From the NCBI GenBank assembly GCA_002269645.1, contig NIVC01000200.1, forward strand, positions 729,167 to 793,166: 64,000 bases of DNA. The letters run 5' to 3'. The notes below the pieces were generated by a model. That model was not told the DNA's origin and searched no databases. It worked only from the letters and a program-made list of their open reading frames with translations. Shown piece after piece: positions 1 to 64,000 of this stretch (position 1 is its first letter; the number at the start of each line of letters is the position of its first letter). Source of the DNA: Macrostomum lignano. Taxonomy: Eukaryota. Both the position numbers and the translations under genes were made by a program.

Positions 1-690
1 CCGATTCTTAATCCCCAATTTGACCGATTCTTAATCCCCAATTTGACCGATTCTTAATCCCCAATTTGACCGATTCTTAATCCCCAATTTGACCGATTCT
101 TAATCCCCAATTTGACTGATTCTTGATCCCCAATTTTACCGATTCTTAATCCCCAATTTGACCGATTCTTAATCCCCAATTTGACCGATTCTTAATCCCC
201 AATTTGACCGATTCTTAATCCCCAATTTGACCGATTCTTAATCCCCAATTTGACCGATTCTTAATCCCCAATTTGACCGATTCTTAATCCCCAATTTGAC
301 CGATTCTTAATCCCCAATTTGACCGATTCTTGATCCCCAATTTTACCGATTCTTAATCCCCAATTTGACCGATTCTTAATCCCCAATTTGACCGATTCTT
401 AATCCCCAATTTGACCGATTCTTAATCCCCAATTTGACCGATTCTTAATCCCCAATTTGACTGATTCTTAATCCCCAATTTGACCGATTCTTAATCCCCA
501 ATTTGACCGATTCTTAATCCCCAATTTGACCGATTCTTAATCCCCAATTTGACCGATTCTTAATCCCCAATTTGACCGATTCTTGATCCCCAATTTGACC
601 GATTCTTAATCCCCAATTTGACTGATTCTTAATCCCCAATTTGACTGATTCCTAATCCCCAATTTGACTGATTCCTAATCCCCAATTTGA
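1..690. repeat. 23-bp tandem minisatellite (CCGATTCTTAATCCCCAATTTGA)n, about 30 units, intronic, truncated by the window start
   Basis: Directly visible near-perfect repeat; ends about 80 nt from the exon boundary at 773. Confidence 0.97.
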
Positions 691-772
691 GCGATCAGTG
701 AGTGATTTATAAAAACAAGAAATGTTTTCTACAATAACTAGGATATATTAAGGACATTAGAAGGTCACTCAC

Positions 773-1092
773 AGCCAGGATGTCCTTCAGATGGTCGAAC
801 ACGGCCTGTTTGGCTCCGGCAGAGCCGCTCTCTGTGATCAGGCTGACTACAGTTTTTACCAATTCAGTGGAATCCTCTTTACGAATTTTAGTCAACAGTC
901 TGGCCGTCTCCGCGATGATCTCCCGCCGGACTCGATCGTCGTGCTCATTCACCAGGTGCTCCTTGAGCTTGGGCACCAGCTGACTGTTCAATGTGTCTTT
1001 CGAGCAGGCGTCCGCAAAGGCGACCAGGTTTTTTGCGGACGCCCGGCGCACCTCGGGCTCGTTGTCCTCCCACAGGCGAATGAACAGGGGGC
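773..1092 (-). CDS. PP2A A-subunit (PR65/PPP2R1)-like HEAT protein, coding exon 5 (gene continues beyond the left edge)
   Basis: Acceptor CCAG|GC at 1093/1092 (phase 1) and donor GCT|GTGAGT at 773/772. Peptide GPLFIRLWEDNEPEVRRASAKNLVAF aligns to PP2A-A HEAT8 [27 protein letters not shown]. Confidence 0.85.
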
Positions 1093-1223
1093 CTGGCGAT
1101 GGACAGATTTTGTAGCAATTTAGCAAATCCGCCACGTAGTATTTAGCAATAAATAAGTGACACTACTTAATCAGTAGCGAGTATCTATTTATATTCACGA
1201 AATCATACTATTACCCATTGCTG

Positions 1224-1258
<35 letters not shown>

Positions 1259-1262
1259 GGAC

Positions 1263-1313
<51 letters not shown>

Positions 1314-1426
1314 CAGACAGACAGACAGACAGACACACACACAGACAGACAGACACTAAGACAGACAGACACTAAGACAGACAGACAGACACACAGACAG
1401 ACAGACACTAAGACAGACAGACACTA

Positions 1427-1463
<37 letters not shown>

Positions 1464-1466
1464 CTA

Positions 1467-1535
<69 letters not shown>

Positions 1536-1552
1536 CATACAGACAGACAGAC
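1224..1552. repeat. (CAGA)n/(TCTG)n microsatellite in intron 4 of the PP2A-A-like gene
   Basis: Directly visible; begins just after the GTGAGT donor on the minus strand. Confidence 0.97.
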
Positions 1553-1560
1553 ACACTCAC

Positions 1561-2037
1561 CTAGCTGCTTTCCAATCTTATTGAAAACAGTCTGAAACTC
1601 GGCAATATGAGCGGCAAAGTTCTGTCTCGTATTCCTGTGCGAATCCTCAGCGTAGCGCTCCAACACAGGGTAGACGGTGGACTCCAGCTCCTTCTCGCCA
1701 TACAGTTTAACCAGGTCTAGCAGGGAGCGAACGCTGGCGGCTCGAATGTCGCGATGATTGTCGTTAGACAGGGTGACCAAGCTGGCGAGGATTTCGGCCC
1801 GGTCTTTGCTAGCCGACTGTGCCAGAAGCCCCAGCTGGGTGACAGCGGCCTCGCGCACTAACAGAATCTCTTCCTCTTGATTGGCTGCATTAATTAGGCG
1901 AGATTTTAATTCGCTGCGAATATCGTTTGAGCTGATCTTGGCGTAACAAGGAACGATTAGGCGGCAACCAGCGCGGCGGGACGAACAGTAGAGATCGTCT
2001 GAAGGTCGCGACGGGTTCGGCTTTGTATTAAGGAATT
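1561..2037 (-). CDS. PP2A A-subunit-like HEAT protein, coding exon 4
   Basis: Acceptor TTAG|AA at 2038/2037, donor CTAG|GTGAGT at 1561/1560, 477 nt, phase 1-1. SSRRAGCRLIVPCYAKISS matches TSRTSACGLFSVCYPRVSS; LVREAAVTQLG matches MVRRAAASKLG; YPVLERYAED matches MPTLRQAAED. Confidence 0.88.
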
Positions 2038-2082
2038 CTAACACGAGGGTAAGTAACCAGAGATAAGAGGCTGGGAGCGGAA

Positions 2083-2790
2083 GAGTAGATAGCGGTAGGG
2101 TAGATAGTAGAGTAGATAGTGGTACGGTAGATGGTAAGTATATAGCGGTAGGGTAGATAGTAGAGTAGATAGTGGTAGGGTAGATGGTAAGTAGAGTAGA
2201 TAGCGTTAGGGTAGATAGTAGAGTAGATATCGGTAGGGTAGAAGGTAGAGTAGATAGCGGTAGGTTATATAGTAGAGAAGATAGCTAGGATAGAGTAGAT
2301 AGTGTAGTAGAGTAGGTAGCGTAAATAGTAGAGTAGACAGCGGTAGGGTAGATAGTAGAGTAGACAGCGGTAGGGTAGATAGTAGAGTAGACAGCGGTAG
2401 GGTAGATAATAGAGTACATAGCGGTAGGGTAGATAGTAGAGTAGATAGCGGTAGGGTCGATAACGGTAGGGTAGATAGATAGTAGAGTAAATAGCGGTAG
2501 GGCCGATAGTAGATAGCTGTAAGGAAGATAGTGAGTAGAGAAGATAGCGGTAGGTAGGATAGTAAGTAGAGTAGATATCGGTAAGGAAGATAGTCAGTAG
2601 AGCAGATAACGGTAAAGTAGATAGTAAGTGGACTCGATAGCCGTAGGGTAGATAGTTAAGTAGATAACAGTAAATTAGATAGAAAGCGGAGTAGATAACG
2701 GCAGAGTAGATAGTAGATTAGATAGCCGTAGGGAAGATATTAAGTAGTGAAGAAAATGGTAGACAACATTAGTCGGTAGGGTTGAAAGCA
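2083..2790. repeat. Degenerate GTAGATAG/GCGGTAGG compound simple repeat in intron 3 of the PP2A-A-like gene
   Basis: Recurrent GTAGATAGCGGTAGG and GTAGATAGTAGA words, decaying rightwards. Confidence 0.9.
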
Positions 2791-2903
2791 GTAGATAATG
2801 ACACAGCAACCCACTGCTTTCATATACCCAGTTTAAATCTTTGAAAAATACAAACTATATTACTCATTGAAAGCGAAATAAGTAGACTAAAACGGTTTTT
2901 TAC

Positions 2904-3164
2904 CATCGAAAACGGTTTTAATCAGCGGCACACAGTTGGTTTCAATCAGCGTCGAGGACAATTCGGCAACTACTTTGATCAGCGCGTCAGCGGCCGCTTC
3001 GCCAACAACAACCTCTTCAACCGAGGACAGAACGCGACCCAATGGCGGCACTAGATTAACAATATTATTGGCCGAGCCCATCAGATGAGGAAACGTGCCC
3101 AGCTGACGGCACACTTCTAATAGTAGCTCGTCCTCACCATTGTTGATTGCCGCGGTTATTAATT
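2904..3164 (-). CDS. PP2A A-subunit-like HEAT protein, coding exon 3
   Basis: Acceptor GTAG|AA at 3165/3164, donor GATG|GTAAAA at 2904/2903, 261 nt, phase 1-1. EDELLLEVCRQLGTF matches EDEVLLALAEQLGTF; LVPPLGRVLSSVEEVVV matches LLPPLESLATVEETVV. Confidence 0.9.
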
Positions 3165-3253
3165 CTACAATTTTTTGTTGAATAAAGTAACTAATATAGC
3201 TTAGCTACCATAGCAACCAGAATTGAATATATTGACAAAAAATTAAGTCTTAC

Positions 3254-3344
3254 CATCAATTTTAGGTATTAGTACGTCCTTCACCTTAGAAGGGCCTAGG
3301 TTGCTAGCAACGACTGGTAGTGTTCGTACAACCCGAAGCTTCTC
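3254..3344 (-). CDS. PP2A A-subunit-like HEAT protein, coding exon 2 (not in the ORF track)
   Basis: CTAG|GAG acceptor and GATG|GTAAGA donor, 91 nt, phase 0 to 1. Translates EKLRVVRTLPVVASNLGPSKVKDVLIPKID, matching PP2A-A [30 protein letters not shown] and bridging exons 1 and 3 in frame. Confidence 0.82.
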
Positions 3345-3409
3345 CTAGTAGATGCAAGATAGGCAGATTTGCTTTCGGTAGAGTCATTGGACAAATGAGT
3401 AATCTAATG

Positions 3410-4138
3410 GACTTCTTGTCTACCTGAGTGATTCTCACTGACTTCTTGTCTACCTGAGCGATTCTCACTGACTTCTTGTCTACCTGAGTGATTCTCACTG
3501 ACTTCTTGTCTACCTGAGCGATTCTCACTGACTTCTTGTCTACCTGAGCGATTCTCATTGACTTCTTGTCTACCTGAGCGATTCTCACTGACTTCTTGTC
3601 TACCTGAGCGATTCTCACTTCTTGTCTACCTGACTGATTCTCATTGACTTCTTGTCTACCTGAGCGATTCTCACTGACTTCTTGTCTACCTGAGCGATTC
3701 TCACTGACTTCTTGTCTACCTGAGCGATTCTCACTGACTTCTTGTCTACCTGAGCGATTCTCACTGACTTCTTGTCTACCTGAGCGATTCTCACTGACTT
3801 CTTGTCTACCTGAGTGATTCTCACTGACTTCTTGTCTACCTGAGCGATTCTCACTGACTTCTTGTCTACCTGAGCGATTCTCACTGACTTCTTGTCTACC
3901 TGAGCGATTCTCACTGACTTCTTGTCTACCTGAGTGATTCTCACTGACTTCTTGTCTACCTGAACGATTCTCACTGACTTCTTGTCTACCTGAGTGATTC
4001 TCTGGTACCTTGTTCTCCCTGACTTTTTGTCTACGTGAGCGATTCTCACTGACTTCTTGTCTACCTGAGTGATTCTCACTGACTTCTTGTCTACCTGAGC
4101 GATTCTCACTGACTTCTTGTCTACCTGAGCGATTCTCA
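3410..4138. repeat. 30-bp tandem minisatellite (GACTTCTTGTCTACCTGAGCGATTCTCACT)n, about 24 units, intron 1 of the PP2A-A-like gene
   Basis: Directly visible; source of the spurious VRIAQVDKKS repeat ORFs. Confidence 0.97.
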
Positions 4139-4271
4139 CAGAACTATTGAGTCTTGACTAAAAAACTAATTGAGATATTTTGCCAATGCCCGCATGTGTC
4201 TTTAAAATGTCGAACAATACTTTAAGATAAATAGTTCAATCTAATAAATATTTTAATGAGGAACAACTTAC

Positions 4272-4403
4272 AGCAGTCTCCACTTCATACAGTCTCAAAT
4301 ATGGCGGTATTTTTTCGTAATTCTTAGAAATCTCTTCTTCAGAAAAGCTGAGCCCAGTGATGGCTTGCATCAATGATTCAATACTCTCTGCATCAACTGA
4401 CAT
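4272..4403 (-). CDS. PP2A A-subunit-like HEAT protein, probable first coding exon (MSVDAESIES...LYEVETA, 44 aa)
   Basis: ATG at 4403, open for 132 nt to a GCT|GTAAGT donor (phase 0) that fits the phase-0 acceptor of exon 2. Similarity to PP2A-A is weak in this exon. Confidence 0.65.
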
Positions 4404-7400
4404 GATTATTTGACAATTGGTGCTTTGGTCACAGATTTAAGCCAGAGATTATTGGCAGATTTTTTAATGCAATAGTAGACTTTCAGCATGCAAATAAATC
4501 AAAATAGTTATATGACAAAACAATATGGCAACAACTATAGCAACTATAAAAATGCCTCTAAAATAATTGCATTTATGTTCATGACAAGGAAATATGGTTA
4601 TTTAGAAAGCTATATAGTTAAACAAATATAGTTAGTTGGTTCCTAAAATTGAGCAGCAAAAGCCTCCTGAATTGTTTGAAGATCAGCCTTCTTAAATAAT
4701 AGCAAATATTAGGCTGCTTCTTTATTAGCTTTATTCATCTTAACTTTAGCCCCTGATATCCCAAGACCCAATCACAATGTGCCTTTAGTCTTTAACCCAA
4801 GGGACTTAATAGCTACTCACACATTGAAAGTAAAAACATTTACCTAAATGTTAGTCCCTATTATTCTAACTAGGCAAACATTATTGAGTCTTCAACCTTA
4901 GAGTCTTGAAAACTCACATTACAAAAGCTTTAAAATTAGTAACATTCATTTATTTCTAACTATTTTTACTACTTTACTCCTACCTATCAAATCAATGGCT
5001 CTAATAGTCTTTTAAACCTTAACTCATTTTTTTAGATACTGAATGGTCTAGATACTAAAACTAGATATAGGAAATGTATGTATTCCCATTTCAATATCTT
5101 CAATACATGCATAGCCCCTTGATTTATACTGGATATATGAATTACTTTTTGACCAAAAATGGGACCCACACTCTAGATCATATTGTATATGCACAAAAAC
5201 TTGGGCATGCACTGGCCTTGCATGCCAAAAGTAGATGTGCACAGCTGGCATGCATCACTCCTAGGAAAATAGTATGCGTGCACACCTGGTATGCACTTTA
5301 CAAAATCACAATGAAGAGTTATTGTGAAGTAGAAAAAAGATAAAAAAAGTTCACTTTTAAGCATAAATTTCAAGCTTTCTAGGTTTTGAAGCTTGTAATA
5401 AAGCATTTAAACAAATCTTTGCATGTATCAATTTTTCACTATAAATAGTATTGCTGAAAAAGCAAAAATTAACCAAATTATTTGCCAAAAAGGTCCATTA
5501 TGCACTCCATTTTTTGGTGTACATTTTTAATTATTCAATTTTTGTTTGGGCGTGCACCTAGCATGATCTGGACTATGGAATGGGATTTACATATGAAAAA
5601 ACCCAAGCAAAAGTTAGTATAATTTTGTGTAAACAGCAGAAGTAACTAATTGTTAATGTCTACATTTTTAGGTAATGATTTTGCAACTTAGGCTTACCTT
5701 GGCTAGACCTCTGGCTAACCAGCTAGATCAACTGGCTCAATAGGATATTGTATATGCATATATGTATAACCTTGTTTGTTTTTTTATGCTATGTTTTAAA
5801 AAAAACCTTTATATTGATCATTTCCTATAGCTATATTTATAGAGAAGTTATTAGATTATTATAAAAAATAATATAAGATATATGGAATAAGCCTGAAGAG
5901 AAAAAAACAATTAAAATTAAAATATAAAAATATAGGCCAAACATATTAAATTTATTAGGAGGAACAATTAGACTTTCCAAACAAAAAGTATATGTATCAA
6001 TCTTCCATTCAATTTTCCACGTGTGTCACGGAAGGTGTCACGTGTGCGCCGGAAATATATTTTGAAGTGTATTTTTGGAGTGTGCAATGTGCGCAAAGCT
6101 AAAATATGAATTTTTGTGCCAAAGTCTACATTCATTTATTGACAAATACATAGCTAGAGTACTAATGCGCCGTAGCACTAAAAACTTGGTAAAAGTCCAA
6201 ATAAAAAAACTCTAAAAAAATGGATAAATTTTCATACATTATATAGGCTTTTTTTCAACTCAAAACTTTTGCTTTATTTTAGCTTATGTAGAGAATTTTC
6301 AAAAGAAATAGCTCTAACTTTACGTTAAAATCCAATTTTGAATTTTATTATTCATTTTATTTACCAAGAAACAATTTTTTTATATTGTAGTAGGTGCGGG
6401 CACGGCCTCCCACTGCGTGTAATCCACTGGCTGGATGACTCAATGAATTGTCATTCCCGGCATGTAAATCTGTGACACTCAATGTAACTTTCCTTCCCAC
6501 CCCCTGGCAAAGTTTTGTTTTTCTGTGCTTTTCCCTGGGGTCCACCTGGTGCTATTTTCGTCACCACCTGGTGTACCCCGATATTTTCCTTTGCGTGTAA
6601 CTCTCTTCCCACCCGGGGTAACCCGCTTCCTCCTGGTGGTTCCTAAGAGCCTAATTTAAGAGTCTGCGCCCTGTCTTTCCTAGCCAGACTCTTGTGGCAT
6701 TTGCCTGAACTCCTGAGGATTCCAGTAGACCCTACTCAGACCATTACGAGAGGCCCCATATTTTGTAAGCCCAACCTCTAGACCCGACCAGCTCCTCGCC
6801 TTTTCAATTTAACAGTTTGACAGCAATATCTAAGTTTTAATCATTGCTTATAGTGCATGCAACCTAAGTTTTAATAATAATCTAGTTATCTAGCTTTGGC
6901 TAATATTTATTCTCGGCCTGACTTTATTGTGTGTGAAACGGTGTCTTAGCTTTCGTGACCTTGAAAGCACTCTATTTAGACCTTAGAGGTCTACTGAGAA
7001 AGGCTAGAGCGAACTCAAGCCAGTTTCAAGCTTTAGAGCTTTCCCGCGTACAATTGCAGTGGTGGCAGCGACCTACTACTTTTAGTAATCACTCTTGATG
7101 AATTAGCTTATTTTGAAGTGCCTCCTATTCGGCTACAAATCTCTGCATTTGGCATTCTGAACGTCGGCAAAACTAGACCACTCAGCCACGACCACAGCTA
7201 CCCTCCCGCTGAGCCTGAGGAACTCAGCAGCGGAGCTCCCCACCATCTGCAAGCCGAAATCTTTGTTAAGTTTTGTTGGAAACGACAAAGCGCACCAATT
7301 CGAATGGCTGGAACGACTGAATTAAAACCCCCACGGCTTCCAAGTTTCTTTTCAACCCCCCCCCACCTCAATATGCTTGAAAAAAATGTAATCTTAAAGC

Positions 7401-8499
7401 ATAATTTACGAACTGCATATGCAGATAATACATTTAGGTGACTTAATGTGAGCTAAATTTTTCTAATCAGGTTTTGCTGTGCGCCACTGTGCGCTAAAAA
7501 CTTCTGCTAAGCCTTTGTTATGCACTGTGTGCACCACTTTGTGCATATTTTTTGTTGATGTGCACTGGAATTTTCTGCCATAATGTACACCTTCCTGAGT
7601 GTGGGGTTTTTTAAATGTTAGGGCACATAAGTTATAAAACCAAGGTATATAACAATGCTTTGACCTTGACTAGGCTTACTGTAAGTCATTTAAGGCTAGG
7701 CCTATTGAGTATGAGTTATTGACCTTAGTACCAATAAAGTTTTATACAAAAAGGTCCTAGCTAAAATACCCCATAACATTATAATAAATAAATAAAAAAT
7801 ATTTTTAAAACTAATTTAGTGTGGTAAATGGGGGTCTACCATTGACTTTTAGTTTTGTTTACTCCTTGGTCATGATCCTTTGCTTCTTCTCAGGTTTGGG
7901 CCCCCTATGCTCACCTTAAGGTGCTGCCCTAATGTCACCCTTGTCTTTCTCCCAATTCCTGGGTTGGCCCTTTGTTTTCCCTGTTCTGGCCCTTCGTTTC
8001 CCTGTTTTGGCCCATTGTTTGTTTTTTAGTTTTGGCCTTTGTGCCCCTGTTTCTGATCAATTTTTATTTGCCTATTCTCTCCCTCTGTTTTTGTGTTTTG
8101 CCAATTGTTGATCGATGCTGTCCTTTTTCATGTCCATGCTCAGCCAATTAATGTTTATTACATACCACTGTCTGGCCTCAGCACTAATATTTATAATCCC
8201 ACAAGCTGTTAAAACCCGCGGATTTTGAACCCGTGGAACTCCAATACCCGGAACTACTTTTGCATGTATTCTGAAATCTAAGGCCATACACAAACAAAAA
8301 CTTGTTAATAGTTAGTAGGATAGAGGTAGACATAAAATGGAGCACATTCGTGTAAAATTAGGGTTTGAGTTTGAGGCAAACATTGATATTGTTGGCTGGG
8401 GTACTGCAAAGAATGTCAGGCAATGTCTGTCTGACTCTAAAACATTTATTGGCAAACTCTAGCCTCTCCCTGACTCTCCCTATGTCCCTTGGATCCTTT

Positions 8500-9012
8500 A
8501 AAATTTCTATTGTCTCTTCTGTTTCCTTTTTTCTCTCTCGTCCCGATCGTCTCTCCTCTCTCCTCTTTCTTCTCTCCTCTCTTCTCTCGTATCTTCCCTC
8601 ATCTCTCTTCTCTTTTATCTCTCTTATCTCATCTCTTGTCTCTTCTTTTCTCTCTCCTCTCCTCTTTCCTCTCTACTTTTCGTTTTCTCTCTCCTCTCCT
8701 CTCTCCTCTCTACTCTTTCGTTTTCTCTCTCCCCCTCTTCTCTTGTCTCTTCCTTCTCCTATCTATTCTTTTCTCTCTTCTCTTAACTCTCTCCTCTTTC
8801 CTCTCTCTCCTCTCTCCCCTCTTTTCTTGTCTCTTCTCTCACCTCTTTCCTCTCTCTTTCCTCTCATCTCTTTTCTTGTTTTATCTCTTCTCTCTCCCCT
8901 CGTCGCTCGTCTCTTCCCTCACCTCTCTTCTCTCTTGTCTGCTCTTTCATCTCTCCTTTCTCTTCTTTATCTTTTCTCTCTTATCTCTTCTCGTTTCTCT
9001 CTGCTCTGCTCT

Positions 9013-9068
<56 letters not shown>

Positions 9069-9815
9069 CCTCTCTACTCTCTCCCCTCTTCATTCTCCTA
9101 TTTCCTCTTCTCTCTCCCTGTCTCTCCTCTCTCCTCTAGTCTCTGTAATCTCTTCTCTCTTATCTCTCCTCTGTTCTCTCTATTCTCCCATCTCTCGTCT
9201 GTTCACCCTCATCTCTGCTCTCTCATCTGTCATCTTTACTTTCTTATACGTTCTCTCACTTATCTCCTCTGTACTCTTCTCTTTCACCTCTTCTGACTCC
9301 TCTCTTTCCTTACTCCTTTCTTCTTTTCTCTTCCCTCTTCTATACTCTCTCTCTCCTCTATTATCTTCTCTCGTCTCTCTGCACTGTCCTCTCACCTTTT
9401 TCATCTCTCATCTCTCCTTTAATCTGTCTCATCTCTACAATCTCATCTCTCCTTTCTTCCCTCTTCTTACACCCCTCTCTTATCTCTATCTCTTCTCTTC
9501 TCACTCCTCTCTCCCCCTCTTATCTCCTCTCTTCTCTATCCTTTCTACTCTCTCCTCTCCTCTTGACCCTCTGTCATCTTCTTTTTGCTCTCTCATCTCT
9601 ACTTTCTTCTCACTCTTCTCTACTCTCCTCTCATCGATCCTCTGTCTCATCTCTCCCCTGCTCTTTACCTTTACCTTTACTCCTTTACTCTTTCCTCTCC
9701 CTCCTTTCTCCCCTCCTCTCGCTTCTTCCTCCCTTCTCTGCTCTCTCCTCACCACTTGTCTCTCCTCTTATCTTCCATGTTTTCTCATATCCCCCTCTTG
9801 CCTCTCCTCTCTTCT
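8500..9815. repeat. CT-rich low-complexity polypyrimidine/polypurine tract with a central (CT)n
   Basis: Strong strand asymmetry (plus strand almost only C/T); pure (CT)n at about 9013-9063. Confidence 0.95.
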
Positions 9816-10449
9816 AATAGTCTATTCCTTCTCCTTTCCACTCTCATCTGGCTTGTGGCCCGCACATAAGCTGGATTCGTTATCTGGCTTTTGAAGTAAA
9901 AGTCTGCCGATCCCTGCTTTGAAAGCCAGTTTGTGGGACGTACTACTCTCATCGTTGTTCTCATGCTTTGATCACGTCATCTTTCTTGCCAATTTGCAGC
10001 CCTGAAAGGAATTTATGTATCTTCAGCTCCACTGCAGTCTGCATCAGTCTAACAATAACAATAACAACCAAGGAAATACGCATTTCTTAGGAGGCCATTT
10101 AAAATTTACACACTACCTTTAAAAAAACCTAAAATTTCCATGGTGTGCCTAATTTAGTAGGGTTGTATTTCATTGCATCGCATCGCATTTTCATAAATCT
10201 TTCGCTTTTACAAACCATGCTGGTTAGTGGATTCCCTCGATTTGCCAATTGCCATCCACTGTTAAACTGCTACAGAGTTTGCCAATACAGAGAGGAGGGC
10301 AGTGGTTAGAATTTCTCACTAAACTGTTATGGCTAAACATAGCCTCTCCACTCTCGGGGTGCAAGAAGGCTATAAAAAAGTTATTCCAAAACACTGTACA
10401 TTTGTTATGTACATTCAGTCCTATCGCCTGACCTTTCGTCTGGCTCTGG

Positions 10450-11088
10450 GGGAATGAGTGAGTGAGTGGCACAAACAACAGAAAAAGCAGACAAACTTCA
10501 CACGCTTACAGTTTCTTTTTCGGTTGAGTTACAGAGTTGAAACTTTACATTTAGACAGTGAATGAGTCAATAAAGAATTGTGTCAAGTTTGAAGTCAATC
10601 GCTTTACGTGGAGCAAACTTATGGTAGCTGAAAGTTAGTCAATTTTGAAACCCTTTTACACATCTGGGCCCAGATTGGTATCGGGAAAGAGAGGCAGGCG
10701 GGCGGAGGTTGGGGTGGTTGCTACGCTGAAAAAAACAGCCTAACTTTAAAAGTGCACAGCGCCGTTTAGGATTAACTTTGAGACTCGAAATTTTACATGA
10801 TTGTGTCAAAATAGTTGAAGATTGATTGTGTCAAATTTGAAGAAGATCGGTAGAAGTGGAGCGGCGCTATGGAGGATTAAGTGAAAAAATCGCGCATTTT
10901 GAGCAGTTTTTTGTACTTTTAGGTAGGAAGACTTGAGTCTAGGAAATTTAAAGGTAGCCTAAGACATTCTCCGTAGTAAGTTTAGGGTGGGTGTAAAGTT
11001 TGGTGTCATTTGGTTGAGCGGTTTGGGAGTCCATAGCGAAGTAATTTGTCCACAGACAGATAGAGTTTTGATTTTTATAGGTTGAGAT
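10450..11088 (+). mobile_element. Possible DINE-1/HINE-like non-autonomous element
   Basis: Three related GTGT(C/A)AA(G/A)TTTG.. core motifs (about 10580, 10828, 10991) and a terminal CAGACAGATAGAGTTTTGATTTTTATAGGTTGAGAT, resembling Helentron-associated interspersed elements. Boundaries are not established. Confidence 0.3.
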
Positions 11089-14000
11089 TACAAGTGCTAA
11101 CACTTTATACTTTTCTTCTCATTTCTTTTCTCTTCCCTTTTTTGTTTTCTCAAATCATTTGGCATACCCTATTTATTTTGCTAATACTCTGCATTGCTAA
11201 TGTTCTATTGAATAATACCCATTAATAATTTGCTCACGACTTGTACTCTACCTTAGCTTTTTTCGACTTTAATTTTGAGCCTTGCCCTGCAGCTCCCCTG
11301 GTATCATTTGTTGTCAAGTCAATCTAAATGTTCAATAACTAACTATCCTACTAATTATAATAAATGAACATTAATTTCCTTTAGTTTCTCTTGCTTAATA
11401 CCTAATTAAAATTAATTAATTAAAAGCCATAGCCTATCCTAAGTCATTTGCCCATGAGGCATAAAATAACCAAGTTCTCAACTCAAAAAAGCCCTGAGAC
11501 TTCAATGTTCTATAATACATAAATTATGGTAAGAGGCAGCGCTACTCTATTCATAGATAGTAATAAGTCAAACATATAAGATACATCTGTTTCAGTGTCT
11601 AAGGACCTGTTCTGAATGCTTGCGCCAAATGAAGACTGCTCGCCTGTGATCAAAACTACTTTCCCCCCAGAATTGCGGACCCCAGCAACCAGAGTAATAG
11701 GAGAATTTTCGTTAGAGTTAGTCTACACAATTTTCTAGATTTAATTTGTGTAAGCTCAATATTGGCAGCAATTCAAAAGTCAGAACCACCCCAATTGGTG
11801 TCAAACCAACCAAGCCACCTCTCTAATTTTAATTTCTCCACCCTCACTTCACTAGCATAGAAAATACTATTACTAGGGCCTAACCTAATAAAAATTTTTT
11901 ATAATACTTAGCATTGCAAATAAAATATAAAACTATGATGGTCTATGGCATCCATTATTAACATTTTACTTTAAATGAAATAGTTTATACAGCCTTTAAT
12001 GCCTATTATGGCTATGAATTTAATTAACTAATTAATTAATTATATTATATTAACTATATATTAATATATTTATAGGCACAATTATGAAATCTAAGGTTTC
12101 AACAAATATTGCTTCCAATGATCAAAATTCAATTAAAACATAATAATCCATATTGCTCATAGGTCATAGTGATTAGTCATAGCCTTTTCCCATGCTTTTT
12201 CTTATTTTAAGGCCAATTAATTTTATTTTCAATGGCCTACGTATAAATCCCTAATAATAGGCCTAATAAGTATCACTGTATCAGTAGGCCTATGCTAGGA
12301 AAGACGTTATTTTTTGTTTCAGATATTTTTCTATTGTGAATTGACTTTTATTCTACAGAATTGGCTATTATAAAAGGCTTGGCTCAGTAACTTTTCTCGT
12401 AAATTAATTTTAAGCTTCTGAACAAATGTAAACATGTGTGATGCGTATGTGTCTTATTAAAAGTACAAGACTAGAAGGTAGAACTAGAAGCGATTGTCAA
12501 CTTCTAAATAAACAACAGAACAGAAGAATACCGATTATTTATTGCTATTATTCATTAGCAATAGCATACGAGCATCTTAAAGCGTCACGGACTCGAGCAA
12601 GTTGCAAGCTGTTTAGGCCTATTATCAAATCACAAATTTAAGGGTGCACAGCTTGCAAATAAGAATTCTGCTGGTTTAAACTTTACAAATTTGTCAGATG
12701 ACAACTGCCTGCTTAGTTAAATTATAACCATTCTGAAATATAAAGTAATAACTTTTTTACCGATTAATTGTAAGCAATGCTTTATTTTTTTCAGAAAAAA
12801 TAGTTTTTTACCATTTTTGTTATGCTTTTTTGAGTTTACGAAATGAATGGTGCTCGTTCGTTGGTTGTCTTGAGCTGAATCTGTAGTTAGTCAATTACGA
12901 GTAATAAAAAATTTAAGTGAAAAGAAAATTTATATATACGATGTACGATGGAGAGGCCTTTAAGTTTCCAGTCAAGTACCAAAACCCTTACTTTGCTACC
13001 GTGTTTCGTCTTTTGCACGAAAACTTTTTGTCGCGCGAACTTGACTAAGGAATTTTCAAAGAAATCATTACCAGTTTTCTTAAATTTTGTGACACTTGAC
13101 AGTGACACTTTTTTACCTTTTTATTGCTGTCGTCTGTTGTTGCCGCATGAAAGATTTTTGCTAACGTTTCAACAGGTTTTTCAATATGTGAATATATGTA
13201 TGCAATAATAAAATGTATTGATTCTTATAAAATGTTTACTAGATCAATGTGGGCATGTGGCTAGACATAGTAGCATGCACAGGCACAGCTAATGTTTAGG
13301 CAATGAAATCCAACATGTGTGCCTAAATGTTTGTTCGAACTGACTTAATTGAACCTACACTATGGAACACTATCAAAAAAATTTAATTGGGATATAGCTT
13401 ATCTGTGTATTGTTTTTTGATAATTTTATTACATGTCAACTTTGTCTTTTAAGGTTTTTTAAAACTCAAAATGATTTTTTAAGCCAATATTTATCTAATC
13501 ATAAAACTAGGCCTAGCAATTCGACAGTTCCAGTTTCTAGTCTAGGAGAAAATATAATCATTTTTCCTCTTATTTGGATTTTTACAATTTTTTATTTACA
13601 ACTTATAAGCCAGTTAAGTTATAAGTTATGCCCTTGAAAATATATCCGTTCTTCTTCTTCAATTTTGTCTTAACATTGTATCAGCATCCCACATTTGACA
13701 AAAACAAATCTCAGCATTTTTACGATTGTTAATAGCTTTTTAGAGGACATTTAGGTTTTGGTTTTATTAGATTGCTTTTATCTTATCTTATCCTATCTTA
13801 TATTATCTTATCCTATTATCTATTATCTATCTTATTATTACTATTACTACTATACTAACATAATTACTATTATGTTAGTATGTAGATAATGTCTTTATAT
13901 GCAATTACCAAATGTATTAAAATTATAATTTAGCTGCTGTATTTTATATATATTACTATTCTAACATTAATATTCTTTCATCCTTTATTTAAAAATTTTT

Positions 14001-14588
14001 ACTCTGAAAATAACAATGGACTATGTCATTTGAATAAGAAGTAAATAGCTTTAAATTAATTAATTAACTAATCACTAGTAGTCAGGGGGCTTTGGGATTC
14101 ATGGTCCCCTAATTGCTTCCAAAATTATGATGCCAATTCATTATGGGTTTAGTCACCCCAAAGGTGCCCCCCTGTCCCCCTACTAAAAATCCTTGTCATG
14201 CCACCTGCCAATAGCACCTCTTTTTTGGTCTAACAAGAAAAATCAATAGTTGTACAATTATAACTTATTGGACACTTTTTCTAACTAAAAAGAATATACA
14301 GTTATCCAGCTTAATTTTTTCACCATTGTGCACCATTCCAATGGTGCCAGTGTGTTTCCAAACTGTACTGACTTTACTAATAGTAGTATAAGTAGTATAA
14401 AAATGCACTAAAAAGTTGTCAAAGGCGCTATAAGTTATACATTGGCTAGCTCATTTTGTCAACTCATTATTTAGTAACGAAAAAATGGTTGGCATGTGTT
14501 AATAGTGTAATTACTATATTTGTTTTGGTGTTAAAACTTAAAATTTTTTATCCTCGGGTCTGGTTTTGGAAGTGTCTTTTCAATTGGG

Positions 14589-15198
14589 TAGGCGACATTT
14601 AGTTTGAATAGGCGAGATTTAGTTTGAATAGGCGACATTTAGTTTGAATAGGCGCCATTTAGTTTGAATAGGCGAGATTTAGTTTGAATAGGCGCCATTT
14701 AGTTTGAATAGGCGACATTTAGTTTGAATAGGCGAGATTTAGTTTGAATAGGCGACATTTCATTTGAATAGGCGCCATTTAGTTTGAATAGGCGACATTT
14801 CATTTGAATAGGCGCCATTTAGTTTGAATAGGCGACATTTCATTTGAATAGGCGCCATTTAGTTTGAATAGGCGACATTTCATTTGAATAGGCGCCATTT
14901 AGTTTGAATAGGCGAAATTTCATTTGAATAGGCGCCATTTAGTTTGAATAGGCGACATTTCATTTGAATAGGCGACATTTAGTTTGAATAGGCGACATTT
15001 CATTTGAATAGGCGCCATTTAGTTTGAATAGGCGACATTTCATTTGAATAGGCGACATTTAGTTTGAATAGGCGACATTTCATTTGAATAGGCGACATTT
15101 AGTTTGAATAGGCGACATTTCATTTGAATAGGCGCCATTTAGTTTGAATAGGCGACATTTAGTTTGAATAGGTGCCATTTATTTTAAATAGGCGCCAT
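14589..15198. repeat. 20-bp tandem minisatellite (GGCGACATTTAGTTTGAATA)n, about 30 units, with an alternating 40-bp dimer
   Basis: Directly visible; GGCGACATTTCATTTGAATA alternates with GGCGCCATTTAGTTTGAATA from about 14750. Confidence 0.96.
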
Positions 15199-16271
15199 AT
15201 TCGTGTACTTTCCTTGCCCTTCCCTTGGCTACACCCACCAGTTTAGCAACTCTGTGCACTCCTGTAAGAAATAATCTTTCGCTAGTTATTTCTGCTAGGA
15301 GTGCTTTCCCTGTAACTAATCAATAACTATTTAAAATTTTGCTCATTAATTGGATAAATGAAACTAGATCGATCCGACCTGAGCAACTTTTATGCTATAA
15401 ATTTATAGTTTAGCTGCACTCAGTAAAGTGGCAGCCAAGCTGAAGCTTAAACACTAAATCTCGAGCAAATGTCTCTCGCTTAAATTTGTACGTAATTACT
15501 CTTTCTCTTACACCCCACCCGGCCTTTTCCGTGCATTTCTTCTTTCTTAGAAAACTGCTGTAGCAACCCATTAATTTCATATATTCCACGCCAATTTAAT
15601 AGTCACTTAAGCCTGTATAATATTTGCATTTGGCTTTAGCCATGGGGTAAGAGAGAGACAGAGACAGGGGGACTGCAACTTTACCGTGTGTTCTCTCACC
15701 ATTCGATTGAATACCATTTCAGCGTATTTTATGAAAAGATTTTCGTCTTTGTGGGTGGGTCAGAGTTGTGGGCTCTTAAAAGAATCAGCCAGCGTGAAAA
15801 AAAAGATTTGCCTAGACAAAGTCCGCGATTGTTGTAAACAAGTAACAACGTAGAGAAGAAAAACAAAATAAAATTAGGGCACAGCTGCTGGGGGTCGATT
15901 CAAGGCTATTTTCTAAGAAGTGCTGCAAAGAAGCAGCAACGCTAAATTATTTAAAGTAACTTGTTTAAAGGCCCATTTGGCACTAAATTAATAACTTTAT
16001 TATCTTCTGTGCTAGACATTCGATTCTGTAGTAATGAAAATAGTGCTTTTCATCTCTCTAATGTAAGCTTTATTACATTATAATGTTAGATTTGAGGTTT
16101 TTGCACCAATTCTGCCCAGAAGATTTTCGTGTGATTCACAGCCATAAGGTCGAACGACCACGAGGCTGGGCGCTTTCATATTTCCGAAATTTCATGTCTC
16201 CAAAAGCACCTCTTTCATAAATCTGACCCTTCAAATATCCGACAGGCAAAACTCTAAACCTAAACCCGAAT

Positions 16272-18742
16272 GGAGATATGAATTGTCGGATATATGAAGT
16301 GTCGTAGATATGAAGTGTCGGAGATATGAAGTGTCGTAGATATGAAGTGTCGGAGATATGAAGTGTCGTAGATATGAAGTGTCGGAGATGTGAAGTGTCG
16401 GAGATATGAAGTGTCGGAGATATGGAGTGTCGGAGATATGAAGTGTCGGAGATATGAAGTGTCGGAGATATGGAGTGTCGGAGATATGAAGTGTCGGAGA
16501 TATGTAAGTGTCGGAGATGTGAAGTGTCGGAGATGTGAAGTGTCGGAGATGTGAAGTGTCGGTGATGTGAAGTGTCGGATATGTGAAGTGTCGGAGATGT
16601 GAAGTGTCGGAGATATGAAGTGTCGAATATATGAAGTGTCGGAGATGTGAAGTGTCGGATATATGAAGTGTCGGAGATGTGAAGTGTCGGAGATTTGAAG
16701 TGTCGGGGATGTGAAGTGTCGGGGATATAATGTGTCGGAGATATGAAGTGTCGGAGATGTGAAGTGTCGGAGATATGAAGTGTCAGAGATATAGAGTGTC
16801 GGGGATATAATGTGTCGGAGATATGAAGTGTCGGAGATGTGAAGTGTCGGAGATATGAAGTGTCGTAGATATGAAGTGTCGGGGATGTGAAGTGTCGGAG
16901 ATATGAAGTGTCGGGGATGTGAAGTGTCGGAGATATGAAGTGTCGGAGATATGGAGTGTCGGAGATATGAAGTGTCGGAGATATGAAGTGTCGGAGATAT
17001 GTAAGTGTCGGAGATGTGAAGTGTCGGAGATGTGAAGTGTCGTGGATATAATGTGTCGGAGATATGAAGTGTCCGAGATGTGAAGTGTCGGAGATATGTA
17101 AGTGTCGGAGATGTGAAGTGTCGGAGATATGAAGTGTCAGAGATATGGAGTGTCAGAGATATGGAGTGTCGGGGATGTGAAGTGTCGGAGATATGAAGTG
17201 TCAGAGATGTGAAGTGTCGGGGATGTGAAGTGTCGGAGATGTGAAGTGTCGGGGATATAATGTGTCGGAGATATGAAGTGTCGGAGATGTGACGTGTCGG
17301 AGATGTGAAGTGTCGGACATATGAAGTGTCAGAGATATGGAGTGTCAGAGATATGGAGTGTCGGGGATGTGAAGTGTCGGAGATATGAAGTGTCGGAGAT
17401 GTGAAGTGTCGGACATATGAAGTGTCGGAGATATGAAGTGTCGGGGATATAATGTGTCGGAGATATGAAGTGTCGGAGATGTGACGTGTCGGAGATGTGA
17501 AGTGTCGGACATATGAAGTGTCAGAGATATGGAGTGTCAGAGATATGGAGTGTCGGGGATGTGAAGTGTCGGAGATATGAAGTGTCGGAGATGTGAAGTG
17601 TCGGGGATGTGAAGTGTCGGAGATATGAAGTGTCGGGGATATAATGTGTCGGAGATATGAAGTGTCGGAGATGTGAAGTGTCGGACATATGAAGTGTCAG
17701 AGATATGAAGTGTCGGAGATGTGAAGTGTCGGACATATGAAGCGTCAGAGATATGAAGTGTCGGATATGTGAAGTGTCGGAGATGTGAAGTGTCGGAGAT
17801 ATGTAAGTGTCGGAGATGTGAAGTGTCGGAGATATGAAGTGTCGGAGATGTGAAGTGTCGGAGATATGAAGTGTCGGAGATGTGAAGTGTCGGACATATG
17901 AAGTGTCAGAGATATGGAGTGTCGGGGATGTGAAGTGTCGGCCATATGAAGTGTCAGAGATATGGAGTGTCAGAGATATGGAGTGTCGGGGATGTGAAGT
18001 GTCGGAGATATGAAGTGTCGGAGATTTGAAGTGTCGGGGATGTGAAGTGTCGGAGATATGAAGTGTCGGGGATATAATGTGTCGGAGATATGAAGTGTCG
18101 GAGATGTGAAGTGTCGGACATATGAAGTGTCAGAGATATGAAGTGTCGGATATGTGAAGTGTCGGAGATGTGAAGTGTCGGAGATATGTAAGTGTCGGAG
18201 ATGTGAAGTGTCGGAGATATGAAGTGTCGGAGATATGAAGTGTCGGAGATATGAAGTGTCGGAGAGTGTGAAGTGTCGGAGATATGAAGTGTCAGAGATA
18301 TGGAGTGTGTGAAGTGTCGGAGATATGAAGTGTCGGAGATGTGAGAGTGTCGGAGATATGATGTCGGAAGTGTCGGAGAGATATGAAGTGTCGGAGATAT
18401 GAAGTGTCGGATATGTGTCGGAGATATGAAGTGTCGGAAGTGTCGAATATGAAGTGTCAGAGATATGAAGTGTCGGATATGTGAAGTGTCGGAGATGTGA
18501 AGTGTCGGAGATATGAAGTGTCGTAGATATGATGTGTCGGGGATGTGAAGTGTCGGAGATATGAAGTGTCGGGGATGTGAAGTGTCGGAGATATGAAGTG
18601 TCGGAGATATGGAGTGTCGGAGATATGAAGTGTCGGAGATATGAAGTGTCGGAGATATGGAGTGTCGGAGATGTGAAGTGTCGGAGATGTGCAGTGTTGG
18701 AGATGTGAAGTGTCGGAGATGTGAAGTGTCGGAGATGTGAAG
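16272..18742. repeat. 16-bp tandem minisatellite (GTGTCGGAGATATGAA)n, about 150 units
   Basis: Directly visible; variants GATGTGAA, GATATGGA, GGGATATAAT; degrades near 18280-18460. Confidence 0.97.
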
Positions 18743-19618
18743 TTGTGCAGCGGCCCTGACTGTCTGATCGTCAGGCAGTTACACCCTCTGTGCCTTAGGG
18801 GCTGGCCATCATGGGTATGAATCGCACCTGGGCCAATTCTCATGCGCACACAAGCCTAAATGAATGTGGCAGCGCACGATATTGAACCGGTGGTCGTGAC
18901 GCGGAGAGTCGGATGCGTTTACCGCTGAGATGCTCAGCCCCTCGGGCCAGTATCCAAGGCAGAAGTATCAGATTGCATTCAGGCAGCTCTAAAAGCCCGT
19001 AACCCCTTGTCTCCCTGTCTCTGGTGCTTCTATATAGCCAATTCATCTCATTTTTACCGTTACTCGCAGACCAACTCGAACAAAATCTGCATTTCAGTTT
19101 AGCGTGTCTGCCTGTGCGTGCGTGCATTTGTGCTGGCTTCCAGCTCTTCTCCACTGCGGTAGAAAAGTGAGCAGTCTGCACAGTTTAAAACTTAAAATAC
19201 AAGACTTCGGCGATAAATGTGCATTAGACGGCTATTCTGCAAGACTGCGAGAGTATGAATGCAATTCGAATGGGGGGGGGTTTACAAGCGAGTTCGTTCG
19301 GGGTGGCTGGCACAGCCCCACCCAAGCAAACTTCGAGCACATAGCGCGCTATGCCGGCTGGAGTGTCTGGCAAACTCTATTAAACCTCGAGCCTAAACAA
19401 GCAACCTGCGTTGTTTGGTCCGTAAGGGCAGAACGGTTTTTTCTCTCCTGCGGCGTTTTCGACCTGCCATTCAGACCTTTTTTTCTGTTCTATCCAAAAC
19501 TAATATATAAGCGTAAGTTTTATGCTCAGATAGTGGCTCAACGCTAAATTCTAGGGACTCATAAGTGTTGTTTGAGTCGGATTAGTTTAATTATAAAACC
19601 GAAACTTCAAACTTCATC

Positions 19619-20041
19619 ATGACTGCCGCTTCCAGTCCGTTGCTGCTGAGGCGATCCTTGTCGCTCGCACCGCAGCCTCCGCCGCATCATCAGCATTTAC
19701 ACATTCACCAGCGCATTGGTAAGCCGCGACAGCCACAGCGACAGAATAGTAACACTAATAGTAACAGCGGTGGTAGTACGAACGGCAGTAATATGAGCAG
19801 AGAGCAGTTGGCTCAACGGCTGAGACACAACTGGGCTGCAAGAGACACGCAGGTTCAGCAACAGCAACAGCAGCAAACTGCGGCAGCTGTGATGGCCGCA
19901 GCAGCAGTTAACCACGACGCTCTGTTTTCACCGACAGCTGTTGGCAAGTTGGCAGCTGCCGCGGCCGCCGCCGCGGTGACTGGAAATGGTGGTGGCAGCG
20001 GTGCGACGGACATGGATCTGACTAACCTAGGCTGGCTACAA
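19619..20041 (+). CDS. foxJ1: FoxJ1-like forkhead transcription factor, exon 1 of 3 (model 19619-20041, 20321-20947, 24927-26069; 730 aa)
   Basis: ATG at 19619, donor CAA|GTAAGC at 20041/20042 (phase 0). Ends in DLTNLGWLQ, the LTxLxWLQ N-terminal motif typical of FoxJ/FoxN proteins. Confidence 0.8.
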
Positions 20042-20320
20042 GTAAGCACTGAGTTTTGATTGGCATGGATTTTTTTTTTCTGCTAAACGTAAACGTAAGC
20101 GCGCTAATATAGCAATGCTAAGCTAACAGTCTGCGTAGAAAGAAGAGTTAGAAAAGATAGGACCCTTTGACAAACAAGCGTGGAGGGAGAAGCGTTTACT
20201 GCTAGAGCTGTTTATTCAAGATAAAGACAGCTTAGATCTTAAAGTACGAATTGATGCTTTAGCCGACGGGGGTGTGTGGTGCATAATCCTGCAACTAGCG
20301 TCTCGTTATCAACCTCGCAG

Positions 20321-20683
20321 AACATGAACCTGATGAAGCTGACTCCGCCAACTCCGCCAGCTTCGCCGCAGCCTCCATCGGCGGCCGCAATGGCGGCAGC
20401 GGCTGCAGCAGCGGACGCAGCTGCCGCTGCATCTGCAGCCGCATCGGCGGTGGCGGTGCTTGGCTCCGAGGTGATTCTAGTCGAGCAAACGGTAGCTGAC
20501 TCTCTGCAGTTCTATACACAGCAGCAGCATCAGCAGAGCTACCTGTCAGCTTCCGGTAATTCGAGGCCCAACCTCCATCGAGCAATCTCTTCGCCAAATT
20601 TTCAACCTTCAACAAACGGTGGGTTGCCGTATGCAAATCAGTCGCTATTGACGTCGCAGCATCATCATAGTCAGCAGCAGCAT

Positions 20684-20718
<35 letters not shown>

Positions 20719-20947
20719 ACATCAACAATCGTTGATTCAACTGCCACCATCGGCGCCTCCAATCCCACCGAAGCCAGATCCGGAATATGCGGCCGATCCG
20801 ACCCTCCGACCGCCCTATTCTTTTTCTACTCTAATCTACATGGCGTTGAAAAGTCTGAAGAAATCGAAAATGACTCTGCAGGAAATCTGCGACTGGATTG
20901 GGGCGCATTTTGCATTCTATGGCAGTTCGGCCGATCAAAGCTGGCAG
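20321..20947 (+). CDS. foxJ1: FoxJ1-like forkhead transcription factor, exon 2 (poly-A/poly-Q region and N-half of the forkhead domain)
   Basis: Acceptor CGCAG|AAC, donor CAG|GTGAGG, both phase 0. DPTLRPPYSFSTLIYMALKSLKKSKMTLQEICDWI...SWQ matches FoxJ1 [35 protein letters not shown]...TWQ. Confidence 0.9.
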
Positions 20948-21121
20948 GTGAGGAGTTATAGTCGCAGTGATTAAGTACGCGCTAGCAATCAATTAAAAAG
21001 GTGCTCTTGCTGCTGAAAATAAGAGAGCATTGTACAGGTATAAAGGTATTAGTTGTGATTCACGTGGTACCTGAGATATTTCTGTTTTCTCAGAAATACC
21101 ATTCGATGTACAAGGAATGTA

Positions 21122-22152
21122 CACCTTTTTACTTTCTATTTTGAAAAATCTGCACTCAATATTGCATGGTATCGCTTGTAGAAATGTTCAACCTATTTTG
21201 ACAAACTCAAATGCAATAATGACGAATTTCAACCGAAAATGACAAACCTTTATTAACAATTTGCAAGCAACTTTGACAATCGGTTACAAAACAGTGCCTC
21301 TGTCTCGCCGTCTATGGAACAAAGCTTGCATATGTGCACCCATTTTTGACAGATTGCATCCAAAAGTGACAGATTGCATTAGCACACATTGAAAAAAACC
21401 TTAGTTAGCCGTATAAAATACACTAGCTAATCAGTTTGCCAAGTCGTATTACGTTCTGTATGGCAGGTCCGCGATTCAACGCCAAAGTTAGCGACGACGA
21501 CAGGAGGCGGTTAACCCAGTAATTAACCGGTTAACTACTGCCCATGAGAATGGTGACGACTTTTTTACCTGGCTCGTGCCTTGGGGATCAAAAGAACCAC
21601 TGCAGCGTATGCCGTTGGTAGAATTGGACGAGTAGAAAAGCTGCCAAATGGAGATCAGCCGTTCAGATCAGAGTTAATCAGGCCATGCTGGCGGTTTCAT
21701 GAAGAACTCGATTTAGTCAAATCCCAATATTGCTCTGGCCAGGACCTGGGATCAGCGAACACTCGCCGGGGCGATTGGCCAGGGCAAACTCTCACTGGAT
21801 CAGCCAGGGCGCGTAGGCCCCGCTAGGGTTGGGATCGGATCTTTAATTGTCACTTTTGGATGCACTCTGTCAAAAATGGATGCACATATGCAAGCTTCGT
21901 TCCATAGACGGCGAGACAAAGGCACTGTTTTGTAACCGAGTGTCAAAACTGAATGCACACTGTCAAAATTGCTTGCAAATTGTTAATAAAGATTGAAGTT
22001 TGTCATTTTCGGTTGAAATTCGTCATTATTGCATTTGAGTTTGTCAAAATAGGTTGAACATTTCTACAAGCGATACCATGCAGACTGTCAAAATTGAATG
22101 CAAACATGTCAATATTGAGTGCAGATTTTTCAGAAAAGAAAGTAAAAAGGTG
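21122..22152. mobile_element. Foldback/MITE-like element with long inverted arms (21122-21371 and 21848-22152), TA-flanked
   Basis: The right arm is the reverse complement of the left arm plus small insertions. Termini are TA|CACCTTTTTACTTTC and GAAAGTAAAAAGGTG|TA. The arms contain repeated TGTCAAAA words. Confidence 0.8.
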
Positions 22153-22164
22153 TAGCACGGTGTC

Positions 22165-22945
22165 TGAGGAATCTGATGCGGTGGCTAAGGGATCTGATAG
22201 GGATCTGATGCGGTGTCTGAGGGATCTGATAGGGATCTGATGCGGTGTCTGAGGGATCTGATAGGGATCTGATGCGGTGTCTGAGGGATCTGATAGGGAT
22301 CTGATGCGGTGTCTGAGGGATCTGATAGGGATCTGATGCGGTGTCTGAGGGATCTGATGCGGTGTCAGAGGGATCTGATGCGGTGTCAGAGGGATCTGAT
22401 AGGGATCTGATGCGGTGTCTGAGGGATCTGATGCGGTGTCTGAGGGATCTGATAGGGATCTGATGCGGTGTCTGAAGGATCTGATGCGGCGGCTAAGGGA
22501 TCTGATGCGGTGTCTGAGGGATCTGATGCAGTGTCAGAGGGATCTGATGCGGTGTCTGAGGGATCTGATAGGGATCTGATGCGGTGTCTGAAGGATCTGA
22601 TGCGGTGTCTGAAGGATCTGATGCGGTGGCTAAGGGATCTGATGCGGTGTCTGAGGGATCTGATGCGGTGTCTGAGGGATCTGATGCGGTGTCAGAGGGA
22701 TCTGATAGGGATCTGATGCGGTGTCTGAAGGATCTGATGCGGTGTCTGAAGGATCTGATGCGGCGGCTAAGGAATCTGATGCGGTGTCTGAAGGATCTGA
22801 TGCGGTGTCAGAGGGATCTAATGCGGTGTCAGAGGGATCTGATGCGGTGTCTGAGGGATCTGATGCGGTGTCAGAGGGATCTGATGCGGTGTCAGAGGGA
22901 TCTAATGCGGTGTCAGAGGGATCTGATGCGGTGTCAGAGGGATCT
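22165..22945. repeat. 21-bp minisatellite (GAGGGATCTGATGCGGTGTCT)n with interspersed 11-bp AGGGATCTGAT subunits
   Basis: Directly visible, in FoxJ1-like intron 2. Confidence 0.96.
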
Positions 22946-23838
22946 GTTTGGGCTAGTTTCAGAATTTTTTCTTACAGACACTGTAGACAGTTGATCGAAA
23001 GTGGCAAAATACGGTATTTATTCAATTGGGACCTGTTTTCGAAATGTTCCAACAATTATTCAAAGTAAACACTACATTTTATCGTGGTTTGACCAACTCT
23101 GATCTGTGGCATACAGCCAGTTAGTTAACGCCCAACCAACTATGAATTTAAGTTAATTGAAGACTCAATTAAGCTTCGCCGTTTAACTGAATCTTATCTT
23201 ATCTATTGTGCTGAGCAGTTTTAAGAAGAATAAACCTAAACTTTACTCTTTTATCTAATCTGTCTGTCTGACAGCAGTGTCTTCTAATCCTCTTGTGAGT
23301 AGGAATTTTTTATAGTTAGCCAATTTCATAGAATGACATGCAGAAGTTTTTCGCATCCTGACAATGCACTTTTAGGGAGACTATATCCTCATATTTTAAT
23401 ACTAGTTGGCTCTATGAAGTCATTATATATTCTCTCTGAAGCAGCAAAATTCTCTTCACAATAGCAGAGAGCTGTGTTAGTAGGCTGGCCGTAAACTGGA
23501 CAATGGGTCGTGTACTATATAAAGTTTTTAACCATGGCGAGTACGCCATTGGGGAGCTTTCTTCCCACGGTTGGGACGAGATGGGAGCTGAGTGAGACAT
23601 CGCCTGGAGTAAGAGATGATGAAGAGAACGCGGGAACTGTGCAAACACTGTTGTAGCGCAAAGGAAACTTTGCAGAAAAAAATCAAATAGCAATTCTGCT
23701 TTTTACTTGATTTATTAACGATTTAAAACTGGCGAAGATGCATCAGTACGTGTTTTATGGCCCATGTACCTGAGGAAAGATGGGTAGAGCTTTGGAGACA
23801 TTTTTCAATGCCCATATTTGGAGATGTGTTATCGGGCG

Positions 23839-24809
23839 CAGGGGCGTCGCCATATGGACTTTATGGTGGGGGGGCAAAGCCAAGAATTCTACATGTACAG
23901 TGTACATGTACATTATTTTCAGAATCAGTGTTATCAGCGCTCATTTGGGCTCCGCAGGCTCTCATTTTGGTGCCACAGGCACTGATTTTAGCACCGCAGG
24001 CTCTCATTTTGGTGCCACAGGCACTCATTTTGGTGCCACAGGCACTCATTTTGGCGCCGCAGGCTCTCATTTTGGTGCCACAGGCACTGATTTTAGCGCC
24101 GCAGGCACTCATTTTGGCGCCGCAGGCACTCATTTTGGCGCCGCAGGCACTCATTTTGGCGCCGCAGGCACTCATTTTGGCGCCACAGGCACTCATTTTC
24201 TATGGCGCCGCAGGCACTGATTTTGGTGCCACAGGCACTCATTTTCTATGGCGCCGCAGGCACTGATGTTGGTGCCACAGGCACTCATTTTCTATGGCGC
24301 CGCAGGCACTGATTTTGGTGCCACAGGCACTCATTTTCTATGGCGCCGCAGGCACTGATGTTGGTGCCACAGGCACTCATTTTCTATGGCGCCGCAGGCA
24401 CTGATTTTGGTGCCACAGGCACTCATTTTCTATGGCGCCGCAGGCACTGATTTTGGTGCCACAGGCACTCATTTTCTATGGCGCCGCAGGCACTCATTTT
24501 GGCGCCGCAGGCACTGATTTTGGCGCCGCAGGCACTCCTTTTGGTGCCATATGCCCTCATTTTAGCGCCCCAGGCACTCATTTTAGCGCCCCAGGCACTC
24601 CTTTTGGCGCCGCAGGCACTCATTTTGGCGCCGCAGGTACTCATTTTGGCGCCGCAGGTACTATATTTTGCCACCCTGAAGCAAAATTTATTTCCATAAC
24701 GGGTCACAAAGTTGGGTGGGTGGGGTGGGCAAAGCATTGGCATGTCCCCCATAGTTTTTACTGGGGGGACATGTTCCCCTTGTCCCCACCCCCGGTGGCG
24801 ACGCCCCTT
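23839..24809. mobile_element. hAT-type MITE (971 bp) carrying an internal 21-bp minisatellite
   Basis: TIR CAGGGGCGTCGCCA (23839-52) / TGGCGACGCCCCTT (24796-809), 13/14 match. 8-bp TSD ATCGGGCG / ATCGGGCA, 7/8 match. No coding capacity. Confidence 0.8.
23940..24665. repeat. 21-bp minisatellite (GGCACTCATTTTGGCGCCGCA)n with a central 46-bp (21+25) higher-order dimer
   Basis: Directly visible inside the MITE. Confidence 0.95.
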
Positions 24810-24926
24810 ATCGGGCAACACAACGCATACTTATCCCAATAACCCAACTTGTTGGCCAGCTAGTAGCTTGTAAAGCTCGTAGTTACCGACTCTAAAATTA
24901 TCTCCAACAACCCCCGTCTCTCCCAG

Positions 24927-26069
24927 AGCGCCGTCCGCTACAACCTGACCCTCAATCGTTGCTTCCAACGCGTACCTCGACGCAAAGACGAAGCGGCCAG
25001 CCGTGGTGGCAGCGGAAGCGCCGGCAGTTGCGGCGGCTACTGGCGCCTGAATCCAGACTACACTGGCCAGTTTGAGCTGGCTAATGCGCAGCAGCAGCAG
25101 TACCAGCATCATCAGGTGTCGCCTTCATCTCACGGATTGTTAAAGCGTCAACGCTCAACGCAGCCTCAGCATCATCATCAGCTGCCGCCACCGCCATTGC
25201 ATCTTTTCGATTCGCCTCTTGTAAACGGCGGCGCCGGTTTCCATGGCACCAACAATCGACGGCATCACAGTCACGATGAACAAACTGACGAGTCGCCGTT
25301 GCTAAGCGACCACCCGGCGGCGGCAAAGCTGAGGCGAATCCAGGATGAGAGCAGATTTGGCAACGGAAGAAGCGTCGATGCGGACAGCGGCGGCAGACAC
25401 GACTCCAGCGGTCACTGGGTGTCCATGGCTCTAAGCGGCGGCCCTGTGGAGACTCGAGTCCGCGACCCGACCCTGACGGCTCAGCCGGCTTCAACAGCGG
25501 CAGCAGCTGCCGCAGCCTCTGCCGCCGCCGCCGCAGCCACGGCCGTCTCTGTAGCGGCGACAACGGCAGCCGCAGCGGCGGCCTCCGTCGCGGTTTCCAC
25601 TCTGACAGCATCGTCAGTTTCACTGACGCCAGGCAAAGACTCTACAGCGGCCACCGCCGTGTCGAACGTTGGCGCCGACTCTCTCGTAGCTCTACCAGGC
25701 GGCATCATCGGCGTCGGAGATCTCGACGAAGACGAGCGCTGGCTGTTTGAACCGGATGACGACGCTGTACTGGCTGACCCGACGCCGGCGCTTGACATGT
25801 CGAATCCCGACAGCTTGCTGGATTTGACGCTGCACGGCATGGCCCTGCCGCCGCCCAGCTGGTGGCTCACCAACGGGTCCAACCACGGTGGCATGGGTGA
25901 TCAGCATCAGCAGCATCAGAATCCTGCCAGTTTGAATGGCTCTTTGAACGGCCTCATGATCGGCCTGCCGAGCACTCCGTCCCCCATTATGCAGCACGAG
26001 CAGGACGAATGGATCGACGAGAATTTTGTCGGGGCTGTTGGTTCGCTTGACAACTTGCTGGGTATTTAA
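24927..26069 (+). CDS. foxJ1: FoxJ1-like forkhead transcription factor, exon 3 (C-half of the forkhead domain and a long C-terminal region, stop TAA)
   Basis: Acceptor CCCCCGTCTCTCCCAG|AGC, in frame with ORF 25116-26069. SAVRYNLTLNRCFQRVPRRKDE...GGYWRLNPDY matches FoxJ1 [35 protein letters not shown]. Confidence 0.9.
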   Translation, partial: SAVRYNLTLNRCFQRVPRRKDEAASRGGSGSAGSCGGYWRLNPDYTGQFELANAQQQQYQHHQVSPSSHGLLKRQRSTQPQHHHQLPPPPLHLFDSPLVNGGAGFHGTNNRRHHSHDEQTDESPLLSDHPAAAKLRRIQDESRFGNGRSVDADSGGRHDSSGHWVSMALSGGPVETRVRDPTLTAQPASTAAAAAAASAAAAAATAVSVAATTAAAAAASVAVSTLTASSVSLTPGKDSTAATAVSNVGADSLVALPGGIIGVGDLDEDERWLFEPDDDAVLADPTPALDMSNPDSLLDLTLHGMALPPPSWWLTNGSNHGGMGDQHQQHQNPASLNGSLNGLMIGLPSTPSPIMQHEQDEWIDENFVGAVGSLDNLLGI

Positions 26070-29000
26070 TGGGATTATTGGGATCTATTTTGGATTTGAA
26101 AGCAAGTTTTTAAACTAAATGAATTCTTGCTCGCTAACAAGTGTTTTTTACCATAGACATTAACAATTTGCACGCTCCAGGGTGATGATTCTGCCAGAGA
26201 CGAATTTAATCGCAGTTTTCAACATTCGATGTCTATGGCCCAAAGTGCAGGTTGCTATTTATAGAACTAAGTAGAATAGAATTAGATTGCAGTTTTGGCA
26301 AACTATAATACTTAGCAAAAAGTGTAAAACAAAATGTTGCATGTATTTTACATTAACTTTACTAAAAAAGTCGTTATAGCCTTGACAGTGAAATGTGTAT
26401 AATTAGTAAAACTTCCTCCGCCCTTCATTGATTTTTTTGTTGTATTTTGTTTTAATTTTTGAGTCTTCCTCTTACGCTTTGCTTTCTTGGATTTTCTGTT
26501 TTCCTATGAATCGTCTGTTTTGCAGATTTTCTAAGCCCATATAGCTTGTGTTGGTGCCTTTTGATGACTGAAACTTGATGTTCTTTCTCTGTTGTTTTCT
26601 GGTTTCTTTTATCAGTAAAACACTTAATGCTGTACTGCTCCTTTTGTTGTAGAAGAACAGTAGTATATACAAGTAGTATGTAGTAGCTATAGCTATTAGC
26701 ATTGTTTAGTAGATCTTTACTCGATTTAACATCGCTGTGTTGCCTTATCTATTTTGTTTTTAAACTTTTATCTTTTACCTCGGAGTGCCTCAGATTTAAC
26801 ATCTTCTCCTCAGTTTCCTACTCTTATGAGTAGGCTAGTATTGTACATTTACTCTATTAATTAAAATGTGATAAAACAGTCGAAGTCTATACTCAACGCT
26901 CCGTCCATTTTCAAGCGCTTATATAGTTTTTTCTTCTTTTTTTCTAATTTACTGTTTGTGCATGTGATGCAATTAATAATATCATTGTTTAAATATTTTG
27001 AATAATATTTAATAGCTTTTAAACGTACTATTGCGTAATATTATATTTGATCTGATATTACAATTTAAACAAATTTCAAATCCGTCCAATTTTTGTCTGC
27101 AATCGATAAAATTTTAAGTCTGAATGTATAAACGCTTAACGCTACACTCGATGTGCTGTCCATTTTCAAGCGCTTGTATAACGCTTTTCTTTTAATTTTG
27201 TTTTCTGTCTGTGATGCAAAGAATTATACTGTTTATTTAAATACTTCCCACTGATGTTTAAATATTATTGTTTTAATTCGTATTGGTAAAATGTTGCTAA
27301 TATATACAAAAATTTTATTTTTACATTCTATTCAATTTCCGTCCGTGATCAGAGTAAAATATGTACGATAATGTAAATGCCATCAAAATAGATATTTTTT
27401 CAGAGATAGTTCTCCAGCAGTTTCAATTGGTTTTAGAGAGCTTTAGAATTATCCTAAACGAATTTTCTCTCCTGGAGAGAGTTTATAGTTTTTTGTGAAT
27501 GCGAATCAGATGAAAATTCTGATTAGATTTATGATATGGCAATATTATGCATCTTTTGTTCTATATGTTTGCAACAAAAAGCGAAGCTGAAATTTTTGTT
27601 TTAATTATTTGAGCTTTCTCAAACAATTTTAATTTCAAATACTCCTTGTTTTTATAGCTGTGTATAAAAATGGTAGATAGACATTTTTTGTTTTTCTAAT
27701 ATGAGCGTGTCTATCCAATCTATTGTTAACTTTCTCCAGATTCACCCGCCCACCCCGCAGTCAGAATAATGAATGCGAAAATCAGACGCAAAATTAATAA
27801 TGAAAGTCATTGAATGACTTTGATAGTTTTGTAATTGAATTACTATGCTTTTGAAAAAATAATCTGTTTTAATCATTGATTTTTATGCATATATTAATTT
27901 TAACGTCAAAGGTTAATGAAAGTTAAAGGACGTACGTGTGCGAGGGAGGAAAACCGAGGGGTAGATTCAAGGACTTGGTGAGAGCGAAAGAAGTGCAATA
28001 CTTTTCATGACCCATTACCCTTTGATTTGAGTTGGCACCAATTCATTTGAGAGTAGAGAGGCACCAGCACCGGGGGCTTTAGCAGGACCAAGGGGCGCCA
28101 GCATAAAGGGGCCGCGGCCTCCCTTGCCCAAGACCTCTAAACTATAGACTTGTATGCTTATATAGTCGTACGAACTCACCCAGCTCAGCAACCAGGTAAA
28201 ACTGTTAATACTCGTAAGAATAAAGAAAAAGCCGACTGTGTGCAAGCTGCAGGAGCAGAACATGGTAGACTTCTAGATGAGGTTAATCAACTCAAGATGC
28301 ATATGCTAGCTATCCAGAAGCAATTCTCGAGACTGCAAGCAAGTCAACCCCCCCCCCCCCCAAAATATGCATTTGATATGCAGTTACAATCAAAAAGTTT
28401 TGATCGGGTAAATCTCTTTTTTTAAGACTTACATATTTACTAAGCATTGGGGAGGCAATGCAGACAAAATCTGCCGCGTGGCGAGTGTATAGCTAGTCTA
28501 TTGCAGCGGGGAATAACTCACGGCAGATTCTCTACTAGCGAAACGTACTGCAGGGTACGTGGGACAGACAAGGGGTCAACTAATTAAGTTATTTTAATTT
28601 ATTACTCTCGAAAGTACATGTAAGAGTATTTTCTGGCATGGTGGGGTTTTAGCAATAAGAGTGCTTGCTTATACTACTAGCATTATAAGATCCTACTGAC
28701 TAAGAAGTATCAAATTATTGCACTTGAAAATGCCTAGAAAGAATTACATCGTTCTTGGAAATCTGTTTGAGATAAGAAACCGCGCACTTGTCAAGACTAC
28801 GGAAGAATTTCTACAGAATTCCCCTAATCCTGAAGCGCTCGGTTGAAATCTCTGCTATCTCATCTGCATCATCGCAAATGCATGCGCGTCGATGCCTCCA
28901 CCACGCGGCGTCCCCTGTCGATCTGGATACGGACGACTTGACGTTGAATCATCCCAGTGAGGAAGTGATTCAACCGGCGTGAAAATGGATTTTGTCGAAC

Positions 29001-29771
29001 TAAAGCCACTCTGATGTCATGCTTCAGCCAGGTGTCGGTGACAACGAATCCATGCTGTCACTCGCGTCTGCGACAGTCACTCCTTGGCCAACTCCAGCGA
29101 GCACCCAGTTGACAAATCTCATTCAAGTCGAGGCCAGTCAGCTAGTGGACGCTGTACTGTTCGTACCGCTTGACAACCTCCGGAATCGAGGCGCTACTCA
29201 TTTTGCCACTACGATCGCTTCCACATCTGACTAAACATGCATGGGGGCGTTGGCCTGCGCCGATCTGCTGCCGTGTAACGGGCTGGGAATTTGACTCCGT
29301 CGGCTTAGTACTGATACTGCTGTTCGACTTGACGCAGTACTTTCTGCTGAGCTCTTGGTGTAGTGCGGCTTCGGAGCCCTGTTCGTCGCAATGTTTGCCT
29401 ATCTGGCTGATACAAGTCGCAATTAAGACCGCGATACTGCAATGAGGGCTTCGTTGAGGTTACCTTCGGCTTAGCTGGTGTTGTTATCGAGCTGATACTG
29501 ATTTAGTTGACAAACGTACGGCGCCGGTGATGAAAGCGAATCTCGAACAAGACTCTGCTTCTGCCCTACAGCAACATCGCTGGCCTGTTTCATAGCAATA
29601 CTCGTCTGTCCTTAACACTGGCTCTACATACTATTTGCCTCATTTTGGCATCTACAGCGCAAGCCTCATTGGCTCGTCAGTATAGTTAACAGTCTACCAA
29701 ATGAACTAACCGTTCTGTCTGGATTCCGTGTTCATTGAATTGGCTACTTGTTGGAAGCGAGCTCAAGTAGC

Positions 29772-30727
29772 TCCCTGTCTCTTGGTCGGCGTCCCTGTCT
29801 CTTGGTCGGCCCGGCCCTGTCCCTGGTCGGCGCGGCCCTGACTCTTGGTCGGCGCGGCCCTGTCCCTGGTCGGCGCGGCCCTGACTCTTGGTCGGCGCGG
29901 CCCCGTCCCTGGTCGGCGCGGCCCTGACTCTTGGTCGGCGCGGCCCTGTCCCTGGTCGGCGCGGCCCTGACTCTTGGTCGGCGCGGCCCCGTCCCTGGTC
30001 GGCGCGGCCCTGACTCTTGGTCGGCGTGGCCCTGTCCCTGGTCGGCGCGGTCCTGTCCCTGGTCGGCGCGACCCTGTCCCTGGTCGGCGCGGCCCTGACT
30101 CTTGGTCGGCGCGGCCCCGTCCCTGGTCGGCGCGGCCCTGACACTTGATCGGCGCGGCCCTGACACTTGGTCGGCGCGGCCCTGACACTTGGTCGGCGCG
30201 GCCCTGACACTTGGTCGGCGCGGTCCTGTCCCTGGTCGGCGCGGTCCTGTCCCTGGTCGGCGCGGTCCTGTCCCTGGTCGGCACAATCCTGTCCCTGGTC
30301 GGCACAATCCTGTCCCTGGTCGGCACAATCCTGTCCCTGGTCGGCACAATCCTGTCCCTGGTCGGCACAATCCTGTCCCTGGTCGGCACAATCCTGTCCC
30401 TGGTCGGCGCGGCCCTGACTCTTTGTCGGTAACCCCTGTGTCCTGGTCGGCAACCCCTGTGTCCTGGTCGGCAACCCCTGTGTCCTGGTCGGCAACCCCT
30501 GTGTCCTGGTCGGCAACCCCTGTGTCCTGGTCGGCAACCCCTGTCTCCTGGTCGGCAACCTCTGTCTCCTGGTCGGCAATCCCTGTCTCCTGGTCGGCAA
30601 CCCCTGTCTCCTGGTCGGCAACCTCTGTCTCCTGGTCGGCAATCCCTGTCTCCTGGTCGGCAACCTCTGTCTCCTGGTCGGCAATCCCTGTGTCCTGGTC
30701 GGCGCGGCCCTGACTCTTGGTCGGCGC
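29772..30727. repeat. Multi-block GC-rich minisatellite of related 20-21-bp units (core TGGTCGGC)
   Basis: Successive homogeneous blocks, e.g. CTCTTGGTCGGCGCGGCCCTGA, ACAATCCTGTCCCTGGTCGGC, AACCCCTGTGTCCTGGTCGGC. Confidence 0.96.
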
Positions 30728-31382
30728 CCCTACCCCCCCCCTCTTTGAGCCGGTGAATGTCATGTCCAACAGTCATATGCAATAGGTTGAGCTTCCTTTA
30801 TTCTTCGAGCTTACGAGTACATGTACATGATGGTTTTTAGGTTTTGGGTCAAAATTCCACAAAAAACTTTTTAGGCACAATTTCGTGAAAATCGTGCACT
30901 CGCGAAGACCGACTAATCTCTCGCTGAAATATGTTTTAGCATTAGTGTATGATATTTTTTCCGAGTTTGTTTCCTAAATTTGTCTACAAGCAGTATGCTA
31001 CATTGCAGTAGTGTTTTCTTCTAAACAGTTGAATTTTTGCAACGATTTTTTTGGCATTATATTTCAATGAATTTCGTCATAGATCAATACGGGCAAAGAA
31101 AATCCGTCTACAGACGTTCTTTGGTTATAGCAGCTGTTTGCTTAAGTTCGTATTGTTTTTGCTGCTAAACGACAGCAACGATCGTTCCGTTTTATTTTGT
31201 TATACGTGCACATGGACGACTAAGCCATACTGCACTATAGTAGCAGAGTGTTGCAATATTTGCAGAGACGTGTACATGTATGCTCAAAAAAGATGGTGCA
31301 GTAAATACCGTAGTACTTGAAAGTATACCACAAACTAGCACGCAAAAAAATTTTTCCAAGAAATCTCACTCGTATTTTTTTT

Positions 31383-31838
31383 CGCTTTCGGAAGTCTGCT
31401 TCCGTTTTTCGGGGGTTTGCTTTCGGCTTTCGGGGGTTTGCTTTCGGCTTTCGGGGGTTTGCTTCCGGCTTTCGGGGGTTAATTTGCTTTCGGCTTTCGG
31501 GGGTTTGCTTTCGGCTTTCGGTGGTTTGCTTTCGGCTTTCGGTGGTTTGCCTTCGGCTTTCGGTGGTTTGCCTTCGGCTTTCGGGGGTTTGCTTTCGGCT
31601 TTCGGTGGTTTGCCTTCGGCTTTCGGTGGTTTGCTTTCGGCTTTCGGTGGTTTGCCTTCGGCCTTCGGTGGTTTGCCTTTGGCTTTCGGGGGTTTGCTTT
31701 CGGCTTTCGGTGGTTTGCTTTCGGCTTTCGCGGTGGTTTGCTTTCGGCTTTCGGTGGTTTTTTTGCCTTCGGCTTTTGGGGGTTTGCTTTCGGCTTTCGG
31801 GGTTTTGCTTTCGGCTTTCGGTGGTTTGCTTTTGGCTT
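31383..31838. repeat. Degenerate 21-bp minisatellite (GCTTTCGGCTTTCGGTGGTTT)n
   Basis: Directly visible. Confidence 0.94.
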
Positions 31839-32393
31839 TCGAGCGCTTGCTTGTTATTATCGGGTCTTTCGGGAACCTGCGCTTAATCAAGTCATCAGCG
31901 CTAGTAGCCACTGATATGCAGCAAACAGTCAGCCCGACGACAAGCAGAAACAGTGCTATCCTGATATACACTTAATTTGCTAATTTAGGCTTGAAACAGA
32001 CAAATAGAAACCTGAGAATCTCGAAGGTATACGGCCGTAGATCAGCTGCAAACGGTTGTGAGTTACGAAGTTGTGAAATGGAACCGAGCTATTTAGTTGA
32101 TATAGTTCTGAAATAGTCCATTGCGCAGAGCTGCCACGTGGAAGTTAGGGAAAAACGTAACTTTAATGCAAATTTCTTGCAATCCTAGGTGATTCTCTGC
32201 CTTCGAGCAAAAGAAATGTATGAAAAAATAGCAGAAAAAATGAAAGTAGGGTATTCTGTAAATTTTTCAAACAGCATTAACTCAGCATACATTTTCGTGG
32301 CTAAAATTTTTAAAATATTGAATTCGAAGTTTAGGGATTTCGACTTGGCAGTTCCATACAATGTTATAAATAAAAATAAATTGTCTCTCTACA

Positions 32394-32440
<47 letters not shown>

Positions 32441-32505
32441 GTGTGTGTCTGTCTGTGTCTGTGTCTGTCTGTTTGTCTGTCTTGTGTGTCCGTCTGTCTC
32501 TGTCT
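32394..32505. repeat. (GTCT)n/(GT)n microsatellite
   Basis: Directly visible. Confidence 0.93.
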
Positions 32506-33186
32506 TTGTAAGAAGGATCCTACTGCAAGGATTTACTTTTCGGACTTATAAGAATTTTTTGCAGTTTATTAGAATTTTTAACAAATACATCTACACTGAG
32601 TTTTTGCCTACTTTTCAGTTAAGCTTTTTTTAATCTCAAAACAATAAGGTTATTTTTTTTCATTAGGAAACCCTAGCGACGGTAATAACGATTGACTAAT
32701 TTAGTCATTAACGATTGGCTGTTTATTATTTTTGCGCAAGTTTAAACGCGAAATTTAGAAACTAGTTCAAGTACTAAACATGGATGATGGATCCAGGCTT
32801 AACGAATAAGCTCCACAATTAGGCCTGATCATGATAATTTGTTGCTTTTGCATACATATACCTGATGCTATAGTATCATATCATTTTAGTTAGTCATTTA
32901 TAGTAATTTCTATATTGCTTTTCTAGGGCCTTACTAGGGCCTATTGTCTGATTCAGTAATTGTTGATGGATGTAACTTGTCTAGTGTCTAGTGCTTTTCC
33001 TAGGGGGGCTATATGACTATATAATCCTTTTTAACCTATGTTATTATTAGAAGGGACATGGGGGATAGCATTGTGCATTGACTTTCCTATCTGTCAACAG
33101 ATAAAGTAGGTAGGTAGACCCTAGGGCTAGACTCTGAGCCTATTGTATACTTATGCAGATTTAGGCCTATTAGACATTATTGCCAT

Positions 33187-33586
33187 TAGAGGTTAGACTG
33201 AATCCTGATCCCAATCTTGAATCCTTGGGATCCCAAGGAAAATTGGATTCCTGCGGGATTGGGATCCCAACCTTAAAAAAGGGAATCATGAATAGGTATT
33301 TTGGTTCAAAATTTATAGAGTTGATAATTGGTTGAATGCATTTTGTTTTACTTGTACTCATTATATTGTTACAATCCTTTGGTTAGGCCCCTATAAAACT
33401 TTGCATCATTCTTTCATGTTTTATCTCTTGATTTTAACAATAACATTGTTTATTCAACTTTGTTAGCAAATGCTGCTTGTAGGCCTAATATTTTAAAGAC
33501 CTGATCCCAATCTTGATGCCAAAAAATTTTTTTCCCAATCCCAATCTAGCAATCCCATCCAATGATTTTAATCCGTCCAACCTCTA
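33187..33586. mobile_element. hAT-type MITE, 400 bp
   Basis: TIR TAGAGGTTAGAC / GTCCAACCTCTA (11/12). 8-bp TSD ATTGCCAT (33179-86) / ATTGCTAT (33587-94). Subterminal ATCCC/GGGAT repeats. Confidence 0.78.
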
Positions 33587-36500
33587 ATTGCTATTGGTCT
33601 AGGGCCTATATCTATTGTATTTAGATGTTAACCTTGGCTTGCCTTTACTTATAAGATAAACCTGTCCTAGCATACATGCCCAATATCTGTCCAAACTAGA
33701 TGGGTGAAATAGCTACTAGCCAAGGTAAGTCACAAAATCAAAAACACAAAATATGAAAAATTGGAGGAGGAAAGGAGAGCAAAAGAAAGAAAAGAAAGGA
33801 GGAAAAAAAGAAAGAGGGAAAAAAGGAAAAAAGCAAAAAAGGCAAGAAAAGGCAAATACAAAGTGAAAATTGAGTTGCAATCAAGAGGAACTAAGTCATA
33901 ATTAGAAGGAACTAAGTTGCAATCAGGAGAAACTAAGTTGCAAATCTAAACAAAACTAAGTTGCACTGGATAGGTGAAATTTTGAAGTTAGGCTTAGGCA
34001 TAAATGAATCCTAGGCTTATTATAAGAATATAGAGACAAGTAGACCTAAGCAATTTTAAAAGGAATAGGGGCCTATCTTACATAATAAGTTATATTATAG
34101 TTTTATATTTGAATTTATATTCATTATGACTTTTGAGATAAAACTAGACAAGGTAAGTCATTATCAAAGAAAAATATAAAAGTTATATTTTAATTTTTTA
34201 TTTAGGCCTATTCATAGGCCCTATCAGATATAGAAATTTTCTTTTTATATAAGCATTACTAATACTAAGATCAGAAGGTCACAGCTCTAGATAGTTTATA
34301 TTGCTTAAAGTTAGAGTTCCACCATAGCTAGGCCTATAGATATAGCCAATGTTTGGTACAATATCATGTAGGCCACAATTAATTTATGCTAGTTAAAAGC
34401 CTTTTCTGTTAAGGCAATTGATGATACTCAAAAAATTATCAGTGAAACCAATATTCCAATATCCTTTCTGAAAAAATATCACCAATACCTGAAAGTTCAA
34501 TACCCAAATTAGATTAATTGGCAATACCCTAATTCCAATACTCTATTCCAATACCTGATTTTTGCAAAAAGAAATGTTTAACAAATAGAAAATGCATATA
34601 ATTTAAGCTTCTTAGAGTCAGACCTCCTTGGTTTTTCAAGCAAATAAAGCAAGCTTAGCATTGTTTTAAATGATAAAACCTTTTGCAGTAAAAAAATAAA
34701 ATTAATGAATGAAAACCAATAGTCACCACTATAGTCAATCATTAACTATTTACTAGCCCTTGTCTTTATACCTATTAGTACTATTATAGTTTTAGCATAG
34801 TATGGCTGCCTGTTAGTCTGCAATTGATGCATCTGCACACTTAACCTCAGCCTTGTTTTTTGGGTTAGGTACATTTACATGTATATATAGCCAGCTAGCC
34901 AGCTAGACCAAATGCTCTAAGCCAAGGTATAGGCTTTAAAGCCTTACTTCTGATTTGGATTTGGTAACACCTTGTCTCTCTGCTCTTTATACATGTAAAC
35001 CTCAGTAAATTGTGTCATTTCTCTTTCCTTTACTCAACTTTGCCTTATCCAATATATGTATATGCCTAAAATATTGCATTTATTTATTTATTCCCAACTA
35101 TTGACATGTATGCATCATTCACTAAATTTCTTATATGACTATAGTGTAGTACTCGTGTATATTTACTATCTTATAGAAATTGTAGAAACAAATAGCAATC
35201 AGTAGCTAAAAGTATTGGACTATTAGACTATCTGGAAAATTTGAAAATTGTATCGGAAGTTACCAAACTCTAATAGTATCAGAGTATTGAAATATCTGAA
35301 TTGTGCCTAACACTGGATATAGCTATAGTAAGTTATTGATATAGAGGTTTTTTGGCAAAGCATATAAATGTGGATCTAGGGTCCAGATTATGTAGTAGTT
35401 TATGCCACAACAATAATTCTATCTTGACAAAATGTATGCCAATATATGCCAAAAATGGAAAATATGCCTAAAATTTATACCAAAAAAGTTCTCTTAAAAA
35501 GTGATTTGGTTTTTACAAGTTGAGTTTCCTAGAAAAGGTTTATGTAAGGAAGTTCTTTTTAAAATAATATAAATATTCCAATTTTAAACAAAATTAATAA
35601 ATACCTTTAGAAATAATGCTGTGTAATTAAAGTTTTTAGCAATATTTTTACTCTTTTTCTGGGTTTTTTTGTCCATAGCTTGGGTTTGGCACCCTGTGCT
35701 AGATTTCAGGGTGCAATTTTCAAGACCAGGATGCTATTTGCTAGGGGTAGGACGTGATCACGATCGTGATCACGATATCGTGAATTCACGACCTTTTTCA
35801 GTGTCGTGAATTCACGAGTCGTGAAACATTTTTCACGTGCGTGATCGTGATTGTGGGTTTCTTTCAGCTTCAGATGTTACTATGTTTATACTTTTCAGTT
35901 CCCCAAACCACAATCGTGTACAGTCCTAAATGTAGACTTACTTGGTTTTTGTTTTTCTTTTCAAATACAACGAATGTGTTTTAACACAAAACTTACAGAA
36001 TAGAGTTTTCAGTTTACTTTACTTAGTTCAGAAAGTTCGAAGTTAAAGTGGATTTTCGAAGTTCAAAGCTTACTGCCTTATTCTTTTCAATCTTTTGTTT
36101 ATTTTGTAAAATGTAAAATTAAAACTGAAAAGCACTGAATGAAAATATAAATTGTATATATGTATGACTGTATATAAATTTCACTACATGATACGATGAT
36201 AGTACATGACATGTACAGACAAGTGTTTGTTAACTTGCTTAGCTGCCTACAGAACTGAAAACAGTGAAAAGTGAAAAACAGAAAAGCTTATCAGTGTATG
36301 AATATGAAGTATAAAAGAGTACATGTAGGTTTACTACTTTACTTTTACGTTCTACACATATAGTGTTATTACAATGACTAATTTAAGTCTAATCTATACT
36401 ATACTAGCTACATGCAAAAAATCATACTACAGAGTCTACAGACTACAGAGTACACAGCTACACACTATAGCAACAGTTATCTATTCCTTATCGATAAACT

Positions 36501-36654
36501 TTTTCTTGTAGCTCCAACTCTACTTGTTCTATAGTCTTTGATTATTTATTTTCTCTATCATTATCTTGTCTCTCTGATCTCAATCTTCAAAAAAGTAAAA
36601 CTAATCACTAATCAGCAATAACAGCAATGAATTGAATGGACCCTGCTCATTTCT

Positions 36655-37069
36655 CTATGGGTCAAACTTCCGAACATTATAGTTAATAAAAACAAGCTTT
36701 TCAACGGTTTCGCCAAGCAGGCGACGTCGTTTCGGCTCGTAGATGTTTCCAACGTTGCTGAAGATACGCTCACTTGGAACACTGGTAGGTGGTGGTCCCA
36801 GAAATTTCCGAACAAGTGCTGACATTGCAGTTGATGGAGTCTTGTCTCTCCAGAACTTCATTGGGTCTTCCTCAAATGGAAGTCGAGGCTCTGATAGGTA
36901 GGCTGCCATTTCACGAGCCAACTTGTCCATAGCATTGCCTCTGTTTGAAACTGGCAGTAGCGTTCCGGCCCTAGACAGGTCACGCAGAGTTGCAGCTGCA
37001 GCACTAGAAGTAGAAGACTTCTCGAACAGGGCTGACATAGATAGCTGCTGAGGCTGAGACTCAGTTTGT
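36655..37069 (-). CDS. hAT transposase exon 2 (C-terminal dimerisation domain)
   Basis: Acceptor TTTTTAG|A at 37070/37069, in frame with ORF 36655-37038. Contains EDPMKFW and PPTSVPSERIFS (catalytic Glu motif). Confidence 0.92.
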
Positions 37070-37229
37070 CTAAAAAGGTGAAATTAAAAGTTAAAAGTTA
37101 AAACAAAGAGAACTTTGATATATTAGTTATAAAATTTATAACTTACAGATGTAGCAAATGTAATTTATAATTTAATTTTTTTGTTACATGTACATGTACA
37201 TTGAATTATGAAATAGAGGAAATACTCAC

Positions 37230-38740
37230 GGCTCAGTTTCGATAGATACATCGGAGAGGTCCTCGTCTATGGCTGTATCGCCATCAACAGTAGGAAGAGA
37301 AGTTTCACGCAAAATTTCATTCATTGCTTTTACGAGCTCAGCCTTAGCAAAGTTGCGCTGCTCTTCATCGAAAAAATCTAGCCGGAAGCGTGGGTCTAAC
37401 ATCGTAGCAACAATGTGGTGGTGACTCTTTTTTTCGTCAGAGAAGCGTTGAGTCAACCCTTTCACCAGGTCGTCTCGAAGGTACGTGATGCCAAAGCAGT
37501 CTACCTGCTGCAGATGCTCCAGCGACACTTTCACCATCGGCAAGATACACGAGATGCTGGCAGTTTCCCTGCTGACTTCTAGCGTAAAAACCTCAAAAAT
37601 CTCAAGAAGTTTGACAGCTTTCTTTGAAACATCTGACTCATTGTCCGTCAGGATTTCAATTGGTCGGTGTCTGGTGCGATAGACACTAAACGCTTCCTCT
37701 TGCTCGTTGATTCGGCGTAACATGGCTAGTGTTGAATTCCAGCGTGTGTCTACATCTTGCACGAGGCTGTGTGTTGGTAGCTTCAGCTGGAGCTGCAGTG
37801 TTTTGAGGTTTGCTTGAGCGGTTACAGAGTGGTGGAAGTGGCCAACAATGCTCCGTGCTTTGTCAAGTATTGTCTTCAGTCCTCGATGACCGGAGATGGA
37901 ATCCTTAACAACAAGGTTCAGCTTGTGGGCAGCACAATGGGCAGATGGTACTTTCAGAAGTTCTCCTGCAAGCTTCATGTTGCTGGCCCCATCACGCAGG
38001 AGGAGGCTGACTTGCTCTAAGCCAATGCCCCACTCACCAAGGGTTGTCGAAAAAACGGCCGAGATGTTAAGCCCAGTATGGGCATCAGTGAATGGCTTTA
38101 CGCACAGTAAAAGCTGCTTACGCTCAAAATCTGGCGTGATAGAATGGATTGTGAAGGACATGAGTGCCAACTGGCCGTCACTCCACAAGTCACACGTGAA
38201 ACCGAAATCTCGCAGTCTGTCTATTTCGTCCTGGACCTGCAATTTAATTTCTTCATAGAGAGTCTCTAGCTTGTCATGATAAAATCGAGTGCTCTTCAAT
38301 CGATATTGCGGACATGCTTCTTTCAACAGATCGCGAAAGCCTTCACCTTCTACCACAGAGAATGGCTGTGAATCCAACACAATAAAGCGGAGAATTTTTC
38401 GATCAATTGCAACCGAACGAGGGTGCGAATCCGACCATTCTTGAGCATTTGCTTGAGCAAACATTGTGCTCAACTTCTGCTGCTTCAATGGTTGTGGTCC
38501 ATCTTTACATTTTGGCTTTGCACGATCTGCCTCAGTGTTTAGGAGCTCTTTGAATTGAATTGGATGGCAGGATTCTATGTGTCTTCGCATGCTGCCTGTT
38601 GATCCTGTGTTTCGTAGAACCTCCTTCTTACAAGCTAGGCAAGCAGCAGAATTCTCTTTTCCTTCAACGTCTTTAAAGTACAACCACACAGCACTGCCTC
38701 TTCCTCGAGGTTGCTGGGTTGGCTTATCAACAGAGGCCAT
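37230..38740 (-). CDS. hAT transposase exon 1 (BED zinc finger + DDE core; Ac/ZBED-type; 641 aa after splicing)
   Basis: SAVWLYF, CLAC...RRHIESCH (BED finger), FTCDLW (D1), RDGASNM (D2), HCAAHKL (CxxH), TRWNST. Donor CC|GTGAGT at 37230/37229 (phase 2), 160-nt intron. Confidence 0.95.
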
Positions 38741-40624
38741 TGCAAATGAATGGCTGAAATTGTTTGATTTGTAAATTGTAAATTGTAATGTAATATTGTG
38801 TAATTGCCTATTTTAATTTGCTAGGTAGAAAAGCAAAGAAAAAACAAGTATTATATTATTTTAAATTAAAATATTTATTTATATTTTAAATAAAATATTG
38901 CATAGTATAGCAGTATAGTGTAAATGTAAAGTCACTACAGACTTTAAAGTCAAATAGGCTAGAAAAAAATATTTTTAGACTAACCATATAGATTAGAAAT
39001 ATACTACTATGCATCAGGCAATCAGGCATACATATTCAATATACCAGTGTACCACATGATAGTACTAGTACATAATAGTTAATACTATATTGAATATTGA
39101 ATATTATTCATTATTCAATTCAATTCAAGAAGAAAAAGTATTTAATATTTGTGTTTGACTATTATTATTACTATTAACAAATGACAATAACAATAGCAAA
39201 TAACAATTTAATTTAGCATATCCATCAAGTATATTTGCTACTTAGTACTTAGACTTAGTCAACCTTAATTTTTAATTTACAGCAATTTATTTTAGTAAAA
39301 AATACTATGCTTATATATTAAAAATTATTAGTTATAAATTATAATTACTAAATAACTATTAGACAATCAGATTATAAAATTATGCTCTAGTATCTACTAT
39401 CTATCTGTATAGTATCTAATCTATTTATACATTATTATAGCATAAAAATAATAAGAAGAAAGAAAAACTCAAATATGCAAATTCATGATCAAAATGAAAT
39501 GAAATTTTTGTTTTAACTATTTATTTAATACTAAATTCTAAAATAGTAATAGTAGCAAATACTACTTTTAAATTAAAAATTTAAAAATAAAAATACTAAA
39601 TAGTTACAGCTTTCAGCTTAGTTTGAGCTTTGAGAAAGCCAAAAAGCAACACAAATGTCTAAGAAGTAAGAACTTCTTACTTCTCAGCCAGACTCTGAGT
39701 TCCTTCTCAACCAGAGAAGAAAGCCAGATGGGCAGATGCAGATGGTATAAGCTGATGGTATAGAAGCACTTAAAAATAGAATCAAACACATTAACTGATA
39801 GAAAAATTCAAATTTGAAGAAAAAAAAACAAAATTTGAACGGAAATTTTTTACTTTTAATTTTTCACGAACCAATCACGATCACGATCACGATCACGGCA
39901 AAGCTGAAATTATTCACGACTACTCACGCCCGACCCAAAAATTTTTGCTCGTCCGACCTCTACTATTTGCACCTATTTGCACAAAAAAACCTAGGCTGTC
40001 CACCATTCAGTGTTCAATTCATCAGGTTCTGCTTACCAAAGTTTAATTGACAGTTGAAAATTCCTTAAATTACATTAATTAAGAATTCAAAAAATTACTG
40101 GCTAATTCTAAGAATACAAAGTTACAGACTTAAGACATCTATAACACTAAATTTTTAAATCTGCATCACATCTTTGCAAAAAATTTCCAGACCAGGATGC
40201 TGTTTGCACCCTTTGCACAAAAAACCCAGCTTTTTTAATTAATGTTATTTATAAGAAGCCAAAATTTATAATTGACTTTTAAGAATGAATGAATTTTTGT
40301 CTATTTTATATAAAAACATTTATTTTCATCAAAATTGTCATGTGCAGCATAAATTTGTATGCCAAACAATCTGCATGAATTTATATGCCAAAATTTATAC
40401 ACCAACTTTGAAAGAGATCAGTTGTATGCTAGAATTTTCTGGCATATATTTAATCTTCTGGAGTCTAGATTTCAATAGGCCTATGACTATATAGTTATGA
40501 GAACTTGTACTTTACATATCTAATAATATTATCTACTTAACTGAGAATTGACAGGCCATTGGGGTTATTGATTTGATAGAGTTAGGATAATATAAATAAA
40601 TGAATATTGTCAATTTTAAATCAA

Positions 40625-42410
40625 ACTGAGAGGAACTCTTAAGTTCCTGGAATTTCATTGTCAATGCCATCTCTATGGTGTGGTTGGGTAATAAAGGCTA
40701 AAGTTAAGATGAATGTTTTCACTTTCAAAGGGGAGCTCTTAAGTACCTGCATGGATTTGGAGACTAAGCAACAGAGTTTCAATGCTATATGCATGCTGCA
40801 TTGTTAGGTGATGGGGAGACTAACTAAAGTTAAGATGTATATTTTCACTTTCAATGCAGAGGAGCTCTTCAGTCCCTAGGGTTAAGGACTAAAAACAATG
40901 GAGTTTTAATTCCTTGTGCTTATTGAGGTTAGGTGGTAGAATAAAGTTAAGATGAATGTTTTCATTCTCAATGTGAGGGTTGAGGGGAGCTCTTAACCCG
41001 CTGGGATGCAACTCCAACATTTTGCAATCTGTTGGTTCAATTTTGGACCGAAATTAACACAAAATTTACTTTTGGTCCAACTTTGAACCATTTAAAACAC
41101 AATTTTTGTCATCTAAAAAGTTGTCTGGCTGTCTGAGATTTTTTGTACCAATTTTTGCATGACTGAAACCCGATTTTTTCAAACATTTATCAGATTTAAA
41201 AGATTTATTAAACATAGGTGTAATTGTAGGAATATTAAAACTTATGGCAGAAATTTTTGTTGAAATTTATTATAAAAAGTCCATCTCAATGGGGTGCTTT
41301 TGTAGAAATCAGGTGCTAGAAAAACCGTACTCAAGCCTGAGCTGCCTGGCAGCTATTAGATTATATTAGATTAGAGGATTATATACATTTATACTATAGA
41401 TTAGAGACAAAAGATAAAATTGGATATATAGGACCAATGAATTTAGAATGATAAAGTGAGATCAAAGAGCATATACTAGCAATAAGATTAGATACTAAGA
41501 CCAGAGACATGATTTAATCTCTCATGATGTGCCACATTAGCAGTTGCCAATTGTATCGTAATGTAGCTCATATAAATAAACATATAAAATAATATACTCT
41601 ACCATTTGCAAATGGTACTCTACTGTCCATAGAGACAGTTTAATATACTGCATACTTGAGATAAGAAATTGAGCGCGTAACTGAGTGTAGCTTTCAGTGT
41701 GTTTCTATTGATTCAAGAAAAATATAGTTTAAGGCTTAAAGTCGAACTGATTGCTGTCAATGAGAATTGTTGAAAATCAACCCTACCAAATCAGGAAAAA
41801 TTAGGCTTAAAGTTGAACCAATTGCTGTTGATGAGAATCATTGAAAGCAGTTTGTTTTTATCTACAAGTAAAGTGATAGATGAATGTTGGAGTTATTTCG
41901 AGCAAAAGTCTGAGTTGTCATTATGGTTTGCACTGAAAATCAGCGAGTCAGCAATGAATTTGGTTTGATTTTGAGGGATCAAATCAACAAAATAGGGCTA
42001 ATGTCAGGTTAAAGATAAATTTCAAATCGTTTTTCCTCTGTTTTTTATCATTGGAAGTCTGACAAAGATGAAAATTGTATATAAATCGTGTTGTTTTGTG
42101 TCAGTCGACTGTCGGGCGAAAATCTGAGTTGCATCCCAGCGGGAAGTTCCTAGAATTGTAGACTCAAGCAACAAAGACAGAAATTTTTGACACTACATAC
42201 ACATTGAGGTTGGAATAAGGGGGGGGGGGTTAAAGTTAGATATGTTTTCACTTTCAATACAAGGGGGCTTGTAAGTCCCTTGGGTCAGGGACTCAAACAA
42301 CACATTTTTCACACTACATGCACATTGTGGTTAAGATGGTTGGGGGCTAAAGTTAAGGTGAATTCAGCCAAAATGGAAGATACTAGCATCTGCCACTATC
42401 AAAGGGGGCT
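40625..42410. repeat. Diverged tandem repeat of about 105-130 bp (5-6 units) interrupted by a transposon insertion
   Basis: Recurrent GAGCTCTTAAGT.CCT and TAAAGTTAAGATG..TGTTTTCACTTTCAA motifs at about 40630, 40735, 40862, 40987/42144, 42265. Confidence 0.75.
40997..42143. mobile_element. Non-autonomous TIR element (1147 bp) with CCC termini and a 2-bp AA TSD, CMC/EnSpm-like
   Basis: Perfect 18-bp TIR CCCGCTGGGATGCAACTC / GAGTTGCATCCCAGCGGG. Removing the element and one AA restores CTCTTAAGTTCCT, as in the neighbouring unit at about 40636. Confidence 0.82.
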
Positions 42411-43339
42411 CGATTGCAAAGGAGGCTTGGAAACCAACTAGATTATTTTAGTTATTCAAACAATAAAGAGAGAAAGAAGAGAGAAAAGAGGGAGAAAATA
42501 GTGAGAAAAGGAAAAAGAAAAGTGGGGAAAAAAGACAGAAGAGAAGGGATACAAAAGACAAGAAGGAAGAGAGGTTGTTTGCCCTTGGCCTCAACTGCGC
42601 ATTCTCTGCACCTTAAGTACTAGCACTTCATATAGCAGCTAAAGGCAGCAGGCCTCTGACTAGATAACATGGCTAGCTGGGAAGTCTTTAATGGTCTTTC
42701 ACTGTTTTTCTAGAGCAGAGAAAGTCAAAGATCAGGTTGTTTCTTCTGCATTCTAAAATTGGCCTTACTATATACTTTTAAATGGTATCAAAACAAATCT
42801 ATTCATAGAACACTTTTTTAAAAATATTATAATAAAACTAATTTGACTATAATTTCAAAATAATCAAAGTAATGTTTAAGAAATGGATATGTACTCATAA
42901 CTAAATACACTATATTGCATGTTAGCAGTTTCCCATAGGCCATTGTCAACTACTGCCATTAGAAATAGAAAACAAATAGTTTTATTTGCCCTCTCCAATT
43001 ATTGTTTTGCAAGCTTATAAAAACCTGCAAGATTGTATATAGAAAATTCTAGACTAGGCCTGATCAGACTCTGATCTGACCAGGTGATAAATTAGGCAAA
43101 GTATGTTTATTACAAAAAAAATTAAATTCCATACAGAGCTAAGCTGTAATGCAAAAAGGCTCTTTAAATACCAATATGTTGCATTTCGGTGGAAACTTAA
43201 GTTTGTATGTACCTAACTAAAGCATCCTGTAGACTTTGTTGTAATTACATTGAAAACTATGCAGCTCCATTATTTTAATTATGATCATTGCACTTGCAGG
43301 TATAAATAAACACACAAGTACACATCCAGCTAAGCTCAA

Positions 43340-43701
43340 ATGCGCGTTATCAGTCACACTTCCTCAACTACTGACCGTCGTAATGGCGGCAGTGGCAGTG
43401 CAAATGCCGTATCAGATACCGAATCATCTGTCCAGGTGATCCACTCGGACATCACGGTGCACACAATGAGTCTGGAGTGGCGCATTGCCCAATGGAATTT
43501 TCACAACTATAAAGACCGATGCTTTGAGTCCGATGCTTTCTACGCTAACAATGTGCCAGATTTTGCTTTCAAAATGTATCTAAAAGAGAAACGGGAAGAG
43601 GCTGCCACATCCTTCTTTGGATTGTTCCTGATGGTTGCTGAGTATGGCGAAGTCAAGGAGGTGTCCGTTCGATTTGGCTTTGAGATCGAATTAGATAATG
43701 G
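43340..43701 (+). CDS. MATH-BTB (SPOP/TDPOZ/roadkill-like) cullin-3 adaptor, exon 1 (model 43340-43701, 44304-44913, 45645-45947; 424 aa)
   Basis: ATG at 43340 after an upstream acceptor (TTGCAG|43300). MATH-like LEWRIAQW, FESDAF, FKMYL, FGLFL, VSVRFGFEI. Donor GG|GTGAGT (phase 2). Confidence 0.82.
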
Positions 43702-43956
43702 GTGAGTAAAATAAGCAAAAACTATTGTGTTTACTGTTAGTAGGCTGAGATGCAATTTTTGTTTGCGATTTCATGCCACCATTAAGGCCAGCCCCGATGT
43801 TCAGTGTGTGCACTGTCTAACGATAAAAGTCGGGGCCGCTGTGCACCCTATGTGAGCGTGTGTGTGCTCAGAAGTCATCGGAATTACACCTACCCTGGAC
43901 CTACCCCATTAGGGTAGGTGTAATCAAATATTTTTATTATAGCTAACTAACAAACC

Positions 43957-44268
43957 AATAATAATAATAATTGCTTACACCTGCCCCACTTGGGGCAGAT
44001 GTGCAACCGACAGCTCAGTCGCAGCTATTGCGCGGCGCATCTGAAGGCTGCGTACGGCTGTTCAGTCCAAGGACTAAGGGGGTGGGTCGCCACACACACC
44101 CTCAATTACCCCAGCTAATGCTGGCACCCATTTTACAGCTGGGTGAACTGAAGCAGTGTAGAGTGAAGTGTCTTACTCAAGCACACAAATTGTTCCAGTG
44201 GGATCGGTAATCGAACCCCCGACCTTTCAGTCGTGAGTCCCTAGGCTATAACCCTAGACTACTAGCTA
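43957..44268 (-). mobile_element. tRNA-derived SINE (CORE-like central domain), copy 1
   Basis: The reverse strand has a B box GGTTCGATTA, CORE-like CTTCAGTTCACCCAGCTGTAAAATGGG, a 3-prime stem-loop and an (ATT)n tail. It is homologous to 48878-49173. Confidence 0.8.
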
Positions 44269-44303
44269 AGTAGTAAAACCCAATCCCTCTCTCTCTCTCT
44301 CAG

Positions 44304-44913
44304 GTCAAAGATCGGCGACCTCAGCAACCGCAACCGGCACATCACCAGCCGGGACAACAACAGCTACCGCGGCTTCGGTCACGCCAGGTTCGCCCAACGC
44401 CTGATGCTGGAGAGTAGCGAAAATCTCATTGTCCGAGCTCACGTTGAATTCTCCATTGAAGAGACCGTGTCAGCCGATCCGTCCACCAATTCCGAGCGTC
44501 AGTGTCACAGCTGTCAGCAGTGCCAGAATCCGCGGCTCCATCTCTGCCCATCAGTCCGGCCGTGCAGTCCAACAGCAGCTGACGGTCCGGACGCCGATCA
44601 GGTGTACTATCAAATGGAGGCCTGCGACTTTAGCGGCCTACTTGTTGATGGTTCATTCTCCGATCTGAGGATACTGGCCCCAGGCGATACCGTGATTAAA
44701 GTGCACAAGTGCGTACTGTGCGTCCGCAGCGAGGTGTTCGCCGCTATGATCTCGAATTCTTGTAAAGAATCAACTGAATCAGAGATTGTCATTGATAGTT
44801 TCTCGGTGGAAACTATTCGTCTGTTCTTTGTGTACTTGTACGGCGGTAGGATTAGCAGGACCGAGCTGCAGGACCGAGCTCTCGAACTGATGAAGATGGC
44901 CCACCTGTATCAG
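44304..44913 (+). CDS. MATH-BTB protein exon 2 (end of MATH, linker, BTB/POZ domain)
   Basis: Acceptor (CT)nCAG|G. SDLRIL, IKVHKCVLCVRSEVFAAM, ESTESEIVIDSFSVETIRLFFVYLYGG, LMKMAHLYQ are canonical BTB motifs. Donor CAG|GTCAGT. Confidence 0.9.
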
Positions 44914-44994
44914 GTCAGTGTACAGTGTGGTATGTTGATTTTAAATAGTCCCCTTTCTGCCAATTACGAACCCTGTCAATCACCTGGCAACCAG

Positions 44995-45540
44995 ACACTC
45001 CTAGTTTGTCACTCAGACACCTCTAGTCTGTCACTCAGACACCTCTAGTCTGTCACTCAGACACCTCTAGTCTGTCACTCAGACACCTCTAGTCTGTCAC
45101 TCAGACACCCCTAATCTGTCGCTCAGACACCCCTAATCTGTCACTCAGACACCTCTAGTCTGTCACTCAGACACCCCTAATCTGTCACTTAAACACCCCC
45201 TAATCTGTCACTCAGACACCCCTAATCTGTCGCTCAGACACCCCTAATCTGTCACTCAGACACCTCTAGTCTGTCACTCAGACACCCCTAATCTGTCACT
45301 CAGACACCCCTAGTCTGTCACTCAGACACCTCTAGTCTGTCACTCAGACACCTCTAGTCTGTCACTCAGACACCTCTAGTCTGTCACTCAGACACCCCTA
45401 ATCTGTCACTCAGACACCTCTAGTCTGTCACCCCTAAACTGTTATTTAAATACCCCTAACCTGTCACTTAAACACCCCTAATCTGTCACTTAGACAACCT
45501 TAATCTGTCACTCAGACACCCCTAATCTGTCTGTCACTTT
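44995..45540. repeat. 22-bp minisatellite (CTAGTCTGTCACTCAGACACCT)n in intron 2 of the MATH-BTB gene
   Basis: Directly visible; each unit contains a GTCTG-N5-CAGAC mini-hairpin. Confidence 0.95.
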
Positions 45541-45644
45541 CCCACCCTTATCTGTTACTCAGTCAGCCACTCAACCCAACAATCCTGCAGATATTCGGGT
45601 CACTTAGCACACAAGCAAAACTCGAATATCTCGAACTGTTGCAG

Positions 45645-45947
45645 GTGAAATCCCTAATCGAACTGTGCTCTCAACGGTTGTCCTATTCGCTAAACTCGGA
45701 TAATTTAATCAGCTGCATTCGCATCGCCTGGCTGTACGATTGCGAAATCTTGAAATCCGCCTGTATCCGGTGCATTCGCGACTGTCCCGACGGCGTCCTG
45801 GCCACCGCTGAGTGGTTGGACTTCACCAGAGAGAGCCCGGACACCAGCGTTGAGCTGATGCGGCAGGTGCTCAAACGGAAGAATCGCTATTCGTCATCTT
45901 ACGAGTCTGGCGGTCCGTCATCGAAGCTGAAGAAATGCAGCCTGTAA
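45645..45947 (+). CDS. MATH-BTB protein exon 3 (BACK-like region, basic C-terminal NLS-like tail)
   Basis: Acceptor TTGCAG|GTG (phase 0). VKSLIELCSQRL, AWLYDCEILKSACIRCI, W..F...P...ELM pattern as in SPOP; ends KRKNR...KLKKCSL-stop. Confidence 0.88.
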   Translation: MKSLIELCSQRLSYSLNSDNLISCIRIAWLYDCEILKSACIRCIRDCPDGVLATAEWLDFTRESPDTSVELMRQVLKRKNRYSSSYESGGPSSKLKKCSL

Positions 45948-47060
45948 TGACACATTAACTATGCCAGCGTCTTGTTCTACAAGTTTTGAACTTTAGTCGC
46001 ATTGAAAAGACGCATGCAAGGGTGTTAGAGACTTTGTTCAAATTTGTGAAGCAAAAATTGCGGTAATGTTTTCCATATATTGTTTCAAATTTGGTCCCAA
46101 ATCGTTGAGGTTTTTTTCTTGCTAATTGCAGTTTTATCAATAGTGTTTTTCTCTTTAGAGTATTAACGATGTAAAAAATAATAATAAAATTAAAGTGTTT
46201 AGATTATTTAATTGCAAGGGGTTTGTATGTTCTTCATTTGCCATTTTTGTTATCCTACGGTTTTGTATAGTTTATAGGCTTTAGTAGTTTAGTTAAGTTT
46301 AACTTTAACGACTGTTAGACTAATTATTATCATATTTTTTCTGCTATATCTGAGTTGCATTAATTATTTTATTTTTTTCTCTCACTTGCTCGCTCTGACC
46401 TAAAAGCTGTAATTAGTGATTGTCATTAATACAACTGCCCCCCTGTCGAACTTTACTGTTGATAATATTTAATGTAACAGTAATAATAAACAGTTTATTA
46501 GTTGGGTCATTATAAATGAGAATTGTAAAAAAAAACAAAAATTCAAATTTGCGGTTTCAAAATGATTTGTTTATTTTTGATCTACGACGTTCTGTTTCGA
46601 TTTATTTACCAGCCAACCCCCAAAGGCACAGAGAATCTGCGGAGTACGCGGAATTGCCTCATTGGTCGCGGATGTCAATAATGTCATTATTAGGTATTGA
46701 CCATCGTGCTAAAACGCCTTGGCAACCAAGAAGTGGCCTCCTCTCCAATCAAGAGTTCCTGCTGTCATCTACTGCAGGTTCTGAACCTATCGTCCTCTCT
46801 GTTTGTTGGCATTTTACTAAAAAGTGCGAGATTATTCTCGCAGTGCCAATCACTGCTCAGGGCCAAGCTGATTGGTGCCAGCTAAATGCATTTCAAAACA
46901 TCCCCAACTGAAGCAGGCGTCTGTCATTCGCTGTCTGCAAACTAATCTCTCGAAGACTTTGTATTCGTCTGAACATATAGCTACATCTGCCTGGATAGCA
47001 AGGCATCTTGCGAAGCGCGTTTAATCCTAGAACTTTAGAACCTTGGCCAGTATAGCAAGT

Positions 47061-47790
47061 ATGCACCTGTCCGACCGTATAGACGCGAGTCGCTCCGAGA
47101 TCGGCCGCGTGTTCTCCAGGGAGACGACAATCCACGGCGTGCGACGTCTGAGCGACGGGCCGCTCGTCTACCGCGCCGTCTGGCTGCTGTTCGTCCTCGG
47201 CACCGTTGTCGGCTTCTTCGTCCACCTTGGCCAGCTGCTCACCCGCTACTTGGAGTACCCGGTCAACACCGAGGCCTTCGAAGGTCTGGACGACTTCCAG
47301 TTCCCGTCGGTGACAGTGTGTCCGAATGACTACATCCACTACTTCTACTCGAACTCGAGCATCCCCAACAGGTACGGCAGCAACCGGTCCGTGTACGACA
47401 TGACGTACGACCTGGCGAGGATCTGGTACCGCATCAAATCGAACGAGTCCCACCCAGCGATTCCCTACTATCCCTACAGCTCCTACGATGACGGCATGTT
47501 CAGTCTGAAGCAGGTCGCCTACCGCTCGCAGCAGTTCCAGACGCTGCGAGACACGGTGGTAGCGTGCACTTTCAACTCGCGAAACTGCCATCTTGACAAG
47601 GAGTTCGCAGAGTACCGCGACCCCGAGCGCTTCCTGTGCTTCACGTTCACCCCGGAGGATCGGAGCGTTGCACAGACGGAGGAGGGCAAGGGGCTTTTCC
47701 TGCTGCTGTACTCGGATGCAAACAGCTTCCTCACAGAAGAGGAGGAAATTAACCACATCCCGGGCTTCTCCATCAGCTTGCACGAGCCCG
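47061..47790 (+). CDS. DEG/ENaC (amiloride-sensitive channel family) subunit, exon 1
   Basis: ATG at 47061; gating motif TTIHGV, TM1 AVWLLFVLGTVVGFFVHL, post-TM1 FPSVTVC, CFTFTP, GLFLLL, GFSISLHEP. Donor CCCG|GTAAGC (phase 1). Confidence 0.9.
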
Positions 47791-48877
47791 GTAAGCTATA
47801 GTATAGAGAGCAGTCTAGTGTCACAACTCTTGACGCTAAATATTAGCATTTTTCGTTCGAATTGCTAGCATCAGGTGCGTAGGGCCTCTTGAAATTGTGT
47901 CTGTTCCTTACTGCATCTGACTGACTGCTCAGAAAGCAATGCTTTTTACAAGATAAGGAGGTCTTGTATAGGTTATAAATGTATAGAATTTCCTGGATAC
48001 TGAAGAAGCAAACCTAGATTTGATATAAAGAAAACTGATTACCTTGAAACTATTTTGCTGCAAAACAATCGGACGAATTTTTTCAAGCGAGACTGCACAA
48101 CACGAGTAAAAGCACGTTGCTAATATGAAAGCATTGGATCGTAATCACGTCTGCAAGAAGCCAACCCCCACCATATTCCTTCTGCCCTTAGCCGACTGCG
48201 TACCCAATTTTGATTGGCTGTCCCATTCTACCCAAATGTTGTTCTCCGGCCCTTGGGCTCTTAAGTACATATATAGTCTTTGCTCGACTTTCCTAGTCCA
48301 TCTGCACTTGTCTGTTCACTCTGTTTTCTCAACGTTCCTGCCTAGTTCATTCAGTCTTGCTATTTTCTCTAGCTCTCTCCCCTCGCTGCCTTCTGATTGG
48401 CTCTTCGATCTCGCCTCTTTCTTTCGTGGCGACCTCCACCCCTCCTTGTCTTATCTACGAGCGTACACTCACCCCCCCCCCTTAATTTAATTCCTTATAT
48501 ATATACACTCGTTTACTTATTTAGGTCGGCCTTGTTGTTGTTGGTTGTGTATTCTATCTTTTTTTTTACTTAGACGAGATACGCTAGGATCAAATGCGTA
48601 GACAGTAGCGGACGAAGAGAGAGCGCCTTTGTTTGATACATGCACTATTCAGCAACGACAGTTTCCTAGTTCAGTCCGGCCAGCAGTCTGACGCAAGCAT
48701 CCGCGAACTCCGTCCGCTGAAAAGCGTAGCTAGCTAGAGACGAACACACCTTGATCCCTAATCCATAAATCCCTAATCCGGAGCATAATGTCAAGTCCAG
48801 AAAATTTGCAAGTTTTTCATTTTAAAGATTAACTAGCTACTTAAATATCTATGCAAGCGTATCAAGTTACCTTGACC

Positions 48878-49173
48878 CACCATGCAGTAACTAGGGATTG
48901 TTGCCTAGCGGTCAGAGCGTCATCCTCTCGACTGAAAGGGTCGGGGTTCGATTCGGGACCCACTCGGAACAATTTGTCCTTGAGCAAGACACTTCACTCT
49001 GCATTGCTTCAGTTCACCCAGCTGTAAAATGGGTGCCAGCATTAGCTGGGGTAATTGAGGATGTGTGTGGCGACCCCCAGTACTTGGACTGAACAGCCGT
49101 ACGCAGCCTTCAGATGTCGGTTGCTTATCTGCCTATTAGGCGAGGTGTAATCAATTATAAATTATTATTAATA
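48878..49173 (+). mobile_element. tRNA-derived SINE, copy 2
   Basis: A box TTGCCTAGCGG, B box GGTTCGATTC, CORE-like domain, AGGTGTAATCAATT + (ATT)n tail. Flanked by an 11-bp direct repeat TTACCTTGACC (48867-77, 49174-84), a candidate TSD. Confidence 0.82.
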
Positions 49174-49196
49174 TTACCTTGACCAATGACTAACAG

Positions 49197-49747
49197 GCAC
49201 GGCGCCGGACATGACAACCGCCTTCAAAGTGCCGCTCGCTCAGCGAGTCAGCGCTAAGGTGACTCGTCACGAAGAGACAAAGCTGAACCGGAAGGCTTAT
49301 AGCTGCACAGACAGTCTGGGCAACGTCACCTACACGGAGGGTGGCAGACAGCAGAGCTTCATCGCCGGTCAGCGCGACTGTCTGCTTCGCCAGCGACAGC
49401 TGGAATTCCTGAGGGAGTGCGGCTGCCTGGCGGAGCACCTGCCGATGCCAACAGACCTGCTGGGACCGGCAGTGCAACCGTGTCACGCCCTGTGGGAGCC
49501 GGCCTTCTTCGTCGACGTTGATCCAGTTCCAGTTTTTCCCGCCAAGTCGAACAACATGACGGTGATAAACTTCACATCCGGTACTGTTGAAGACTTCGAG
49601 ACATTCTACCGGTCACACTGGGCAAAGTGGCAGCCGCAGAGGCTGCGGTCGCTCTGTTTCGATCGAATTCGACATCTCCAGACTCAGAGAGGCGGCGGCT
49701 CGCACGCTAGCGGCTGTCAGCGCCTTTGTTGCCGGATCGAGTATCCG
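49197..49747 (+). CDS. DEG/ENaC subunit, exon 2 (cysteine-rich thumb region); 3-prime boundary uncertain; TM2 not in window
   Basis: Branch/acceptor ACTAACAG|GC (phase 1, in frame with ORF 49211-49753). YSC, CLLRQRQLEFLRECGC, CFDR, GCQRLCCRIEY fit the ectodomain cysteine pattern. The donor is probably CCG|GTCTGA or GA|GTATCC. Confidence 0.8.
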
Positions 49748-49777
49748 GTCTGAACAATGCAAATATCATAATATCAA

Positions 49778-52700
49778 AGCAGTAGCTTTGGCGCCCTATT
49801 AGCAGTAGCTTTAACGCTCTATTAGCAGTAGCTTTGGCGCCTTATTAGCAGTAGCTTTGGCGCTCTATTAGCAGTAGCTTTGGCGCTCTATTAGCAGTAG
49901 CTTTGGCGCTCTATTAGCAGTAGCTTTGGTCCCCTATTAGCAGTAGCTTTGGTGCTCTATTAGCAGTAGCTTTAGTGCCCTATTAGCAGTAGCTTTGGCG
50001 CTCGATTAGCAGTAGCTTTGGCGCTCTATTAGCAGTAGCTTTGGTCCCATATTAGCAGTAGCTTTGGTGCCCTATTAGCAGTAGCTTTGGTGCCCTATTA
50101 GCAGTAGCTTTGGTGCCCTATTAGCAGTAGCTTTGGTGCCCTATTAGCAGTAGCTTTGGTGCCCTATTAGCAGTAGCTTTGGCGCCCTATTAGCAGTAGC
50201 TTTGGCGCTCTATTAGCAGTAGCTTTGGCGCCTTATTAGCAGTAGCTTTGGCGCTCTATTAGCAGTAGCTTTGGCGCTCTATTAGCAGTAGCTTTGGCGC
50301 TCTATTAGCAGTAGCTTTGGTCCCCTATTAGCAGTAGCTTTGGCGCTCTATTAGCAGTAGCTTTGGTGCCCTATTAGCAGTAGCTTTGGTGCCCTATTAG
50401 CAGTAGCTTTGGTGCCCTATTAGCAGTAGCTTTGGTGCCCTATTAGCAGTAGCTTTGGTGCCCTATTAGCAGTAGCTTTGGTGCCCTATTAGCAGTAGCT
50501 TTGGTCCCCTATTAGCAGTAGCTTTGGCGCTCTATTAGCAGTAGCTTTGGCGCTCTATTAACAGTAGCTTTGGCGCTCTATTAGCAGTAGCTTTGGCGCC
50601 TTATTAGCAGTAGCTTTGGCGCTCTATTAGCAGTAGCTTTGGCGCCTTATTAGCAGTAGCTTTGGCGCCCTATTAGCAGTAGCTTTGGCGCTCTATTAGC
50701 AGTAGCTTTGGCGCTCTATTAGCAGTAGCTTTGGCGGTCTATTAGCAGTAGCTTTGGTGCCCTATTAGCAGTAGCTTTGGTCCCCTATTAGCAGTAGCTT
50801 TGGTGCTCTATTAGCAGTAGCTTTGGTGCCCTATTAGCAGTAGCTTTGGCGCTCGATTAGCAGTAGCTTTGGCGCTCTATTAGCAGTAGCTTTGGTCCCT
50901 ATTAGCAGTAGCTTTGGTGCCCTATTAGCAGTAGCTTTGGTGCCCTATTAGCAGTAGCTTTGGTGCCCTATTAGCAGTAGCTTTGGTCCCCTATTAGCAG
51001 TAGCTTTGGCGCTCTATTAGCAGTAGCTTTGGCGCTCTATTAGCAGTAGCTTTGGCGCTCTATTAGCAGTAGCTTTGGCGCCTTATTAGCAGTAGCTTTG
51101 GCGCTCTCTTAGCAGTAGCTTTGGCGCCTTATTAGCAGTAGCTTTGGCGCCCTATTAGCAGTAGCTTTGGCGCTCTATTAGCAGTAGCTTTGGCGCTCTA
51201 TTAGCAGTAGCTTTGGTGCCCTATTAGCAGTAGCTTTGGCGGTCTATTAGCAGTAGCTTTGGTGCCCTATTAGCAGTAGCTTTGGTCCCCTATTAGCAGT
51301 AGCTTTGGCGCCTTATTAGCAGTAGCTTTGGCGGTCTATTAGCAGTAGCTTTGGTGCCCTATTAGCAGTAGCTTTGGTCCCCTATTAGCAGTAGCTTTGG
51401 CGCTCTATTAGCAGTAGCTTTGGCGCTCTATTAGCAGTAGCTTTGGCGCTCTATTAGCAGTAGCTTTGGCGCTCTATTAGCAGTAGCTTTGGCGCCTTAT
51501 TAGCAGTAGCTTTGGCGCTCTATTAGCAGTAGCTTTGGCGCTCTATTAGCAGTAGCTTTGGCGCTCTATTAGCAGTAGCTTTGGTGCCCTATTAGCAGTA
51601 GCTTTGGCGCTCTATTAGCAGTAGCTTTGGCGCTCTATTAGCAGTAGCTTTGGTCCCCTATTAGCAGTAGCTTTGGCGCTCTATTAGCAGTAGCTTTGGC
51701 GCTCTATTAGCAGTAGCTTTGGCGCTCTATTAGCAGTAGCTTTGGTGCCCTATTAGCAGTAGCTTTGGCGCTCTATTAGCAGTAGCTTTGGTGCCCTATT
51801 AGCAGTAGCTTTGGTGCCCTATTAGCAGTAGCTTTGGTGCCCTATTAGCAGTAGCTTTGGTGCCCTATTAGCAGTAGCTTTGGTGCCTATTAGCAGTAGC
51901 TTTGGTCCCTATTAGCAGTAGCTTTGGCGCTCTATTAGCAGTAGCTTTGGCGCTCTATTAGCAGTAGCTTTGGCGCTCTATTAGCAGTAGCTTTGGTGCC
52001 CTATTAGCAGTAGCTTTGGCGCTCTATTAGCAGTAGCTTTGGCGCTCTATTAGCAGTAGCTTTGGCCCTATTAGCAGTAGCTTTGGCGCTCTATTAGCAG
52101 TAGCTTTGGTGCCCTATTAGCAGTAGCTTTGGTGCCCTATTAGCAGTAGCTTTGGTGCCCTATTAGCAGTAGCTTTGGTGCCCTATTAGCAGTAGCTTTG
52201 GTGCCCTATTAGCAGTAGCTTTGGTGCCCTATTAGCAGTAGCTTTGGTGCCCTATTAGCAGTAGCTTTGGCGCTCTATTAGCAGTAGCTTTGGCGCTCTA
52301 TTAGCAGTAGCTTTGGCGCTCTATTAGCAGTAGCTTTGGCGCCTTATTAGCAGTAGCTTTGGCGCTCTATTAGCAGTAGCTTTGGCGCCTTATTAGCAGT
52401 AGCTTTGGCGCCTATTAGCAGTAGCTTTGGCGCTCTATTAGCAGTAGCTTTGGCGCTCTATTAGCAGTAGCTTTGGCGTCTATTAGCAGTAGCTTTGGTG
52501 CCCTATTAGCAGTAGCTTTGGTGCCCTATTAGCAGTAGCTTTGGCGCTCTATTAGCAGTAGCTTTGGCGCTCTATTAGCAGTAGCTTTGGCGCCTTATTA
52601 GCAGTAGCTTTGGCGCTCTATTAGCAGTAGCTTTGGCGCCTTATTAGCAGTAGCTTTGGCGCTCTATTAGCAGTAGCTTTGGCGCTCTATTAGCAGTAGC

Positions 52701-55700
52701 TTTGGCGCCTATTAGCAGTAGCTTTGGCGCCTTATTAGCAGTAGCTTTGGCGCTCTATTAGCAGTAGCTTTGGCGCCTTATTAGCAGTAGCTTTGGCGCC
52801 CTATTAGCAGTAGCTTTGGCGCTCTATTAGCAGTAGCTTTGGCGCCTTATTAGCAGTAGCTTTGGTCCCCTATTAGCAGTAGCTTTGGCGCTCTATTAGC
52901 AGTAGCTTTGGCGCTCTATTAGCAGTAGCTTTGGCGCCTTATTAGCAGTAGCTTTGGCGCTCTATTAGCAGTAGCTTTGGCGCCTATTAGCAGTAGCTTT
53001 GGCGCTCTATTAGCAGTAGCTTTGGCGCCTTATTAGCAGTAGCTTTGGCGCTCTATTAGCAGTAGCTTTGGCGCTCTATTAGCAGTAGCTTTGGCGCTCT
53101 ATTAGCAGTAGCTTTGGTGCCCTATTAGCAGTAGCTTTGGTGCCCTATTAGCAGTAGCTTTGGTGCCCTATTAGCAGTAGCTTTGGTGCCCTATTAGCAG
53201 TAGCTTTGGCGCTCTATTAGCAGTAGCTTTGGCGCTCTATTAGCAGTAGCTTTGGTGCCCTATTAGCAGTAGCTTTGGCGCTCTATTAGCAGTAGCTTTG
53301 GCGCCTATTAGCAGTAGCTTTGGCGCTCTATTAGCAGTAGCTTTGGCGCCTTATTAGCAGTAGCTTTGGTCCCCTATTAGCAGTAGCTTTGGCGCTCTAT
53401 TAGCAGTAGCTTTGGCGCTCTATTAGCAGTAGCTTTGGCGCTCTATTAGCAGTAGCTTTGGCGCTCTATTAGCAGTAGCTTTGGCGCTCTATTAGCAGTA
53501 GCTTTGGCGCTCTATTAGCAGTAGCTTTGGCGCTCTATTAGCAGTAGCTTTGGCGCCTTATTAGCAGTAGCTTTGGTGCTCTATTAGCAGTAGCTTTGGC
53601 GCTCTATTAGCAGTAGCTTTGGCGCTCTATTAGCAGTAGCTTTGGCGCTCTATTAGCAGTAGCTTTGGCGCTCTATTAGCAGTAGCTTTGGTCCCCTATT
53701 AGCAGTAGTTTTGGTCCCCTATTAGCAGTAGCTTTGGTGCCCTATTAGCAGTAGCTTTGGTGCTCTATTAGCAGTAGCTTTGGCGCTCTATTAGCAGTAG
53801 CTTTGGCGCTCTATTAGCAGTAGCTTTGGCGCCTTATTAGCAGTAGCTTTGGTGCCCTATTAGCAGTAGCTTTGGTGCCCTATTAGCAGTAGCTTTGGTG
53901 CCCTATTAGCAGTAGCTTTGGTGCCCTATTAGCAGTAGCTTTGCGTCCTATTAGCAGTAGCTTTGGCGCTCTATTAGCAGTAGCTTTGGCGCTCTATTAG
54001 CAGTAGCTTTGGCGCTCTATTAGCAGTAGCTTTGGCGCCTTATTAGCAGTAGCTTTGGCGCTCTATTAGCAGTAGCTTTGGCGCCTTATTAGCAGTAGCT
54101 TTGGCGCCCTATTAGCAGTAGCTTTGGCGCTCTATTAGCAGTAGCTTTGGCGCTCTATTAGCAGTAGCTTTGGCGGTCTATTAGCAGTAGCTTTGGTGCC
54201 CTATTAGCAGTAGCTTTGGTCCCCTATTAGCAGTAGCTTTGGCGCCTTATTAGCAGTAGCTTTGGCGCTCTATTAGCAGTAGCTTTGGCGCCTTATTAGC
54301 AGTAGCTTTGGCGCTCTATTAGCAGTAGCTTTGGCGCCTTATTAGCAGTAGCTTTGGCGCTCTATTAGCAGTAGCTTTGGCGCTCTATTAGCAGTAGCTT
54401 TGGCGCCTATTAGCAGTAGCTTTGGCGCCTTATTAGCAGTAGCTTTGGCGCTCTATTAGCAGTAGCTTTGGCGCCTTATTAGCAGTAGCTTTGGCGCCTA
54501 TTAGCAGTAGCTTTGGCGCTCTATTAGCAGTAGCTTTGGCGCCTTATTAGCAGTAGCTTTGGCCCTATTAGCAGTAGCTTTGGCGCTCTATTAGCAGTAG
54601 CTTTGGCGCTCTATTAGCAGTAGCTTTGGCGCTATTAGCAGTAGCTTTGGCGCTCTATTAGCAGTAGCTTTGGCGCCTTATTAGCAGTAGCTTTGGCGCT
54701 CTATTAGCAGTAGCTTTGGCGCCTTATTAGCAGTAGCTTTGGCGCTCTATTAGCAGTAGCTTTGGCGCTCTATTAGCAGTAGCTTTGGCGCTCTATTAGC
54801 AGTAGCTTTGGCGCTCTATTAGCAGTAGCTTTGGTGCCCTATTAGCAGTAGCTTTGGTCCCCTATTAGCAGTAGCTTTGGCGCTCTATTAGCAGTAGCTT
54901 TGGCGCTCTATTAGCAGTAGCTTTGGTGCCCTATTAGCAGTAGCTTTGGCGCTCTATTAGCAGTAGCTTTGGCGCCTTATTAGCAGTAGCTTTGGCGCTC
55001 TATTAGCAGTAGCTTTGGCGCTCTATTAGCAGTAGCTTTGGCGCCTATTAGCAGTAGCTTTGGCGCTCTATTAGCAGTAGCTTTGGCGCTCTATTAGCAG
55101 TAGCTTTGGCGCTCTATTAGCAGTAGCTTTGGCGCTCTATTAGCAGTAGCTTTGGCGCTCTATTAGCAGTAGCTTTGGCGCTCTATTAGCAGTAGCTTTG
55201 GCGCTCTATTAGCAGTAGCTTTGGCGCCTTATTAGCAGTAGCTTTGGTGCTCTATTAGCAGTAGCTTTGGCGCTCTATTAGCAGTAGCTTTGGCGCTCTA
55301 TTAGCAGTAGCTTTGGCGCTCTATTAGCAGTAGCTTTGGCGCTCTATTAGCAGTAGCTTTGGTCCCCTATTAGCAGTAGTTTTGGTCCCCTATTAGCAGT
55401 AGCTTTGGTGCCCTATTAGCAGTAGCTTTGGTGCTCTATTAGCAGTAGCTTTGGCGCTCTATTAGCAGTAGCTTTAACGCTCTATTAGCAGTAGCTTTGG
55501 CGCCTTATTAGCAGTAGCTTTGGCGCTCTATTAGCAGTAGCTTTGGCGCCTATTAGCAGTAGCTTTGGCGCTCTATTAGCAGTAGCTTTGGCGCTCTATT
55601 AGCAGTAGCTTTGGCGCTCTATTAGCAGTAGCTTTGGTCCCCTATTAGCAGTAGCTTTGGTGCTCTATTAGCAGTAGCTTTGGTGCCCTATTAGCAGTAG

Positions 55701-58700
55701 CTTTGGCGCTCTATTAGCAGTAGCTTTGGCGCTCTATTAGCAGTAGCTTTGGCCCTATTAGCAGTAGCTTTGGTGCCCTATTAGCAGTAGCTTTGGTGCC
55801 CTATTAGCAGTAGCTTTGGTGCCCTATTAGCAGTAGCTTTGGTGCTCTATTAGCAGTAGCTTTGGCGCTCTATTAGCAGTAGCTTTGGTGCCCTATTAGC
55901 AGTAGCTTTGGCGCTCTATTAGCAGTAGCTTTGGCGCTCTATTAGCAGTAGCTTTGGCCCTATTAGCAGTAGCTTTGGCGCCTATTAGCAGTAGCTTTGT
56001 GCCCTATTAGCAGTAGCTTTGGTGCCCTATTAGCAGTAGCTTTGGTGCCCTATTAGCAGTAGCTTTGGTGCCCTATTAGCAGTAGCTTTGGCGCTCTATT
56101 AGCAGTAGCTTTGGCGCTCTATTAGCAGTAGCTTTGGCGCCTATTAGCAGTAGCTTTGGCGCTCTATTAGCAGTAGCTTTGGTGCCCTATTAGCAGTAGC
56201 TTTGCGTGCTATTAGCAGTAGCTTTGGTGCCTATTAGCAGTAGCTTTGGTCCCTATTAGCAGTAGCTTTGGCGCTCTATTAGCAGTAGCTTTGGCGCTCT
56301 ATTAGCAGTAGCTTTGGCGCTCTATTAGCAGTAGCTTTGGCGCCTATTAGCAGTAGCTTTGGCGCTCTATTAGCAGTAGCTTTGGTGCCCTATTAGCAGT
56401 AGCTTTGGCGCTCTATTAGCAGTAGCTTTGGCGCTCTATTAGCAGTAGCTTTGGTCACCTATTAGCAGTAGCTTTGGTGCCCTATTAGCAGTAGCTTTGG
56501 CCCTATTAGCAGTAGCTTTGGCGCTCTATTAGCAGTAGCTTTGGTGCCTATTAGCAGTAGCTTTGGCGCTCTATTAGCAGTAGCTTTGGCGCTCTATTAG
56601 CAGTAGCTTTGGTGCCCTATTAGCAGTAGCTTTGGCGCTCTATTAGCAGTAGCTTTAGCGCTCTATTAGCAGTAGCTTTGGCGCTCTATTAGCAGTAGCT
56701 TTGGTGCCCTATTAGCAGTAGCTTTGGCGCTCTATTAGCAGTAGCTTTGGTGCCCTATTAGCAGTAGCTTTGGTGCCCTATTAGCAGTAGCTTTGGTGCC
56801 CTATTAGCAGTAGCTTTGTGCCCTATTAGCAGTAGCTTTGGCCCTATTAGCAGTAGCTTTGGTGCCTATTAGCAGTAGCTTTGGCGCTCTATTAGCAGTA
56901 GCTTTGGCGCTCTATTAGCAGTAGCTTTGGCGCCTATTAGCAGTAGCTTTGGCGCCTTATTAGCAGTAGCTTTGGCGCTCTATTAGCAGTAGCTTTGGCG
57001 CTCTATTAGCAGTAGCTTTGGTGCCCTATTAGCAGTAGCTTTGGCGCTCTATTAGCAGTAGCTTTGGGCCTATTAGCAGTAGCTTTGGTCCCTATTAGCA
57101 GTAGCTTTGGCGCCTATTAGCAGTAGCTTTGGCGCTCTATTAGCAGTAGCTTTGCGTGCCTATTAGCAGTAGCTTTGGCCTATTAGCAGTAGCTTTGGCG
57201 CCTATTAGCAGTAGCTTTGGCGCTCTATTAGCAGTAGCTTTGGCGCCTATTAGCAGTAGCTTTGGCGCTCTATTAGCAGTAGCTTTGGCGCTCTATTAGC
57301 AGTAGCTTTGGCGCTCTATTAGCAGTAGCTTTGGCCTATTAGCAGTAGCTTTGGCGCTCTATTAGCAGTAGCTTTGGCGCTCTATTAGCAGTAGCTTTGG
57401 CGCCTATTAGCAGTAGCTTTGGCGCTCTATTAGCAGTAGCTTTGGCGCTCTATTAGCAGTAGCTTTGGCGCTCTATTAGCAGTAGCTTTGGCGCTCTATT
57501 AGCAGTAGCTTTGGCGCTCTATTAGCAGTAGCTTTGGGCTCTATTAGCAGTAGCTTTGGCGCCTATTAGCAGTAGCTTTGTGCCCTATTAGCAGTAGCTT
57601 TGGCGCCTATTAGCAGTAGCTTTGGCGCCTATTAGCAGTAGCTTTGGCCCTATTAGCAGTAGCTTTGGCGCTCTATTAGCAGTAGCTTTGGCGCTCTATT
57701 AGCAGTAGCTTTGGCGCTCTATTAGCAGTAGCTTTGGCGCCTTATTAGCAGTAGCTTTGGCGCTCTATTAGCAGTAGCTTTGGCGCTTATTAGCAGTAGC
57801 TTTGGCGCCTATTAGCAGTAGCTTTGGCGCTCTATTAGCAGTAGCTTTGGCGCTCTATTAGCAGTAGCTTTGGCCCTATTAGCAGTAGCTTTGGCGCTCT
57901 ATTAGCAGTAGCTTTGGCGCTCTATTAGCAGTAGCTTTGGTGCCCTATTAGCAGTAGCTTTGGCGCCTTATTAGCAGTAGCTTTGGCGTCTATTAGCAGT
58001 AGCTTTGGTGCCCTATTAGCAGTAGCTTTGGCCCTATTAGCAGTAGCTTTGGCGCTTATTAGCAGTAGCTTTGGCGCTCTATTAGCAGTAGCTTTGGCGC
58101 TCTATTAGCAGTAGCTTTGGCGCTCTATTAGCAGTAGCTTTGGCGCTATTAGCAGTAGCTTTGGCGCTCTATTAGCAGTAGCTTTGGCGCTCTATTAGCA
58201 GTAGCTTTGGCGCTCTATTAGCAGTAGCTTTGGCGCTATTAGCAGTAGCTTTGGCGCTCTATTAGCAGTAGCTTTGGCGCCTATTAGCAGTAGCTTTGGC
58301 GCCTATTAGCAGTAGCTTTGGCGCTCTATTAGCAGTAGCTTTGGCGCTCTATTAGCAGTAGCTTTGGCCTCTATTAGCAGTAGCTTTGGCGCTCTATTAG
58401 CAGTAGCTTTGGCGCTCTATTAGCAGTAGCTTTGGCGCTCTATTAGCAGTAGCTTTGGCGCTCTATTAGCAGTAGCTTTGGCGCCTTATTAGCAGTAGCT
58501 TTGGTGCTCTATTAGCAGTAGCTTTGGCGCTCGATTAGCAGTAGCTTTGGCGCTCTATTAGCAGTAGCTTTGGCGCTCTATTAGCAGTAGCTTTGGCGCT
58601 CTATTAGCAGTAGCTTTGGCGCTCTATTAGCAGTAGCTTTGGTGCCCTATTAGCAGTAGCTTTGGCGCTCTATTAGCAGTAGCTTTGGCGCTCTATTAGC

Positions 58701-61700
58701 AGTAGCTTTGGCGCTCTATTAGCAGTAGCTTTGGCGCTCTATTAGCAGTAGCTTTGGTGCCCTATTAGCAGTAGCTTTGGCGCTCTATTAGCAGTAGCTT
58801 TGGCGCCTTATTAGCAGTAGCTTTGGCGCTCTATTAGCAGTAGCTTTGGCGCTCTATTAGCAGTAGCTTTGGCGCCTATTAGCAGTAGCTTTGGTGCCTA
58901 TTAGCAGTAGCTTTGGCGCTCTATTAGCAGTAGCTTTGGGTCCCTATTAGCAGTAGCTTTGGCGCTCTATTAGCAGTAGCTTTGGCGCTCTATTAGCAGT
59001 AGCTTTGGCGCTCTATTAGCAGTAGCTTTGGCGCTCTATTAGCAGTAGCTTTGGCGCTCTATTAGCAGTAGCTTTGGCGCTCTATTAGCAGTAGCTTTGG
59101 CGCTCTATTAGCAGTAGCTTTGGCGCTCTATTAGCAGTAGCTTTGGTGCCCTATTAGCAGTAGCTTTGGCGCTCTATTAGCAGTAGCTTTGGCGCTCTAT
59201 TAGCAGTAGCTTTGGGCCTATTAGCAGTAGCTTTGGCCCTATTAGCAGTAGCTTTGGCGCCTATTAGCAGTAGCTTTGGGCCCTATTAGCAGTAGCTTTG
59301 GCGCTCTATTAGCAGTAGCTTTGGCGCTCTATTAGCAGTAGCTTTGGCGCTCTATTAGCAGTAGCTTTGGCGCTCTATTAGCAGTAGCTTTGGCGCCTTA
59401 TTAGCAGTAGCTTTGGCGCTCTATTAGCAGTAGCTTTGGCGCTCTATTAGCAGTAGCTTTGGCGCTCTATTAGCAGTAGCTTTGGCGCTCTATTAGCAGT
59501 AGCTTTGGCGCTCTATTAGCAGTAGCTTTGGCCCTATTAGCAGTAGCTTTGGCGCTCTATTAGCAGTAGCTTTGGCGCTCTATTAGCAGTAGCTTTGCGT
59601 CCCTATTAGCAGTAGCTTTGGCGCTCTATTAGCAGTAGCTTTGGCGCTCTATTAGCAGTAGCTTTGGCGCCTTATTAGCAGTAGCTTTGGCGCTCTATTA
59701 GCAGTAGCTTTGGCGCCTTATTAGCAGTAGCTTTGGCGCTCTATTAGCAGTAGCTTTGGCGCTCTATTAGCAGTAGCTTTGGCGCTCTATTAGCAGTAGC
59801 TTTGGCGCTCTATTAGCAGTAGCTTTGGCGCTCTATTAGCAGTAGCTTTGCGCCTATTAGCAGTAGCTTTGGTCCCTATTAGCAGTAGCTTTGTGCCCTA
59901 TTAGCAGTAGCTTTGTGCCTCTATTAGCAGTAGCTTTGGCGCTCTATTAGCAGTAGCTTTGGCGCTCTATTAGCAGTAGCTTTGGCGCTTATTAGCAGTA
60001 GCTTTGGCGCTCTATTAGCAGTAGCTTTGGCGCCTATTAGCAGTAGCTTTGGCGCTCTATTAGCAGTAGCTTTGGCGCCTATTAGCAGTAGCTTTGGGCT
60101 CTATTAGCAGTAGCTTTGGCGCTCTATTAGCAGTAGCTTTGGCGCTCTATTAGCAGTAGCTTTGGCGCTCTATTAGCAGTAGCTTTGGCGCTCTATTAGC
60201 AGTAGCTTTGGCGCTCTATTAGCAGTAGCTTTGGCGCTCTATTAGCAGTAGCTTTGGCGCTCTATTAGCAGTAGCTTTGGTGCCCTATTAGCAGTAGCTT
60301 TGGCGCTCTATTAGCAGTAGCTTTGGCGCTCTATTAGCAGTAGCTTTGGCGCTCTATTAGCAGTAGCTTTGGCGCTCTATTAGCAGTAGCTTTGGTGGCC
60401 CTATTAGCAGTAGCTTTGGCGCTCTATTAGCAGTAGCTTTGGCGCTCTATTAGCAGTAGCTTTGGCGCTCTATTAGCAGTAGCTTTGGCGCCTATTAGCA
60501 GTAGCTTTGGCGCTCTATTAGCAGTAGCTTTGGCCCTATTAGCAGTAGCTTTGGCGCTTATTAGCAGTAGCTTTGGTCCCTATTAGCAGTAGCTTTGGCG
60601 CTATTAGCAGTAGCTTTGGCGCTCTATTAGCAGTAGCTTTGGCGCTCTATTAGCAGTAGCTTTGGCGCTCTATTAGCAGTAGCTTTGGCGCTCTATTAGC
60701 AGTAGCTTTGGCGCTCTATTAGCAGTAGCTTTGGCGCCTTATTAGCAGTAGCTTTGGCGCTCTATTAGCAGTAGCTTTGGCGCTCATTAGCAGTAGCTTT
60801 GGCGCTCTATTAGCAGTAGCTTTGGCCTCTATTAGCAGTAGCTTTGGCGCTCTATTAGCAGTAGCTTTGGCGCTCTATTAGCAGTAGCTTTGGGCGCCTA
60901 TTAGCAGTAGCTTTGGCGCTCTATTAGCAGTAGCTTTGGCGCTCTATTAGCAGTAGCTTTGGCGCTCTATTAGCAGTAGCTTTGGCGCTCTATTAGCAGT
61001 AGCTTTGGCGCTCTATTAGCAGTAGCTTTGGCGCTCTATTAGCAGTAGCTTTGCGCTATTAGCAGTAGCTTTGGCGCTCTATTAGCAGTAGCTTTGGCGC
61101 TCTATTAGCAGTAGCTTTGGCCTCTATTAGCAGTAGCTTTGGCCCTATTAGCAGTAGCTTTGGCGCTCTATTAGCAGTAGCTTTGGCGCTCTATTAGCAG
61201 TAGCTTTGGTGCCCTATTAGCAGTAGCTTTGGCGCTCTATTAGCAGTAGCTTTGGCGCTCTATTAGCAGTAGCTTTGGCGCTCTATTAGCAGTAGCTTTG
61301 GCGCTCTATTAGCAGTAGCTTTGGCGCCTTATTAGCAGTAGCTTTGGTGCTCTATTAGCAGTAGCTTTGGCGCTCGATTAGCAGTAGCTTTGGCGCTCTA
61401 TTAGCAGTAGCTTTGGCGCTCTATTAGCAGTAGCTTTGGCGCTCTATTAGCAGTAGCTTTGGTCCCCTATTAGCAGTAGTTTTGGCCCTATTAGCAGTAG
61501 CTTTGGCGCCTATTAGCAGTAGCTTTGGCGCTCTATTAGCAGTAGCTTTGGCGCTCTATTAGCAGTAGCTTTGGCGCTCTATTAGCAGTAGCTTTGGCGC
61601 CTTATTAGCAGTAGCTTTGGCGCTCTATTAGCAGTAGCTTTGGCGCCTTATTAGCAGTAGCTTTGGCGCTCTATTAGCAGTAGCTTTGCGCGCTCATTAG

Positions 61701-64000
61701 CAGTAGCTTTGGCGCTCTATTAGCAGTAGCTTTGGCGCTCTATTAGCAGTAGCTTTGGCGCTCTATTAGCAGTAGCTTTGGCGCTCTATTAGCAGTAGCT
61801 TTGGCCTCTATTAGCAGTAGCTTTGGCGCCTATTAGCAGTAGCTTTGGTGCCTCTATTAGCAGTAGCTTTGGCCGCTCTATTAGCAGTAGCTTTGGCGCT
61901 CTATTAGCAGTAGCTTTGGCGCTCTATTAGCAGTAGCTTTGGCGCTCTATTAGCAGTAGCTTTGGTCCCTATTAGCAGTAGCTTTGGCCTCTATTAGCAG
62001 TAGCTTTGGTGCCCTATTAGCAGTAGCTTTGGCGCTCTATTAGCAGTAGCTTTGGCGCTCTATTAGCAGTAGCTTTGCTCTATTAGCAGTAGCTTTGGCG
62101 CTATTAGCAGTAGCTTTGGCGCTCTATTAGCAGTAGCTTTGGCGCTTATTAGCAGTAGCTTTGGCGCTCTATTAGCAGTAGCTTTGGCGCTCTATTAGCA
62201 GTAGCTTTGGCGCTCTATTAGCAGTAGCTTTGGCCCTATTAGCAGTAGCTTTGGTGCTCTATTAGCAGTAGCTTTGGCGCCCTATTAGCAGTAGCTTTGG
62301 CGCTATTAGCAGTAGCTTTGGCGCTCTATTAGCAGTAGCTTTGGTCCCTATTAGCAGTAGCTTTGGTGCCCTATTAGCAGTAGCTTTGGTGCCCTATTAG
62401 CAGTAGCTTTGCGCCCTATTAGCAGTAGCTTTGGCTCTATTAGCAGTAGCTTTGGTGCCCTATTAGCAGTAGCTTTTGGTGCCCTATTAGCAGTAGCTTT
62501 GGCGCTCTATTAGCAGTAGCTTTGGCGCTCTATTAGCAGTAGCTTTGGCCCTATTAGCAGTAGCTTTGTGCCCTATTAGCAGTAGCTTTGGGCCCTATTA
62601 GCAGTAGCTTTGGCGCCTATTAGCAGTAGCTTTGGTGCCCTATTAGCAGTAGCTTTGCGCCTATTAGCAGTAGCTTTGGCGCTCTATTAGCAGTAGCTTT
62701 GGCGCTCTATTAGCAGTAGCTTTGCGCCTCTATTAGCAGTAGCTTTGGCGCTCTATTAGCAGTAGCTTTGGCGCTCTATTAGCAGTAGCTTTGGCGCCTA
62801 TTAGCAGTAGCTTTGGCGCTCTATTAGCAGTAGCTTTGGCGCTCTATTAGCAGTAGCTTTGGTCCCTATTAGCAGTAGCTTTGGGCCTATTAGCAGTAGC
62901 TTTGTGCCCTATTAGCAGTAGCTTTGGCGCTCTATTAGCAGTAGCTTTGGCGCCTATTAGCAGTAGCTTTGGCGCTCTATTAGCAGTAGCTTTGGCGCTC
63001 TATTAGCAGTAGCTTTGGTGCCCTATTAGCAGTAGCTTTGGCGCTCTATTAGCAGTAGCTTTTGGCCTATTAGCAGTAGCTTTGGCGCTCATTAGCAGTA
63101 GCTTTGGCGCTCTATTAGCAGTAGCTTTGGCCCTATTAGCAGTAGCTTTGGCGCCTATTAGCAGTAGCTTTGGGCGCCTATTAGCAGTAGCTTTGGCGCC
63201 CTATTAGCAGTAGCTTTGGCGCCTATTAGCAGTAGCTTTGGCGCCCTATTAGCAGTAGCTTTGGCGCTCTATTAGCAGTAGCTTTGGCGCTCTATTAGCA
63301 GTAGCTTTGGCGCCTATTAGCAGTAGCTTTGGGCCCTATTAGCAGTAGCTTTGGCGCCTATTAGCAGTAGCTTTGGTGCCCTATTAGCAGTAGCTTTGGC
63401 GCCTATTAGCAGTAGCTTTGGCGCCTATTAGCAGTAGCTTTGGCGCTCTATTAGCAGTAGCTTTGGCGCTCTATTAGCAGTAGCTTTGGCGCTCTATTAG
63501 CAGTAGCTTTGGCGCTCTATTAGCAGTAGCTTTGGCGCCTTATTAGCAGTAGCTTTGGCGCTCTATTAGCAGTAGCTTTGTGCGCTCTATTAGCAGTAGC
63601 TTTGGCCTCTATTAGCAGTAGCTTTGGCGCTCTATTAGCAGTAGCTTTGGCGCTCTATTAGCAGTAGCTTTGGCGCTCATTAGCAGTAGCTTTGGTGCCC
63701 TATTAGCAGTAGCTTTGGCGCTCTATTAGCAGTAGCTTTGGCGCTCTATTAGCAGTAGCTTTGGCCCTATTAGCAGTAGCTTTGGCGCTCTATTAGCAGT
63801 AGCTTTGGCGCCTATTAGCAGTAGCTTTGGCGCTCTATTAGCAGTAGCTTTGGCGCTCTATTAGCAGTAGCTTTGGTCCCTATTAGCAGTAGCTTTTGCC
63901 CTATTAGCAGTAGCTTTGGCGCTCTATTAGCAGTAGCTTTGGCGCCTATTAGCAGTAGCTTTGTGTGCCCTATTAGCAGTAGCTTTGGCGCTCTATTAGC
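49778..64000. repeat. 23-bp satellite (TATTAGCAGTAGCTTTGGCGCTC)n, more than 14.2 kb, about 620 units, truncated by the window end
   Basis: Invariant TATTAGCAGTAGCTTT plus a variable 7-mer (GGCGCTC, GGTGCCC, GGCGCCT, GGTCCCC, GGTGCTC and others). Confidence 0.99.

Follow-up and report, generated by a model that had tools for sequence, protein, structure and literature searches.

Forkhead proteins are the textbook example of a frozen DNA-reading helix, and canonical FoxJ1 is the master regulator of motile ciliogenesis. Direct hydrogen bonds to the bases are usually made by N54c and H58c only, R57c is able to take over base recognition at variant sites, and the backbone is contacted by K3c, S7c, R57c, S61c, and K68c (PMC8501956). 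The helix-3 Asn has been termed "ultra-conserved" (PMC12143875). Known changes in forkhead specificity, such as the FHL motif of FoxN, spare these contact residues. FoxN1/N4 and other alternative-specificity forkheads (FHL motif GACGC) depart from the RYAAAYA preference, as the gene described here putatively does, but they reach the switch through DNA shape, the H2-H3 loop, and the wings with unchanged helix-3 contacts (PMC8501956, PMC12143875), whereas in Macrostomum the contacts themselves are replaced. Two predicted teleost proteins also have an altered helix 3: the FoxJ1-B-like protein of Gouania willdenowi reads WQKAIRWNL, with both His and Asn replaced, and the FoxJ1-A-like protein of Parambassis ranga reads WQNSIRYNL, with the same His-to-Tyr change as in Macrostomum. 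Both are recent single-species duplicates with otherwise canonical domains and not an ancient clade spanning several classes.

Flatworm FoxJ1 branches are long, and one duplication of the gene has been assigned to the rhabditophoran ancestor (bioRxiv 10.1101/2025.01.09.632129). Ventral cilia depend on the canonical planarian gene, Smed-FoxJ1-4, which also switches on ciliary genes of zebrafish (PMC3493443). The other lineage, group B, contains Smed-foxJ1-2/-5 and the parasite genes Sman_J1_2, Emul_J1_2, Tsol_J1_2, and Gsa_J1_2 (Pascual-Carreras et al., 2021). The planarian group-B genes are expressed in ciliated dorsal-stripe, epidermal, neuronal, and protonephridial cells, and RNAi of foxJ1-2 causes no gliding defect in planarians (PMC3493443, PMC7859237). 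foxJ1-5 acts downstream of soxB1-2 (PMC12424676). This paralog group (Smed-foxJ1-2/-5, parasite "J1_2") is thus already catalogued, but the published Fox surveys consulted make no mention of a helix-3 change in these genes. The same surveys score FoxJ1 as missing in M. lignano, and the gene reported here is not on their lists. Neither SAVRY nor Macrostomum FoxJ1 sequences occur in the survey supplements, which give accessions only (PQ406774 and PQ406785 for M. cliftonense, PQ406799 and PQ406825 for M. hystrix).

The present gene lies on the + strand of a 64-kb stretch of DNA, here called the window, from the macrostomid Macrostomum lignano, which is not a planarian. Joining of three exons gives an uninterrupted forkhead protein of 730 aa, and both introns are GT-AG. 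The features are as follows.

19619..20041, + strand: coding exon 1, aa 1-141
19808-19834, + strand: LAQRLRHNW motif, in exon 1
20018-20041, + strand: LTNLGWLQ motif, aa 134-141, exactly at the end of exon 1
20042..20320, + strand: intron 1, 279 bp, GT...AG, phase 0
20321..20947, + strand: coding exon 2, aa 142-350
20948..24926, + strand: intron 2, 3979 bp, GT...AG, phase 0
24927..26069, + strand: coding exon 3, aa 351-730 and the stop codon
24927..24956, + strand: rewritten part of the recognition helix, S351 A352 V353 R354 Y355 N L T L N
24990..25043, + strand: expanded wing 1, EAASRGGSGSAGSCGGYW, running as E372-AASRGGSGSAGSCGG-Y-W389
25818-25865, + strand: LDLTLHG..SWW motif, in exon 3
26007-26066, + strand: C-terminal tail EWIDENFVGAVGSLDNLLGI, aa 711-730

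The start codon in exon 1 is the first ATG past an in-frame stop. Exon 2 carries the NMNLMKL motif, tracts rich in Ala and Gln, and the forkhead domain as far as W349-Q350; this first half opens with R304-PPYSF (20807), includes helices 1 and 2, and is matched at 20807-20947 in a tblastn search with a canonical FoxJ1 domain. Intron 2, in which there are two arrays of a 21-bp minisatellite (22199-22946 and 23940-24670), interrupts helix 3 directly after W-Q. The remainder of helix 3, strand 2, wing 1, strand 3, and the C-terminal motifs are in exon 3. Exon 2 ends with ...AGC TGG CAG, followed by gtgagg, at 20947, and at 24927 exon 3 begins after ctcccag with AGC GCC GTC CGC TAC AAC CTG ACC CTC AAT CGT TGC TTC.

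The preliminary description of this DNA had called the gene FoxJ1-like, with an intact LTNLGWLQ motif in an open reading frame of 730 aa, and both statements hold. The FoxJ1 motifs are present outside the domain at both termini: LAQRLRHNW and LTNLGWLQ-NMNLMKL in the N-terminal part, with DMDLTNLGWLQ at aa 131-141, and LDLTLHG...SWW and a W-I-D...LDNLLGI tail, common to the FoxJ1 of other animals, in the C-terminal part. In the set of database hits, the same N- and C-terminal motifs are found in FoxJ1 proteins of many phyla. A neighbour-joining tree of 42 domains (88 columns, rooted on FoxN2/3; a distance method, with long branches) also places the protein inside FoxJ1 and apart from FoxJ2/3 and FoxN2/3.

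The recognition helix reads WQSAVRYNLTLNRCF. Its rewritten stretch stands where canonical proteins have N-S-I/V-R-H-N-L-S-L-N, and the codons at the 20947/24927 junction bear out the earlier reading of WQ-SAVRY in place of WQ-NSIRH. Each of the four changes (AGC, GCC, GTC, and TAC) is one nucleotide away from a canonical codon. The pattern N-(S/A)-I/V-R-H survives only in its Arg and its hydrophobic residue, and the base-contacting Asn and His are Ser and Tyr here. Changes at the positions that contact the backbone are conservative: K3c is changed to R, S7c is kept, S61c is changed to T, and K68c to R. Compared with canonical FoxJ1 (human FOXJ1, Smed-FoxJ1-4, Sman_J1_1/Emul_J1_1), the extra-domain motifs and the fold are common to both, and the domain identity is ~44%; against WQNS[IV] the Macrostomum protein has N to S, S to A, and H to Y, a longer wing 1, and no wing Lys. 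The FoxJ1 signature of helix 3 and wing 1 is absent, and the protein has WQSAVRYNLTLNRCFQRVPRRKDEAASRGGSGSAGSCGGYW instead. Motif regexes and tblastn with the canonical FoxJ1 domain detected no second helix-3 exon on the two strands of the whole 64 kb. This rules out an alternative exon of the NSIRH type, whether in intron 2 or in the rest of the window, and agrees with the preliminary description, in which none was seen in intron 2.

About 10 extra Gly/Ser-rich residues had been noted in the wing, and the alignment gives 9 additional columns relative to the orthologs of flukes and tapeworms and 10 relative to canonical FoxJ1. The insertion columns are present in Macrostomum only. An imperfect run of GGC/AGC triplets encodes the insert, which in this resembles the poly-Q and poly-A tracts of other parts of the protein, and the prediction for it is disorder (AlphaFold2 pLDDT ~52, model residues 81-90). 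The wing Lys described as lost is indeed gone, but the insert holds an Arg. The wing-2 basic patch is also missing from its usual position, ~17 residues beyond which there is a KRQR. The insert is a Macrostomum-specific expansion of a trinucleotide repeat in a loop and would probably have little effect on specificity.

The domain is recognized as a forkhead by several methods. The Pfam Forkhead model PF00250 matches aa 304-399 (E=6.3e-25, 87.6 bits against a cut-off of 27), and phmmer against the PDB matches FOXL2, FOXN3, FOXC2, and FOXA2 at ~1e-16. The AlphaFold2 model has a mean pLDDT of 79.7 and the element order H1-S1-H2-H4-H3-S2-W1-S3, with an alpha-helix at aa 348-359 (block pLDDT ~90). 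Its best Foldseek matches are the DNA complexes of FOXC2, FOXA2, and FOXN1 (target-normalised TM 0.80-0.90). A normal winged-helix fold is therefore predicted. By this modelled fold and by its sequence the protein is a member of the forkhead family, but one devoid of the canonical DNA-reading residues.

The preliminary description had regarded the gene as a paralog. This holds if an ancient paralog lineage of flatworms is meant and not a peculiarity private to Macrostomum, as flukes, tapeworms, monogeneans, and planarian foxJ1-2/-5 have likewise lost the His, and mostly the Asn. On sequence grounds the gene belongs to the long-branched group B, together with Smed-foxJ1-2/-5 and the parasite "J1_2" genes. 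It has in common with them the N-terminal motifs LA+KLRQNW and DDSLTNLxWLQNxN, the C-terminal motif W-V/I-D...L-E/D-x-LLG, and a set of derived residues (LIYMA, SLKK, IC-W, T at S61c, and R at K64c/K68c). The [KR]IS.[KR]F...WQN motif that parasite group-B proteins carry past the domain is absent from Macrostomum, which alone has the Gly/Ser insert in wing 1 and which keeps G-G-Y-W versus G-D-L-W. Helix 3 of the divergent members reads as follows.

Schistosoma: WQDIIR[QK][NH]L
Trichobilharzia: WQDVIRQHL
Calicophoron: WQGALRQDL
Paragonimus: WQETLRQNL
Opisthorchis and Clonorchis: WKEALRQNL
Mesocestoides, Taenia, and Echinococcus: WKLALRQTL
Protopolystoma: WQASFRQNL
Gyrodactylus: WQLDLRQCL
Smed-FoxJ1-2: WQNSVRNLL
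Smed-FoxJ1-5: WKTGIKNHL

In every divergent member the helix-3 His is replaced, by Y, Q, K, N, or L. The Asn is replaced as well in most of them, while the Arg, the fold, and the backbone-contact positions are retained. The orthologs share the loss of His, and mostly of Asn, but not the S/Y pair of Macrostomum: S..Y in Macrostomum stands against D/E/G/L/A..Q/K in the parasites and N/T..N in the planarians. The position of the Asn is hypervariable, with S, D, E, G, L, A, or T in different members of the clade. Such a position resembles a lost contact more than a new specific one.

A score gap in an exhaustive profile search was set aside as evidence of orthology. The gap came in part from the inclusion of a Schistosoma sequence in the profile, and with the window domain alone as query, divergent and canonical FoxJ1 proteins score alike (96 vs 94 bits). 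Because the gap vanished, trees were built instead, and since the similarity scores are alike, orthology to the parasite clade rests on the neighbour-joining tree and on a few shared residues. In these trees (79-88 columns, neighbour-joining, long branches) the window gene and the divergent neodermatan clade group with 69% bootstrap, or 56% when the helix-3 columns are removed, and long-branch attraction in this placement is possible. Without helix 3, the nearest relatives are divergent flatworm FoxJ1 proteins in 195 of 200 replicates. The gene structure is also shared, as the neodermatan members of group B have the same three exons. The intron after ...WLQ is at the same position in the Opisthorchis, Clonorchis, Taenia, and Schistosoma orthologs, the intron after W-[QK] is conserved in five neodermatan loci, and both positions were found in 6/6 loci examined. 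Canonical, group-A flatworm models also split helix 3 after WQ (the exon of Sman_J1_1 starts at NSVRH), and both intron positions may be shared by FoxJ1 genes at large.

In related lineages, purifying selection acts on the divergent domain. Between O. viverrini and C. sinensis, dN/dS is 0.02 in the domain (dS 0.43) and 0.17 elsewhere; between S. mekongi and S. intercalatum the values are 0.34 and 0.67, respectively. Helix 3 is identical in Opisthorchis and Clonorchis, and again in Taenia, Echinococcus, and Mesocestoides.

The reading that we favor, with a probability of roughly 0.55, is that the gene is an intact group-B FoxJ1 whose product would still bind DNA through helix 3 with an altered or relaxed base preference. 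The protein would most likely act as a functional factor of ciliated cells with altered or partner-dependent DNA recognition. The analysis leans towards retained binding with changed recognition because the gene is conserved and under selection and has retained the fold, the Arg, and the positions that touch the backbone. Contacts would be made by the helix Arg and by the hydrogen-bond-capable residue at the His position, and the choice of targets would be governed to a greater extent by partner factors and the remaining FoxJ1 motifs. Its role would probably be confined to a subset of ciliated cell types and not be that of a general switch for ciliogenesis. Within group B, several independent losses of the base-contact residues, all later than the duplication, are most likely, because some free-living members still read NS[IV]RH and pairs such as S/Y, D/Q, and N/N are each one nucleotide step from N/H. 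Letr_J1, Mosp_J1_3, and Bose_J1_2, which have the canonical helix, have been grouped with the divergent genes (support 100/1/97; PMC7859237). A single ancestral loss of N and H for all of group B is less likely, as polyclad, proseriate, and Bothrioplana members keep NS[IV]RH and as a single step leads from His to each of Y, Q, N, and L but not between all of these.

An alternative, which we regard as rather unlikely, is that the protein has kept its FoxJ1 motifs but no longer reads bases, binding DNA non-specifically or not at all. Such a modulator would titrate FoxJ1 partners or be tethered by them (e.g., RFX-type factors) as a competitor or co-factor. The two residues responsible for direct hydrogen bonds to bases are replaced (PMC8501956), the Asn position is free to vary across the clade, the wing-1 Lys and the wing-2 basic patch are out of their usual places, and the FoxJ1 motifs outside the domain are well conserved. 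Planarian foxJ1-2 RNAi gives no cilia phenotype (PMC3493443). The hypervariable Asn and the absence of the wing-2 patch from its usual place would also fit weak or absent sequence-specific binding. However, conservation extends to the Arg of helix 3, the W-[QK] start, the hydrophobic face, and the positions in contact with the backbone, helix 3 is almost frozen within lineages, and the domain dN/dS of 0.02 is below that of the rest of the protein. The domain is the most constrained part, and therefore a loss of all DNA contact is not expected.

That the protein is an essentially normal FoxJ1, in which Ser and Tyr still hydrogen-bond to or pack on the same bases of a RYAAAYA-like site, is judged quite improbable. 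It could then be the regular ciliogenesis regulator of Macrostomum, or one of them. Helix-3 contacts of FOX proteins do re-arrange on variant sites (PMC8501956), and both paralogs of M. cliftonense and M. hystrix match the FoxJ1 of other phyla weakly (1e-20 to 1e-26, one 0.16; preprint supplement); from these weak scores Macrostomum may have no more canonical copy. S and Y are one nucleotide step from N and H and are both hydrogen-bond-capable, and a fish FoxJ1a-like protein has WQNSIRYNL. Ser, however, is much shorter than Asn and, on established structural grounds, is unable to form the bidentate contact to adenine. The Asn is moreover described as ultra-conserved and base-contacting in all structures (PMC8501956, PMC12143875), and the relatives carry non-equivalent residues at the two positions (D, E, G, L and Q, K), an argument that this lineage has no need of the canonical contacts.

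The stronger proposition that Macrostomum is without any FoxJ1 of the canonical NSIRH type is likewise doubtful. If true, a heavily ciliated worm would build its motile cilia under a FoxJ1 devoid of the base-contacting Asn and His. In that case, either FoxJ1 specificity and the cis-elements of the whole ciliary gene set would have evolved together or partners such as RFX would have taken over control. In wider terms, the group-B FoxJ1 genes of flatworms would be a natural experiment, run repeatedly, in which forkhead recognition is rewired via the contact residues themselves. Group B is an anciently duplicated FoxJ1 lineage in which the His, and mostly the Asn, were replaced by residues that differ between flatworm classes, with the domain still under purifying selection. 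It provides a natural set of variants for studying what a forkhead domain can do without its canonical base contacts, and it bears on the divergence of a duplicated master regulator of ciliogenesis. The gene also fills a gap in the Fox catalogue of M. lignano, where FoxJ1 had been scored absent, and mis-annotated parasite orthologs are flagged. RNAi and transgenesis exist for M. lignano, so a direct test is possible.

A second copy of the gene bears on the integrity of the locus. The protein is 98% identical to M. lignano A0A1I8GW87 and PAA62899.1, and the locus that encodes the latter (L006, contig NIVC01001891.1) is collinear, with the same three exons, GT-AG at the matching junctions, and an intact ORF of 733 aa. 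There are 0 nucleotide differences across the 345 nt coding the domain. M. lignano thus holds at least two near-identical copies. The 20947/24927 junction and its codons, on which the preliminary description depended, are repeated in the second locus. An artefact of assembly or splicing is excluded, because the second copy has identical domain DNA and splice sites and the intron positions are conserved in flukes and tapeworms. An assembly error, which the preliminary description had named as a danger to its claim, is excluded by L006; so is a different exon 3, given the same junctions in L006 and no other helix-3 exon in the window. A silent gene under relaxed selection, which it had also considered, is unlikely. 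An explanation by artefact or decay (assembly or annotation error, wrong exon 3, or a pseudogene under relaxed selection) could invoke the 6 non-synonymous and 2 synonymous changes between the two copies in exon 1 and the low-complexity repeats throughout the protein, but it is already contradicted, and very improbable, in view of identical domain DNA and junctions from two independent loci and assemblies, intron positions kept between flatworm classes, the single helix-3 exon of the window, intact ORFs of 730 and 733 aa, and orthologs kept in Macrostomorpha and all three neodermatan classes with a strongly purified domain. The overall dN/dS between the two copies is ~0.33-0.37, a value resting on 18 substitutions only. 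The low-complexity repeats in which the protein is rich include poly-Q and poly-A tracts.

The window gene of Macrostomum lignano has not been catalogued before and is best described as belonging to a group of flatworm FoxJ1 paralogs that is already known. FoxJ1 has been scored absent from M. lignano in a published Fox survey (bioRxiv 10.1101/2025.01.09.632129), and the group itself is already in the literature as long-branched FoxJ1 copies (bioRxiv 10.1101/2025.01.09.632129; PMC7859237). The recognition helix is discussed in neither Fox survey; the word "helix" is absent from the preprint and occurs only as "winged helix" in PMC7859237, and SAVRY was not found in the supplements of the two. 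Loss of the base-contact residues is clade-wide and probably repeated, and no description of it was found in the flatworm Fox surveys. The gene occupies 19.6-26.1 kb of the window on the plus strand and consists of three exons:

19619-20041, plus strand, exon 1, from the first ATG past an in-frame stop to CTA CAA/gtaagc
20321-20947, plus strand, exon 2, from cgcag/AAC ATG to TGG CAG/gtgagg
24927-26069, plus strand, exon 3, from ctcccag/AGC GCC GTC CGC TAC to a terminal TAA

The spliced product of 730 aa has zero internal stops and exon 1 terminates with the LTNLGWLQ motif, so that the splice model bears out the intact reading frame and motif reported in the preliminary description. The Forkhead Pfam model matches aa 304-399 (E=6e-25), and the nearest solved structures by sequence are FOXL2, FOXN3, FOXC2 and FOXA2. 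Helix 3 reads W349-Q350 followed by S-A-V-R-Y-N-L-T-L-N-R-C-F, with the intron falling precisely after W-Q, and wing 1 reads K-D-E-A-A-S-R-G-G-S-G-S-A-G-S-C-G-G-Y-W; both agree with the earlier reading in every detail readable from sequence. Among the aligned forkhead domains the wing-1 insert is present in Macrostomum only. It is encoded by an imperfect GGC/AGC run resembling many Ala, Gln and Ser tracts elsewhere in the protein, and is regarded as a repeat expansion within a tolerant loop. Six-frame motif regexes and tblastn with the canonical FoxJ1 domain detected no second helix-3-like exon in the whole 64 kb, in agreement with the earlier statement that no alternative NSIRH exon was seen in the 4-kb intron.

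The protein is 98% identical to M. lignano A0A1I8GW87 and PAA62899.1, which assigns the window to this macrostomid and not to a planarian. The locus encoding the latter protein (L006, contig NIVC01001891.1) and the window run collinear for 20 kb or more; L006 has an intact 733-aa ORF with GT-AG at the same four junctions. Identity between the two loci is 94-97% in exon 1, intron 1 and exon 2 and 99.7-99.9% in exon 3, the upstream flank and those portions of intron 2 that are unique, with 0 nucleotide differences in the 345 nt coding for the forkhead domain. The patchwork suggests that homeologous copies in the recently duplicated genome have undergone gene conversion or recombination. When a His/Gln repeat is left aside, the copies differ by 9 synonymous and 9 non-synonymous changes (dN/dS ~0.33, from counts too small to carry weight). 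Because two independent loci carry the same S...Y codons and the same junctions, assembly error is ruled out.

Relatives sharing the protein's general architecture were gathered by exhaustive profile search and cluster look-ups, with Echinococcus and Gyrodactylus taken from the PMC7859237 supplement. They include flukes (Schistosoma spp., Trichobilharzia, Calicophoron, Paragonimus, Opisthorchis, Clonorchis), tapeworms (Mesocestoides, Taenia, Echinococcus), monogeneans (Protopolystoma, Gyrodactylus) and the planarian Smed-FoxJ1-2 (P0111) and Smed-FoxJ1-5 (P0085). Common to the group are the N-terminal motifs LA(R/K)KLRQNW and DDSLTNLxWLQNxN, the signature (R/K)CFQ(R/K)VPRRK(D/E)E following helix 3, a DWW stretch and a C-terminal W-(V/I)-D...LNLEELD.ILGL tail. 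Since FoxJ1 from other phyla likewise has the LTxLxWLQ and C-terminal motifs, these are evidence for membership of the FoxJ1 family, not of a particular subgroup. Three coding exons with introns right after ...WLQ and W-(Q/K) occur in O. viverrini, C. sinensis, T. asiatica, S. mekongi and S. intercalatum, and these five neodermatan loci give the 20947/24927 junction independent support. Several gene models of the hit set have annotation problems (P0072, P0161, P0163/P0164), the S. mansoni ortholog being annotated as "rhoptry protein, putative". The S. curassoni model is cut short at the W-Q intron, where the S. bovis gene, too, is broken into two models.

In forkhead domains, direct base hydrogen bonds normally come from N54c and H58c only (consensus numbering of Dai et al.), and base recognition on variant sites can pass to R57c (PMC8501956); the Asn has been termed "ultra-conserved" (PMC12143875). 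At His58c, Macrostomum has Y, most neodermatans have Q, some schistosomes K, both planarian genes N, and P0110, an unplaced flatworm-like protein, has L. Asn54c is replaced by S, D, E, G, L, A or T and is retained only in Smed-FoxJ1-2 and P0110. Loss of the His is shared by all divergent members, but the S/Y pair itself is not, the parasites having D/E/G/L/A and Q/K and the planarians N/T and N in its place. Arg57c is constant with the sole exception of K in Smed-FoxJ1-5, and the W-(Q/K) start and a hydrophobic residue at 56c are retained. The backbone-contact positions of Macrostomum are kept or conservatively changed (K3c to R, S7c retained, S61c to T, K68c to R). Helix 3 is identical among Opisthorchis viverrini, O. 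felineus and Clonorchis, among Taenia, Echinococcus and Mesocestoides, and among four or five Schistosoma species; the new helix is nearly frozen within lineages. P0110 (573 aa) is group-B-like, resembling the divergent flatworm paralogs, and has the flatworm FoxJ1 N- and C-terminal motifs; its helix 3 reads WQNAMRLCL (Asn retained, His to Leu), followed by CFHRVHKRKGEHDGGWNDFW.

With the window domain alone as query, divergent fluke proteins scored 96 bits and canonical FoxJ1 94 bits, and raw similarity therefore cannot decide the lineage. The score gap in the profile search was rejected as evidence of orthology, being partly an artefact of the Schistosoma sequence in the profile. In neighbour-joining analysis of 42 forkhead domains (root FoxN2/3, 200 bootstraps), a distance method subject to possible long-branch attraction, 69% of bootstraps made the window gene the sister of the neodermatan divergent clade, and 51% joined Smed-FoxJ1-2/-5 to them. 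After removal of the nine helix-3 columns, support for the window plus neodermatan clade was 56%, and divergent flatworm FoxJ1s were nearest to the window gene in 195/200 replicates. Derived residues outside helix 3 (LIYMA, SLKK, IC-W, Arg at K64c and K68c) and the gene structure point the same way, toward membership of the divergent flatworm FoxJ1 lineage. This is consistent with the single FoxJ1 duplication in the rhabditophoran ancestor, with long branches, proposed in the preprint (bioRxiv 10.1101/2025.01.09.632129), and with the published clade of parasite J1_2, planarian J1_2/J1_5 and some free-living flatworm genes (support 100/1/97; PMC7859237 supplement). The preliminary description had proposed a paralog with altered specificity or a non-DNA-binding competitor; tree, motifs and introns support FoxJ1 paralog membership, and the proposal as a whole in part.

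Polyclad, proseriate and Bothrioplana members of the published clade retain WQNS(I/V)RH (PMC7859237 supplement). Comparison of Macrostomum AGC-GCC-GTC-CGC-TAC with canonical AAC-TCC-ATC-CGC-CAC places each changed codon one nucleotide away; a single step leads from His to any of Y, Q, N and L, but two are needed between Y and Q. The most economical interpretation is a relaxation of constraint on both base-contact residues in the paralog lineage, after which they would have been replaced independently in Macrostomum, planarians and the neodermatan stem. Two FoxJ1 paralogs have been reported in M. cliftonense and M. hystrix, with BLAST scores against FoxJ1 of other phyla of only 1e-20 to 1e-26 (one 0.16), no better than those of other Fox families in the same table (bioRxiv 10.1101/2025.01.09.632129 supplement). 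Macrostomum may therefore lack a canonical FoxJ1; that, or recognition of a new motif by the domain, would make the finding weightier.

For the pair O. viverrini and C. sinensis, the 98 domain codons give a dN/dS of 0.02 (dS 0.43) and the rest of the protein 0.17; for S. mekongi and S. intercalatum the two values are 0.34 and 0.67. Where divergence suffices for measurement, no other part of the protein is as constrained as the divergent domain. An AlphaFold2 model of aa 295-431 (8-sequence alignment) has a mean pLDDT of 79.7 and the order H1, S1, H2, H4, H3, S2, wing 1, S3. Helix 3 is of high confidence and the wing insert has a pLDDT of ~52, suggesting disorder. Foldseek matched the model to FOXC2, FOXA2 and FOXN1 DNA complexes (TM 0.8-0.9).

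We favour, with a probability of roughly 0.55, a functional FoxJ1-family transcription factor with altered or relaxed recognition and a role in ciliated-cell subtypes. Helix 3 would still dock in the major groove, given the conserved fold, Arg and backbone contacts and the strong selection on the domain. Base contacts by the canonical Asn and His would be given up, so that an altered or relaxed sequence preference is expected. The retained Arg would contribute to target choice, as would whatever contact the residue at the His position can make and partners recruited via the conserved N- and C-terminal motifs. Planarian group members are expressed in ciliated dorsal-stripe, epidermal, neuronal and protonephridial cells and are dispensable for gliding (PMC3493443, PMC7859237), and within the lineage of ciliated sensory and epidermal cells foxJ1-5 lies downstream of soxB1-2 (PMC12424676); this suggests the role in ciliated-cell subtypes. 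A non-binding or tethered modulator, to which the hypervariable Asn position and displaced basic patches would be suited, is unlikely, as it is hard to square with a domain under stronger constraint than any other region. Somewhat more doubtful is near-normal RYAAAYA binding through S/Y, conceivable for Macrostomum specifically, of which the residues in the relatives give no hint. An artefact or pseudogene is highly improbable, being contradicted by the second locus, conserved introns, intact ORFs and selection.

Changed helices were also observed in FoxJ1-like predictions from teleosts, namely WQKAIRWNL in Gouania willdenowi (P0040/P0041/P0173) and WQNSIRYNL in Parambassis ranga (P0082); the latter has the His-to-Tyr change of Macrostomum, but the rest of its domain is canonical. 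Predictions from Schistocerca spp. (P0013, P0019, P0174, P0018, P0125) and Procambarus clarkii (P0097) contain 2-12 tandem forkhead domains with mostly degenerate recognition helices (e.g., WQKALSTIL, WLHAISCCL, WKNSVRCCL). We know of no description of multi-forkhead proteins of this kind. The rest of the window contains the following features:

1424-2044, minus strand, HEAT-repeat exon at the left end of the window
37226-38740, minus strand, intact 504-aa ORF with a BED zinc finger (E=1e-8) and a Hermes-type hAT transposase DNA-binding domain
44404-45048, plus strand, BTB/POZ exon of a neighbouring gene (E=2e-15)
47043-47801, plus strand, exon of a neighbouring gene for an amiloride-sensitive DEG/ENaC channel, N-terminal half (E=9e-29)
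49211-49753, plus strand, probable further DEG/ENaC exon
49778-64000, 14.2-kb tandem array of a 23-bp unit, AGCAGTAGCTTTGGCGCTCTATT (~625 copies, 94% match), extending to the window end
1-695, 3410-4139, 8550-9627, 14589-15198, 16272-18743, 22199-22946, 23940-24670, 29773-30727, 31380-31852 and 44992-45531, minisatellites, mostly of 16-30-bp units

The 504-aa ORF is probably a hAT transposon or a domesticated copy. The 23-bp array accounts for the flat composition profile from 50 kb on. The minisatellites, among them a 2.5-kb array (16-bp unit) immediately 5' of the fox gene and a pair within its intron 2, give rise to long spurious ORFs (e.g., GSDAVSE and PQALIL repeats).
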